DNA of 63,612 bases, filler included, from Diploschistes diacapsis (lineage: Eukaryota): the NCBI GenBank assembly GCA_023645945.1. It is 17 parts of 17 records of this genome, joined end to end, with 100 filler letters (N's around TTAATTAATTAA, not from the genome) between each part and the next. Parts side by side here need not be neighbours in the genome. Positions count along the whole stretch, not along the records: positions 38,452 to 59,249 come from JALAIB010000325.1; 16 more parts are not named here. The stretch is one strand, 5' to 3'. The stretch's first letter is position 1; each line of letters begins with the position of its first letter. Under the pieces are notes generated by a model. It made no database searches. It had not been told where the DNA came from and saw only the letters and a program-made list of their open reading frames with translations. The translations under genes were made by a program, and so were the position numbers. Below, piece by piece: positions 1 to 63,612 of this stretch.

Positions 1-226
1 GGTAGAAAATATGGCTGGAAGTATAACTAAATTCTAGAAGGAAATTCAGTTCAGTTGAACTCGGAGGTTCAGTTTAATTAAATTTCTTAAAATTCCAACT
101 AAACGTAATAATAAATAGTGTAAGTAATATGACTTAGCGTATCCCACGATGATAAAAGTCTGCAAAGTAGGATAACCTCCTAGATAAGACCTCTAGACTT
201 CAATATATCCATTACGTTGCCAAACA
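1..226 (+). mobile_element. Copia LTR, family A (5'-truncated by window edge)
   Basis: Aligns by eye with copies at 972-1162(-), 1845-2059(-), 32075-32287(+), 34747(+) and 36997-37152(-). Shared motifs include GTTCA repeats and CTTCAATATATCCATTACGTTGCCAAACA, ending in CA at 226. Confidence 0.8.
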
Positions 227-970
227 TCTTTTTTATTTTTTATCTTTAATTATAACTTAAATAAATTAATAACTCCTTATATACAAGCTTAATAAAATTT
301 TTTTGAAAGTAGAACTCTGTCGGTTAATATACGTATATCCCGCGATTAAGTTTCGGAAAATTAACGATTAATGATAATAAAAAGTAACCTAATTTTAATC
401 TTCGATTCTGCCTATGTCTTGTTATTTAGCCTGCTCTCGGAACTTAAAAACTATTAGCTCGGTACCTATTTAGCCTTCCTGTTCTAGCTTTTTTCTCGAA
501 CGATTTGTTTATATTACTTATTTAGTTCTAAAGGTAAAGCGGGTTTGTAAGCTCGTGAATCTTTTTTATTCGATAGATTAACGATTTGATCTATTCATAA
601 GACTTAATAAGTGTTTAATTTCTTCATTTCGGAGCTCGATAACTTTATATTCGATATTTAATTCGTTTATGATCGAAACTTGTTTATTTTTACGGATCTT
701 TTAGCTCGATTCGGCGTATAAAGAACAGATTTAGACCGTTATTTGGCTCGGGAGAGTATTTATCGTGATTAATAGGCCCACGGACGTGTAAGAGTTAAAT
801 ATTTAGGCGGTTATAGCGCTAATATAACGATTTAGGCCCAAAAACGTTCTCGATTATCAATATTTACGTTTATATAAAACCCGGGTCGCGACCGATGTTT
901 TAACGAATCAAATTATTAATTTAAAACGAATAGTTTATTAATTAAATAATTTAAACTTATTTAAGGTGAT
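227..970 (-). mobile_element. RIP-degraded retrotransposon internal remnant
   Basis: Very AT-rich and TpA-rich. The reverse complement near 330 (ATCGCGGGATATACGTATA) recurs at about 25365 upstream of a family E 3' LTR. Confidence 0.4.
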
Positions 971-971
971 T

Positions 972-1169
972 TTTTGGGCAACGCATGTATTGAAGTCTAG
1001 AATCTAGAGGTCTAGCTAGAAGGAATAATCTACATGCAAGCTCTTATACCAATAGGATCCACTAAGCTCTACAGACTTGCACTACTCCCGATTAGGATTA
1101 GCAGGAACCCCAGTAGGTTCAGTTGAACTTCCCAGCCATGCATTCTGTCTGCCTGCTCAACACTCCCCC
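972..1169 (-). mobile_element. Copia 3' LTR (family A, 972-1162) with polypurine tract
   Basis: The minus strand reads GGGGGAG (PPT, 1169-1163) immediately followed by TGTTGAGCAGGCAGACAG. It lies just downstream of the RNase H remnant. The left boundary is approximate. Confidence 0.8.
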
Positions 1170-1215
1170 ACGGACGGAACCATCGGCATGTTCACCTGGT
1201 CTAGCTAGATGCCTT

Positions 1216-1362
1216 CTATACTAATCTAAATCCTTTAACGAACATGTCGTATTTAGCGTAATTTAATAATTTCGTTAATCCGTCAGTAATTATCTTGTCT
1301 ATAAGTATATAAACGACATTAATACGGCCTCGTTTAATTAAATCCCGTATATAATAATAGAT
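1216..1362 (-). pseudogene. Copia Pol RNase H C-terminus, RIP-mutated
   Basis: Translates to IYYYIRDLIKRGRINVVYILIDKIITDGLTKLLNYAKYDMFVKGFRLV*, matching the Ty1/copia 'HYIRD..G.I.V.Y.....ADGLTKPL' end motif. Confidence 0.85.
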
Positions 1363-1462
1363 NNNNNNNNNNNNNNNNNNNNNNNNNNNNNNNNNNNNNN
1401 NNNNNNTTAATTAATTAANNNNNNNNNNNNNNNNNNNNNNNNNNNNNNNNNNNNNNNNNNNN
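1363..1462. other. Artificial contig linker (first of 16 identical 100-bp spacers)
   Basis: 44 N + TTAATTAATTAA (stops in all frames) + 44 N. The others start at 2823, 23780, 25240, 26699, 28158, 29616, 31074, 32530, 33986, 35442, 36897, 38352, 59250, 60705 and 62159. Confidence 0.99.
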
Positions 1463-2059
1463 AAATAATTCTCTATAATAAAAGTAAAGGTAATCGAGAG
1501 ATTCAACGTAGTTCAGCTAAACTTCGATATTAACGAAAAAAAAAAAAGTTGTTTTTCGTTAGCCTATACAGATGATATATAAATCCAACAATTTCTGATT
1601 TAGGCCTACCTTAGGCCAGCGTATTAAGGTCCCGCGTTCTTTTAAAATAATATAACTTCTACCTTTAAATCAGCCTATCTTAAGATCTTATAATTTAGAT
1701 CCTAAGTTTTTAAATCTCTTCGATTTAATTTACGTTAAATAATATAATCGGTACCCGCGTTTGTAACCGTAACAACTACCGGAAGACGTAGTTTCAATAA
1801 ACGATTAAACGTAGTAAAACAGGTACTAATCCGGATTCATAACTTATTTAACAACGTAATGGATATATTGAAGTCTAGAGGTCTATTTAGGAGGTTATCC
1901 TACTTTGCAGACTTTTATCCTTATGGGATACGCTAAGCCCTATTATTTACACTATTCCTAAACCGGTCTAATTAGGATTCCAGAAGGTTCAGCTGAACTG
2001 AACCTCCTTCTGGAACCTAGTTAGACTCCCAGCCATGCCTTCTGCCTATCTGCTCAACA
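1463..2059 (-). mobile_element. Copia 5' LTR (family A, 1845-2059) + mutated PBS + internal leader
   Basis: TGTTGAGCAG start at 2059. After the LTR end the minus strand reads AGTTATGAATCC, a G-to-A/C-to-T version of GGTTATGAGCCC. The downstream leader is homologous to 32300-32529. Confidence 0.8.
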
Positions 2060-2822
2060 ATAATACCGATATTCCAGCATCGAGTAATTAATTCAGTTTA
2101 ATATTTAAATCTTTATATATTAGGGATCAATGGCGAAAGTATTAGGCCAAAGCTAATTAATAAATATATCTCTGTATAAACGACGTCGATCACGAACGTA
2201 TCGAGGATCTCGATACTCTTTACGTCAAATAAATATTTTTTAAGGTTAAATACGAAAAGGTTATTAAAAGCGAATGTCGATAATTACGATTTAAGTTTAT
2301 TACGTACAAACTTTCGGACGATTAATCAATCATGAATACCAAAATAGATTTAATTCGTATTTAAAAGAAAATCAATACCACTAAACTGAATTAAAAGTTC
2401 AATGTTAGATCAGTCTTTTAATAATTACTAGCTAATCTTTCATCATTTTATAACACGTTGGTTGACGGTATTAACGTTCAGATCGAAAAAATCGACTCAA
2501 AGAACGTGAACTACGACAAATAACTGAATAAATTATCCGATAAGTAGGCGAGCTTAAAGACTAAGGTTGCTATATATTCTAACGATAGGCGTTACGATAA
2601 CAATAAACGCTTTAACGATAAGCGAAACATCAATCAACGACGCGTTAATAATAAATTTATGACGAACCGCTAAAGCAAGACACGTTTACTTAAATTTAAA
2701 TCAAACAATTATTTTCTTTATAAAAACGATCATCGCGTATTAAAATATTCTTTCGCTCAAGAATTCCGTAAATTTATTATAATAAAAAAGAAGCTTACTC
2801 GCAAACATCGTAGCTATAATAC
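2060..2822 (+). mobile_element. RIP-degraded retrotransposon gag-like remnant
   Basis: AT-rich. About 2705-2755 translates NNYFLYKNDHRVLKYSF, consistent with a CCHC zinc knuckle after TGY-to-TAY mutation. Confidence 0.35.
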
Positions 2823-2992
2823 NNNNNNNNNNNNNNNNNNNNNNNNNNNNNNNNNNNNNNNNNNNNTTAATTAATTAANNNNNNNNNNNNNNNNNNNNNN
2901 NNNNNNNNNNNNNNNNNNNNNNTGGGCTTTCTTATTGCCATTTATTCTGTAACCCCCCCCCCCCCCCCCGTGCTAACGCACGACCACCGCAG

Positions 2993-3537
2993 TGGGCGAC
3001 CACCTCTGGATGTCGCGCTTCCTCCTGCACCGCATCGCCGAGGAATTCGGCGCGCGCATCACCCTCGCGCCCAAGCCGGTGCCGGGCGACTGGAACGGCG
3101 CGGGCCTGCACACGAACGTGTCGACGGCGGAGATGCGGGCCGAGGGCGGCATGAAGCACATCGAGGCGGCGATGAAGAAGCTCGAGGCCCGCCACGTCGA
3201 GCACATCAAGGTCTACGGCGAGGGCAACGCGGACCGGCTGACGGGCAGGCACGAGACGGGCAGCATCGACAGCTTCACGTGGGGCGTGGCGAACCGGGGC
3301 GCGTCGGTGCGGATCCCGAGGGCGTGTGCGAGGGAAGGGAGGGGATACTTTGAGGATCGGAGGCCGGCGAGTAACGCGGATCCGTACCAGATTACGGGGA
3401 TCATCGTTGAGACGGTGAGACATACGTTCGTACGGATAGGCGTATGCACGTGGAACTAACGGCGTGTGCTGCAGATCTTCGGCTCGCTCCCCTCGGAAGA
3501 GTACAGCGGGGAAGAGCATGCGGAACCAAGCGACTAG
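2993..3537 (+). CDS. glnA: Glutamine synthetase, 3' part (exons 2993-3414 and 3475-3537; 5' exons lost at contig edge)
   Basis: GSII motifs [50 protein letters not shown]. Branch site GCTAAC and AG at 2991-2992; intron GTGAGA..ACTAAC..CAG 3415-3474; last exon [20 protein letters not shown]. Confidence 0.96.
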
Positions 3538-3726
3538 GAAGGAAGGAATCGGCGGTTAGCTGGCTGGCTCGTATCCACCACCTGAGTACTCTATCCACTA
3601 TTACCGGAGGATATGACACGATGTTGGTGTTGATGCGCCAACAGCAAGAGGTGGGCGGGAGGGAGGATAGCAGGGTCGAGGGGGATAATTTGAATTTTCC
3701 TGCTGCGTGGATGGTGATGCCGTAAT

Positions 3727-4705
3727 ACAATACGATACGACATGATACGATATCATAACGATATGAGTCGATATGCTTGCTTGCTCGCTCCCCTTGATTT
3801 GCCCAATCTTGCTTCGACATACCACAAGCAGCTAAATTCCCCTTTTTTGTGTGTGTCCATCTCACTCGTCTACTGTGTATATATATATATATACACGTGC
3901 TATGGGACCAGCCTGCTTGCCCCCCACCTTTCTTTTTTCCTTTTTCCTTTTTCCTTTTTTCTTTCTCTTTTCTTCTCCTCCAAAGCTCGTTCCATGCATT
4001 TCCTGTTTCTGATATCATGACATGCTGGTGCTTATGGGAGGGGAGGGGGGCCATCTAGTCGATAGACATGGGCCAGCAGTAGCCAAAAAAACCACCCAGA
4101 CCTTGGGGACCTTTTGCCGTCTGTACTTTTTGCTTGTACCTGTTAACTTCCAATGTAACCTCCATGTACCTCTCTCTAAGTGTGTGGGGTGTGTTTCAAA
4201 GCCCCTAGTCCTGGAAAGGAGACGGGCGAAGAAGGCGCTTATGGCTCGGGGCTCTTGTCGGGGTTGTATAAATAGGTCAAATAAATAAATAAATGGATGG
4301 ATGGATGAAGGAAAAACAAAGGACATGGAAAGTAGAGAGATGGAGATTGATTGATTGATTAATTTAATTATAATGTTGGTTCAACGATACGATACGATAC
4401 TGCGGTCTCCGCTTGTATGTATGTGTGTTGGATCAATACTGGCATCAATGTAGTATACTAATACTATTATTACTAAACTGGCGCTTTATATCGCAATACT
4501 ACGGATGGATACCACGCAGGACACCCTGCACGCAAGAAGAATAAACCGAGTCATACCTTAATCAGACTCGGTGGATCCAGGAAAGGTGGGAACTTCCTGC
4601 AGAATCCCCCATTTGGAGTACAAACCTGTAGTACATAGGTGGATATTCGCATGCTGCGTCGATCTGTTTATGCTATGCTATGCTATGCTGTGCTGTGCTG
4701 TGCAG
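3727..4705. repeat. Simple-sequence-repeat-rich intergenic region between convergent genes
   Basis: (GATAC)n, (TA)n about 3877-3893, a polypyrimidine tract about 3928-3980, (AAAT)n/(GGAT)n about 4279-4306, (GATT)n, and (ATGCT/GTGCT)n about 4669-4703. Confidence 0.8.
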
Positions 4706-5080
4706 CACGGGCGATATGGAAATGAAGCTAAGCTGAGCTCAATGAAGCGTAGACGGGCAAGGCTCTCGTTGAAGGCCTCCCTACGTCCCTCCCTTTCGTT
4801 TTGTTGTTCGACTCGCTCAGCATGTAAAAAAGCCCAACGACGGACGGCCGGTTCCACAACGCCGCGTGTGCCCCCCGAGTTCTTAGCCAGTACTTTTATG
4901 AAGCTATCCAAAGGCACAGCATGCACTCTACAGCCGCAGTGCATGTTCAGCCCCGGAGAGGGTGCGTGCAAGGCTGGCAATAGGGCCATGACCGGAGAGC
5001 CATCGCCACCGCCTTCGCCATTGCATTGCAGCTCAACACTAAGCCTTTGTCTTCGTTTGACCATTACCGGCCTCAAGATC

Positions 5081-6638
5081 TCAGTCCAGAACCTCCAGAA
5101 ACTGCCCCTTCCCCCCTCTATCCCTCCTTTTCTTCCCACTCCTGCCCACGCCCACAAAAACAACCGGCACCGCCCCGAAAATCCCCTCGTTGACCTCGTA
5201 ATGCGCCATGAAACCCCCCGCCAGCGCCGCCCTCAGCGCCCGGTGCCGGTGCAGAAGCCACCACTTGTCTATCGTCGCCGCGACCTGGCTCTTCTTGCCC
5301 GCCGGTTTCAGCTTGAGGCTGCTGCCCGCCTCGCGGCCCGTGTCGGGGTCGACGGTGGTGGAAAAGCGCGGGCCGTGCGTCGGGTTCTGGACCGAGTGCA
5401 GGATGTCAGCGAAGGAGGCGTGCACGAGGCGCTTGTCTTCCCGCGACATTGCTTTGCCGGAGTGCGATTGGATGCTTGCCAGCCGGGACTCGAGCTGGTG
5501 CTGGTTCGTGGCCAAGGCGTACCGGCGGATGAAGTACGTGGTGCTTCTGCCACCGTTGGGGTCTTCCATGGCGAGGACGTCGGAGGCGGCAAAGTCCTCG
5601 GCGGACTCCTCCTCTTCCAGAGGCGTGTATGCCTTTTCGTAGAGGAGGGCTATGTTATCGCCTGCGGCTATCAGGACGGCCGCTGAGCTGGAGTCGAGCT
5701 GGTCGGTGAACACTTCGAGGGCTTCGGTGCTGGTCATCGCGAAGTCATCGACCAGCGTGGCGAGGAAGCCGTGGGCCTCCAGAGCGGCGGCCACCGGCTC
5801 AGGCTCGTCCAGGGCATCGATATACTGGCCGTCCGAGGAGATGATCTCGAGGAGGAAGGCGAGGTTGCCATGGATCTCATCTTCAGAGAGGTCGCCGTAG
5901 AAGCTCGCAACTGCGAAGGTGCGGATGGCTTCTGTTTTGACTCTGAGATCGGAGAAGTCGATGATGGCGCGCTTGAGCGTTGTGTAGATGGATTCGTAGA
6001 TCTCGCTCGAAGGGGCCGTTATTACCGTTACTGCGAGAGCTAAAGTGGGTGAGCAGGAGACCAAAACTCATGGGATCACGACACAAACCTTTCAGTGCCA
6101 GAACGGCCTCCAGAGTATCATCTTCGGATTTGATGCATCGCACAAAAGCGGCTGTCAGTTGGTCGAGACGGAATCTGATCTCCTCCTCACAAAAATGCTG
6201 CCGAAGCAAGCCAACGTAAGCGGCAAGTGCCTCCTTTCTGGTCTGGATGTTGCTGGTCTTCCAGTTCCTGTCCTCTATCTTCTGAATGATGTCTGCCAGA
6301 TGCTCCTGCCACGTTTCGTTGCTCGGCACTTGCTCTTCGGCAATGAGCGCATCGATGGCGCTGGGGCTACAGAGCTTTAGTATCGAGAATATGTCTATCG
6401 TCTTCGAAACTTACCTGGTAGGCCGCGAATCCTCGTCGCTCAGACTATTGCTGCCCATATCAGAGCCTGCGGGGCTATCCCCAGCGCTCACATTTCTCGA
6501 CGGTGCCGGAGAGTTGGCTCTCGAAGTTGCGCGAGAGGGCGCGAGTGACGACTGTTTGGAGAGGGCCTTCTTCGAGACGGTCTTGGAGCCGTGTTTGAGA
6601 GCCTGCTTTCGCAGAGACTCTCCTGTCTGGTCATGCAT
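5081..6638 (-). CDS. IFRD (interferon-related developmental regulator) domain protein; exons 6638-6415, 6366-6089, 6039-5081
   Basis: N-terminus MHDQTGESLRKQALKHGSKTVSKKA plus motifs IISSDG, QLDSS..VLIAAGDNIALLYEK and IDKWW...LR.AL.GGF..HY..N typical of fungal IFRD proteins. Two GT-AG introns join three ORF-track pieces in frame. Confidence 0.85.
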
Positions 6639-7787
6639 TATGAGCAGGGAGGACGCGGGTTAATCGGGTGGGTGTCTTGATTCTGTAAACTAGCTTTAAG
6701 CGGTGATGCTCTCTTTGAAAATGAGTGGTGAAGCAAATGGAAGGCTATTCGCCTGGAAGTGAATATTGGTATGAGTGTAAACGCTGAGACAAAATCTCCA
6801 TGTAGTAACTTGTTATTGAGTGCAGACGCATTCCAGCTACAATAGGCAAGGGCAAAGGGTAAGGAAGTTAAGACTTGAGAGGTGGATGAGAGCTTTGACA
6901 ATAGCAGAGAAACAGTCGGATTGGAAATACTGTTGCCGCTTGTGCACCTTCCTAGCCCTATCAAGCGAGGGAGGTCACGGTTGTTTTTTGTTACTTGCAT
7001 GTGACTGACTGGCCTAAGTAATCTTTTCGTTTTTGTTTAGCCTTTTGGGCATCTCCGCAGTCACAGTCACCAGGCCGGTTTTATCACTTTCAAGATCTAC
7101 TGGGCAGTTCTACTAGGGATGAAGTTCCCATCCCCCCTCCAGCAAAGTCATCGGTGCCTTTTCAGCCTTCCAGACTCTGCATCCGTAAGATCTGGGCCGA
7201 AGAATAAAGCCAGTTACTTGTACCCGGTGAATCGGGTGACTGACGGGAGTACAGCACGCACACACTATTAGGCAGCGCAACATTCTTCTCCATATACCGG
7301 GAAGATAGCCTCATATTACAGCCCCTTAGCCAACAACGTGGTAGCTACCCGAATCTTATGATTCTGGTTCTGATTGCTACTGTTTCATACTTGAGAGACA
7401 TCGTCGTCACAGTTGGCATCCGAGAGGAATTTATCAAGTGGGAGGAAAGGGTGCCGGGTATGCAGCGTTACATTTGTATCATGTTCCACGTCAATGCAGC
7501 CAAGGTACTACATGCTTCTCACATGTTGGTTTCCATGGGCTCTGGCTGGCTAGTGCACTAGAGTTACTAGGCCTTGCTTTCGAAGGGAGTATAGGCATGC
7601 ATCGTTCAAAATGTCGCTTGTATTTGTGAACAGCCTCGAAAAGGAAGGTAGCTCTAGTACCCACGGCAGCAAACATCGCCGCCAAATATGCCCAAACGTA
7701 CACTCGTAGTGGTCGACGTTTGCCCAAAAACTCCCATCAATGCCGCTCGGATATCCCTTACTCATGCCAATGCTAAGTTTCCAAGCT

Positions 7788-9587
7788 CTAAAAGTTCTCC
7801 TTTCCCCACACGAACTTGAATTCCGGGTCCGAGTACATGTTGCACTTGACGTGCAGCGTGCTGCCCAAGCCTTTCGGACCGCAGAAGAATACACCGGCCT
7901 CGGCGGGCGAGTGGATCTTTCGAATGGCGCGGAAGATGGCGTCCCAGTTGGGCCGGCCGTAGTTGGTGGGTGTACGGAGGCCCGAGACGGCGTCGACCTG
8001 TGCGTCGGCGTCGTTGACCATGATATTGGTTGCCTGTTCTGGCTTGATCTTGGCGGTAAGATACTAAGAGGCAAGTCAGTTCGGGTGCTAGATCGGAATG
8101 GTGTTAAGACGTACAAAGTGGATCTCGATGTTGCTATCCATATCTTGCTGCTCGATAGCCATCAACAGGCTCCGAAACCATTCAAAGCTTCCAAAGTCTC
8201 GAATCACCCAGAAGAAGTAGACCTTCCGTAGCCTGGTTCTCTCCTTTTGAGGGTAGTTCATCCTGTACCATATGCTCTTCAAGATACTGGCAAAGGGTGT
8301 CACGCCGATACCGGCGCCGACCAGGATAGCAATCTCGTACTTGAAGACATCCTCGGACGCAGAGCCAAAAGGACCGTCGACCATGACTCGAGGTAAGACG
8401 CGGGTAAGTGCAGGGTCGGAGCCGTTGGGAGCATCCTGCACAGCGACACCAACAACAGCAGCAGCATCCTTCTTTCCCCTGGAAAGGTCACACCCGAGCG
8501 TCTTCCCAAGCGCCTTGGTCCAATTGCCTGCCATGCGAATGTGCACCGAGATGTAGTCTTCCTCGGGCGCCGAGGTGAGCGTAAAGGGATGGTATTGCCA
8601 AAGAGACACTTCGGGGCAGTTCAGGAAGATGTACTGTCCCGGCCGAGTCACCGTCCGGACCTTCTTGATCTGCAACTCAAGCACATCGCCCGGATGCTGG
8701 ATGACCTTTGAGATGTATGTCTTGTGACGACCACGCACTTCGCGGGCAATACGTTCGAGCAAGTAGACGAAGCCGCTCCAGGCCCAATATTGGTAGAACA
8801 CGCCATTCCCGAAAAAGAATGGGTTGAAGTCCGCGGGAATCAAGCCGAAGACACCGTGCAGCGACCAGAAGAAAAAGAAGATGACGAAGAGATGGTGAGT
8901 ATACCAGAACCTCTCAAAGTTCTTCCGGCGAGGCTTCTCGACCGAAGTGAACACCATGGCCATAAGGGCAAACGTCATAATATATCCGGTCCATCCGGGG
9001 CCCGTCTTGAAATTGATGAGGAGAAAACCGGTGAAGCCTAGATGTTGCTTTGCGGCCAGCTGCGCGAAGTTGTTCCAATGGGCGACGATGTGAATCCAGG
9101 TGAACAGCACGATGGACCATGCCACGAGCTTGTGAAACGTAATATTCTTGTCGAACTGGATCACCCCATTCAACGGTGTTTGCCTGAGGAGCGAGATGAG
9201 CGTCCGGCATACGGGGAACAGGATCAGCGCCACGTCGAAATGCAACACCAGAGCTGCGGCTCTAGCTATCGGGTAGGTGATGCCGAACGTCGCTCTTGCA
9301 TTGTTGAGGTTGTCTTTGAGCTGGTAGTTGGCAAACCCGAAGGCAAAGATCATCGCGTGAACGATCATAAAGACTGCCACCGTGAACCTTCTCGAGCCTT
9401 CGTTGACCATCCAGCGGCTGAACTTCTCCATTGGCGTCAGGTCCCTGCGCGGCTCGTTCGACACTTCGCCGGACAGCAAGATTCGGGAAAGGGCGGTGGT
9501 CCGAGCCCTTTCCGAAGTCGCTGTACCCATAGAGCGGATGCTCCCAACTTTGGACCTCGTAAGGTAATATAGATCTCTGGAATCCAT
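7788..9587 (-). CDS. noxB: NADPH oxidase isoform B (Nox2); exons 9587-8115 and 8063-7788
   Basis: gp91phox-type haem His, FAD motif HPFTLTSAPEED, NADPH motifs DGPFGSASED and GAGIGVTPFASILKS, FFCGP, C-terminal WGKENF. The N-terminal extension SER..T.LSRILLSGE...LTP.EKF.RWMVNEG is the NoxB rather than NoxA signature. Confidence 0.93.
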
Positions 9588-11161
9588 TCTGATAACGATT
9601 CAGATAGCTAGGCAAAGTCGTTGTTCAAAGACTCGACTGATCCAGGCGTCGACAAGCGGTCACAATCATATAAGGTAGCTGCAAGCGTCGATCCCCAGGA
9701 TGTGGCTGACGATGCTGAGCGTTAAGTATTTAGGGAACGAGTGTAAGAACTATCTGGACTCAGCCAGTCCATACAAGCCAGGGCCAATGCGCTTCTGAGG
9801 CAACTCACAGTATCACGGCCAGCGCAAGAGGTAATCTACCCTTGATCAAAAGCTTTGCCCTAGTCCGTTACCGCGGTAGAGTACAAATTACAACCGCAAT
9901 AACAACCGCAACCAACCAGCCTCATTCGAAGATTTAGAGGATGTAGAGGAGAGTGAAAACGAGTCAGTAGAGAGAGGGAACAGTGCTTAGAAGAAAGATC
10001 CGGCCGGCAAAGCCGACGATGCAGGCTTCAAGGCGACAAAGATTGTAGGAAGAAAAACCCTTGTACAGGTTTCGATCGTCTGTGACAGAGAGACCACGCA
10101 AGCTCCAGTGTGGAGGGAAGCAAAATGGGGTGGAAAGCATAAATCATGCTTATGCGGGTTGGCAGCGTCACCTTGACTAGAGACATTCCAAAACCACCGT
10201 AACCGTGCGGGCGAGCTTTTCTGCTCTACGGCGTCAAAGTGGTATTTGACGATCCCACCTCGTGATGCTGTGAGAAACAGAGGGTGAATCCAATGAAAGG
10301 CTGTGGCAGAAAAATTAAGCGCTTGGGGAAAGAGAGGGTCAAGGTTGGTAAAAGCCACTGAGTGAGTGAGTGAGTGTTGTGTGTGAAATGGGGATGGGGA
10401 TGGGGATGGATGAGTCTTGGCGTTCGGATGTTTGAGCAGCGTCGCACAAATACCAAATATTCATTCATGCGAGTTCAGTTCTTGAGGCGGCTTCCTACAG
10501 AATACAACTATACCCACCAGTTACCACCAGATATTGCCTCTTGATACTTGGTAATCAGTGCTACCAAGTATACCACACCCGAGGCAGCTTTCAATACTGA
10601 CTCGCATACGGGCCGAGATGGTATTCCGGATTCCCATGTATGACGGTCTCCAGAAGCCCAGATTCAGCGAGTCGGCTTGGTTTCATGATAGATAGGCATG
10701 GTTCAATCACTCGAGGGCCAAGTACGCGAGCGTTTCTCATCACTTTGCTTCGTTGACTGCTCAGATTCCGTCTCGTCAAAAATCCAGAGTGTCACATTGG
10801 AGGCGTGGCGACTGTCCTTCGCCAGTATTTCTTTGAAATGCAGTCTATTCATTCCTGGCCTCACTAAACTTCGACCATGTAGCCAGAATTAGATATACAT
10901 GAATGCACGACCGTCGTATCCCCCGCTACGTCTACTGATGGGAAAGGGGGGCATGCTGCAAGATCCGATATGAAGCCATCCGCAAAAGAAACCCGCACCA
11001 CAACCGCTCGTCTCCTGTAATGTTTCCGTGTCAAACCTCTTGCCTCACTTCGCTAACACTTCTGCCTGACTTTCCATGCACTAAATCTTCCGTTGTAAAG
11101 TAAACGCTTTGCAAGAGTGTCAAAACCATCTGGGTGGAAACAAACGAGCAGGTTCGCTGTT

Positions 11162-11880
<719 letters not shown>

Positions 11881-12229
11881 GGCGTAGCTTAAGAGAGGGA
11901 AGTAATCTCTAAAGTGATAAGGATTTTGGCTTCTGCGAGGTTGGTGAGAATATTCGATTTCGATTTGCTGGGTGTGGAGTTGTTGTTTCTAGGAAGACAA
12001 AAGTGCGTTAGTGGGGCTGCTCAGCCTGGCCTTTTTATTACCACACATGACGCACGAAGCAGAGTCAAAAAGGCTCCAGTGAAACTTACGCTCTTCTGTC
12101 TCGGAGTCACAGCTAAGCAAATGAAGAATGAAAATGGTTGACCGTTGCTGGAAGCGAGGAGTGTTCAATAGAAGGCAAGGGAAACTACGAGCTGGGGGCA
12201 GATGGGGTTAACAGCTTTCGGGCACCTGT

Positions 12230-12230
<1 letters not shown>

Positions 12231-12260
<30 letters not shown>
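12231..12260 (+). repeat. (CAG)10 microsatellite, intergenic
   Basis: Ten perfect CAG units about 350 bp upstream of the ubc4 ATG. Confidence 0.95.
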
Positions 12261-12262
<2 letters not shown>

Positions 12263-12682
12263 CTGCATCTCTTCTTCTCTTCCATTTCTGGCAGCAGAAC
12301 AACACAACCCACAACCCCAGGTATCTTCCGTATCTAACCGGTTCTTTCAATAGAGCCCTTACGGAGTGTATAATTGTTCACTTGTTGAAAGTAAGATTCA
12401 AATCCGAAAGCAGTACGAAGCACTCCTGCATTATTGCGAATTATCCTACTTATATACAACATCATACACTTATGAACTTCAGTCGAGGTTCATGGCTCAG
12501 AATGAACTCGGCGCTAACTTTGTACCATATCATTTGTTCCCTCTTCACTGATCACCTGGTCAAGGTTGAGCATAGCACGCTCGAGAACCCTATACTATGA
12601 TCATGAGGTTTAGTATCAGATGCTATCCCCGTGTGAGATGTGCCATGAATCATGCAGGTTCCGAACGTCGTCGGTAGTATGA

Positions 12683-14055
12683 TTATACAAAAGCCTGAAT
12701 GCCGGTGATAGCACGTCCGAGAATCAAGCCTTGGGAAAATTAGACGCCTTCTTGAGTACAGCACTCTGCACTTACTGTGAATGTCACTTTGTCCTTCATA
12801 GGTCTGAGTCACGAAGAGGTTTGCGACATGCCTGCCGATATGATACTCGTCGCTAACAGCATTTCCGCCAAAGACCTCTTGCAAACTGGACATCATCAGC
12901 CCATTGTCGAAGTAAACGGAGGGAGTGCACTCACACTCGCGCATTGACAAGAGCCCTGTCACAGTTTTGTCTCTTGATCATCGAGATCATCTCGGGTGCT
13001 ACCTTACCCTGATCCTTTAGCCGTCCAACCTGAGTCGCTGCAAGAATTCCATAGGCGGCGTCTGTTGTAGCGTCTGCTAATTTCTTCTGAACCAGCTGAT
13101 ACTTCGCAATAGGGTTGTTCTTGAATTGCCGGCGTTCTAGAGCATACTCCCTGGTTCTGGCTATGCAGTCTTCGAGAGCGCCTATCGTCCCCCAGGCAAT
13201 GCCAAACCGGGCCGAGTTGAGACAAGTGAACGGTCCTTTGAGGCCTTCGACTTCGGGAAACATATTTGCTTCTGGCACAGGACACTCATCGAGCTGGATC
13301 ATTCCCGTGATTGATGCTCGAAGACCATTCTTGTTCTTGAGGGGAGGCGTTTCTAGCGTACCAGGTGGACATTCTTTCCGGTCTATCAAAAACCCTCGAA
13401 TCTTCCCCGTACTTTGAAGCTTCGCCCAAACGAGCATCACATCAGCTATAGGAGAGTTGGTAATCCAAGTCTTGGCCCCAGATATCGATAGATAACCCTT
13501 CTTTGACGGATGCGGTTTCGCCATAGACTCCATTGAGCCCGGATCAGAGCCGTGGTTCGGTTCTGTGAGACCAAAACATCCAAGCAGCTTCCCTTTGGCC
13601 ATTTGAGGTAGATACTTTTCCTTCTGTTCCTCCGTCCCAAATTCTGCTATACCTCCCATCACGAGCGAGCTTTGCACGGACATGCCAGAACGGTACCCAG
13701 AGTCCACTCGCTCGACCTCTCTGGTAATCAGTCCCGAAGCAACGTTGCCAACACCTGCACACCCATATCCTTGAATCGTGGGGCCAAGGAGCCCCAATTC
13801 CCCCATTTCTTCCAAAATTGATTTGTCGTAGTCTTCGTTCCGGTAGGCCTCCAGAACCCGGGGCAACATTCGCTCTTGACAATATGAATTTGCCACATCC
13901 TGAATTTGTCGTTCTTCTTCCGTGAATAGACTCTGAGAATCCAGTGGATCTTCCCAGTTGAAGGTCGTAGCAAATCGCTTGGTATTGAGAGGGGCCGCAA
14001 CACTCCGGGTGCGGAAGGCGGGACGGACAAGAGATGCGACACGGCTTTTGAGCAT
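12683..14055 (-). CDS. Mitochondrial glutaryl-CoA dehydrogenase; exons 14055-12935, 12885-12776, 12729-12683
   Basis: Acyl-CoA dehydrogenase motifs [61 protein letters not shown]. Arg-rich presequence MLKSRVASLVRPAFRTRS. Confidence 0.95.
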
Positions 14056-14464
14056 TATGATGGAGAACTTGAAGCTGTTCACTGGACCTAGAACAGCGCA
14101 AAGAATAAAGAATGTAAACTATGGAAGACCCCAAGGCCTTCCCTTTTCCTACAAACATACCTACTTATTCCCCACAACTTGCCTCGGCGGCTGCCAACCA
14201 GCCAAACGACGTCATTATAACTATCGTGACAACTGCTAGGGATCTCGAAATGAAATTCGCGGTTTTGAGCTTGGGAGCTATCGTGAGAAACAGTTGTGCA
14301 AGAGTAGCGTAGAGAGGTGCGCTTTCTGTCACTGTTTCGGCATTGTCCGCAACGAGAGGATCAACGCTCCCCAAGAGGTCCGCCAAAGGTCCGACAGAGG
14401 AAACGAAGACAGCGATACACATTTGTGCAAACTGTCACCGTTCGGGTTTGGGCTCACCCTGCGC

Positions 14465-16340
14465 ATGCTTCGCATGATGTTGGGACATGGGCAGCATGCC
14501 ACAAAAGCTCGTCTTCATCATTTCCCCAGCTTGTTGAATCCCATCTCCCGAAGCCAGAACAAGACAGCGTCTCTCTCGTTTGCTACGGCTGCCGTTCGCG
14601 TCGGCGGTTCACTCAGGAGGCGACCGCTCCTCACTCCAAGCAATAAATGCCTCTTTCGTAGCTAGTAAGTATCGCCCTGTCAGCCGGGCTCATACTTACA
14701 AGCCACTCCTGCTTACAGATCAGTAGACCTGGATCCTTATGTATACACAGAAGGAAGATGGCTACGCAATAACCAGTTGCAGCGTAATGCGCGCTACATC
14801 AAATTTGACTTGGATGCTCTTTGTAAAAGGGTCCTTGAGCTCTGTCCTGATGCAGTTTCCATTAAGAGCTGCGTAAAGAAGGAAGGCGGGAACAATCGGG
14901 TATTTATATTCTCATTTGATAGCGGAAGGCGTGTTGTAGCCAGGCTACCTACGTGCGTAGCTGGGCCTCCTAGCCTGACCATCAATTCGGAAGTGGCTAC
15001 CATAAAATATCGTGAGTAAACAACTTTCGAAAGTGCAGCGGCTAAGCCTTAGCTTTAGTACAATTCAAAACCGCTGTGCCGATTCCAAAAGTCCTCGACT
15101 GGAGCGAAGACCCGTCAAACGCCATTGGGCACGAGTATATCATCCTGGAACACGCTGCTGGTACTCAGCTGCACCAGAGATGGCCGGCGATGAACGGAGT
15201 ACAGCAAATCAGATGTATCAAAGCGATATTTGAGGAGATAAAGCAAGTCGCAGCACTCAACTTTCCAGCGTACGGAAGCTTGTATCTCGCCAATGTCCCT
15301 ATCGAGTCAGATGCCAAAATACACCTCGACTCAGGCTTTTATATTGGGCCTCACTGCGGCACTAGATACTGGGACTGCCATGTTGGGGAGGCCAGATATT
15401 ACAACGTGGTCAAACCTAATCGAGGTCCATGTAAGTTTCCACGGCCTCAAAATCTTCTTCAAACATAATGGAACTTCTAGGGTCTACCTTTCCCGCATAC
15501 TGCGATGGTCTTATCGACGTCGGCCTTTCGCGACTACCAGGCGACGATACTACCCCGAACAAACGGTCTTTTCAAGGATCCGTGAAAACTCATGCAGCAC
15601 TGCTAGATATTGGGCGCCAGGTTATTCAGAAGATGGCCGAAGATCCTCGAATGCAGGAAGTAGCCATCCCAACTCTTTATCATCCTGATCTACATGCAAG
15701 AAACATTTTCGTGTCAGATGATGATCCAACTGTTGTAACAGGCTTCATTGATTGGCAGTCATCGAGCATCGAGCCAGCTTTTGAATACGCCGACGAAACA
15801 CCAGACTTTGCAGCTCCTGCATCGGAGTTTTCGGAAGAAGACGAAGACCCGAAAAGTAATGCTGTGCTTTGCAGAACTATCTTTGATGCCTGTGTGCATG
15901 GCCTCATACCGAAGCTGTCTGCTGCAAGGCGTATTGACGAACTCCTGCTGCAGCCCTTCCGCTTCTGCCATAGAACCTGGAAAGACGGTGCCGTGGCTTT
16001 CAGGCACCGGCTGATTGGTATGTCAAGGTATTGGAAGGACTTGGACCTGGCAGGCTCTTGTCCCTATAAACTCCCTACCTCAGATGAAATTCGTGTCCAC
16101 GAAGATGAATATGAAAGCCTCGTAACAGCGCGGAAGGTTCTAGGACACTCAATGAACCTCCTGGACGTTCCATCCGATGGCTGGGTTCCAAGGGATCTGT
16201 GGGAAGCAAAGAAAGAGGCCAATAGAGAGGCGTTTTACACGTTTCTGGACATGGTAAAGAATGCCCCAAGCGCCGGTGATCGGTCGATGTCCCAGCACGA
16301 GGAGGATTTGAGGAGCATATGGCCTTTCGACATTGAATAA
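14465..16340 (+). CDS. APH/choline-kinase-like phosphotransferase (Aim9-like); confident exons about 14724-15011, 15059-15430, 15481-16340; 5' exon uncertain
   Basis: YTEGRWL, EGGNNRVFI, VVARLP, SEVATIKY, PIPKVLDW, EYIILE, Brenner-type LYHPDLHARNIFV, IDWQ, C-terminal WPFD. Introns GTGAGT 15012 and GTAAGT 15431 restore the frame. Confidence 0.85.
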
Positions 16341-17834
16341 ACACGCACAACGGTGACTAGACGTTCATCCCGTCAATGGGCCGCTGGATGCCGAGAATCT
16401 TGTTACGGACGGGGCGGCTGCTCTGAATGGAATCATGTACTCATGGCCTTCCATTATGCAAGATTTCAAAGCCAACTGCTCTGTTCCCTTTGATCGTGTT
16501 GGGACTTATAATTCAGAGCTATCTATCGATGCTAGTAAGCTGAAACATGGAACCTCGCCTCGGATATATCCAGCTAATACCCCTAGCGAGCCCAGTATCT
16601 GAAGCCTGGAATACCGAGCGATAAGCGCCCGCGGTAAGCAGGAATCCCCCATTCGGGAATTAGAACAGGCGATAGCGAGCCACTGTGAGATGCTTGATCG
16701 ATTGTGGCTGCATGGCCGATTGTTTCGTCTAGTCGGCTAGCTCGAGTGCTGCCGGATCGACGGGCCACTCAACTGGCATTAATCTCTTGGTTAGCTCCAG
16801 TCGCCCTGAAAGCAAGCTGTGAGCTGTGCATGAGGTTTTTTTTCCGTTTCCTTCTGCTCGTTCTTGAAGCTGTCATGGGCTTTTTACACGAAGGGAATGG
16901 TCGTTTGAGCTTCGTCGCCGCTGTTTTAGACACGGATTATGGGTACTTGGACGTTTGTTCGATTTGTGACCTTACTTTCCTTACGTTATGGCTGCTTGAG
17001 ATTTGGGAGGGATTTGATGTTTTAGAGCTGCCGATCGAACACAGATTCTAAGGGACGTTTGGGGCTTTGCGAGTTAAAACTGTAGTCCCATAGGTTTCTA
17101 GAATTTACATGGATCAGTTTCCCGGGAATTTCATAATCTCAAAGCTTTTAAGCGAATAAGACAATCGGAGAGAAGCCGAAGACACTCAAGAGTGATTAGT
17201 TGGTAACAGAGGTTTTAACTTTATAAAGCTTTAGATTCAACAGGATTAAATCGACCCAGGTAGAGAGCAGCGCTTGTTTGTTGACGAATTGATCAGAATG
17301 ATTTAGCTCCTTGTAGGGGTTTGAATCAAGCACAATACCGGACGCGCGCTTTTCTAGATACTGAATAGACCAGTGTTATTGATTTTTGGGGGAAACAAAC
17401 TGGCCAGAACTTGTTCAATTCCGTAGGGCTCGGTCTGAGAAGGGGTAACTGTGAGGGCGGCAATCTAACGGCGCTGGTATTGCGGAGCGGGACGATGATA
17501 AGGGCGGGAGTTGATAAATAGCGAGAGAAGAGAGAAGAGGGACGAGAGACACAAGGCGAGGGTCGAAAAGCGAGGAAAGTAGGAAAGTAGGAGGAGGTAA
17601 CGTGGCGCAGGTTGATCAGCATAAAGAAAAAAAATGAAAACCTGTAGAACGAACGGTATAGACATAGACATGGAAGTACAGAAAAAGTTAAAGGTCACTT
17701 AAACTCGACAAGGCTCGTTAAACTTTTTTGAAGGAATCCCGTCCCCAAAGACAACGCGCAACCTACACGCACCCTCCTCGCCTCTGCAGGAGAGAGAGCC
17801 TCCACTTGCAGAGCAGAAAACCAACAAACACACC

Positions 17835-19139
17835 ATGGGGATCAAGCAACTCGCTCAGGTCATCAAGGAGCATGCTCCGGACGCCATCAAGCTTGGAGAG
17901 ATCAAGAACCAATTCGGCCGCAAGGTGGCTATCGATGCGTAGGCTGCTCGAATGAATAGTAGAAGAGCTTGATATGCTAACTGGGGGGTTGTGGTTGTAG
18001 CTCCATGAGTATCTATAGCTTCATGGTAGCAGTACGCTCTCAAGGCGAAATGCTCACGAATGAAGCTGGTGAGACTACTTCTCATCTCATGGGCATGTTC
18101 TACCGCACGATCCGCATCTGTGATAACGGCGTCAAGCCTCTCTATGTCTTCGATGGCGCACCGCCAAAGCTCAAGTCCGGCGAACTGGCAAAGCGCTTCC
18201 AGCGTAAGGCCGAGGCCCACGAAGCCCACGAGGAGGCAAAGGAGACCGGCACTGCTGAGGATATGGAGAAGTTTTCGCGCCGCACAGTCAAAGTCACCAG
18301 GGAACACAACGACGAGTGCAAAAGACTGCTGCAGTTGATGGGCATCCCTTACATTGTTGCACCCACAGAAGCTGAAGCTCAGTGCGCCGTCCTGGCAAGG
18401 GCCGGGAAGGTTTACGCTGCAGCTTCCGAGGATATGGACACCCTTACCTTTAATGCACCTATCTTGCTTCGTCACCTTACCTTCTCGGAGCAGCGCAAAG
18501 AGCCTATCCAAGAGATACATCTTGATGCAGTCCTCGAAGGACTCGGCTTTACTCTCCATCAGGTAGGCTTCTCCGACAAAGCTACATGGCAAGCATGACT
18601 AATCTCAAGCGCCCTAGTTTATCGATCTCTGCATGCTTCTAGGCTGTGATTATCTTGACCAGATCCCCAAGGTTGGCCCGTCAACAGCCTACAACCTGAT
18701 CAAAGATCACGGCTCTCTCGAAGGTGTGGTTGACTTTATGGAAAAGGATCCGAAGAAGCGCTACACTATTCCAGAAGATTGGCCATATAAAGAAGCCCGC
18801 GAGCTCTTCCTCAATCCAGATGTGCGTTCCGCAGACCATGAAGACTGTAACTTCCAGTGGACCGCACCCGACATCGAGGGCCTTGTTCAATTTCTTGTCG
18901 TTGAGAAAGGCTTCAACGAGGACCGCGTTCGCTCAGGCGCCGACAAGCTCAACAAAAACATGAAGGTTGCGCAGCAGAGTCGTCTCGAAGGTTTCTTCAA
19001 GACTGTTCCCAAGACAGAGGAGCAGAAGAACGCCCACAAGCGCAAGGCAGAGGAGAAGAGGGATGCGGCCAAGAAGAGGCAGAAGCAAGATGCTAAGGTG
19101 AAGAAAGAGGCCAAGGCGAAGCCAAGAGGTACGGGTTAG
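17835..19139 (+). CDS. fen1: Flap endonuclease 1; exons 17835-17938, 18001-18562, 18618-19139
   Basis: [63 protein letters not shown] box QSRLEGFF, basic C-tail. Confidence 0.97.
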
Positions 19140-20567
19140 ATATTACAGCTGGTTGAAAAGAGAGGTAATAAGCTACGAGTGATTTCGGGACCCAGCAAGA
19201 AACCTAGAGATGACCCCCCGAAGAAGCAACGTGGAATGACAAACGCGAGGCCAGCTCGTACTGGCTACAACTCGCAATATTTATACTCTAGCTTTGAGTT
19301 TACGAGTGCAGACCGACGCCAGCTCTCTTCCGGAGTGGGTATGATGGTGTGTTGGAAAAGAGTGATTGTTGGTTAGCTGGGTTAGTCCAGCCTTTGCTAG
19401 ATAGCGAAGAAGACTAGATGAAGGGCTTGGGCTGTGAATGCATCAAGTTGTTACGACGCAACGCCAGCCACTCAGGACATTTGCTGTGATCACTAACTTG
19501 AAGGGTACGAAGCTTGATCCAAGGCCTATGCAAGCCTGTAATGGATATGGAAGAGGATGGTGATGATGATGATGATGATGATGTGCCTGAAAAGGTGATG
19601 TAACCTTCTGAATTTGAAGCGGGAATCACTCTTGATAAGTGTTGATGATATCTACAATTTCCACTTCTTCTACTGCAAGGCCTGTTGTGCTCAAAACTCA
19701 ATGGTGAATAGCGAGTATCTGCAAGGCTGTCTGGTCAGAGTTCCCCTGCCAGTAAAATTGGTGCAATGTTTTGATTATCACATTTTAGGGGTTCTTCTTG
19801 TGCAATATACAGAAGGTCACTGGTTGCGGCATGCAATCTACAGCTCTTGAAAGTCAAGAGACCGATGAGGTTCATATTTATAAATCCCGCCAACTTGAAG
19901 CGCCACGACAGTGAGCTTCTTCATATGCTAGCAATCTTCTCATATGCACGGCCATTCTGTCTACGAGCACGGATGTTGTGAGTAACTAGGTTCGATCCAG
20001 GTAGTGGAAGGGAGTGGCTTTCTTCAGAACACTCGTGCCCCTTTTTCATATTGTCAATCATTTCGAGAATTCACTCGAGGAATGTTTCTGCAAGACGTAG
20101 CAAAGTCACGGGCTTGCGCCAAAGAAGCCGAGCATACATTCCCTACAGCATTCTCCCCCGAGATTCCCTCAGCTTCGTGACTCTACGCAGTGAGTGTCGG
20201 TTCATTGCTACTCAGCGTCACAGCTCAGAGGCCCTTGGTCGTTCAGCTTGACTCAACCAGCTTTGTCAAGCTGCTTCGCTCAGATCTCGATAAGTATCAT
20301 CGTACATCAGCTTCTTCCCTCCTCTTCCATCTCATACTTATTACTCTTTTTACTCTTTTCTTGTATGTCAAGTTGATTTTGTCGCTTTTTGCATTCATAA
20401 CTTCGACTCCTTCGCCTTCGCTCGACCGCTTATTGCTCTTCGCAGCCCTGGTGGCTTCTCTATCTTCTTCATCTTCATTGCTTCATTGCAGGAATCACCC
20501 GAGTCTCTCTTTTCTTGTCATACCTTATAGGCATTCATATAGGTGGAAGTAATCAATTGGAATCACT

Positions 20568-23500
20568 ATGTCCGAAAACTTCGCGCCAGTCGCTACCGAT
20601 ATCAGGAGCGGAACCGAGGAAACAGGATCGCCCAAACAGGGCAACAGAGACAACAGCCGCAAGAGACCGGCCCTGGACGATGCCAATAAGCAGACCATAG
20701 AGTGAGGGAACAGAAAGATCTGTCTTTTGGAAGCTTTTCGAATGCTGATACTTCTACGGTCCTCTTAGCGAATGGACCTTTGATCCTCCGGGCCAAGTCA
20801 AGAGACGTAAGGTGGTGCGCGACAGAGCAAGGGCGCCCTCGTTACCAGAGCCGCCAGAGTAAGTTGGCTATCCTATTACTATTCATGGAAGCTGACACTA
20901 ACGCAGGGCCTCCAATTTCCATCAAGACGTAGTCCGGGAGGGGGGAGAACATATCGAAGAATCCGCCCTAGAAAGTGCAGCTGGAAATGAAACAGGACTA
21001 TGGTTGTAAGGAAACGACAAGAAGCGAAGTACAGCACTTTTCTGATCTCATGTAGACTTGCCAAGGGGCTCCATAGTGTTTTGCCAGAACTTATCCAATC
21101 GCACTTCGATCAATCTGCGTTCAATTGTGATCCTGCCCTCCGGCCAGGCTACCAAGGGAAACAGCCTGATCACCAAGGAGAAGTACAGGGCTACCATGGG
21201 GAAGTGCCTGGCTTGCAGAAAGAAGAGCGCTTTGCCCAACAGGGAGAAGCATTGGCTTACCAAGGAGAAACAGCCAATCATGTAGTGGAATCTGCGAATA
21301 GGTCGACAAGCTTGTAAGTGTCTGCATCTCATAATAAGCAAGGTCATATGTTTAATTGTCGCTTCTGTAGACAAGCATCCTTGTTCTTGCCCTACTTCGA
21401 TACCTCAATTGCTCAAGTAGATACGGAAGGCTTACTGCAACGGCACAGTCGCCAAGGACGAGCTCTTTTCACGACGTATCCTAGCTTCGCACAGGAGCTT
21501 GAAACCGAGAAGTTGGTACTGGAAGAGACGCCTGACTTTAGCTATGCTATAGGGGACGAACCCGGAGGCGGACCTAGAATCGATCAACTTATCATGCCTG
21601 CCTATCGCTTTGACCCACGCCACAAAATGGGAAAAGAACTTGTCGACCTCTCCTTTGATAACTTTATGCCCGCGGAAGATAGGGAAATCTGTAAGCCGTA
21701 TGAGGCGAAGAGGTTCGTCATTCACACTCTGTTCATTGCGTTTGGCAAGCTAGGCTTGACCCTTGATATGGGCTGTTCCACAGTTCATCGAATCCTGACC
21801 ACGAATATCCCGAATGGCCGCCCCAGTGACAGACTCTTCAGCTTCAGCCAGGAGACGGTCGATCGGGATGAGAAGCAGTTTATCACTGCTGTTAATAGGA
21901 AAGCCGACTTTCAAAGTGCTTGGTGTGAAGTTCTGGAGCGTAATATTTTGACTAGACACGCTGTCTGGCTGTTAGCAAGGGCGCTCATCAACCACCGAGT
22001 TGGACCTTACTACTCTCACCCTGATCTGGTTGCGAATATCGGAGGACTTTGTCAGACCTTGGATCTCCTGGTACGCAAGGCACTAAATGAGGCAAACCAA
22101 GAGGACAAGCAACAGGCTTATCAAGATTGGTCCAAAGAAGTGAATACATGGGAGAAGCATCGGCACGCGATGAATCTATCCGGATACAAAGCACCCAACA
22201 ACTCACTTGACGGAACATCTTCTTCCTTTGGGGGATTGATCCGGACCAACTGTACAAAAGAAAGAGTTTCACAGGACACGTCGGTTCTCGTGAAAAAACA
22301 ATTACCACTTCGTGGAATAGCTGACCTGAACACAAGCACTCTTTCCACTACGGCCACCCCCCCGACATTAAGTGAACCATCCTCCTTATCTCAAAGTCCC
22401 CTATCACAAAGAGCGAGCCACCTATCTCGAGTATCCACCTTCCCACATCTACCGTTCTTTGCCAGCCTGGTCCATCTTGTCAATATGAACTCGAACAACA
22501 GCTCCCACCAGCAAGGAGGAGGCAATCTTTTTAACCCCTATGCTTCAAACTTTGGTCAGCAGAGCAACCCTTACCAACCCTACCCCGGAAACAGCTCACA
22601 AGCATACCAGCACGTCGTCCCTCAGAAGTAAGTGCAAGCTTTTCACTGCCGCATCCTTACCTCTTGCCTGCCTCTCTTCTCCTCTCTCACGCCATCCCTC
22701 AAGACTCAACCTTTCTCTCTGTGCTGCTCTTTCCAGCAACTATAACTCACCACAAACACGGCAGTGCACCTTCCCAAGCCACCGACCGTATGCCAGGCGT
22801 GTTCACGGCCCCCGTCGACAGTCCGTACGCTACCGGAAATCCATACGCCATGGGCAATCCATACGCGGAAGCGAATTCTTATGTTCCCCCTAACCCGCAC
22901 AATCAGCGGCGCACCGACCTCATGTCAGGGAACGAACGACCTCGAGGCATGGCCACCCCCACACGCCCTGCAACGACGCCACAAAGCCCTTTCAGCCAAC
23001 GAAGCACTTCTTTTCCGCGACCCGCATCCGGCCCCGCTCCACAAACAGACACAAACACGAATGTCACCTACAACCAGAGCCGGGCAGCACCCCAGGGCTT
23101 TCAACCACCCAGTCGCCAAGGAAGGGGCCGCCAGAATCCAGATAGAAGCGCGACACCCATGCCTGGAAGCTCGGGGGGTGCAAGGGCGAGTCCTTTCCGC
23201 TCGCCGGCTTCATCGCACGTGACGCCGCAACGGTCGCCAACGACGGGGAGAAGAAGCCAGGCGGCGCAGCGATTCCAACCCGCGCTCCCTGCAGCGCCCT
23301 ACCACACCCCACGCGCCCTGAGCGCCCTGCCGAGCCCAAGCATGTGGCCGAGCTCGGTGCCCCGCCAACGAGCTCCCATCGTTCCGCCCATGGCCGGACC
23401 CGCCGGCTCTTCCACACGCCCTTCCGCATTCTCTGCCAGCTCCCACCAGCACGCGCACACGCACACGCCCGAGCCACGCGCCACCGGCAGCAGCAACGAC

Positions 23501-23779
23501 AACAACAACAACTACCTGACAAGCGACTGGCTGTCGCCGCACGCTCCCAACCGCACCCTCTCGTCATCCCGACCGGGCGGCAGCGCAGGCCCCACGAGTC
23601 CCTCCGGCTCGAACGCGGGAAATAACAACCGCTGGGCCCACGGCCTCGAGCGTGAGGAGATGCCCGGCTGGCTGGAGGACCTCACGTGGGACGAGCTGGT
23701 GGGGGCAGGGCCGGGAGAGACGGGAGAGGAGGCGAGAGCCTCCAAGAGGAAGAGGAGAAGAAGGGGGAGGGAGAACTCC
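20568..23779 (+). CDS. Uncharacterised 6-exon protein, 3'-truncated (exons 20568-20701, 20769-20858, 20907-21005, 21056-21313, 21371-22627, 22765-23779+)
   Basis: Five short GT-AG introns (GTGAGG, GTAAGT, GTAAGG, GTAAGT, GTAAGT) join everything into one open frame that incorporates ORF-track entries 21000, 21318 and 22664. No family recognised. Confidence 0.7.
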
Positions 23780-24184
23780 NNNNNNNNNNNNNNNNNNNNN
23801 NNNNNNNNNNNNNNNNNNNNNNNTTAATTAATTAANNNNNNNNNNNNNNNNNNNNNNNNNNNNNNNNNNNNNNNNNNNNCGACAATATATATTACCTGTT
23901 AAATCCCGTTATATCCGATACCATTAGTACTAATTAATTCGAATATTATTAAGAATTTATTAACTTAGCGAAAATACTTAATAATATAATAATAATCATA
24001 ATTAAATAATTACGTCATTATGATTATATAATCCTTAATTAATTATTATTATTAATATTATTAATATTATATTAAATTCATTTATTTTTTTGCTTACGTA
24101 ATATATTAGTAAAAAAATGATTGGCCTCGCCATCTTCGCCAGCTTTCGCCAGCTTTCGCCAGTTTTGCCAGTTTCGCCAGTTTC

Positions 24185-24320
24185 TGAAACGCCAGCGCAG
24201 GAATGGGATACTACACTACCGGGGGCTGGGCCTGATCCGGTGAGATTACGTGTAGCTGGGCATCTGCAGGTAAAAGGTCTCGATTCGAAAAGCTAGAGAA
24301 GAAACTATCTAGGTGGGAGG
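24185..24320 (+). mobile_element. LTR family B fragment, cut off by a family C element
   Basis: Shares ATACTACACTACCGGGGGCTGGGCCT..GATTACGTGTAGCTG..GATTCGAAAAG..AACTATCTAGGTGGGAG with 34861-35068 and 35304-35441. Confidence 0.75.
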
Positions 24321-25239
24321 TGTTACGATCCAAGGTACTAGTCGGTAGTACTTGGCACGCAACAGCTAGTCGGGCACTTCCCAACCATTCCTTATATATA
24401 GTTCAATCAGGGTGACACGGGTCACGTGATGAATAAAAAGTCTGAAAGACCATTCTATTTAATCGTAAATAGAAAGTGTCGGAATATAAACATGAACTGC
24501 TGCTTGCTAAGAGGTGCGCATCTTTTGGCGTAGTGGTTTAGTTCAACAGAAAGAAAGAACAGTAATTCTGTTCATTTACTTATCTATTCTGTTAAAGGAG
24601 TTATTAATTATATAAAAACGTCGCCATAACCTTTATAAGTTTAGAACGTGTTTATTTTTATAAACATCCTTAATTATTACTCGGGATCAATTTATATTCG
24701 TTTACTTTTATTATTAAAAAATTTTCTTTTTAAAAATAATCTAGGACCTATAATTGCTCTATTTTCTTTTCCTACCACACTTCTTTTCTAACAGAAACTA
24801 AACCCACCTTAACTTTACTTATATATACCTTATATAGATAAAGATCATAACACTTAAACACCCTCAAGAAAAAGTATTACTAACAACACAACCGGGCGAT
24901 CGCCACCGATGGCTAGATCCGCACCTCGAGCACCTAAGGCAGCAACGCCATCAGATAAAACTGATATCCCGATAGCGAACACAGCGGAAGCTAGAGGCGA
25001 CGATCCCGGAAGTAACGATGAACCCGACGAAAACAACCCGCGCAAAAAACCCACTATAAAAGCTGTAAAGTTAATGACGTTCTATAGAAACCATAAGAAA
25101 CTAAAACATTAAATATTTTAATTTTCAATATATTTTTATTAAAATCCGTACATTATAAATAATTAAAGGAAGCGAACCGTCTTTACCGTAAGATTCATAT
25201 ATAACCGCGTATTAATATAAATAAAACCTTACTTCAACG
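24321..25239 (+). mobile_element. Gypsy-like 5' LTR (family C, 24321-24852) followed by mutated gag start (ATG 24909)
   Basis: Termini TGTTACGATC..GATCATAACA form an inverted repeat. The downstream ORF MARSAP..KPTIKAVKLMTFYRNHKKLKH* resembles fungal Gypsy gag 'KP.TF.G.RKKL' and then decays. Confidence 0.8.
24477..24548 (+). mobile_element. 72-bp TG..CA insertion (miniature solo-LTR-like) with 5-bp TSD GAAAG
   Basis: GAAAG at 24472-24476 and 24549-24553. The homologous LTR C copy at 34086-34486(-) has the empty site (TAGAAAG AAAGAACGGT). Confidence 0.85.
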
Positions 25240-25789
25240 NNNNNNNNNNNNNNNNNNNNNNNNNNNNNNNNNNNNNNNNNNNNTTAATTAATTAANNNNN
25301 NNNNNNNNNNNNNNNNNNNNNNNNNNNNNNNNNNNNNNNCGATCGTTAACCTTCCGGAACTCCATCGCGGGATATACGTATACTAAACGGGATAAAAATG
25401 CTTTTAAAGAATTCTTTATAATATTTTTATTTAAGAAATTATTAATTTATTTAAACTATATCTAAAAATTAAAAAATAAAAAAAACATAAGAATTATACG
25501 AGTTATAAAAAATTATTAAAGAATAAGAGGATTTATTTTATAAAACCGTTATATATTATAATTTATAAATATACGTAATTTACACCCGCGTCCCGTGTAC
25601 TTAAGAACCGATATTAGCTCGTATATCAATTAATCGGAGCCGTGCCGGCAAGTTTCCCGCTTAACGGCGGATCTATATCCGTTACGCCTCCGCGGAGTTA
25701 ACGGAAATATATCGGGACCTTTACGGAAGTTTTTAAATAGACGTAAGCAACGGCTCTAAAGATTCAGAACTAGGAAAGAGAAAGATAAT

Positions 25790-25970
25790 TATAATAGATA
25801 CCTGTGACAGTCCTCCGGTTGAGCGGAAGGTCTCAGCCCTAGCACCGCGCCAAGGCCGCGGGCTTACATAAGAGAAGTTTTTAGGAGGAAGTTTCCTACT
25901 TTCTTTTTTAGAGATTAGTTCATGAATATTATGATTATTATTATTATATTATTGTATTTTATTTTTCATA
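25790..25970 (+). mobile_element. 3' LTR, family E, with upstream PPT
   Basis: Homologous to 33382-33572 and 31451-31627 (CCGCGCCAAGGCCGC, TAGAGATTAGTTCATGAATA). Purine tract AGGAAAGAGAAAGA precedes it. The upstream 3' UTR is shared with 31280-31450. Confidence 0.75.
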
Positions 25971-26798
25971 GTTTTAATCTTTTCTTTTTATAATGGAGCA
26001 GTGGTCCGGTAAAATGGCGAGAGAAAAGCGAAAAACCGCGATTATATTTCGAAATATTGGAAAATCGGTATTAATCGTAGATCTAACGGAAATCGTTATT
26101 TTATTCCGACGGGAATTATTAATATATAACGAGACTTTAACGGAGTCCCTACGGTTAACAGCCGTAGCGGTTTCGCGAAAAAAAGAAATCGTCGAAGGGA
26201 AACGCGTCGTCGTCGAAATTTTTAAATTAGACGAAAGAGATCAATCAAATTCTGTTACCGAAGAAGAATATTTATCGGACGTAAATCTTTCGCGATCTAA
26301 TCGGGAACACATTTCTCGTTTTAAAAGAAAATGCCAGAAATTATTAAAATAAAAAAGAATTTAAGATCTAATTACGGAAGTAACGAATCTAAAGATTTAA
26401 ATCACGTTTCCGATAATTAAAACGGATTATAAAACGTAAGTTATTCGTAAGCGAGTCGTATCTAGCGAGCACGTTATTAACGTTACGAGATACCTTCGAT
26501 CTTAATCTTTATTTAAGTATTGGGGGTTATCTATAACGAAACACCGAAAATGGTTTATAATAACTAATAATACACGAACTTTTATACGGATTAATTATTT
26601 CTTTATTTCGCGTCGGCGTATCGACGTACTACGTTTAACTTTCGATTTATTAAATCTTTAATTAAATTAAATAAATATTCTTTAAAATAACTTTACGTNN
26701 NNNNNNNNNNNNNNNNNNNNNNNNNNNNNNNNNNNNNNNNNNTTAATTAATTAANNNNNNNNNNNNNNNNNNNNNNNNNNNNNNNNNNNNNNNNNNNN

Positions 26799-27358
26799 AT
26801 TACTTCCTATTATTATGGAGCATTCGTCGATAAATTAAATATTAATAAAATCCTCGGCGCGTTAAGTTCGGTGTATTCGGAAATATTTTAAACGTTTTTC
26901 CGCATCTTTAGGCTCTAAATATAGCTTCCACCGCATCCTATATTTTTTGAAAAAGGGGTCGATGTCGCGGAATCTTCGGCGTACTGTATTTTTACTAATA
27001 GACGAGATATCGAATAATTTAGATTATTTAGATTTTGGATGACGTCTGGCCGTTCGATAAAACCTATTTTTTTGATTTTCGGACGTTGTTCGAGGTCTTC
27101 CGGAGCGCTTTAAATCATCTTAATCTTTATTACGTTTTAAAACCTTTGTTATTGTCTTTTTGGCTGTAGAATAAAGAATATTTAGTTTATTAATTGTATT
27201 TTTTAGGATAGTATCTGATCTATATGCGCCTATAAGTTCAGAACGCTTTTAGAGCTTCAAACGACGATATGGTGGCATTATTGTAGAAATAATAGTAGGT
27301 ATTTATTGTTTATTTGTACCGATTTAACCGAGGGACCATTACTTTTGGACTAGTACTG
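26799..27358 (-). mobile_element. Tc1/mariner DNA transposon 5' half with RIP-inactivated transposase (ATG 27278)
   Basis: Begins TA|CAGTACTAGTCCAAAAGT. Translation contains KRSGRPRTTS (GRPR linker), SISKNTVRRRF, and FIDECS (first catalytic Asp region), with several in-frame stops. Confidence 0.88.
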
Positions 27359-28157
27359 TATACCTCGATTTTTTTCTTTTTGGTAAGCGTTGTTTCGAAC
27401 AACTGCTTACATAATAAAAACTCCGAGCTAAATCCCTTTAGTTCATAAAGGGTCTTCAATATCTCTCATATCTTGTTCGGATCATTGATGTTCCGGATTT
27501 GCAGTAGGGGTTTATCTTCAAGAACTAACCGGATGTAGGCTAACGTCTTTTTTAGCTTGGTGCTTCACTCGATCATTTCCTCGGAGGTCGAAAATATCGG
27601 TAGAACATTGGTAGTCATCACGTCGTAATAACCTTTTTCGATTAATACGGCCTCCATACGCATTGACCAAATATCTCAATTTTCGCTACCACGTAGCCTT
27701 GGGATTTTCATCACTAAATCGCCCATTTTTTCCGAATCGGGTATAATCGATTTCCTATTTGGGCCTAGTCGCTTTATTTAATTGGATTTTATCCAATTAA
27801 ATTTCAGGTAGTTGATCTCGCTGTCGAATTCTTCGTAGTCCTAGTTACCTAATTAGGTAATCGCGTATTCCGGGCTCATAACCTATTGAAAGTGGTGGAA
27901 GTTCCTAATAGATAACAGATGACTAAGAATGTATTCAGCAGCTAGTCCTAACTAGGAAATATTCCTAGCCTGCCTAGCCTGATAGCTGACTATTGTTCAA
28001 TAATAATATATTAAAGAAATTAAAGGTTATAACTATGAACGATAGAGGATGAGAGGCCTTTTATAGGCACATTTCACGCTAATATAATTAGTAATAATCT
28101 AATCTAGAATGTTCCTTATCCTTCTAAATCATTCTATGCATTAGTAAGCCGAATATT
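27359..28157 (-). mobile_element. Copia element 5' end: LTR (27884-28157), PBS GGTTATGAGCCC (27872-27883), gag pseudogene (ATG 27726)
   Basis: MGDLVMKIPRLRGSEN*DIWSMRMEAVLIEKGY..IRLVLEDKPLLQIRNI..KI*EILKTLYELKGFSSEFLLCKQLFETTL is a fungal copia Gag N-terminus. The stops are TGA at likely TGG (Trp) positions. Confidence 0.9.
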
Positions 28158-28674
28158 NNNNNNNNNNNNNNNNNNNNNNNNNNNNNNNNNNNNNNNNNNN
28201 NTTAATTAATTAANNNNNNNNNNNNNNNNNNNNNNNNNNNNNNNNNNNNNNNNNNNNATACTGATAGAATTATCGAAAATCGTAATTTCGTATAGATTCT
28301 TGAGCTTCTTGGGTCCTATTTGGGTCTTACGTGCGTGTTATAGCTGATAACTGTTTTTATTAGACTGAACTTTTGGTTTCAGTTTAGATTCAGGTTCAGT
28401 TATTAAATACGTAATTACTTTATACGTATATTTTTCTTTTATAATCTTGTTTAAATAATAGACTCCATTCTTTTTTTTTATATAAGAATGATCCGACCGT
28501 TCTCGTCGTATAGATACAAGTTCTTTTAATTAAAACTCCCCCGTAATCTTGTTTTGTATAACTTTTGCCCCGATATAAGGTTTGCTTTTAGTCTAGGTAT
28601 ATACATTATATATCCTAAATATAGAACGTTATTATTTTATTTTAATTTAATCTTCCTAGTATAATCTAAATAGA

Positions 28675-29161
28675 TATTATAATCTCTATCTCTACAATAT
28701 AGACACGAGGTATTGATCAAGGTGGGTTTGGTCTCTGTTAGAAGAGGAGTGCAAGCAGGAGAAGAAGTAGATCGGTAACAGATCTGTTCTGATTTCTAAA
28801 AAGATTGCTATTTAATAATAAAAATAACGAATATAGATTGATCCCGAATAATAATTAAAAATATTTATAAAATAAACATATCAGAATTTATACAAATCAT
28901 AACGACGTTCTTATATAATTAATTATTTTTAATAAAATAGATTAATAAACAAATAGAACTACCATTTTCCCATTTTGTTTATAAAAGATAAAATAGCTTT
29001 TAAAACTTTTTATTTATTATATAATTAATGTTATTATAATTGGATTATATATAAAGAATAATTAGGTTAGACCCGATTAGTTATAAAGTATTAAGTAATT
29101 ATTATTTAGTTATTTAGATCGTAATATTATCCTTTTCCTTCAGTCTTGTCGGCCCGACAAG
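28675..29161 (-). mobile_element. Family C 3' LTR (28675-29126) with PPT and upstream hairpin
   Basis: Conserved core GATCAAGGTGGGTTTGGTCTCTGTTAGAAGAGGAGTG. On the minus strand GAAGGAAAAGGATAA precedes the LTR. Same arrangement at 37635-38122(+). Confidence 0.8.
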
Positions 29162-29231
29162 CACCGAAAAATAAGTATAAGTATTAAATAAAAGAGAATC
29201 CTAAATCGTGGGACAGCGATGTCTTTTTCAT

Positions 29232-29380
29232 TAGGCTGGCCGTCACTGACATTGACACGGCCGTGTCAGTGACACGGACACTGACACTGTCAGTATCCGT
29301 GTTTTAGATTTTTTAGCTGCGGTGTCCGTGTCCGTGGATTCACGGAAGTATAATGTCCGTGTCAGTATTAATATTTCGTG
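29232..29380 (+). mobile_element. Terminus of hAT-like/MITE-like DNA element (family D)
   Basis: TIR TAGGCTGGCCG followed by subterminal CACGGACACTGA/TGTCCGTG repeats in both orientations. The right boundary is approximate. Confidence 0.6.
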
Positions 29381-30099
29381 TTTAGCGTAATCGCATCCGA
29401 AGTCTCTACATTCGTTAAAAAATATATAATCGAAATGTTTCCGATTATTAACGATAAGAACTTTCTTTCGGAAGTACTTTTCTCTACTTATAATTCTTTT
29501 TAAAATACGAAACATATACGCTGCTTCTTCGCTTAAATTAATTCCTAAAGGTCCTCGAATATTTGATCTGGCGTCAGGAATTAGATCGCACGTTTAAACC
29601 GATTTCCTATATTCCNNNNNNNNNNNNNNNNNNNNNNNNNNNNNNNNNNNNNNNNNNNNTTAATTAATTAANNNNNNNNNNNNNNNNNNNNNNNNNNNNN
29701 NNNNNNNNNNNNNNNGTACTAGTGATATCGGATTTAACGGGGTTTAACAGGTACTATACATTGTCGCGAAAATATTAAGAATGGCGTATTTTATATTACG
29801 TAAGCGTGGATATTCGTAGCGTGAGAGCTTTAGCGAGTTCTTTACGCTAGTTATCCGGCGCTAAATTAGTAGATTTTTTAATATTTTTTTCGAAAAAATA
29901 TTTTTTTTAAAATATTAGAAAAATGGTTTTTTATTTTTTGATTACGTAATAAAAATGATTGGCCTCGCCGCTTTCGCCAGGTTTCGCCAGAAATTTTTTT
30001 TTGCTTGAAAAACTTTTCGTGATGTCCCCGAATATTATTAATCACGAAAATCTTATCTTTTCGAAATTTAATTAATAAAACTTCCGTAAGATCTCGAGA

Positions 30100-30933
30100 A
30101 CGTTTTCGAAATTAACGGTAAAATATTAGCTATCGTCGGTAAACCATTTCACCTAACGTATCCTATATTAGACGTTCATTCTTCGCCCGAGGCCTCTTTT
30201 GGCGTCAAGGATTTCCTTAATCTCTCATTCTTCTTTACCTTCCGTCTTTACCGGGAGTGATCTAGGATACGTCTATTCTTTCAAAAGATCTTACGGGTTT
30301 TTCGAAAATAAAAACGAATAAAAGATTTTTAATTACTTTATCGACGTTAATAGGTTTAATTTAAAATTTATATCGCCTATTTTCCGTAAGACGTTATAAA
30401 AGCCGCTTTATTTATTATTTAATTTCTTATAGACCCGAATAGTTTTAATATTACGTATATCTAATCAGACCGAGTCGCCGGGATTAATCTTTTTAACGAA
30501 ACGTCGATACTCGTCCGCGTATCGCTTTTATCGTTATTACGTTAGTACTATATATCTTTTAACGAAATTCTAGATGTCTTATATAATTTTAACGATGGTA
30601 TTAATATTTCGATTATTTATTATCTCGCGAGCAATAATTTTTTATTTCGTTATTTTATCGGTATCGAAAGATATCCGAGGTTTATATTCCCGAATAATAA
30701 AAAATAACGAACATTTCGTTGATTCCGATTTAGCCGCGTTGATAACGAATTCTATTATAAATAACAACCGTTCCTAATTTTTCTACGAATAGTAGACGAA
30801 GGTTCGTAAATATCGTTCCATTTTTTTATTAATATTTTCGGTTTGACCGTCCGTCTGAAAGTAAAAAGCCGTCGATAGTTTAAGGCGGATATATAATATA
30901 TCATATAAGTGTTATTATAGCTGATTGACGAAC
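30100..30933 (-). pseudogene. Gypsy integrase core remnant, RIP-mutated
   Basis: About 30890-30795 translates RLKLSTAFYFQTDGQTENINKKMERYLRTFV, matching the 'LSTAFHPQTDGQTE' integrase motif. The left boundary is approximate. Confidence 0.8.
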
Positions 30934-31073
30934 TGTTATGATCTCTATCTATACAAGGTATACACGAGTAGGATCAAGGTGGGTTTGGTCTCTGTTAGAA
31001 GAGGAGTGTGGCAGGAAAAGAAGATAAAGCAGTTATAAGTTTTAAACTATCTTTAGAAAGAAAGCTCTAAGAT
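30934..31073 (-). mobile_element. Family C LTR 3' end inserted into the integrase remnant
   Basis: TGTTATGATCTCTATCTATACAAGGTATACACGAGTAGGATCAAGGTGGG, near-identical to 61533 and 62792. Confidence 0.85.
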
Positions 31074-31450
31074 NNNNNNNNNNNNNNNNNNNNNNNNNNN
31101 NNNNNNNNNNNNNNNNNTTAATTAATTAANNNNNNNNNNNNNNNNNNNNNNNNNNNNNNNNNNNNNNNNNNNNGATTTATTTTATTAATATATTTGTTTT
31201 ATAAAACTGCTATATATTACGGTCCGTAAACGTTTATAACTTATATATCGAAGTTTTATATATTAAGTACTGTTACCGGCTTATACGTCAGTTAACCGGA
31301 ATTATAACGATAAATTTCCCGTTTAACGACGGGTTTATATCCTTTTTCTTTACGCGAAATCATTAGAAAAGTATCGAGATTTTTACGGGAATCCTTCGAT
31401 AACGTCAATAATGGCTTTAGAAATTTAAAACCAAGAAAAAGAAAACTAAC

Positions 31451-31627
31451 TATAATAGATACCTATAGCAGTCCGCTGGAAACGGAAGATCTCAGAATTA
31501 ATCCCGCGCCAAGGCCGCGGTCCGCATAAAAAGAATTGTCTGGAGAAATCTCTTACTTTCTTTTTTAGAGATTAGTTCATGAATACTATCATTATATCTA
31601 TCAAACTACTGCATATCATCTCTTACA
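31451..31627 (+). mobile_element. 3' LTR, family E
   Basis: TATAATAGATACC..CATCTCTTACA (mutated TGTAA..TTACA termini), with a purine tract upstream. Confidence 0.75.
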
Positions 31628-32074
31628 AAATAAACGAGAACAACTATTATAATCATAGATACATAAGAATTAAAATAAAGAATTACGAAAAAGAAAAAAG
31701 TCACGAATTCAAACCCGTGGCAGTACGCGACGTTTATTGGTTAATAAACGCGCGATATCGTTAATAAATAGAAATTTAACTTATAAAAAGGAACTAATTT
31801 ACGATATTATAGACCCGATCAATTATAAAAATACTTACGAGGATCCTTAACTGAAAATATATAATTTAACGATTAAATTAAAAAACACGGACCTTTAAAT
31901 TAAATAAATATACGCGTATTAATATATTCCGCCTACACGCAGTTATGATAAATAAAAAGGTTATATTATGTAATACGCCCAGAACCGGTTCAAAAGGTAA
32001 CCTTAATCAATAGATTCGACATCGTGAGGTAAAGACACGAATCAACGAAGAATACTGATAAGAAAAGAGATAAT

Positions 32075-32529
32075 TGTTGACCAGACAGGCAGAAGGCATG
32101 GCTATGAGCTCGACTCAATTCCGGAAAGTTCAGATCAACTGAATTAACTGAAGTTTTAACTAGACCAATTCGGGAGCAGCATAAATAATAAAACCTAGCG
32201 TATTCCGTAGGAATGAAAATCTATAAAGCAAAATTAATTTTTAAATAAGATTTTTAGACATCAATATATCCATTACGTTGCAAAATAGGTTATGAGCCCG
32301 GGGTTATTTACTCTACCGACGCGTATTGATTATTAAGATAAGTTTCCCGGCAATCAATACCGTAATGAACGCGAGCATCAATTACGCTACCTAGCATAAA
32401 TTAAATTAAAAAATCTAAAATTATAAGATTTAAATTATAAGGCCCTGAGAGTATGTCTAAATATAAAAAATATATTATTTTATAAGAACTCGGGACCTTT
32501 TTACGCTAATATAAAGTATACTTAAATAA
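32075..32529 (+). mobile_element. Copia 5' LTR (family A, 32075-32287) + intact PBS GGTTATGAGCCC (32288-32299) + leader
   Basis: TGTTGACCAGACAGGCAGAAGGCATGGC start. The PBS directly abuts the LTR end. Confidence 0.85.
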
Positions 32530-33381
32530 NNNNNNNNNNNNNNNNNNNNNNNNNNNNNNNNNNNNNNNNNNNNTTAATTAATTAANNNNNNNNNNNNNNN
32601 NNNNNNNNNNNNNNNNNNNNNNNNNNNNNTACACACCGTCCCGACAAGATACATCCTACCGATACACCGTTACGAAGGCTAGATTATTACGAAACGAACC
32701 ATTAAATTAATAAATTGCTATTTATTCTAAAATATAAACTTATTAGATTAAAATTAGATTAAATAAATTATCCGTTATGCCACACCGAAACGTATTCGGT
32801 ATTATATCATAGGCTTTCCGTAAAAATACCGCGATATTACGAAAATTTAAAGAACTCCGCCCTAAATTAAAACATTCGGAAAGCGAAAACGACGATAAAA
32901 CACCGTAAGTCCATCATAAATTAACCGAAATACTACCTTACCAAAAAAGTTTAAATATAATATTATCAGCCCTTAAAGTGCCTAAACCAGAAAACCCGGA
33001 AAATAAAAACAACGACAAGACGCCGTAAGTTTATCGCAGGTTAACAAAAGTATTATCTATTTAAAAGAATCCGGATAGAATACTATTGGTTTCGAGTAAT
33101 ATATCTAAACTAAAAAACCCGAAAGACGAAAAAAACGGTTGAATACCGTAAGTCCATCGTAAATTAATTAAAACGCTACCGATTCAAAAAGGATTAATAA
33201 TAAAATATTTATTTATTCCGCGAGCATTCGTGAAAGATATCATGAAACGAGAATTTACCGATATTTTACCGACGAAGAAACTATTCGATTTAATACGTAC
33301 CTTATATATAACGAACGATTTTATTAAAAAGAATAATAAATCTATCTTGCAACCTAACCGCTCTAATATCGCAACTAAAAC

Positions 33382-33572
33382 TGTAACAGATAGCTGTGAC
33401 AGTCCTCTCCGGGCGAGCGGAGGAACTCAGTCCTAGCGCCGCGCCAAGGCCGCTCCAAGGCCGCAGGTCATAAGAGGAGTTTTTACAGAGGGATCTCCTC
33501 TTTTCTTCTCTAGAGATTAGTTCATGAATACTATGACCATTACTATCACACTACTGCATTTCATCCTTTACA
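33382..33572 (+). mobile_element. Solo LTR, family E (191 bp), with 5-bp TSD AAAAC
   Basis: TGTAACAG..CCTTTACA flanked by AAAAC at 33377-33381 and 33573-33577. Confidence 0.9.
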
Positions 33573-33624
33573 AAAACGACATAACATTTTAATAACATAA
33601 AATTATTTTATCATAAAAACCGTA

Positions 33625-33985
33625 ACGTGTTTGACGGGGAACCGGGCCACCCCCAGAAGTGGGCCACCTCTCATTATAACTTTCATCTTTTTCTTCGATT
33701 TTTTCAACAATGACTACCTCGCATCGTAATAATTCGATTCTAATAAAATTTAATATTAACGACTATTTATAGGCCCTAAATTTTTAACAATATATTAACG
33801 TTCGAGAAGCTGTTTACGCATTTAAAGTTCCTCGTTTAATTATTATGCGTCGATTCATTAAATTATAATTACGTTCTAATAATCACGAATCGAGTTAAAT
33901 CCTTTTAAATTCTAAAGAAAAGATATTAATACGATAGATTATACGTCTTATATAAACCGGCTTTCCTATATCGCCTGCGTTAATA
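33625..33985 (+). mobile_element. pogo/Fot1-type DNA transposon 5' end with inactivated transposase (ATG 33710)
   Basis: Starts TA|ACGTG with a duplicated GGGCCACC motif. Translation NVREAVYAFKVPRL..RSNNHESS*ILLNSKEKILIR*IIRLI*TGFPISPAL fits the psq-HTH + CENP-B HTH pattern. Confidence 0.85.
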
Positions 33986-34085
33986 NNNNNNNNNNNNNNN
34001 NNNNNNNNNNNNNNNNNNNNNNNNNNNNNTTAATTAATTAANNNNNNNNNNNNNNNNNNNNNNNNNNNNNNNNNNNNNNNNNNNN

Positions 34086-34486
34086 AATCTCTGTTAAAAA
34101 AAAATATAGCAGAAGAAGAAGATAGAATAATTATAGATCTTGGACTATCTTTTAGAAAAAAGGCTTTAAGATAATAAAAGTAACGAATATAAATTGATCC
34201 CGAATAAGAACTTAAGATATTTATAAAAATAAACACGTTCTAAATTTATAAAAACTATAACGACGTTTTTATATAATTAACGACTCTTTTAATAAAGTAA
34301 ATAAATAAATAAATAAAATTACCGTTCTTTCTTTCTACCCACGACTAAATAGAATGATTTTTTAGACCTTTTACTTATCACGTGACCCGTGTCACCCTGA
34401 TTGGACTATATATAAGGAATGGTTGGGAAGTGCCCGACTAGCTGTTGCGTGCCAAGTACTACCGACTAGTACCTTGGATCGTAACA
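34086..34486 (-). mobile_element. Family C LTR (truncated by contig edge)
   Basis: The first 110 nt on the minus strand differ at only one position from 24321-24430. Confidence 0.88.
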
Positions 34487-34554
34487 TGTCCGTGCCGAGA
34501 AAATTTTTGCTGCGGTGTCTGTGTCAGTGTCCGTGGCACGAAACGGCCAGCCTA
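34487..34554 (-). mobile_element. Terminus of hAT-like element (family D), interrupted by LTR C
   Basis: Ends GTGGCACGAAACGGCCAGCCTA, the reverse complement of the ends at 61680 and 63395. Confidence 0.75.
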
Positions 34555-34746
34555 ATCTATTAATAATAGATTTATTTAAATAGCTATTTATTAACGACAG
34601 CGCTATCGCGATAACTTTATTATCGACGATCAATTATTATTTTAAATTATATCAAAACACCGCCATGGTCTTTATAAATAAAGACGTGTTTATTTTTATC
34701 AATAATTTTAATTATTGCTCGAATTTAATTTATATTCGTTATTTTC

Positions 34747-35140
34747 TGTTGAGCAGGCAGACGGAAGGCATGGCTGTGAGCTCGGCTTATTCCGGGAGGT
34801 TTACTGAGAGAACCTGGGAAGTTCAGTTCAGATGAACTTACCGAAGTTTAGTTTAGTTCATAGAACGCCCCTACAGGAATACTATACAACCAGGGGCTGA
34901 GCCTAATCTGGAAGGATGACGTGTAGCTGCAATCTGTAGGCTGAATGGTTCAGATTCGAAAAGGTAAGGAAGAAACTATTTAAGTAGGAGGAGGGCACAA
35001 ATAAATAGTCTGGGTGCCAGCCCTACCAGGGTTCAACCCTTGAACCTATAAACGTTCAGGATGTTCCAGTTCAATTTAATTAAACCTTATAGAATCCGGT
35101 GGAATCCTGATTAAACCGATTAGAAATAATATAAATAATA
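34747..35140 (+). mobile_element. Copia LTR family A, split by a family B solo LTR
   Basis: TGTTGAGCAGGCAGACGGAAGGCATGGC start. A-like sequence resumes after 35073. The right boundary is approximate. Confidence 0.7.
34861..35068 (+). mobile_element. Solo LTR family B (208 bp) with GTTCA target-site duplication
   Basis: T(A/G)GAAC..GTTCCA inverted termini. GTTCA at 34856-34860 and 35069-35073. Confidence 0.78.
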
Positions 35141-35303
35141 AAATTTAAATTTTAATATATTTATTATATTCCGTAAAATATCCGAATTTATATAATAAAA
35201 TTATTTTTTAAAATAAAAATTTAAATTTTAATAAATTTATTATATTATTAAATAAATTATAAATCTGAATTTTTACATTTATTTTATATTAATTATTTCT
35301 TAT

Positions 35304-35441
35304 TAGAACGCCCCTACAGGAATACTACACTACCGGGGGCTGGGCCTAATCCGGAAGGATTACGTGTAGCTGCAATCTGTAGGCTGAATGGTTCAGATTC
35401 GAAAAGGTAAGGAAGGAACTATCTAGGTGGGAGTAGGGCAC
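35304..35441 (+). mobile_element. LTR family B, second copy (truncated by contig end)
   Basis: Direct repeat of 34861-34998 with a few substitutions. Confidence 0.82.
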
Positions 35442-35541
35442 NNNNNNNNNNNNNNNNNNNNNNNNNNNNNNNNNNNNNNNNNNNNTTAATTAATTAANNN
35501 NNNNNNNNNNNNNNNNNNNNNNNNNNNNNNNNNNNNNNNNN

Positions 35542-36896
35542 GCTATATACCGCCTCATCTTCTCCAGCCCGATCTCCGCCTGCGCCTCCCCCCGATCCCG
35601 ATCCTCCACCCCCCGGTTCCCCATGTGGATGCCCATCACGTGCCTCGCGATCCGCTCGTCCTTCGCCCTGTTGTGCTCGTCCTTGACAATGAAGATCATG
35701 TCGAACCGGCTCAGGATCGTCGTCTGGAAATCGATGTTCTCCCCGGGACTCTTCATGTCGTCGTAGCGGCCGAAGATGGGGTTCGCGGCCGCCAGCACCG
35801 ACGTGCGCGCGTTCAGGATGGTCGTGATGCCCGCCTTGGCGATCGAAATGGTCTGCTGCTCCATGGCCTCGTGGATCGCCACCCGGTCCTCGTCGCGCAT
35901 CTTGTCGAACTCGTCGATGCACACCACCCCGCCGTCCGCCAGCACCATCGCGCCGCCCTCGAGGTAGAACTCGCGCGTCGTCGTGTCGCGCTGCACCGAC
36001 GCCGTCAGCCCCGCCGCCGACGACCCCTTGCCCGACGTGTAGATGGCGATGGGCGCCACCTTCTCCACGAACTTGAGCAGCTGGCTCTTCGCCGTGCCGG
36101 GGTCGCCCAGCAGCAGGACGTTGATGTCGCCCCGCAGCTTCATGCCGTCCGGGAGCACCTTCTTGCTCCCGCCGAACAGCAGGCACGCGATCGCCTTCTT
36201 GATGTCCGCGTTCCCGTAGATGCTCGGCGCGATGCAGCTGGCTAACACCTCGTACAGGTCCGGCCGCCGGCTCAGCTCCAGGAACTCCTGCTCCTCCTCT
36301 TCGCTGAAATGCATCGACCCTTTGGCCGTCTGGTCGACCTCGCTCTGTATCCCGACCGCGCGTAGGTAGGGGTTGCGGATGGCGACCGCGCTGGCGGCGC
36401 CCTTGCCGCCTTTGGACTGGTAGATGGAGAAGACGCCCATCACCATGCAGCGCGAGCCGGGGACCACGCGGTTTGTAAGGTATCGGTCTGCCGATACTAG
36501 GATGTGGCGCGGCAGCTCCCCTACCGGCACTTGGTCCGGCGCCTCCTGGATCTTGAGGACCTGCTGGTCGACAAAGCCGCATTTTTCGTGCACGACGAAA
36601 TACGGGTCCAGGGGACACCGATCCGACGCATCGTCGCTCGGGCCCTTGGACCTGCCGCATGTGCGTGGTAGAGTGACGCCCGTAAAGCCTCCGGTCACGG
36701 GGAGGAATTCTGGATGTTGGCAGTTCCGGCACTGGATGGCGAGGGTGGTGGCTTTCGATGAGAGGGTGGAGGCACCGATAACGATGCCGGGTATGCGCAC
36801 GAGGCGGGAGATGTGCAGCGCGTCAAGGTCGCGGATTGTCGTCTGTGTTGCGGTGGAGTGGAGGAGGAGTTGGTGTGGGGGGAGGGTGACTGGGGT
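35542..36896 (-). CDS. mcm5: DNA replication licensing factor MCM5, internal fragment (both ends missing)
   Basis: Zn finger CRNC..C..CPLDPY, Walker [26 protein letters not shown], Walker B IDEFDKM, arginine finger in [10 protein letters not shown]. The frame is open across the whole contig. Confidence 0.96.
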
Positions 36897-36996
36897 NNNN
36901 NNNNNNNNNNNNNNNNNNNNNNNNNNNNNNNNNNNNNNNNTTAATTAATTAANNNNNNNNNNNNNNNNNNNNNNNNNNNNNNNNNNNNNNNNNNNN

Positions 36997-37152
36997 GGAT
37001 ACGCTAAGCCTTATTACTTATACTATTCCTTAATCGGTCTAGTTAGAATTCCAGAAGGTTTAGCTGAACTGAACCTTGGAGTTCAGCTGAACTGAACCTC
37101 CCTCTGGAACTCAGTCGAACTCCCAGCATGCCTTCTGCCTGTCTGCTCAACA
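36997..37152 (-). mobile_element. Copia LTR family A, partial
   Basis: Matches 1926-2059 and ends CTGCTCAACA on the plus strand. Confidence 0.82.
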
Positions 37153-37634
37153 CGAACGATTTTAAATCCAATTTTTTCGTTAAATAACGCGTTTGTTCGT
37201 TAATACGATCTTTCGTTAGTTTAAGAATCTTTTAATTACGGCGAATGCGACGTTTACGTTAAAGACGACGATCTTTAATTTTACGGAATTATTTTTTTAA
37301 CTTTTCTTTTTATTTATTATCCTCGTTAATAAGCTTTTTATCTTTATCGATCTCTTCTTATATCGAAAGGATAGTTCGTTTAATTATTTTCTAAATAATA
37401 AAAATGTAATTCTTTTTATCGGATTTAGTATATCGAGCGTATTTAACGGAAATAAAAGGTATTCTAATATAATCGTGAGAAAACAAATAATGATTATAAG
37501 ATAATATATTTAGATAATTCTGAAGACGAATGATGGAATTTAGGCGTTTCTTTTGTTTTAAAGATAAAGAAGATATCGTTGTTTTATAACTTAGGATTTT
37601 CTTTTATTTAGTATTTATGTTTATTCTTCGGTAT

Positions 37635-38122
37635 TTGTCGGGCCGATAAAGCTGAAGGAAAGGGATAGTGTTACGATCCAAGTAACTAAATAATAGTTTA
37701 TTTAGTATTTCATAATTGATCGGGTCTAACCCAATCATTCTTTATATATAATTCAATTATGGTGATATTAGTCACGTGATGAGTAGAAAGCTTTAGAGGT
37801 TATTTTATTTTCTGTAAGTAGAACGGGAGAACGGTAGTTTTATTTATTTATTGATTTATTCCGTTAGGGAGCAGTTAGTTATATAAAAACACGCTATGGT
37901 TTTTATAAGTCGGGGTGTGTTTATTTTTATAGATATCTTTAGCGATTATTCGAGATCAATTTATATTCGTTTATCTTTATTATTAGATAGTAATCTTTTT
38001 AGAAATCAGAATAGACTTATTATCGATCTATTTCTTTTCCTTTTATATTCCTTTTCTACCAGAGACCAAACCCACCTTAATCAATACCTCGTGTCTACGT
38101 TGTAGAGATAGAGATCATAATA
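37635..38122 (+). mobile_element. Family C 3' LTR (37669-38122) with PPT
   Basis: GAAGGAAAGGGATAG|TGTTACGATCCA..GAGATCATAATA. Confidence 0.85.
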
Positions 38123-38451
38123 ATAAGGTCAAGGATTTAAAAGAGATAAAAAAGCTTTTAGGAATGAGAGTTCAGCGATAGCGTAGTTCAGGTTCAGGTT
38201 TAGTAAGTTTAGCTAAACAGACCCTAGATTAAGAAGCATACGTCGAAAAGATGCTCCAACGTTTCAAGATGATAACGGATATATACAAAAATTAAAAGAT
38301 ACCGTTCAATAGATACGACGGCATTAAATCAGATAAAAATCCTCCCAAACANNNNNNNNNNNNNNNNNNNNNNNNNNNNNNNNNNNNNNNNNNNNTTAAT
38401 TAATTAANNNNNNNNNNNNNNNNNNNNNNNNNNNNNNNNNNNNNNNNNNNN

Positions 38452-39818
38452 CCCTTCCACCGTCCGTCCCTCTCCCCTCCAGCCGACTCTCCCTCTCGTC
38501 CATCAGCATGTCAACCTTGTTCAGCGCCCAGTTCAGCCTGTTCTTCAGCCCCTTCACGCTGGCCTCCAGCTGCTCCGTCTCCTTCAGCTCGCGCATGCCC
38601 GCCAGCTCCATCAGCAGCACGAGCCGGCAGATCACGGTGCTGAGCAGGTAGCGCCACAGCACGCTGTTCATGATGTCCCACACCGCGATGAACACCAGGC
38701 TGGAGAACAGCATGGTGCCGAACAGCAGGTGGAAGAAGGCCATGAAGCTGGCCACGCAGTTCAGCAGGACCGCGAGCCGGCTCATCCGCTTGTGCTTGAG
38801 CAGCGACTCGAGGCCCTTGGGCTGGTTCGCGCAGATGGTGAACTCCTTCTGCAGCCACGACAGCTCGGCGCGGCGGTCGAGGAAGGTCTTGCTGCGCGTC
38901 AGCGGCGTGCTGGCCACGTCGCCGTTCGCGGCGCTCCTGCGGATCCGCTTCTCCGTGTGCGCAATCTCGACGTTGTAGCTGACGGCGGCCACCAGGTGGA
39001 TGGCGAAGGGAATCAGCGCCCACGCCAGCAGGCCGTAGTTCAGCGTGCAGCTCCAGCTCAGGATGGTGAGCGTGCCGAGCTCGATGGCGGTCTGGAAGAG
39101 GTTCGCGATGGAGCCCAGGACGAGCAAGTATTGCAGGGTGCCCATGATGCCGGCGCGCCAGGAAGGCTGCTTGAGGATCGCGACGCGGTTGACGCCCGTG
39201 CCGACGCAGGTGGCGGGGTCGTCGTAGGTGAAGATTCGCGTGGGCCAGACCGAAGGTGCGCCGATTGAGAGGAGGACGGAAAGAAGTGGGCGATGGGTTG
39301 AGAGGAGCGAGACTTCTGCTATGCGGGGCCCGAGCGTTGCGAGGAGAGTTGGCTAGCATAACAGAGTTAGCAAGGCAGGCAAAATGTTTGGCATCGCAAT
39401 ACGAATACCAAATGGGTTGAGAGACAAGAGGATGTTCGATTCATCATTCTGGGAGTGCTCCAGTCCAATTGATGGCAACACTTACCAGAATACCCAAAAT
39501 GACAGCCCCGGCTTGGTAGTTTTGGATGTAGGAAGGCCGCATGTTTGCCAGCATACAATCCTCGACGATGTAGCACCAGCCGAGAGGGCCCGAACCATTG
39601 TATTCTCCAAGTGCTTCGGACTGCCAGTAGGCTTGCACGGTGTCATTGCACACGGTAGTGGACAGGTTAGTGAGATACCCGACTTGGCCTGGATCAGCCC
39701 GGTCGTACCAATAGAACCAGTTCCGGAATTTCTCTGCCTGTACTATGGGAAGGGCAGCAAGAAGGAAGAGTGTGGAAAGGGAAGACATTGAAACCGCGCT
39801 CACAAACCGAGCAGACAT
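38452..39818 (-). CDS. Fungal multi-pass membrane protein of unknown function with signal peptide; exons 39818 (or 39788)-39486 and 39352-38452+, 3'-truncated
   Basis: Signal peptide MSSLSTLFLLAALPIVQA, a Cys-containing ectodomain, and intron GTAAGT..GCTAAC..TAG joining AVILGIL|PTLLATLGP in frame with ORF 38396-39145. Several hydrophobic helices and a coiled-coil-like tail. Confidence 0.8.
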
Positions 39819-41981
39819 TGCGAAATGGAGTAGATACGGCCCAGATGATTGAAAGCAGACTTGAGGAATCAAGAGCTGCAAAGCGCAAGAAATAACAGAT
39901 TTCTTATTGTTCAGCGGTCTGTAGTCGCCAAGCAGAAACAAGGCCGGCGCGACGACGAAGGAACAGAGAAAAGCCATCTACAGCATTTAGTACGCACCCA
40001 ATTCCCCCCGCTTTAGAGAAAGCCGTGTTGCAGAATGGGATGATTGAAGGCGACTGGACTGGTACCGGCCTGAACCTAGTACAGCGTCGTAGCGTTCTGT
40101 AGCATGGGCCGAAATGCCAGCGGTTCTCGATGTCAGCGGTTCCCGATGATAGATTAGTGTCAGGCTTTTGTCTTGAAGAAGTCTAGCAATCAACATTCGT
40201 CTCAGCCGTGCCGGCACCAACTCGGTAAAGAGTGGTGCTTGACCATTCAAAGTTCATGTTGTCCCGAGTAGTACTTAGACTTTTTAGGGGGGAGGTTCTG
40301 AGCTAATAGTTTATAATAGGTATATTGAAGCTTGAGGTTGCAGTGAGCGGAAAAGTCTAATCCTAGTTTAGTCTAGTATATATCTTAGCCAAACACTTTG
40401 AAGATGGTGATGGTGATGGTGGTGATGATGATCCCACCTCATTTTCCTCCTTTATGCTGCCAAATAAATGCTGCATCAGCCCATGAGCTCTGACAGCGAG
40501 ATCCATAAGTCCATAACGTTGAAATCCGGGAGTGGGAGTATTTGATATGAAGAACATATTAAAAGCAAAGCCGTGAAGCTTATCCTATAGCGACAAAAAT
40601 GAACGGCATCTCTTTCACAGACCAAAATCCCTAATCAAATGAATAACGATAACGATGGAGATACATGTTGCCAGCACTCAAGCTACCCCTTGAGTGAGCG
40701 GAGAACAGTCAACTGCATGATATATGCTGCGAGAAGCGTGCGTACTATACGAGAGCCATAGCGTCAGCGTTTGAGAACGAGCTACCCTGTCAAGTGGCAT
40801 TCTTGGAGGGGGAACGAAGCTTTCAAGGTCTTGTATTTGATTCCCAACGTTGCTTTGTACGAATTTTGAGGTCGAAAAAGCTTTGCAGGCTCAGCTTCGA
40901 ATAAAGGATTTTCGAGCGTTCGGGTTTCTCAAGGTCGGTGCCTTCCCATCCGTGGTCGCTCTGGTTACTCCTTCGATTCCGCTTAGACAAGGAAGAGAGC
41001 CTTTACTTTTCTGTGGGCTACGCTAGATATGAGAAGGAGAAGACTGGAATAGAAAAGCTCAATAAGATTAGTCTCTTCCAATAAGGAAGTAACGGGATGA
41101 GATTAAACGTCGGAAGAAAGGTAGAAGGATGTATGTTCCTCATACACAACGTTAGTAGAATACTGTATCACGTAGAGTTTTATTATTGGTATAAAGGGTT
41201 GAAAAACACGTGTCACGGCGCTAAGAACGGTAAAATCCAGAATAAATAGCGACAAGGGAAGGAAGGTATCCGCATGCTAGGATAGAAGAACAAAATATAT
41301 GCATTAACAACGTAGGCAGGAAAGTGTGGTTATCCGTCTGCACGGTACAAAGTACAAAGGTGCATCACGCAGGTACCTAGCTTGCTTCATGGGAAGAAAT
41401 TGTAGGTGTTCCAGTCATAGCTCGCTTTGGCCGACAGCAACCGTGTCTAACCAGGGCTCTCTGCCCGATTCATGTACGTGATATATACACACACGTCCAA
41501 ACTTTGGAGCGGCTGCGTCTCTTAACAAGGCAGTAATTAGGCTGAGAAGCAGGAAGCAGACCAAACCTTGTTGCATTGTTGCACTCGACAAATATCTTCA
41601 ACGTTGAAGCCCGTAGTTGCCTCCCTTTCTTTTCATTACTTCCGCACCATCCTCAAGTTCTTCTCGGTCGCCGTATACATCCGATCGTTTTTGTAATATT
41701 ATGCATCGAATCGAAGCCGCGTATATTCGTTAGCCTCCAGAATAATTCCAACCCGATATCGAGAGCATATCACGCTTCGCCGTAGGCAAATAAAACAAAG
41801 TGAAGAGTACAACACTATTCCCAACAGAACCGAGAAAAATGGGAGTATAGCAAACTCGCTAAGGTCGGACTCTGAAAGGCGGTCGCGAAAAATCATGGCT
41901 GGGTATCTCAACATAGTAAATGGCATAAATGTGTGAAAAAACCAAAAAAGTGTCTCAAAACGCAGAGAGCGGTAGTTGTCG

Positions 41982-44900
41982 TTAAAGAGCAAGACCAGTG
42001 CCGGCTGCTGTCCAACGATACAGTGAGAGCACTTCGCGCCGGAGTTGCTGCTGCTGGCCAAAGTCTTCCGGGATCCGGCCCTTGACCTGGACCAAAGCAG
42101 ATCTCATCACTTTCCTAAAGTTACGCTATTCCACAGGTGTTAGGGCGGAGTCTGGCGAAGGATCAAGCAGTTGCCAAGCTTACCTGATACTCGGTATTCA
42201 GCGTGACAACACACGCTTCAACGGCTCGGACTATTGTGCTGCAAGCATTCACCACGTTCGAGCTCGCTTCGCCTTGAAGCTTGTCGGCAATGAGCAAAAG
42301 GAGGAAACTTCCTTGCAGGAGGTAAATGTCAAAGAAGAAAGGCATGAAACCAAGATCCGGGTCGTGCTCGAGAATATCGGCGACGGCTTCGGCGCCGCTG
42401 ACGGCGTGTTGCATGGCAGACATGAACGACTGCGACGAGATCCACAGGTCCGAGTCGTCGAGGAGGGAGATGGGGTCCCATTTGCCGTGAAGAAGAATAT
42501 GGAGCACGTGCAGCACGTGGGTGCCGTAGGCAATTACAATCTTGCTCTGTAGAACACTTTCCGTCATGCGCGACGATCCGGAGGCAGCCGAGCGAACTGA
42601 TGGTGTGCCGGCCTCTGCACGGTATTCTGGGTCCACGAAGCGTGCCTCGAATCCTTTCAAGCTCTCTCTGTAGACCTCAAGGTGCTGGGTTATTTCAGCC
42701 GCCTGTTGGTCCCAGTCGGACGTCTGACGAAAGGTGAGGCCGAATCGAGGGTGGTTGCGAGCTTGATTGAGTTCGACCACTTCGCCCAAGATAGTCATCA
42801 ATGGGGTAAAGTATCCAAATATGCTGTGGGAAGTACATTCGAAGGTCGGACCACGACGACGTGGTGGGCAGGACGGATCAGCAAACATGCTGGACCCCCC
42901 CGTGTAGACGACGTCAGCCTGCCACCTGTTTTCCGAAACAGGCTGCAAAAGATCTGCACATTCGGCATCAAGGAGGAAGAGGGGTTTGTTGTAGGCGAGT
43001 GCCAGATGACGGTCGACCGTGTAGAGAAGCCACCACATGCGGCGTCGTTCTTCCCGTTCTTCTTCCGTGTAGGTTCCAGGGGGCGTATTTAAAGGATGGG
43101 CGGACATGCTCCTGCTCCTGCGCTGGTCTCCCATGTCGATGTCAACGTCACCGTCAGCGTCGACATCATCCGGATGAGAAGACCTTGGGCGGGATGGCGG
43201 AGGATTTGGCGGCAATTCACGCCCAAGCTTCAGTTCTCGAGCGAGAGACCACGCAGCATTCCACCATCGCAGACTTGCCGCCTTGCATTCCGATGCCGAA
43301 ACCACGGTAGCAAGGTGGAAATACGTTGCAATGTCATCGAGGGTGGCGGTGGGGCCGTCACCGTCTGACATATGGTCGCCATTGGACGGTACGCCCAGAC
43401 CGCTCAATGATACGCCGTTGGCAATAAGATTGGTGCCGAAACTTATGGAAACATCAATGCCTGGCCCATGGATCAAAGGTCTCAAGAGCCCGACGGTCAA
43501 CTCCAGGAGCTTTTGACAGATAGGACCTCGGGCAGAAGGGGGAGACGCCAAGAACGGGGCATCGCTGGTTTGAGCAGATACCCAGAGCATGCTTGCCAGA
43601 AGGGCAGAGCTGCATTGCCTCGGGTGGGTGGGATGCAAAAAGGATTTCTTCCGGAAAATGAAGCCCAACAGGTACGGTGAGAACGGGTGCATTTGTGCGG
43701 ACGAAAAGCTTGTGAAATAAAGATCTAGCAGATCGCATGCCAGAGAAATGGGGATGACGCACTTGAGCTTCGAGATGATTGGTTGAAGAACGGGATACCG
43801 TAGAGTGTTCTGGGCGCCAAGCAAGTTACTTGGGAAGTTGCTGCTATTCGGCGAAGGCGTTGAAAGCCAGCCGGGAGATGCATTGACTGCGAGGAAGTTC
43901 GCCAACGGACTGTCGGCGGTTCTTGTGAATGGATAGTGGTTTTGTACAAGTGGCTCTTGCGCGTTCATCGGTGGAAAGCCGGCATCGTTGTAACATGCGA
44001 AGCTGCTGGGAGTGCCGAGTGCTTGCGGAAGCTGCTGCATCATTGATGGGCCCATAGGAACTTGCCCATTGATATGGTGTATGACCACCGTCTGGTCTGG
44101 AACTATGTTGTAGTTGTTGTTGACCGGCATAATCGCGGAACCTGCTTCCATGGAACTTCTCTGGGAACTATCTTCCGGAATTCCATCCAGTGGTAGGATG
44201 TGGTTGCTCTGTATTCCGTCCGAGCTCATGCCCATGCTGTGTGGTCTCATGACCGGGTGATCGACCATATGGCCGCCATTTGGCTGAGGTGTCATTGATT
44301 CTTCCGAGACCGTGCTTCGGGACCTCGATGGCATTGCAGAACGGGGCGGTGAAGGAAGCCCGCTCTGTGCTAGAAGGCTGCTATCGACACTCGTCCCAGA
44401 GATGACGGCAGCATTGTGGTCTTCGGGGAGTGTTAGTGTGACGGGACTGTCGGCTCCCGATCCAGTGCCAGCTGCTGCGGCCGTTGCTTGCTGCTGAGCA
44501 ATGTCTTTGCGTGAAGCCTTCCCTCGCTTCTTCCTCTCCCGGAAGTACTCACAGGCAAGACTGCACTCTTGGATTCAGTGTCAGTCCAGGTCACAGGGGC
44601 CACGACAACATCCCGAATGCTTACCTATACAGTGAGCGCATGGGGTTTGGCCGTCACATTTCGTTCGCAACTGGTTGCACTGATCGCAGGCTCGGCTTAT
44701 CCTTCGTCTTACTGAACTTGGGCTGCTCCTATTGTCAGTTGCATGACTGCCGTGTCTTGAATCTTTGCTTTTGCTAATAACGTTGATCGGACTGCGCAAA
44801 GTGTCGTATGGGTGGTGTCGTACCCTCGTGGCGCTTTTCATGACTGGGCCAATTCCATGGCCTCGGAGCGACAGTGGCTGGACTGGATGGAGTGCGAATG

Positions 44901-45054
44901 GCGATGCATTGCTGAAAGACTCCAAGCCGGAAGTCTGTATTCTCTGGGAGCTAGCGTATTCAGAAGCGTGAAGGTTTATGTCGGAAGGCCGTGGACTGAG
45001 AATCTGAGGGTAGTTGTGGTGCAGCGTGGAAATCATGCTGGAGGATTCCGTCAT
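41982..45054 (-). CDS. xlnR: Xylanolytic Zn2Cys6 transcription factor XlnR/Xyr1; exons 45054 (or 45036)-44625, 44567-42184, 42125-41982
   Basis: [107 protein letters not shown]...GTGLAL*. Confidence 0.96.
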
Positions 45055-47739
45055 AGGCACAATGTCAATCCTCAAAGCTAAACCATGCGCCACGATCTTC
45101 TTTCATACCGGCACGCCTGGTGTGGCGGCGAGTTATCCTATCGCGGTAGAATCACCGAAACTTGGTGGCCGTGTTCGGAGAATCGGGACCTGATGTACGG
45201 AGGTATACCGAGTGTAACAGAGCAGGCTGGTGTGAGACTTCTTTGTATGGAGGATTTCCGCAGTGTAGAAGCGATAGAGTGCGCGATGAGGGGACTGAAG
45301 GATGATATAGCAATTGCCCCCATAGTGGGAATGAATGCACTAGACACCACCTGCTTTTGTACTATGTGGCAGCGCTGACAAGTACATGTAGCAGCGTAGC
45401 TCAGAGTGCTACACCATCCTCAAGTCATTGCCACACCGTATATCACCTTCTAAAGTATCACTAGAGTGGTGCAGTCGGGCACTACCAGGTACTACCTTCG
45501 TCCTACTACCAGAGCACGGGGTTTGGTAAATGATATGGCCAGGGAAAGAGCCCTAGAGAATAACAAAGTAAATCGTCGATGATCTTTAATCTGGCGCCAG
45601 ACCCAATGGACGAGAATTCAACATACCAAGCATATCGTTGACAGCATGTGGCCTGGCTGTTCGCTTGCCGGCCGTCTTCTTGAGACTGAAAATAGTATAC
45701 TGGTAGACTGGTAGTAGAGTCTCAATAGTATGGAGTAGCGCACAAAAAGGCCCTCACACTAGATTGGTATTTGACTTGAAGGGCAGTTATTAGAATTCTA
45801 GGGTGAAGGGCGTTGGGATGCTAGTGCGGCCAGCAAGCGTGGATGGGGTGGGAACGCTGCATGTAGCATCTGCAGGTAAGTTGCCTGGCCCAGGGCTCTC
45901 TCCTAGGCCTTTTTGTTTCGTAACAAAATCGCTCCCATTGTATCCAGTACCGTTATTGGATACCTGCCAAATGCTCTGTATGTAACATTCTTTTTCCAAG
46001 GCTGTCTGCCGCCGCTCCTCTAGTTTGCAGTTTGCCAGGAGACAGAGATACTCGAAGAAGGTGCGGAGAAAGTATCCTGGTAACCCACTGCAACCACACC
46101 AGTTTCCAACGGTCAAGAATAGGTCGTGCATACCTACTGTCTCTGGGAAAGAGAGCTTAGCAAGGCACCGAATGTTATGATGTCCAAGCAACGGAGGTTG
46201 AGCGACCACTACTATGTCCCGGACCAGTTTGGTACAATAGCTGTTGTTGTCTACGCTGGAAACCCACCACGATGACGCTCGTTGTATGACCGGCCTATGG
46301 CCAACACGATCTTGCTGGCATACCGCCATTTCTCTCCAAGCGAGCACCGAGCGGCACAACGTCGTCTGGACCAAGTAGAAATTCATTTGAGCCAGAGAGT
46401 CGGAGCGCCTCTTCGAACAACACAGATAACAGCGCGCAGAAGAGAACCTCTGTGATCTCATTCACCATGCTTTGTGCAATAACAACCAAGTCACCATAGA
46501 AAGAGGATTCCGCACAGAAAGCATGGAGAACGGGCTGTGTGGCTGCGACACCGCCTTTGTCAACGCATCAAGCAATCCTCTAACACTACCATCTAATAAC
46601 GGCGTCAAGTTCTTTTGCACAGCACGATGGAGACGATATACGCTCGGATACAAGTAGATGAGCGTGCAATATGATGAATGTCCAGTAGCCAGCGAGATAT
46701 GGCCGTAAATACTCCAAAAGGTCGCAAACATAAGCGCTTTGTGAAGATCGGAAATTCCATACCTTTGGCCACTGGGCTTAAGGCTTCTCCAAACTATCGT
46801 ACTCTGCTTTAATCGCTGCTGTTTGCAAGCAGACAATATAGAGCTGTTGAACCAGAGGCCTCACGAAAGATTCCTGGAGGGTCCAATTCCAGAGTTCGGG
46901 AAGTCTGCGATCCTAGGACCAGGAGCCGAAGGGTGAACGTGCTGCGAACTTCGCAGCCTCAGAGCCCGCTAGTCAGGAACTGAACTTCCTGTTTCATAAA
47001 AGTTTGTGGAGAACCCCTACGCTGTGGATCTTAGTGATGGCACTCAAATGCCGTGACTTTCACAATCCTGGTGTCCATCTCCTGGCCATTATATGTTCTG
47101 GCTCTCAATATTTCCCGGTACAACCGAGAGATTAATGGAAAGTCACAAGTCAAGTAGAGCAATAGACCATGTCGTAGGTATAGAATCCTTCAACAATGCA
47201 GAAGCTTCAAACCATTCTAGGAACGGAAGCTTGTTCACAGGTGCGGCGGTCTCAAGCTGGTCGAACCAAACAGTCATCCTCCGTAGGCTACAGTGGTAGG
47301 AATTTAGAGCCGGGAATCAACTCTGCATCGACCGCAGTGCTGCCGGCACCTGCCACTTTATCACATACAGATCGACTAGCTTGGTCAAGGTCTTGCGGAG
47401 TCACCTCTACACATGAGACCAAAGCTTTATTCCTGCATCGTTATCGATAACTGTTGGCCTTGGAAATCTCAGAACTGGCATTTCGAGCCACGGTCCCTTG
47501 ACCTGCCATAATGTGATCCTGAGAAGTGAAAAGCACGTGGGCAGAACTCAAATGCTAGTGCTATCCAATTCGACTTGCAGCGATGCAAGATGTTGTTGAT
47601 ACGAAAAGCCTTCAGGGTTTTGAGCGCACTGCAATTCGCTGGAGTATCTCTTCGTTCTTAAAAATTAATGTGGGGGTCATGCTGGGTGCCACGGAGAGCC
47701 ATTGTCACTCATGCTCAACCAGCCCAGACGGTTTCCCCC

Positions 47740-48112
47740 TCAATGCACCCCCCAGCATGGTCGAAGTCTAACAAAAGTTGGTGAATGCCACAGACCAGGG
47801 CGGCTTTGGGTGAGGTTAGGACGGGAAATGACCCTAAGAAACGGCAGCTTTGGAATGGGATTGCCCCGAGAGCTGTTGTTGTAATTGACAGCGACGACGA
47901 GCAGATTCCATAACATGTCACACGCGCGTGGAGTGCGTATCTCTGCTTGGTCGGAAACTAAGCCTTGCAGTATGTCATCGGCTCCTAAGTTCCCTAATGT
48001 TATAGTATTGATCAGCATAGAGATCGCAGGCATAATGAGGGACTCAGGCCCAATGAGCTGGCGCACGGTGTGTATCTGTTGTTGCTTTGATGACCGTTGG
48101 TTCGTTGGACAT
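47740..48112 (-). other. Possible small or decayed gene (exons 48112-48067, 47993-47740; about 99 aa)
   Basis: ATG, GTGCGC donor, CTGAT branch and TAG acceptor join in frame with ORF 47740-48066. No recognisable domain. Confidence 0.25.
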
Positions 48113-48217
48113 TGAAAGTCCGGGTTTTTACAAATAAGGCTGCCTCACGTGACTCCCGCGCCTGAAGCGGAAAGGCGTCTGGATTAATTCGACTTCATTT
48201 TTCTCTCTCCTCCAATT

Positions 48218-48402
48218 GCCTCCACCTCACCTCCACCTCCACCTCCACCTCCACCTCCACGCTCTCCGTTTACCTGTCATCGGTACGGTGGTTGTAGCTA
48301 TTTCTGTCCACAACGTCTGTGGCCTTCGGCCGAAGAGGCCAGTTTGGTTCAAGCTCCTTCCTCTCCTTCCTCTTCCTCTTCCTCTTCTTCTTCTTCTTCT
48401 TC
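48218..48402 (+). repeat. (CTCCAC)n and (CTT/CCT)n pyrimidine repeats
   Basis: Hexamer array about 48218-48260 and trinucleotide-type array about 48354-48402. Confidence 0.85.
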
Positions 48403-49603
48403 CTGGATTCTGCACGAGCCCCTTCATACCGAGCTTGTGGCTACATCGTAGGCCTACTTTATTTCTCTCCTTTATTGCTTTGGCTTGGCTATGCAGCAGA
48501 AGCAATTGCACCCACTGTGGCCCAGTGGTACAACTTCTCAAGTCTACTTTCAACCGACCTTGTCTTCACATGACTGTTGTTGCCCCAAGCTAGAGTTTTG
48601 TCAGTCAGCGCGCTACCTCGGTCGGACGAAAGGCGCTTGGAGAGAGCAGCGGTGTCCACCTTCCCCCCACCCCTCAGAATCTCGGCATTGCCCCTTCTGC
48701 TGTCTTATCTCTCCGAGCATTCCAAATGGAGGATTTTAGAACCGATTGACGTACGTGCAGGCGACTGCCGGCTGTTCTGTTCTGGTGCGTTCTTCGCTCC
48801 GGCAGTTCTTTCACTTACTTGTCTTAGCCCCATGCAGATGGTCCCTGCATGGCTTGATCTAAGTACATGGGTGTGGTCGTGGGTGCACACCCCGTAGCAC
48901 ACTACGAAGTACATTTGTTGTAGCGTATGTCATAGAAACCGTGATAATATACACTAGTTGAAAGTTTGTTGTTTTGAAACACATGTACGTTTCAGAAAAG
49001 CAAAAGCATTGCGTTTATCAAACTATCCTGCATTGCGCAAGAATTCATGCAAGTAATGCTGCAGGACTCGTGCTTTGTAAGGAGCTCTACGGTCTGCCGT
49101 TGGTGCGCTTATTGAAGGAGGAAACGTCCGACAATCGAGATAAGAGCGAGATCTCTTCCTATCTTTCTGCATGTGTTTCTTCCCTAGGGCAGGCTGTGTT
49201 TTCGGAGATGCTACGGTTCGAAGACCGTGCTTGGGAGGCGTCGCCGTTGTGAGCGGTCTGCGGCTTGATCTCTGAAACTCGTCAATGTGTGCTCACAGTC
49301 GCTCAAGGCTCATGCGTTTCGGCACCGCGAGCGCGACGATAACGAAGGCACAATGTGTAGCCTACCAACATGTACAGCCTACCAACTGGGCCGGTGTGCG
49401 GTAGGCTTATTCAACGCTTTCGAGAAGTTGCGGTTTCACGCAAGAGAAACGGCCGACCAACTCCGGAGACGACCATCTCCAACCGAGGAACTGTATCAGC
49501 AAGCCTCGAGCAAAGGGATGCGGGAAAGCATTTGCTCCGTAATACTAAAAGATTGACTGTCGTAGGCGTTCCGCTCTTGGTTGCGCATTGTAGCATTTCG
49601 CCC

Positions 49604-50557
49604 CTAGCCGTGGTTCCAGTCGATGAAATCCATCCATGGCTCTCTCGGCGAGGAAGAACTTTTTGGCGGTGAAGGGCTTTTTGGCAATGAAGGGCGTTTT
49701 GGTGAGGCAGGCTGCTTTGCGTCCGTCCTTATCGGTTTCGGAGACGAAGGGTGTTGCCCTTTTGCGCTCGGAGGCACCGGACTGCTCAGGCCCTGCTCAC
49801 TACCACCGCTGTCCTTGCTCTGCTTCCTGGCGTGATTCCGGGCTCTCCTTTCCCTTTCCTTGCTAGACAACGATCAGTGAGTGGAACAGCTGCAATACGA
49901 CTGCCATTACTTCCGAAATCCCTCGGGGTCCTCTCGCATCTTTCTGTCCCGCCATGCTTTATTACGTTTTCTGAATATAATCAGTATATATAGCATCTAG
50001 GAAATGATTATCAGCACCGTTTCTTCGCGTAGTATTCCGCGGAGTTTTCTTTTTTGTATTTTGCTTCTAGCCTTTTATTTTGTTCGCTAAATATAATCAG
50101 TAAATGAATGAGCCAAGATGTGCCCATCGTTACCCTTTCGTTTGCCTGCGTTGCTTAGGATCAGGACGCTGTCCTCTCGATTTACGAAAACGTGGTTGCG
50201 GTCTTTCGTCTTGTTTTCCATCCGCGCTTGAGCTAGGTTAGCCTTTTCCTTCTTTTCCTTCCCACCATTGTTCTTGAAGTGTTTCTTCAAAGCCGAGTGC
50301 ATTTGAACCTACTTATGTGCTTCTCCTGCTAGATTTTCTCGTGCGTCTCCCCCAGACTCTTTACTGGACCCCGAGCCTCCCCCGCTTGCCCGACGTCTTA
50401 ATGGCTTCGATGGGTGGAAGGGCAGATGGGCAACATGGCGTCGCTGACGACCATTGACCGGATTCCGAAGTCCGGTATCGTGAGCAATGAGTCCGCTCGA
50501 CCAAGCGTTGACGAGCACGGCGAAGATGGAGAAGGAAACAAGGATGAAATACCGCAT
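49604..50557 (-). CDS. Secreted, Lys/Arg-rich protein of unknown function, 241 aa; exons 50557-50313, 50226-50134, 50086-50018, 49970-49911, 49862-49604
   Basis: Signal peptide MRYFILVSFSIFAVLVNA. Four introns (86, 47, 47, 48 nt) with CTAAC/CTGAT branch sites give a 726-nt stop-free CDS linking ORF-track entries 50309 and 49604. Confidence 0.75.
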
Positions 50558-53451
50558 ACTGAGGGACAGCAAGCAGGTGCTGTATCACCTGAAAGACATA
50601 GAAGTGGTTGTGAGAGCAAAAACCATCAAGAAATACTTGTGCCCTTGCGATGTCCTTTATAAAACGATGCGTCTTGCAGCCCCGAGCAATGGCCTCTGCG
50701 CTTTTAACTTCCAAACTCAAACTGCTTGCATCGTGCAGGGCTAGTTCGTTTGATGTAGAAGCGCGCAATTCGCGAGGCGTCTTTTGCACCTGCGGCTAGT
50801 CGTCTGGCTAGCTGGTACGCGACAGAACTTTAAAGTTGTTTTGGGTGTACAAAAGTCAAACTGGATAACGATGCTATCTGGCTTAGGGATTCGACCACTG
50901 ACACTGATCGAACTTACGGGGGTTGATGATGCGAAGAACCATCCCCGGTCTCCTCGAGATCCCTTGCATCTTCCAAACTGATCGTGTCCAGAACTAGCAG
51001 ATGCACCACTCTACGCCCGCCGCCGCACGCAGTACATAAGACCTTTTGTCTAGATGAGAGATGGAACTGAGTCTTCATATACGAAGAACCCAACAAAAAC
51101 TCAGTCGAGTATCAACTGCCCGACCAAAACCCCAAATTGCATTCAAAAGCCGCAGAGGAACGCCATGAACCCACCATTCCACTTGCGCTAAACATCTTAT
51201 TTTCAACACCATTCTCAACAACTGGGCATTCAAGTTTCCCTCCCCTAGAAGCCCACTATACCCTCACATGTCAAGCAGCAGGCAGGCACGACTGCGCAGG
51301 AACAGAGACACCACCGCAGAGCATTTCAGAACACAGAAGCATAGGCGCAATGCGCGTTCCCTGCACGACGGTGCCCCGGTGGCGCATGCGACTGGCAGAG
51401 TTGTCCTCAGCGGCCGAAAACAAAGACCTCCATTTGACCGACAGCTCCAAGTGACCGCTCTTAAGCTGGAGGCTGGTTGGCGGCCCCTGGTCTGTCTGCC
51501 TGGATATCTGGGTAGTATGTAGCAGCAGTAAAGCAGGGCAGGAAAGGTATCACGGTGGATGCTCGATCTGCCTGCCTGCGGCCCGAACCTGTGCCCTCGT
51601 CTGCACCTGTACAGCGTTTTCCCAAAAGAGGCCTGCGACGGCGTGCCCTGCGGGCCCTGGGTCCCTGCACCGAGTCGCTGACTGGCTGGGTGCCAATTAC
51701 CAGGTCCCAGTATGGAGCAACCGTGCCCTGGTAATTCGCTCCTGGCAGTACTGCCAGGGCTGGTGAGATGCAATACTTCCCTTGACGGTGTATGGTCTTG
51801 GAAGTGGGTGTTATATTACAAGTAGTAGTATTGTTATTGTTGTTTCGTGCAGTGCAGTGCGTGGAGTACGCGAATGGTGGATCGGACGCCGTCGTGCTGC
51901 TGCGGAGGTGGTTTTTGATTGTGACTTTGCATACGAAGCTCCATGCAACGCAAGAGCAAAGAGTAACGTCCAGCTGTAGAAAGGTGGGTTGAGGCAGAGG
52001 GATGTGCGTTCGTGCAGTGGCGTTCGGGGTCCATGTATGGGGAAACTTCGGCACATACTAACCGTTACTTTGGCCGATCGTGTACGCAATGATGCAGGTC
52101 TGATTACGGTACCTGAGATCAATCCTTGTAGGTGGCACCGACTGCCGAGGTTCTGCCATGCTGGTTGGTGGCCAGATTGACACAGAGTTGGTAGTGTTGG
52201 GACAGACGACGATCTACTATATGGTGGTCATGGTTACACTATCCATTGTTGTACACATGTAGCGATCATAGAGCGCTTGTTAGGGACTTTTTTATTTGTT
52301 GGCAGAGGATCCTACGGGCGGAGACATGGAACGCTCAAGGGCGTGCAGCTAGAATAGAATAGAGACATCAGTAGCAAAATAGCATCAGGTTATCTGGGAT
52401 AGGGCGTGATTGATATTGTTCAGAACTCTTTCCGACAGAGTTTGGGACTGCTGATAATGGTATGCGTAGGGAGATATATTGTCGGAGGCTTGATAAATCT
52501 AGCTGAGGAATGAATGCTGAACATGTATAACATAGCAGGTCTCTCCCTCTTGGATAGGAGTTGGTCTTGGAATTCTCCAAACAGACACTGAGCGACGAGC
52601 AATCTTAATGGTAATAAAATTTCTCTATAACATGTTCCTATCTCTGAATTGCTGCCTCGTCAGACTGTGTTTATGGCGCAGACTTGCCTTGCATTTCACA
52701 CGCTTAGTAGTATACCGGCAGTCCTTGGGCAATGCCACAAAAACTCAATAATTTGCCTCTTGACGCCCTTCTACCTAAGCTTAGACCCTAGCAGAATAGT
52801 GGTGCTGACTTCGGATGCGGTAGGTGAAGGCGTCAGTCCATAGATTTCGAATTCGAGGCCGTGTATCAATCATCTAAAGAGAAAATGCATGGAATTGCGG
52901 TCCGTGTGAAATATGTCTCCATGATCGGGGCATAAAGAGGTCCCTGATAGAGGAGTGGGCCAGACGTAAGAAAGGACAAGAGATCGCATGGGACTGCAAG
53001 TCGCGGCGATTATAAAAAACATGCTCTGTAAGAAAAGAAGAAGGGCTTTCATGGAGAACTTCGCAGCGGCGACTGAGTGTCAGCTGTAAAGAACATTCAA
53101 CATCTTGGTACATTTAACAATGACTGCCCAATAATGAGCTGCAGCACATATTAGAAATTGAAGCAGACATGAAAGACTACTTAAGGGAACTCTTTCTTTC
53201 GGTATGGAGGTCCGCTATTGCAAGCTCCAAGGAGAGAAGCACTCAACCCCTATATATTTGGTTGGAAGTGATCCCAGATAGGCCAATTCACGCAAAATTG
53301 TATCGAAAGCCTCGCACTTTGTTCATCGGTTCGCTGTTGATGATTCAATTGTGCTTCGCAACAGGTGCAACTCAAAAGAGAAAAGATGAGGAAAGAGAAC
53401 TTGATTGAAATGGACAAAGCCGATTACTCAGCGGCAGAGCCTCATCTGGCG

Positions 53452-53514
53452 GAATAATAATAATGAACGACTGAATAATAATAATGAATGGCTGAATAAT
53501 AATAATGAATGGCG
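53452..53514 (+). repeat. 21-bp tandem repeat x3 (GAATAATAATAATGAATGGCT)
   Basis: Three adjacent near-identical units upstream of sulfite reductase. A (TTCATC/TTCATA)n array follows at about 53733-53792. Confidence 0.9.
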
Positions 53515-53704
53515 GGGTGAGAAGTTAGAGAAAAATCCGAGCATGAGGGGTAGAACTGACGTACCGGGCTCGCCTTGTATTGACTGTATATGTACAACTG
53601 AGCTGAGACGCCTTGACGACTTTTTTCTTTTCTACATCTTCTTCTTTCCAACGGGTGAATCATGAGCCAATAGGGAATTCCCTGATCTCAGAGCCAAAAA
53701 TATC

Positions 53705-53715
53705 GATGGCGTGAT
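53705..53715. promoter_or_regulatory. Putative CYS-3/MetR bZIP binding site
   Basis: GATGGCGTGAT, one mismatch from the Neurospora CYS-3 consensus ATGRYRYCAT, about 140 bp upstream of the sulfite reductase ATG. Confidence 0.45.
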
Positions 53716-53856
53716 AGCTGTATTTGCACTTTTTCATATTCATCTTCATCTTCATATTCATCTCCATCTTCATTTTCATATTCATATTCATCCAAAACCT
53801 GAAGCGATATCAACTTGGGGGTATTTTGAGTTCATGATGCTGAATATAATCGCAGC

Positions 53857-56800
53857 ATGTCTGTAATACATACTGCTGGCGAAGCGGGTACGTCCAGGCT
53901 GTCTCGTTTCACAAAGCGTCTAAATATATATCTAATGGGTCCTGATAGTGGCGAGAATCGCTTACCGCTCCAGTAATGTTTTGATATCTGTTCAGCCAGC
54001 ATTGAATGTTGAATCGGACTTCTCAGTTCCCCTACGGTCACAACATAAGCCCAAAGCACAGAGTTATTTGGCAGATGAGCGTCTAGAGGTAATGCCACAG
54101 TCCAGCTGCTTACGCCAATCGCTCAACATGATTAGATACGGACATTTCGTCAAAATGTCGATCCATTCATTTCCGCATTTCACCCGCTACGCGAAGGCAA
54201 ATTAGTCTCTGTCCTTACCTCCTCGTCCACCCTCATCCCCGCTGTTCCGCATCTATACAAGCTTGCCCAATATCCGCTGGTAATACATGTCGCACTAGAG
54301 CCTCATGAGCATCCTGACTACTCCGAGATTACGGCGATACGACAGTGTGGCTTTACTTTCTTGCACTCCGAAACACTTCAGGAGGCTCAAGATATTGCGT
54401 TGACCGCCCATGCTCTGGCCATCAAGTCCAAAAAGGGTGTGATTCATTTCTTCGATACTGCAAACTCAAGGGATGATAACGCAATCGAGCCGGAGAGGGA
54501 AAGGACAGCAAAGCTGCTATTCGATGGCGCCGCCGTCCAAGCGATTATTTCGGAGAAACAGGAGACCTCTTCGGTCTACGTAGATGAAGGGCATCAAGCT
54601 ACCTTGCTGCAGCCAGATGCGAGTATCATGGCTGGATTGGGCGGCTCGGCCGCCACAGAATCGCCCGCTGATCAGTCACCACGGCCCTCGAACACGGCAA
54701 GTCGAAATCCTTCTTCGACAGGCTCATCTGCGAGGGGCAACAGTTCTGACAGCAACCCTACGCTCTCGTCTGCAACCTCGGTCGACTCCATAGTCTCTCG
54801 TCCTGTCTCTTCTGAAGATATACTCGGTTTTCTCTACGATATCTGGAACAAGCTCGAAAAGCTAACAGGTCGTCTGTATCGCCCCTTTGAATATACAGGT
54901 CCTCCCGATGCGGACGTTGCATTATTCGTATTTGGCTCGACTGGCTTATTCGTAGACGAGCTTACGGCTCCGTATACCCCGCTTGAGTCTCGAAAACTCG
55001 GTCTTGTCACGGCTCGCTTGTACCGGCCTTGGATGGCCTCGCATCTTGCTGAGGCCCTTCCAACTACGGTCAAGCGGATCGCTGTTCTGGAGCAAATTCG
55101 GAAGAAAACGACGAAGTGGGGTCCGGTGCTTCTCGACGTTCTCACAAGCCTGCAGAGCGGACCGGTGCAGGCACAGGCGCCGTTGGTGGTGGGCTATCAA
55201 CTAGGATATCTCGAACCAGCTACAGTAAGACAGGCGGTACGAGGCATCATACAAAACCTGCAGTCTCCGGCACCAATACAGAACCTGGAGATTGGGCCTT
55301 CCAGCGTCCCAAAGTCTTTAGCCAAAAGCGAGGGGCTGGATCAACCAAAGATTGAAGATGCTTACTTCAAAATTCTGGACCAACTGTTCGCGCAGAGGTT
55401 GTATGTTGCCAATAGGGTGGGTGCTGCACACGCTGGTGTTTCAGCGTCCGTATCTGCCAGTCCTGAATTCGGATTCGGCTCGATCCTTGCGAGAATAGAC
55501 CGTCGGACCGAATTCGTCCGACGGGTTGAGGAGGCCACCAAATCGAAAGATTTCATCACAGACGCTCCACGTAGTTGGCTATCAAAGTGGGCATTGGGTG
55601 TCAAAGATGGGCAGATGGGCAATGAGTTGGCACCCGAAGTCATACTGCGGCTGCAGACGGACGGGTCAAGACTTGCTTCTGACTTGCTATCATCAAAAGC
55701 TCTATTCTATACCGAATCGCGATGGCTCATAGGCTCCGACGCTTGGTCGTACGATCTAGGCAATTCTGGGGTTCACCATGTTATCGCTTCTGGAGCCAAC
55801 GTTAATATGCTCATAATCGACTCTCAGCCGTACACTGAGAGGGCAGCAGCCGATGCCACCAGGCGAAAGAAGGACATTGGACTCTACGCAATGAACTTTG
55901 GTAACGCCTATGTTGCATCGGTGGCTGTATATGGCTCGTATACGCAGGTCCTGGAAGCCATGATTGAAGCAGATAAGTTCGAGGGTCCCTCGGTTGTTGT
56001 GGCCTACCTTCCTTATTATAAGGAAGACGACAGCCCCCTTACTGTTCTGCGGGAAACGAAGAAAGCTATAGATCTGGGCTACTGGCCGCTTTACAGGTGG
56101 AACCCGTATAACGAGGAAACCAATGGAATGCCAAACTTCACACTGGACTCCGAGAGGATCAGAAACGAACTCGAGGGGTTCTTGAAGCGAGAAAATCAGT
56201 TATCGCAGCTTATGAAGAGACAGCCCGAGTTTGCCGCGACTCTTTCAGCGTCCTATGGCACTGAAGTCCGCGCTCTGCAGAAACGGCACGCCAAGGACGC
56301 CTATAACCAGATGCTGGAAGGTCTCTACGGCGCTCCGCTGACTATTATTTATGCATCGGACAACGGCAATGCAGAAAGCTTGGCTAAGAGGCTTAGCAAC
56401 AGAGGGAAAGCAAGAGGACTGAAAACTATGGTAATGGCAATGGACGACTATCCCATCGAAGACCTGCCAACCGAGGAGAACGTGGTAATGATAACAAGCA
56501 CGGCTGGTCAAGGCGAGTTTCCCCAGAATGGTCGCGCATTCTGGGAATCGGTTAAAAACTCTGGCGACCTCGATCTCGTCAATATCAAGTTCTCCGTATT
56601 TGCCCTCGGCGACAGCCATTACTGGCCGAGAAAAGAGGACAAGATTTACTACAACAAGCCTGGGAAAGATCTGGACGCTAGGATAGGCCTTCTTGGAGGT
56701 AAGCGTCTCACGGATGTGGGACTTGGTGACGACCAGGATCCCGATGCATACCAGACAGGATACTCGGAGTGGGAAGCCAAGCTATGGCAAGCATTAGGCG

Positions 56801-58563
56801 TGGACAAGGTTGAAGGTCTCCCGGAAGAGCCTAAAGAGCTTACCAACGAAGACATCAAGATCCAGTCAAACTTCCTTCGAGGTACCATTGCCGAAGGACT
56901 ACTGGATACGAGCACGGGTGCCATTGCTGCTCCGGACGCGCAGTTGACAAAGTTTCACGGAACTTACCAACAAGACGATCGGGACCTTCGAGAAGAGCGT
57001 AAGTCGCAAGGGCTCGAGCCGGCATATATCTTTATGATTCGCTGTCGTCTGAACGGAGGCGTTGCTACCCCGTCACAGTGGCTTCGGATGGATGAAGTCA
57101 GTAGCAACTTCGGGAATGGCACTATGAAGCTTACAACACGACAAACGTTCCAATTCCATGGTGTGGTGAAGGGAAAGTTGAAATCCGCGATGCGTGGGAT
57201 CAACAAGGCTCTCATGACGACGCTGGCAGCTTGTGGAGACGTCAACAGAAACATCATGGTCAGCACCATGCCCACGAGGTCACGTCTCCATAGAGATGTC
57301 CATCAAGTCTCTGCGAAGATTGCCGACCACCTCCTGCCAGCTACCACGGCCTACCATGAGATCTGGATCAAGGATGACAACGGCAAGAACACTCAGGTTG
57401 CGGGGAATGCTGTTGTTGACCAGGAACCACTCTACGGTCCGACCTATCTCCCACGAAAATTCAAAATCACGATCGCAGTGCCGCCGCACAACGACACCGA
57501 CGTCTACGCTCACGACGTTGGCCTGATTGCAATCAGGAACGATAAAGATCGCCTCGAAGGCTTCAACGTTCTCGTTGGCGGCGGAATGGGCGTTACGCAC
57601 AACAACAAGAAAACGTATCCACGTACAGGAAGTATGCTTGGCTATGTCCCTGCTGCTCAGACCCACATTGTCTGTGAGAAGATTATGTTGGTGCAGCGAG
57701 ACAATGGAGACAGAACGAATCGAAAGCACGCTCGATTGAAGTATACCGTTGATGATATGGGCGTTGACGTCTTCAAGGGCAAGGTTGAGGGCCTGCTTGA
57801 ATTCAAGTTTGAGGAACCACGACCTTTCAAATTTGAATCCAACATTGACACCTTTGGATGGCAGCGAGACGAAGAAGGCCTAAACCATTTCACTATGTTC
57901 ATTGAGAATGGCCGGGTTGAGGATACGGTGGACTTCCAAATGAAGAAAGGCCTCCGTGAGATCGCCAAGGTACACAAGGGTGAATTCCGCCTATCGCCAA
58001 ACCAGCATCTTGTCCTATCGAACATTCCCGACTCAGAACTCGACACAATGAAGTCTATGCTCAAGCAGTACAAACTAGACAACGTCCAGTTCTCCGGTCT
58101 CCGTCTGAGCTCCTCTGCTTGCGTCGCATTCCCAACCTGTGGGCTCGCCATGGCCGAGTCAGAGCGGTACCTGCCAGAGCTCATCACGAAGCTAGAGCAA
58201 TGTCTCGAGGACAACGGTCTGCGTCACGATAGCATCGTCATGCGGATGACCGGCTGCCCGAACGGTTGCGCCCGGCCGTGGCTCGCAGAGGTCGCTTTCG
58301 TAGGCAAAGCTTACGGTGCATACAACATGTACCTGGGAGGCGGATACCACGGGCAGAGGCTGAACAAACTTTATCGAAGCAGCATCGCGGAAGACGAGAT
58401 CCTGGAGATCATGAAGCCGCTTCTGGGAAGGTATGCCAAGGAGAGGAAGGACGGTGAAAGGTTCGGCGACTTCGTTATCCGCATTGGAATGATAAAGCCC
58501 ACAACGGAGGGCAAGACGTTCCACGACGATGTCGCGGAAGAGGAGAGCGAGGGGGAGACGTAG
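53857..58563 (+). CDS. met5: Sulfite reductase (NADPH) beta/haemoprotein subunit; exons 53857-53887, 53949-54088, 54136-58563
   Basis: Pyruvate:flavodoxin-oxidoreductase-like N-region (IGSDAWSYDLGNSGVHHV), flavodoxin (YASDNGNAE, STAGQGEFPQN), KFHGTYQQDDRD, LPRKFKI, sirohaem/4Fe-4S ligands CVAFPTCGLA and TGCPNGC. Confidence 0.97.
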
Positions 58564-61532
58564 ACGGAGGATGATGGCCTCAATTTAGCGTCCCTGAAGC
58601 ATATTGAGGGGTTTGTTTTGCTGCTGGGAGGTTGCTGCATTGGAATTCACGATGTCATGTCGATAGCTTGTTGCATGGAATGTACATAATATCTCAACGC
58701 GGATTTTGCCATGTGGACAGGTGTCGACGTTTGATGAAAGCAGACTTGGTTGCTGTTGATGGCAATCTTGCTTTTCTTCTCTTTTGAGACTTTCCTCGAA
58801 ATCTTGGGATAGGTAGAGTTTTGCCGCCCGCTCCGTTCACAAACCAGCAGCTTTCCAACTCCCAAATGCTTAGAGAAGTAACTACTTCAGCAGCCCCAGA
58901 TACTCACATCTAATCGTTGCAAGCAAGTGGGGATGCATATTTGGTAGGTAGCAAAGATTTCTCTTCACCGATTTGACTTACTTTCCCAAGACATACCAAA
59001 GGCGATGCACTTTCCTTACAGCCTAAACGGCATCGCTCTAACCAAGAAAGGAATAATATCAATATTTCGGAATTTCAAGCAGCCCTCCTTTCCACCCAGA
59101 AGACAGACACCCTTTCGAGCTGATCTCGGACACCAACTTTTTCGCCAGGAATAAAAGAGCTAGTGAGTATGCGGGCATCTCTCACGATCCAGCATTCTCG
59201 ACTCTCTAGCTCGTTTTCTAAATCCCCAGACAACCCCCCCCTTTTCCTCNNNNNNNNNNNNNNNNNNNNNNNNNNNNNNNNNNNNNNNNNNNNTTAATTA
59301 ATTAANNNNNNNNNNNNNNNNNNNNNNNNNNNNNNNNNNNNNNNNNNNNCCCCCCCCCCCCCCCTCTTCTTAGGAAATAATACCGGCTGTTCTGTTATAG
59401 GAAAGCAGACTGAGTGCGTTTGGCTCACCGACTCTCGCTGCAAGACGTGGCTTGTATTGCTACGCGGTGTGCGCGCTTTTTCTGGTAGGTACGAGTATTC
59501 TGGTATTATTATTTTTTGTATTTAGGTGTGTGAATCGTGTACGATGGGTGCGTGCGTGCGCGCGTGTGTGTGTTGGGTAGGTATCTTTCAGTAATCAAGC
59601 TGTCAAGCGTTACGGCGCTATATTCGAATGCAAATTTGATTGAGCTTTGTCGGTCGGGCCTTGGGGAAATGCCGGCGGAGATAAGGGTAGCCTTGGTTGG
59701 ATCAAGTCTGACACCTCATTACTTTACTATTACTATTGATCGCTTTGGATGCAGGACGTTACGTTTCAGTTCTTGAGAGAGCCAACACAACAGGGGATCT
59801 TCTGCTTCCGTACAGCCGTTGGAGTTGGAACTTGGAGGACAAATAACGGATGCCAACCTGTAAGAAAGGTTTGGACTGGCACTGGATAGTGGCACTGCTG
59901 AATTGCTAGCTTCGTCGCTGGAGTCCGTGCTTTACGATCTAGCACACTCTGCAGTGTGTAGGATAGCTTCAAATTAGCTCGACTCGGGTTTGCGGATCAC
60001 TTTGACGTCGTTGCCGTGGTAGCAGAGTGTCTCCATGTTGGAGCTTAGGAATGATCGGAAACAGCTGGCCGCACAACATTCCGGCTCCCTCGGAGTCTAT
60101 ATTTGTATTTGTTATTGTTTTTGTTCCTCTTCCCCTCCAGCAAAAAAACCCCCACTTAATAAGCTTCCTCCGACAAAGCACCGTGCGTCCAATAGAATGA
60201 CGAGCTGCATGACCGATATCGTCCTAGCTCTGAGCTGCATGCAAATCTTTTTCCGAACCTCTCAACTTTTGCAGGAGCCTCCTTCTGTTCGGGAAAGAAG
60301 AAGTATAAGCAGTGCGCACAAACCCAGAGAATACTGCTCAAGGAAGGAAGGTGCATCGTAAGTTGCTAATGAGCGTTTGCATGGGAGGAAGAACACACAC
60401 AGAGCTGCTAGCTTAGTGCAGCAGTAGACTGTAGACTGAGAGATAGATAGCTGTGACATGATCAGAAAATGCCTCTTTCGCCGACAGAGCCGGAGCTTCG
60501 TTCCCATTGACCGAGTCTGAATTTTTTTTCTCTCATAATTTGTGCCTGCAGCATAATCGCGCAAAGGAAATACTCGTGTAATCTTTTTTAATACATGTAG
60601 CATCCATCCATCCTAGGCCTCCTCCACTCTGTCTCTTTCTTCAGCAGATTGCTAGCAACAGCAGACCCTCCCCCCCCGGCAGCTGTGCTTAGCTGAGCTC
60701 CCACNNNNNNNNNNNNNNNNNNNNNNNNNNNNNNNNNNNNNNNNNNNNTTAATTAATTAANNNNNNNNNNNNNNNNNNNNNNNNNNNNNNNNNNNNNNNN
60801 NNNNCTTATTTGGTCTATAAAATTTAATCCGGCTGCGTTAAATAAACCTACCGAAATAATATTATCCTTAAAATACTATAAAATCTTTTCGTAATCCGGA
60901 AAATCGATCTTTAATATTAAAATAAAATATTTATAATTATCTAAATTATCCGAAAATCGCGTCGATCGGCTATCTTTTCTAAACATTTAATACGTCTTAT
61001 TATTAATTTTTAATTATCTTATCCTAAATTTATCCTTATAAATCCAATGTAATCTTGTTATTAAGATAGTTCTGTTTCCTTACTTATTCTTAAGCCTCAT
61101 GGCTCCGCATATAACCTTTAAATGCCGAAAATAATGAAAACGCTCGCGACCGTTAGAAACAAAATTTTTATATTAATACAAAATTTCTTTCTAAGCAAGA
61201 TACCTTTAGTTTAAGATAATATATAATTTCCCCTTTGCTTATAACCGCAGCTCTATACCCCTAAATTGGGGAAAGTCATCCGCCTTACTTTCATGACAAC
61301 TCGTATAGACGTAATAGATAAAAAAAGATTACCGAAAATGACAGTTCCAGAACTTTCCCGATCACAGGACCCTAGGATCCCCTGCTTAAGCTCGATAACC
61401 ATAAAATTAGCTAGCTTAACGCTTTCGTTAAATACCGAAGAATCTCTAATCGCTAACAAAGAGAACTATTTATTAGGAATTATCGATCTACGCGTATCAT
61501 CTTTTATTATAAATAAATTAAGGTCGACCGAG

Positions 61533-61679
61533 TGTTATGATCTCTATCTATACAAGGTATACACGAGTAGGATCAAGGTGGGTTTAATCTCTGTTAGAAG
61601 AGGAGTGTGATAGGAGAAGAAGATAGAACAGTTACAGATCTTAAATTATCTTTAAAAGAAGGTTTTCTAATGATAGAAG
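61533..61679 (-). mobile_element. Family C LTR 3' end, interrupted by family D element
   Basis: Near-identical to 30934-31073. Homology stops exactly at TAGGCTGGCCG. Confidence 0.85.
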
Positions 61680-62158
61680 TAGGCTGGCCGTTTCGTGCCA
61701 CGGTCACTGACACGGACACTGCAGCAAAAATTTTTAAAACACGGACACTGACACGGATACGACAGTTAAAATTTTAAAACACGGATACTGACACGGACAT
61801 TATATTGCAGTAAAAGCACGGACACGGATATTATAATTAAAAATTTTAAAATATTGATACTGATACGGATATTATATTTCCGTAAATCCACCGAAATACT
61901 GCGGTGAATCCACCGAAATACTATAATGAAATTTTTTTAAAAAAATAAAAGCGTAAGAAATAGGCGTGATAATTCCAGAATTATTAAAATTAAAAAAATA
62001 ATTTAAAATGTTTCGGTGAATGCACGGATACGGACATCGTAATAAAAAAATTTTCGACACGGATACTGACACGGACATTATATTATAATAAAAATACGGA
62101 CACGGATATCGCAATAAAAATTTTCTCGATACGGATACTAACACGGACATTATATTAT
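61680..62158 (+). mobile_element. hAT-like element (family D) terminus with long subterminal repeat array
   Basis: TAGGCTGGCCGTTTCGTGCCACGG followed by many CACGGA(C/T)A motifs. Confidence 0.75.
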
Positions 62159-62258
62159 NNNNNNNNNNNNNNNNNNNNNNNNNNNNNNNNNNNNNNNNNN
62201 NNTTAATTAATTAANNNNNNNNNNNNNNNNNNNNNNNNNNNNNNNNNNNNNNNNNNNN

Positions 62259-62663
62259 AGTTACGGGACCAGGAGTTACGTGATACGCTTACTACTCGCG
62301 CTTATTTTCGTAAGCGGCGAACAAGCTTTCGCTATCGCTCGACGGTCGCGCTCATTCTTATAAATAACGAGCCTCGAGAACACCGTTCGCTAAACTTACG
62401 ATAAACGGCGAGCGAATTAATTATATATAAACACGACTTTACTTTCGTAGAAAAAGATATGTTTACTTTTATAAATATCTTTAACGATTACTCGAGATTA
62501 ATCTATATTCGTTATTTCTATTACTTATAAAGCCTTTTTTCTAAAAACAGTCCAAGATCTATAACTACTCTATCTTCTTTTCCTACCACACTCCTCTTCT
62601 AACAGAGACCAAACCCACCTTGATCCTACTCGTGTATACCTTGTATAGATAGAGATCATAACA
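62259..62663 (+). mobile_element. Family C LTR (5'-truncated)
   Basis: Ends GAGATCATAACA. Reverse-complement homologue of 62792-63247. Confidence 0.85.
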
Positions 62664-62791
62664 ACGAGGAAAAAAAAGATTTATTTAACGGAGATTAACG
62701 GAAACGATTTCCGAAACTTTTAAAAAAAAAGGCTAAATTTTACGGATATTTAAAAACTAATTTAACTGAGCCGGCGACATTACGATCAGTT

Positions 62792-63247
62792 TATTATGAT
62801 TTCTATCTATACAAGGTATACACGAGTAGGATCAAGGTGGGTTTGGTCTCTATTAGAAGAGGAGTGTGGTAGGAAAAGAAGATAGAATAGTCACAGGTCT
62901 TAGACTGTTTTTAAAAAGAAGGCTCTCTAAATAATAGAAGTAACGAATATAAATTAATTTCGAGTAATAACTAGAGATGTTTATAAAAATAAATATACCC
63001 TTTTCTACGAAGGTAGAGTCGTGCTTATATATAATTAGCTCGCTCGCCGTTCATCGTAAACCCAACGAACGGTGCCCTCGAAACTCGCCGCTTATAAAAA
63101 TAAACGCGACCGTCGAGCGATGGCGAAAGCTTACTCGCCGCTCACGAGAATAAACGTGAACAATGAACGCATCACGTAACCCCTAGTCCCGTAATTGATC
63201 TATATACAAAGCTAGGACGTGCCAAGTCTGATACTTGGATCGTAACA
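62792..63247 (-). mobile_element. Family C LTR, full length
   Basis: Plus-strand termini TATTATGAT..GATCGTAACA. No matching TSD seen. Confidence 0.85.
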
Positions 63248-63394
63248 GCAGCGTATTATTTCTTAATTCTTAATTTATTTGCAACGGCGATATAGCCGTT
63301 AATAGTTAAAGGTCCTACAGGCTACCCATGAGCATTATACTGTTGTTGGGATCGTTAACGGTTTCAACCTTTTTATTTAATTGATTAACAAGAC

Positions 63395-63612
63395 TAGGCT
63401 GGCCGTTTCGTGCCACGGTCACTGACACGGACACTACAGCAAAAATTTTCAAAACACGGACACTGACACGGACACGATAGTTAAAATTTTAAAATATTAA
63501 TACTAACACGGACACTACATTTCCGTAAATCCACGGATACGGACATTATAATTAAAATTTTTAAAATATTAATATTAATACGGATATTATACTTCCGTAA
63601 ATTCACGAACAC
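63395..63612 (+). mobile_element. hAT-like element (family D) terminus
   Basis: Near-identical to 61680 onward over the first about 95 bp. Confidence 0.78.

What the first reader, a model, noticed from the sequence alone, without database searches (positions are those of the whole stretch)
49604..50557. Hidden 5-exon gene for a secreted, nucleus-targeted-looking basic protein (candidate effector)
Seen: splicing four short introns gives 241 aa. It has a signal peptide (MRYFILVSFSIFAVLVNA), a pro-region ending in LRRR, and a Gly/Ser linker. A very basic core follows (RFRKSRGQRPDPKQRRQTKGEQNKRLEAKYKKENSAEYYAKKRKRNKAWRDRKMREDPEGFRNKERERRARNHARK), then an SP/PK-rich tail and a terminal acidic-aromatic motif WMDFIDWNHG. 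There are no cysteines. Established: dibasic RR/KR sites are Kex2 targets, KKRKR is a classical monopartite NLS, and SPK(K/R) motifs occur in histone H1 tails. Inference: a secreted protein with an NLS, a charged helical repeat (KKENSAEY / MREDPEGF) and an activation-domain-like end could act in the nucleus of a partner or host cell, or bind nucleic acid outside the cell. It sits alone in a gene-poor stretch of about 8.8 kb between two housekeeping genes.
Basis: partly seen in the sequence, partly recalled or inferred. Interest (0 to 1): 0.8.

Follow-up and report, generated by a model that had tools for sequence, protein, structure and literature searches.

The report
Lichen fungus secreted basic repeat family
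This is a real spliced gene from a small family, seen only in one lichen-forming fungus, whose secreted, strongly positively charged proteins look built to bind nucleic acid and may act on the fungus's algal partner or on competing microbes, though neither role has been shown.

Summary
The five-exon gene is confirmed (minus strand, 50557-49604; 243 or 241 aa depending on the first acceptor). It is not an orphan: the genome holds 8 copies (28-52% identical), 5 with introns and 3 intronless, and one is annotated at NCBI as a hypothetical protein of the lichen fungus Diploschistes diacapsis. All share a signal peptide, a pro-region ending in a Kex2-type site, a basic helical core, a Ser/Pro tail and a terminal W-M-x-[FW]-[IL] motif. 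The core is a 23-residue repeat broken at Asp-Pro-Glu, built by tandem duplication of an exon with its 47-48 nt phase-2 intron. Two copies have a head-to-head partner gene with the same repeat under another leader. No outside homologue, Pfam family or informative fold was found. Best reading (0.4): a Kex2-matured, cysteine-poor effector-like protein binding nucleic acid inside a partner cell, working like the STPR helical repeat without being one. Rivals: cationic antimicrobial, matrix binder, peptide precursor, decaying copy. No expression data were available.

The parts
50656..50661 (-). TATA-like element 104 nt upstream of the ATG
   Evidence: TATA-like hexamer within 300 nt in 7 of 8 family members; 11% of random 200-nt windows carry one
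50313..50557 (-). Exon 1: signal peptide, pro-region, Gly/Ser linker
   Evidence: aligned with 7 paralogues
50504..50557 (-). Signal peptide, aa 1-18, ending V-N-A
   Evidence: hydrophobic stretch in the first 30 aa and none beyond in 8 of 8 members; no SignalP available; dN/dS 0.35
50390..50503 (-). Pro-region, aa 19-56, ending in the Kex2-type site LRRR (50401-50390)
   Evidence: invariant Gln38 and Arg56; [LP]xxR in 8 of 8, RR in 7 of 8
50233..50312 (-). Intron 1 (80 nt; 86 nt with the next AG); acceptor not shared with paralogues
50134..50232 (-). Exon 2: 5' part homologous to paralogues' intron 1, 3' part a truncated first repeat
   Evidence: DNA alignment
50087..50133 (-). Intron 2 (47 nt, phase 2), one of three homologous short introns
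50018..50086 (-). Exon 3 (69 nt = 23 codons): one basic helical repeat
   Evidence: 69 nt in 4 of 4 four-intron members
49971..50017 (-). Intron 3 (47 nt, phase 2, GTGCTG donor shared with paralogue C227)
   Evidence: beats all 200 shuffles in 13 of 13 comparisons with other family introns
49911..49970 (-). Exon 4 (60 nt): repeat ending in the Asp-Pro-Glu-Gly-Phe cap
   Evidence: 60 nt in 4 of 4 four-intron members
49863..49910 (-). Intron 4 (48 nt, phase 2)
49604..49862 (-). Exon 5: last basic helix, Ser/Pro-rich tail, terminal motif, stop codon
49616..49636 (-). Terminal motif W-M-x-[FW]-[IL] (here WMDFIDW), 10 residues from the end
   Evidence: present in 8 of 8 members; a DNA pattern built from it gave 6 matches in the genome, all in family members, against 3 for the reversed control; dN/dS 0.29

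Best explanation
A member of a lineage-restricted family of secreted, effector-like proteins of a lichen-forming fungus. Shown by sequence comparison: the gene is spliced as described, has 7 paralogues, and its core grew by tandem duplication of a phase-2 exon with its intron. Predicted: the signal peptide is removed after residue 18, Kex2 removes the pro-region after Arg56, and the core forms long basic helices kinked at Asp-Pro-Glu with no globular fold. Inferred, not shown: the mature protein (about 185 aa, net charge about +22) enters a neighbouring cell, most likely the algal partner or a competing fungus. There the tandem 23-residue helices lie along DNA or RNA as the STPR repeat does, the Ser/Pro tail is a flexible, possibly phosphorylated spacer, and the terminal Trp motif recruits a protein of that cell. 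Nuclear entry would rest on overall basic character, not on a conserved NLS.
For: Family of 8 at 28-52% identity among the 7 aligned. [LP]xxR ends the pro-region in 8 of 8, fitting the Kex2 motif in PMC8528282. C48 repeats pro-region plus mature unit twice, each with the site. Repeat spacing is 23 in 6 of 8 intervals; an aromatic residue at position 17 in 11 of 18 repeats and K/R at position 20 in 16 of 18. AlphaFold models of paralogue C3981 give helices broken at the Asp (repeat region pLDDT 80.5, pTM 0.42). STPR is a 23-residue basic repeat, two-residue linker plus helix, that runs along the DNA major groove (PMC4856987). Constraint is strongest on the signal peptide and terminal motif, as expected of a short protein-binding motif. 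0-1 Cys per member; extracellular effectors are often Cys-rich (recalled). Two partner genes carry the same repeat (E 8e-4 and 9e-4 among 5199 sequences, best non-family 0.13) and end in a basic KRPRKP motif. Secreted nuclear proteins are known in other fungi: SP7 of a mutualist, CgEP1, MoHTR1/2, Mlp124478.
Against: No experiment or expression data. NLS matches are at chance level and absent in 3 of 8 members. STPR's defining residues are not met (Thr/Ser2 0 of 18, Arg9 2 of 18, Tyr16 0 of 18, Glu1 8 of 18). The only PDB sequence match of note is a designed helical repeat protein (E 0.006), so Asp-Pro-Glu may be just a generic helix cap. The tail's last 40 residues are net -3 to +5, not acidic as activation domains usually are. 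Mature regions hold 2-11 further KR/RR sites that Kex2 could cut. Repeats differ widely between copies (28% mean identity), which fits charge-driven binding better than sequence reading. No route for protein delivery into lichen algae is known to me.
Confidence: 0.4

Rival explanations
1. Secreted cationic antimicrobials: the basic helices bind and cross or disrupt bacterial or fungal envelopes, the terminal Trp-rich patch helps membrane insertion, and the pro-region keeps the protein inactive in the producer.
For: Mature net charge +15 to +32. Lichen fungi are predicted to carry large, fast-turning-over antimicrobial repertoires (10.64898/2026.09.03.749242, passages). Charge and hydrophobicity weigh in the AMAPEC predictor, and an antimicrobial effector can also act in host nuclei (PMC13127573, passages), so this rival does not exclude the best reading. 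Rapid divergence of the core.
Against: The helices are poor in aliphatic residues and rich in Glu/Asp as well as Lys/Arg, unlike typical lytic amphipathic peptides (recalled). The terminal motif has only a weak hydrophobic moment (0.12-0.33) and the partner family lacks it. No antimicrobial predictor was available.
Confidence: 0.25
2. An extracellular structural protein: the polycation cross-links acidic polysaccharide, extracellular DNA or mineral surfaces in the thallus, with an O-glycosylated Ser/Pro stalk.
For: No catalytic or folded domain. Ser/Thr/Pro-rich segments of secreted fungal proteins are commonly O-mannosylated (recalled). Needs no uptake into another cell.
Against: Does not explain the regular 23-residue register with spaced aromatic residues, the constrained terminal motif or divergence into 8 dissimilar copies.
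Confidence: 0.15
3. A Kex2 peptide precursor: the core is cut at internal dibasic sites into short cationic peptides, as in Rep1-type repeat proteins.
For: 2-11 internal KR/RR sites per mature region; this class is described in PMC8528282 and PMC4617103. C48 is evidently a two-unit precursor.
Against: Internal dibasic sites are not in a fixed register across repeats and only 0-2 per protein have an aliphatic P4 residue, against 8 of 8 at the pro-site.
Confidence: 0.1
4. The family is functional but this copy is decaying: the deletion of the ancestral intron-1 acceptor damaged splicing.
For: About 50 nt with the family's branch site and acceptor are missing; the replacement acceptor lies unusually close to its branch motif; no database protein matching this copy turned up.
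Against: All exons are open, five acceptors and exon skipping all keep the frame, the other splice sites, TATA-like box and terminal motif are intact, and there is no RIP signature over the gene.
Confidence: 0.08

Closest known systems
K2PP effectors (Kex2-processed pro-domain effectors such as SnTox3, ToxA, SIX1/4/6; PMC8528282)
   Same: Signal peptide, unstructured pro-region, LxxR/RR site in the first half, lineage-restricted multigene family.
   Different: Here the mature part is Cys-poor, non-globular and polycationic, and the producer is a lichen symbiont; cleavage is only predicted.
STPR domain of silkworm FMBP-1 and animal homologues (PMC4856987)
   Same: Tandem basic repeats of 23 residues, a short cap followed by a helix, Glu often at position 1 and K/R at position 20.
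   Different: Thr/Ser2, Arg6, Arg9, Leu10 and Tyr16 are not kept; no sequence hit; STPR proteins are intracellular and mostly animal, these are secreted and fungal. A working analogy, at most convergent.
Secreted nuclear effectors of fungi: SP7 (Rhizophagus), CgEP1, MoHTR1/2, Mlp124478 (PMC4617103, PMC10189769)
   Same: Secreted proteins that act in a partner's nucleus; SP7 is a repeat protein of a mutualist.
   Different: No sequence similarity found to any database protein outside this genome; nuclear entry and DNA binding are shown for those and only inferred here.
TAL effectors of Xanthomonas (PMC4617103)
   Same: Layout: tandem helical repeats followed by a C-terminal region with a possible activation motif.
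   Different: TAL repeats are 33-35 aa, near-identical and base-specific and are injected by type III secretion; here 2-4 divergent 23-aa repeats and the ordinary secretory pathway.
Unannotated secreted proteins of Xanthoria parietina (10.1101/2024.08.16.608140)
   Same: Lichen-fungus secreted proteins with no domain and poor global structure scores; 205 such proteins were reported, 33% of them thallus-upregulated.

Membership tests
K2PP effector | N-terminal signal peptide | tested here: met
   Hydropathy and V-N-A type end in 8 of 8; no SignalP run
K2PP effector | Disordered pro-region ending in KR, RR or LxxR in the first half | tested here: met
   [LP]xxR 8 of 8, RR 7 of 8; region without secondary structure and pLDDT under 50 in the paralogue model
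K2PP effector | Pro-region absent from the secreted protein | not testable with these tools
   Needs proteomics or in vitro Kex2 cleavage
STPR domain | Repeat of strictly 23 residues | tested here: inconclusive
   6 of 8 spacings are 23; the others are 17 and 42
STPR domain | Conserved Glu1, Thr/Ser2, Arg9 | tested here: not met
   Glu1 8 of 18, Thr/Ser2 0 of 18, Arg9 2 of 18 (K or R 10 of 18); position 2 is partly fixed by my anchor pattern
STPR domain | Profile or structure match to STPR proteins | tested here: inconclusive
   No STPR row in Pfam scans, PDB sequence searches or fold searches; short helical repeats are poorly served by these searches
STPR domain | Binds the DNA major groove | not testable with these tools
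   Needs a binding assay or structure
Nuclear effector | Conserved nuclear localisation signal | tested here: not met
   K[KR]x[KR] in 5 of 8 members and in 63-93% of their shuffles
Nuclear effector | Delivered to and active in a partner nucleus | not testable with these tools
   Needs localisation in alga or plant cells
Acidic activation domain (Gcn4 WxxLF type) | Aromatic/leucine cluster such as WxxLF | tested here: inconclusive
   W-x-x-[FW]-[IL] in 8 of 8: similar spacing, not the motif of PMC13004512
Acidic activation domain (Gcn4 WxxLF type) | Net acidic context over 30-40 residues | tested here: not met
   Last 40 residues net negative in 1 of 8 (range -3 to +5); window copy +2
Kex2-processed repeat peptide precursor (Rep1 type) | A Kex2 site between successive repeats in fixed register | tested here: not met
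   Dibasic sites are scattered, 0-2 per protein with aliphatic P4

The most novel reading that the evidence does not exclude
A lichen fungus has built secreted transcription-factor mimics from scratch: a modular nucleic-acid-binding repeat convergent with STPR, encoded one helix per exon and multiplied with its intron, joined to a terminal coactivator-binding motif, and delivered into the nucleus of its alga or of a lichen it overgrows. The head-to-head partner family would be the same binder without the terminal motif, acting as repressor or helper.
Probability: 0.15. Interest if true: 0.9.

Novelty: new variant of a known kind. Interest (0 to 1): 0.55.

Why it matters
How lichen fungi control their algal partners is open. 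Candidate lichen effectors reported so far are mostly folded look-alikes of pathogen effectors, and poorly modelled proteins were left out of that clustering (10.1101/2024.08.16.608140, passages). This family gives a concrete, testable candidate of another type: ten genes with a shared basic repeat, three of them intronless and easy to express, and a short conserved motif to mutate. If they act in an algal nucleus, that would be a direct molecular handle on the symbiosis. If they are antimicrobial, they are an unusual cysteine-poor type. The gene structure is also a clear case of a repeat growing by exon-plus-intron duplication, of intron loss in some copies, and of intron sequence becoming exon in this copy.

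Tried and rejected
RNA evidence: no RNA holder was listed, so no reads could be laid; this is no evidence either way. Outside homologues: 1 hit among 390 candidates, the query itself; 2 among 8000 scored; 3 among 1,835,955,588 representatives; all match genes of this genome. Partner-family leader: 0 of 247 candidates. Metagenome contigs: 599 and 161 pattern matches, none confirmed. Atlas: best 0.89, under the 0.9 lead level, and no usable hit. Fungal genomes other than the window's own were not searchable, and intron-rich genes are under-represented in these collections, so restriction to one species is not proven. Pfam: nothing near a cut-off. Fold searches: no Foldseek match at E 0.001; best Z 5.4 and 5.9, generic helices. 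Transposon origin: the repeat region found no non-family match in the genome, and of 13 matches to an Asp-Pro-Glu-Gly DNA pattern 6 were in the ten genes and the 7 others were unrelated. Location in AT-rich, RIP-marked blocks: not so for the window gene; paralogue regions are mostly 0.42-0.6 GC beside ordinary genes. Signal anchor or membrane protein: no hydrophobic segment beyond residue 30. C428 (E 0.75) was dropped as not a member. C48 was left out of the dN/dS, identity and tree calculations because its middle exons are unresolved. The tree is too weak to count intron losses. No complex prediction was run: no defensible partner. The spliced window protein itself was never folded or searched whole; exons and intronless paralogues stood in for it. 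Earlier findings were not available. Literature: 0 papers held all of lichen, effector, secreted protein, nuclear localization, mycobiont; some searches listed 3, 2 and 4 papers, none on this family by title or abstract start.

Full report
Observation. The gene lies on the minus strand from 50557 to 49604, on contig C2502 of the window's own genome. Removing introns 50312-50233, 50133-50087, 50017-49971 and 49910-49863 gives 243 residues without cysteine. The neighbours are a fungal transcription factor and a sulfite reductase; four long ORFs in the gap between them have no Pfam hit. No RNA run was listed, so splicing rests on comparison.

A family, not an orphan. Searches of the genome found seven paralogues, on C227, C48, C3904, C3157, C3624, C3764 and C3981; counts are lower bounds. 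The seven proteins aligned are 28-52% identical. The C3624 protein is identical to an NCBI entry named 'MAG: hypothetical protein [Diploschistes diacapsis]', and the C48 gene has a 406-residue NCBI model under the same name. That species is in Lecanoromycetes, Graphidaceae; that it forms lichens is recalled and fits PMC5832959 on the genus (passages). The label is that of a metagenome assembly. The copies sit singly among ordinary genes at normal GC, and the window copy has no RIP signature, unlike the AT-rich blocks of the window.

The splicing is supported three ways. In 4 of 4 four-intron members exons 3 and 4 measure 69 and 60 nt and all 16 introns are in phase 2 (my models, from candidates). 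The short introns are homologous to one another: the window's introns 2-4 are 52-73% identical to the other short family introns, and in 33 of 39 comparisons none of 200 shuffles reached the observed score. Three members (C3624, C3764, C3981) have no introns and encode the same layout in one frame. NCBI's C48 model uses the last two equivalent introns. The weak point is intron 1: the window copy lacks about 50 nt that hold the branch site and acceptor in the paralogues, so the start of its exon 2 is former intron. Five of 14 candidate acceptors and skipping of exon 2 all keep the frame, so the rest of the protein does not depend on this.

Anatomy. All eight have an 18-22 residue signal-like start and no later hydrophobic segment, a pro-region of about 40 residues ending in [LP]xxR (8 of 8; RR in 7 of 8), a basic core, a Ser/Pro tail, and W-M-x-[FW]-[IL] 7-14 residues from the end. 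The pro-site fits the Kex2 motif in PMC8528282 (first third read). C48 carries pro-region plus mature unit twice. Mature regions are net +15 to +32. The core is a repeat capped by Asp-Pro-Glu-Gly-aromatic, spaced 23 residues in 6 of 8 intervals; one exon encodes about one repeat, so the core grew by duplicating exon and intron together. AlphaFold models of C3981 show long helices broken at that Asp and no compact fold. Pooled dN/dS over 21 pairs of 7 genes is 0.35 for the signal, 0.76 pro-region, 1.08 linker, 0.62 repeats, 0.49 tail and 0.29 terminal motif; pairs are not independent and dS is near saturation, so these are rough.

A partner family. C3904 and C3157 each have a divergently transcribed gene about 1.3-1.4 kb upstream. 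These two have another signal peptide and pro-region but phase-2 introns around the same repeat: a profile from family repeats scores their exons at E 8e-4 and 9e-4 among 5199 sequences, the best unrelated ORF at 0.13. They end in a basic KRPRKP motif instead of the Trp motif. Only these two were found.

No outside relative was found, no Pfam family near a cut-off and no informative fold. Other fungal genomes could not be searched directly, so the range may be wider than one species.

The NLS is not evidence: 92% of shuffles of the core contain K[KR]x[KR], 39% contain five basic residues in a row, and 3 of 8 members lack the motif. The end is acidic only over about 12 residues; over 40 it is +2 here and net negative in 1 of 8 members. 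Its spacing recalls the Gcn4 WxxLF motif (PMC13004512, passages) without matching it. What stands is a constrained terminal motif of unknown partner.

Mechanism. The closest working model for the core is STPR, a 23-residue basic repeat of a two-residue linker and a helix that runs along the DNA major groove (PMC4856987, first fifth and passages). The period and predicted shape agree; the defining residues do not (Thr/Ser2 0 of 18, Arg9 2 of 18, Tyr16 0 of 18), and the best PDB sequence match is a designed helical repeat that uses the same cap. So this is not an STPR protein but may work like one. I put 0.4 on a Kex2-matured protein that binds nucleic acid inside a neighbouring cell and recruits a protein there with its terminal motif. 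Secretion and pro-region removal are predictions; uptake, nuclear entry and binding are inferences. Precedents are SP7, CgEP1, MoHTR1/2 and Mlp124478 (PMC4617103 and PMC10189769, passages). Rivals: cationic antimicrobial 0.25 (not exclusive, since an antimicrobial effector can also reach nuclei), extracellular polyanion binder 0.15, peptide precursor 0.10, decaying copy 0.08.

Novelty. I found no paper on this family or on nucleus-targeted lichen effectors, a library that lacks most subscription papers. The combination of Kex2 leader, exon-encoded 23-residue basic helices, a conserved terminal Trp motif and a head-to-head sister family makes it a new variant. Interest 0.55: real, unusual and testable, but without functional evidence.

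Noticed in passing
L048 4592-5603 (+) = G000:C3904; L049 about 5534-4293 (-) = G000:C3157: Second secreted family, head-to-head with two family members: different leader, same phase-2 exon repeat, long SPK-rich tail, basic KRPRKP end; 256 and about 331 aa; no database relative.
   Followed up: partly
L007 (G000:C48:2692-5919), minus strand: One family member holds two pro-region plus mature units in tandem; its middle exons are unresolved and look degenerate, and the NCBI model skips them.
   Followed up: partly
L009, L012, L024 (C3624, C3764, C3981): Three intronless family members, probably processed copies or intron losses; the tree is too weak to count events.
   Followed up: partly
window 50312-50134; paralogues' intron 1: Intron 1 of the paralogues contains an inner GTAAG-like donor, and in several copies its sequence reads as basic, protein-like text; it may hide a former or alternative micro-exon. 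In the window copy that position has become the branch site and acceptor.
   Followed up: partly
window 1-2900, 24500-35500, 60500-63612: Runs of short AT-rich contigs (GC 0.32-0.35) between N gaps, with RIP-like dinucleotide indices (TpA/ApT about 1.1; (CpA+TpG)/(ApC+GpT) 0.61-0.68), probably decayed transposons.
   Followed up: no
window 42163-45100 (-): Zn2Cys6-type transcription factor with Pfam Fungal_trans; it resembles the xylanolytic regulator XlnR (name recalled, not tested), notable in a lichen fungus.
   Followed up: no
window 38396-39980 (-): A spliced gene with a signal-like start and several hydrophobic segments, no Pfam family above cut-off.
   Followed up: no
L053 7851-9899 (-) = G000:C3764: A TPR-repeat gene resembling a fungal NLR-like receptor lies about 2.6 kb from one family member; the NLR reading is my inference.
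   Followed up: no
L050 4067-4152, L052 4530-4618, L053 7309-7360: A 50-90 nt element 86-88% identical near three family loci; also a 90-nt inverted repeat at L052 1182-1269. Possibly a small mobile element.
   Followed up: no
window 48219-48260, 48365-48402, 53456-53510, 53730-53790: Short simple repeats in the intergenic stretch.
   Followed up: no
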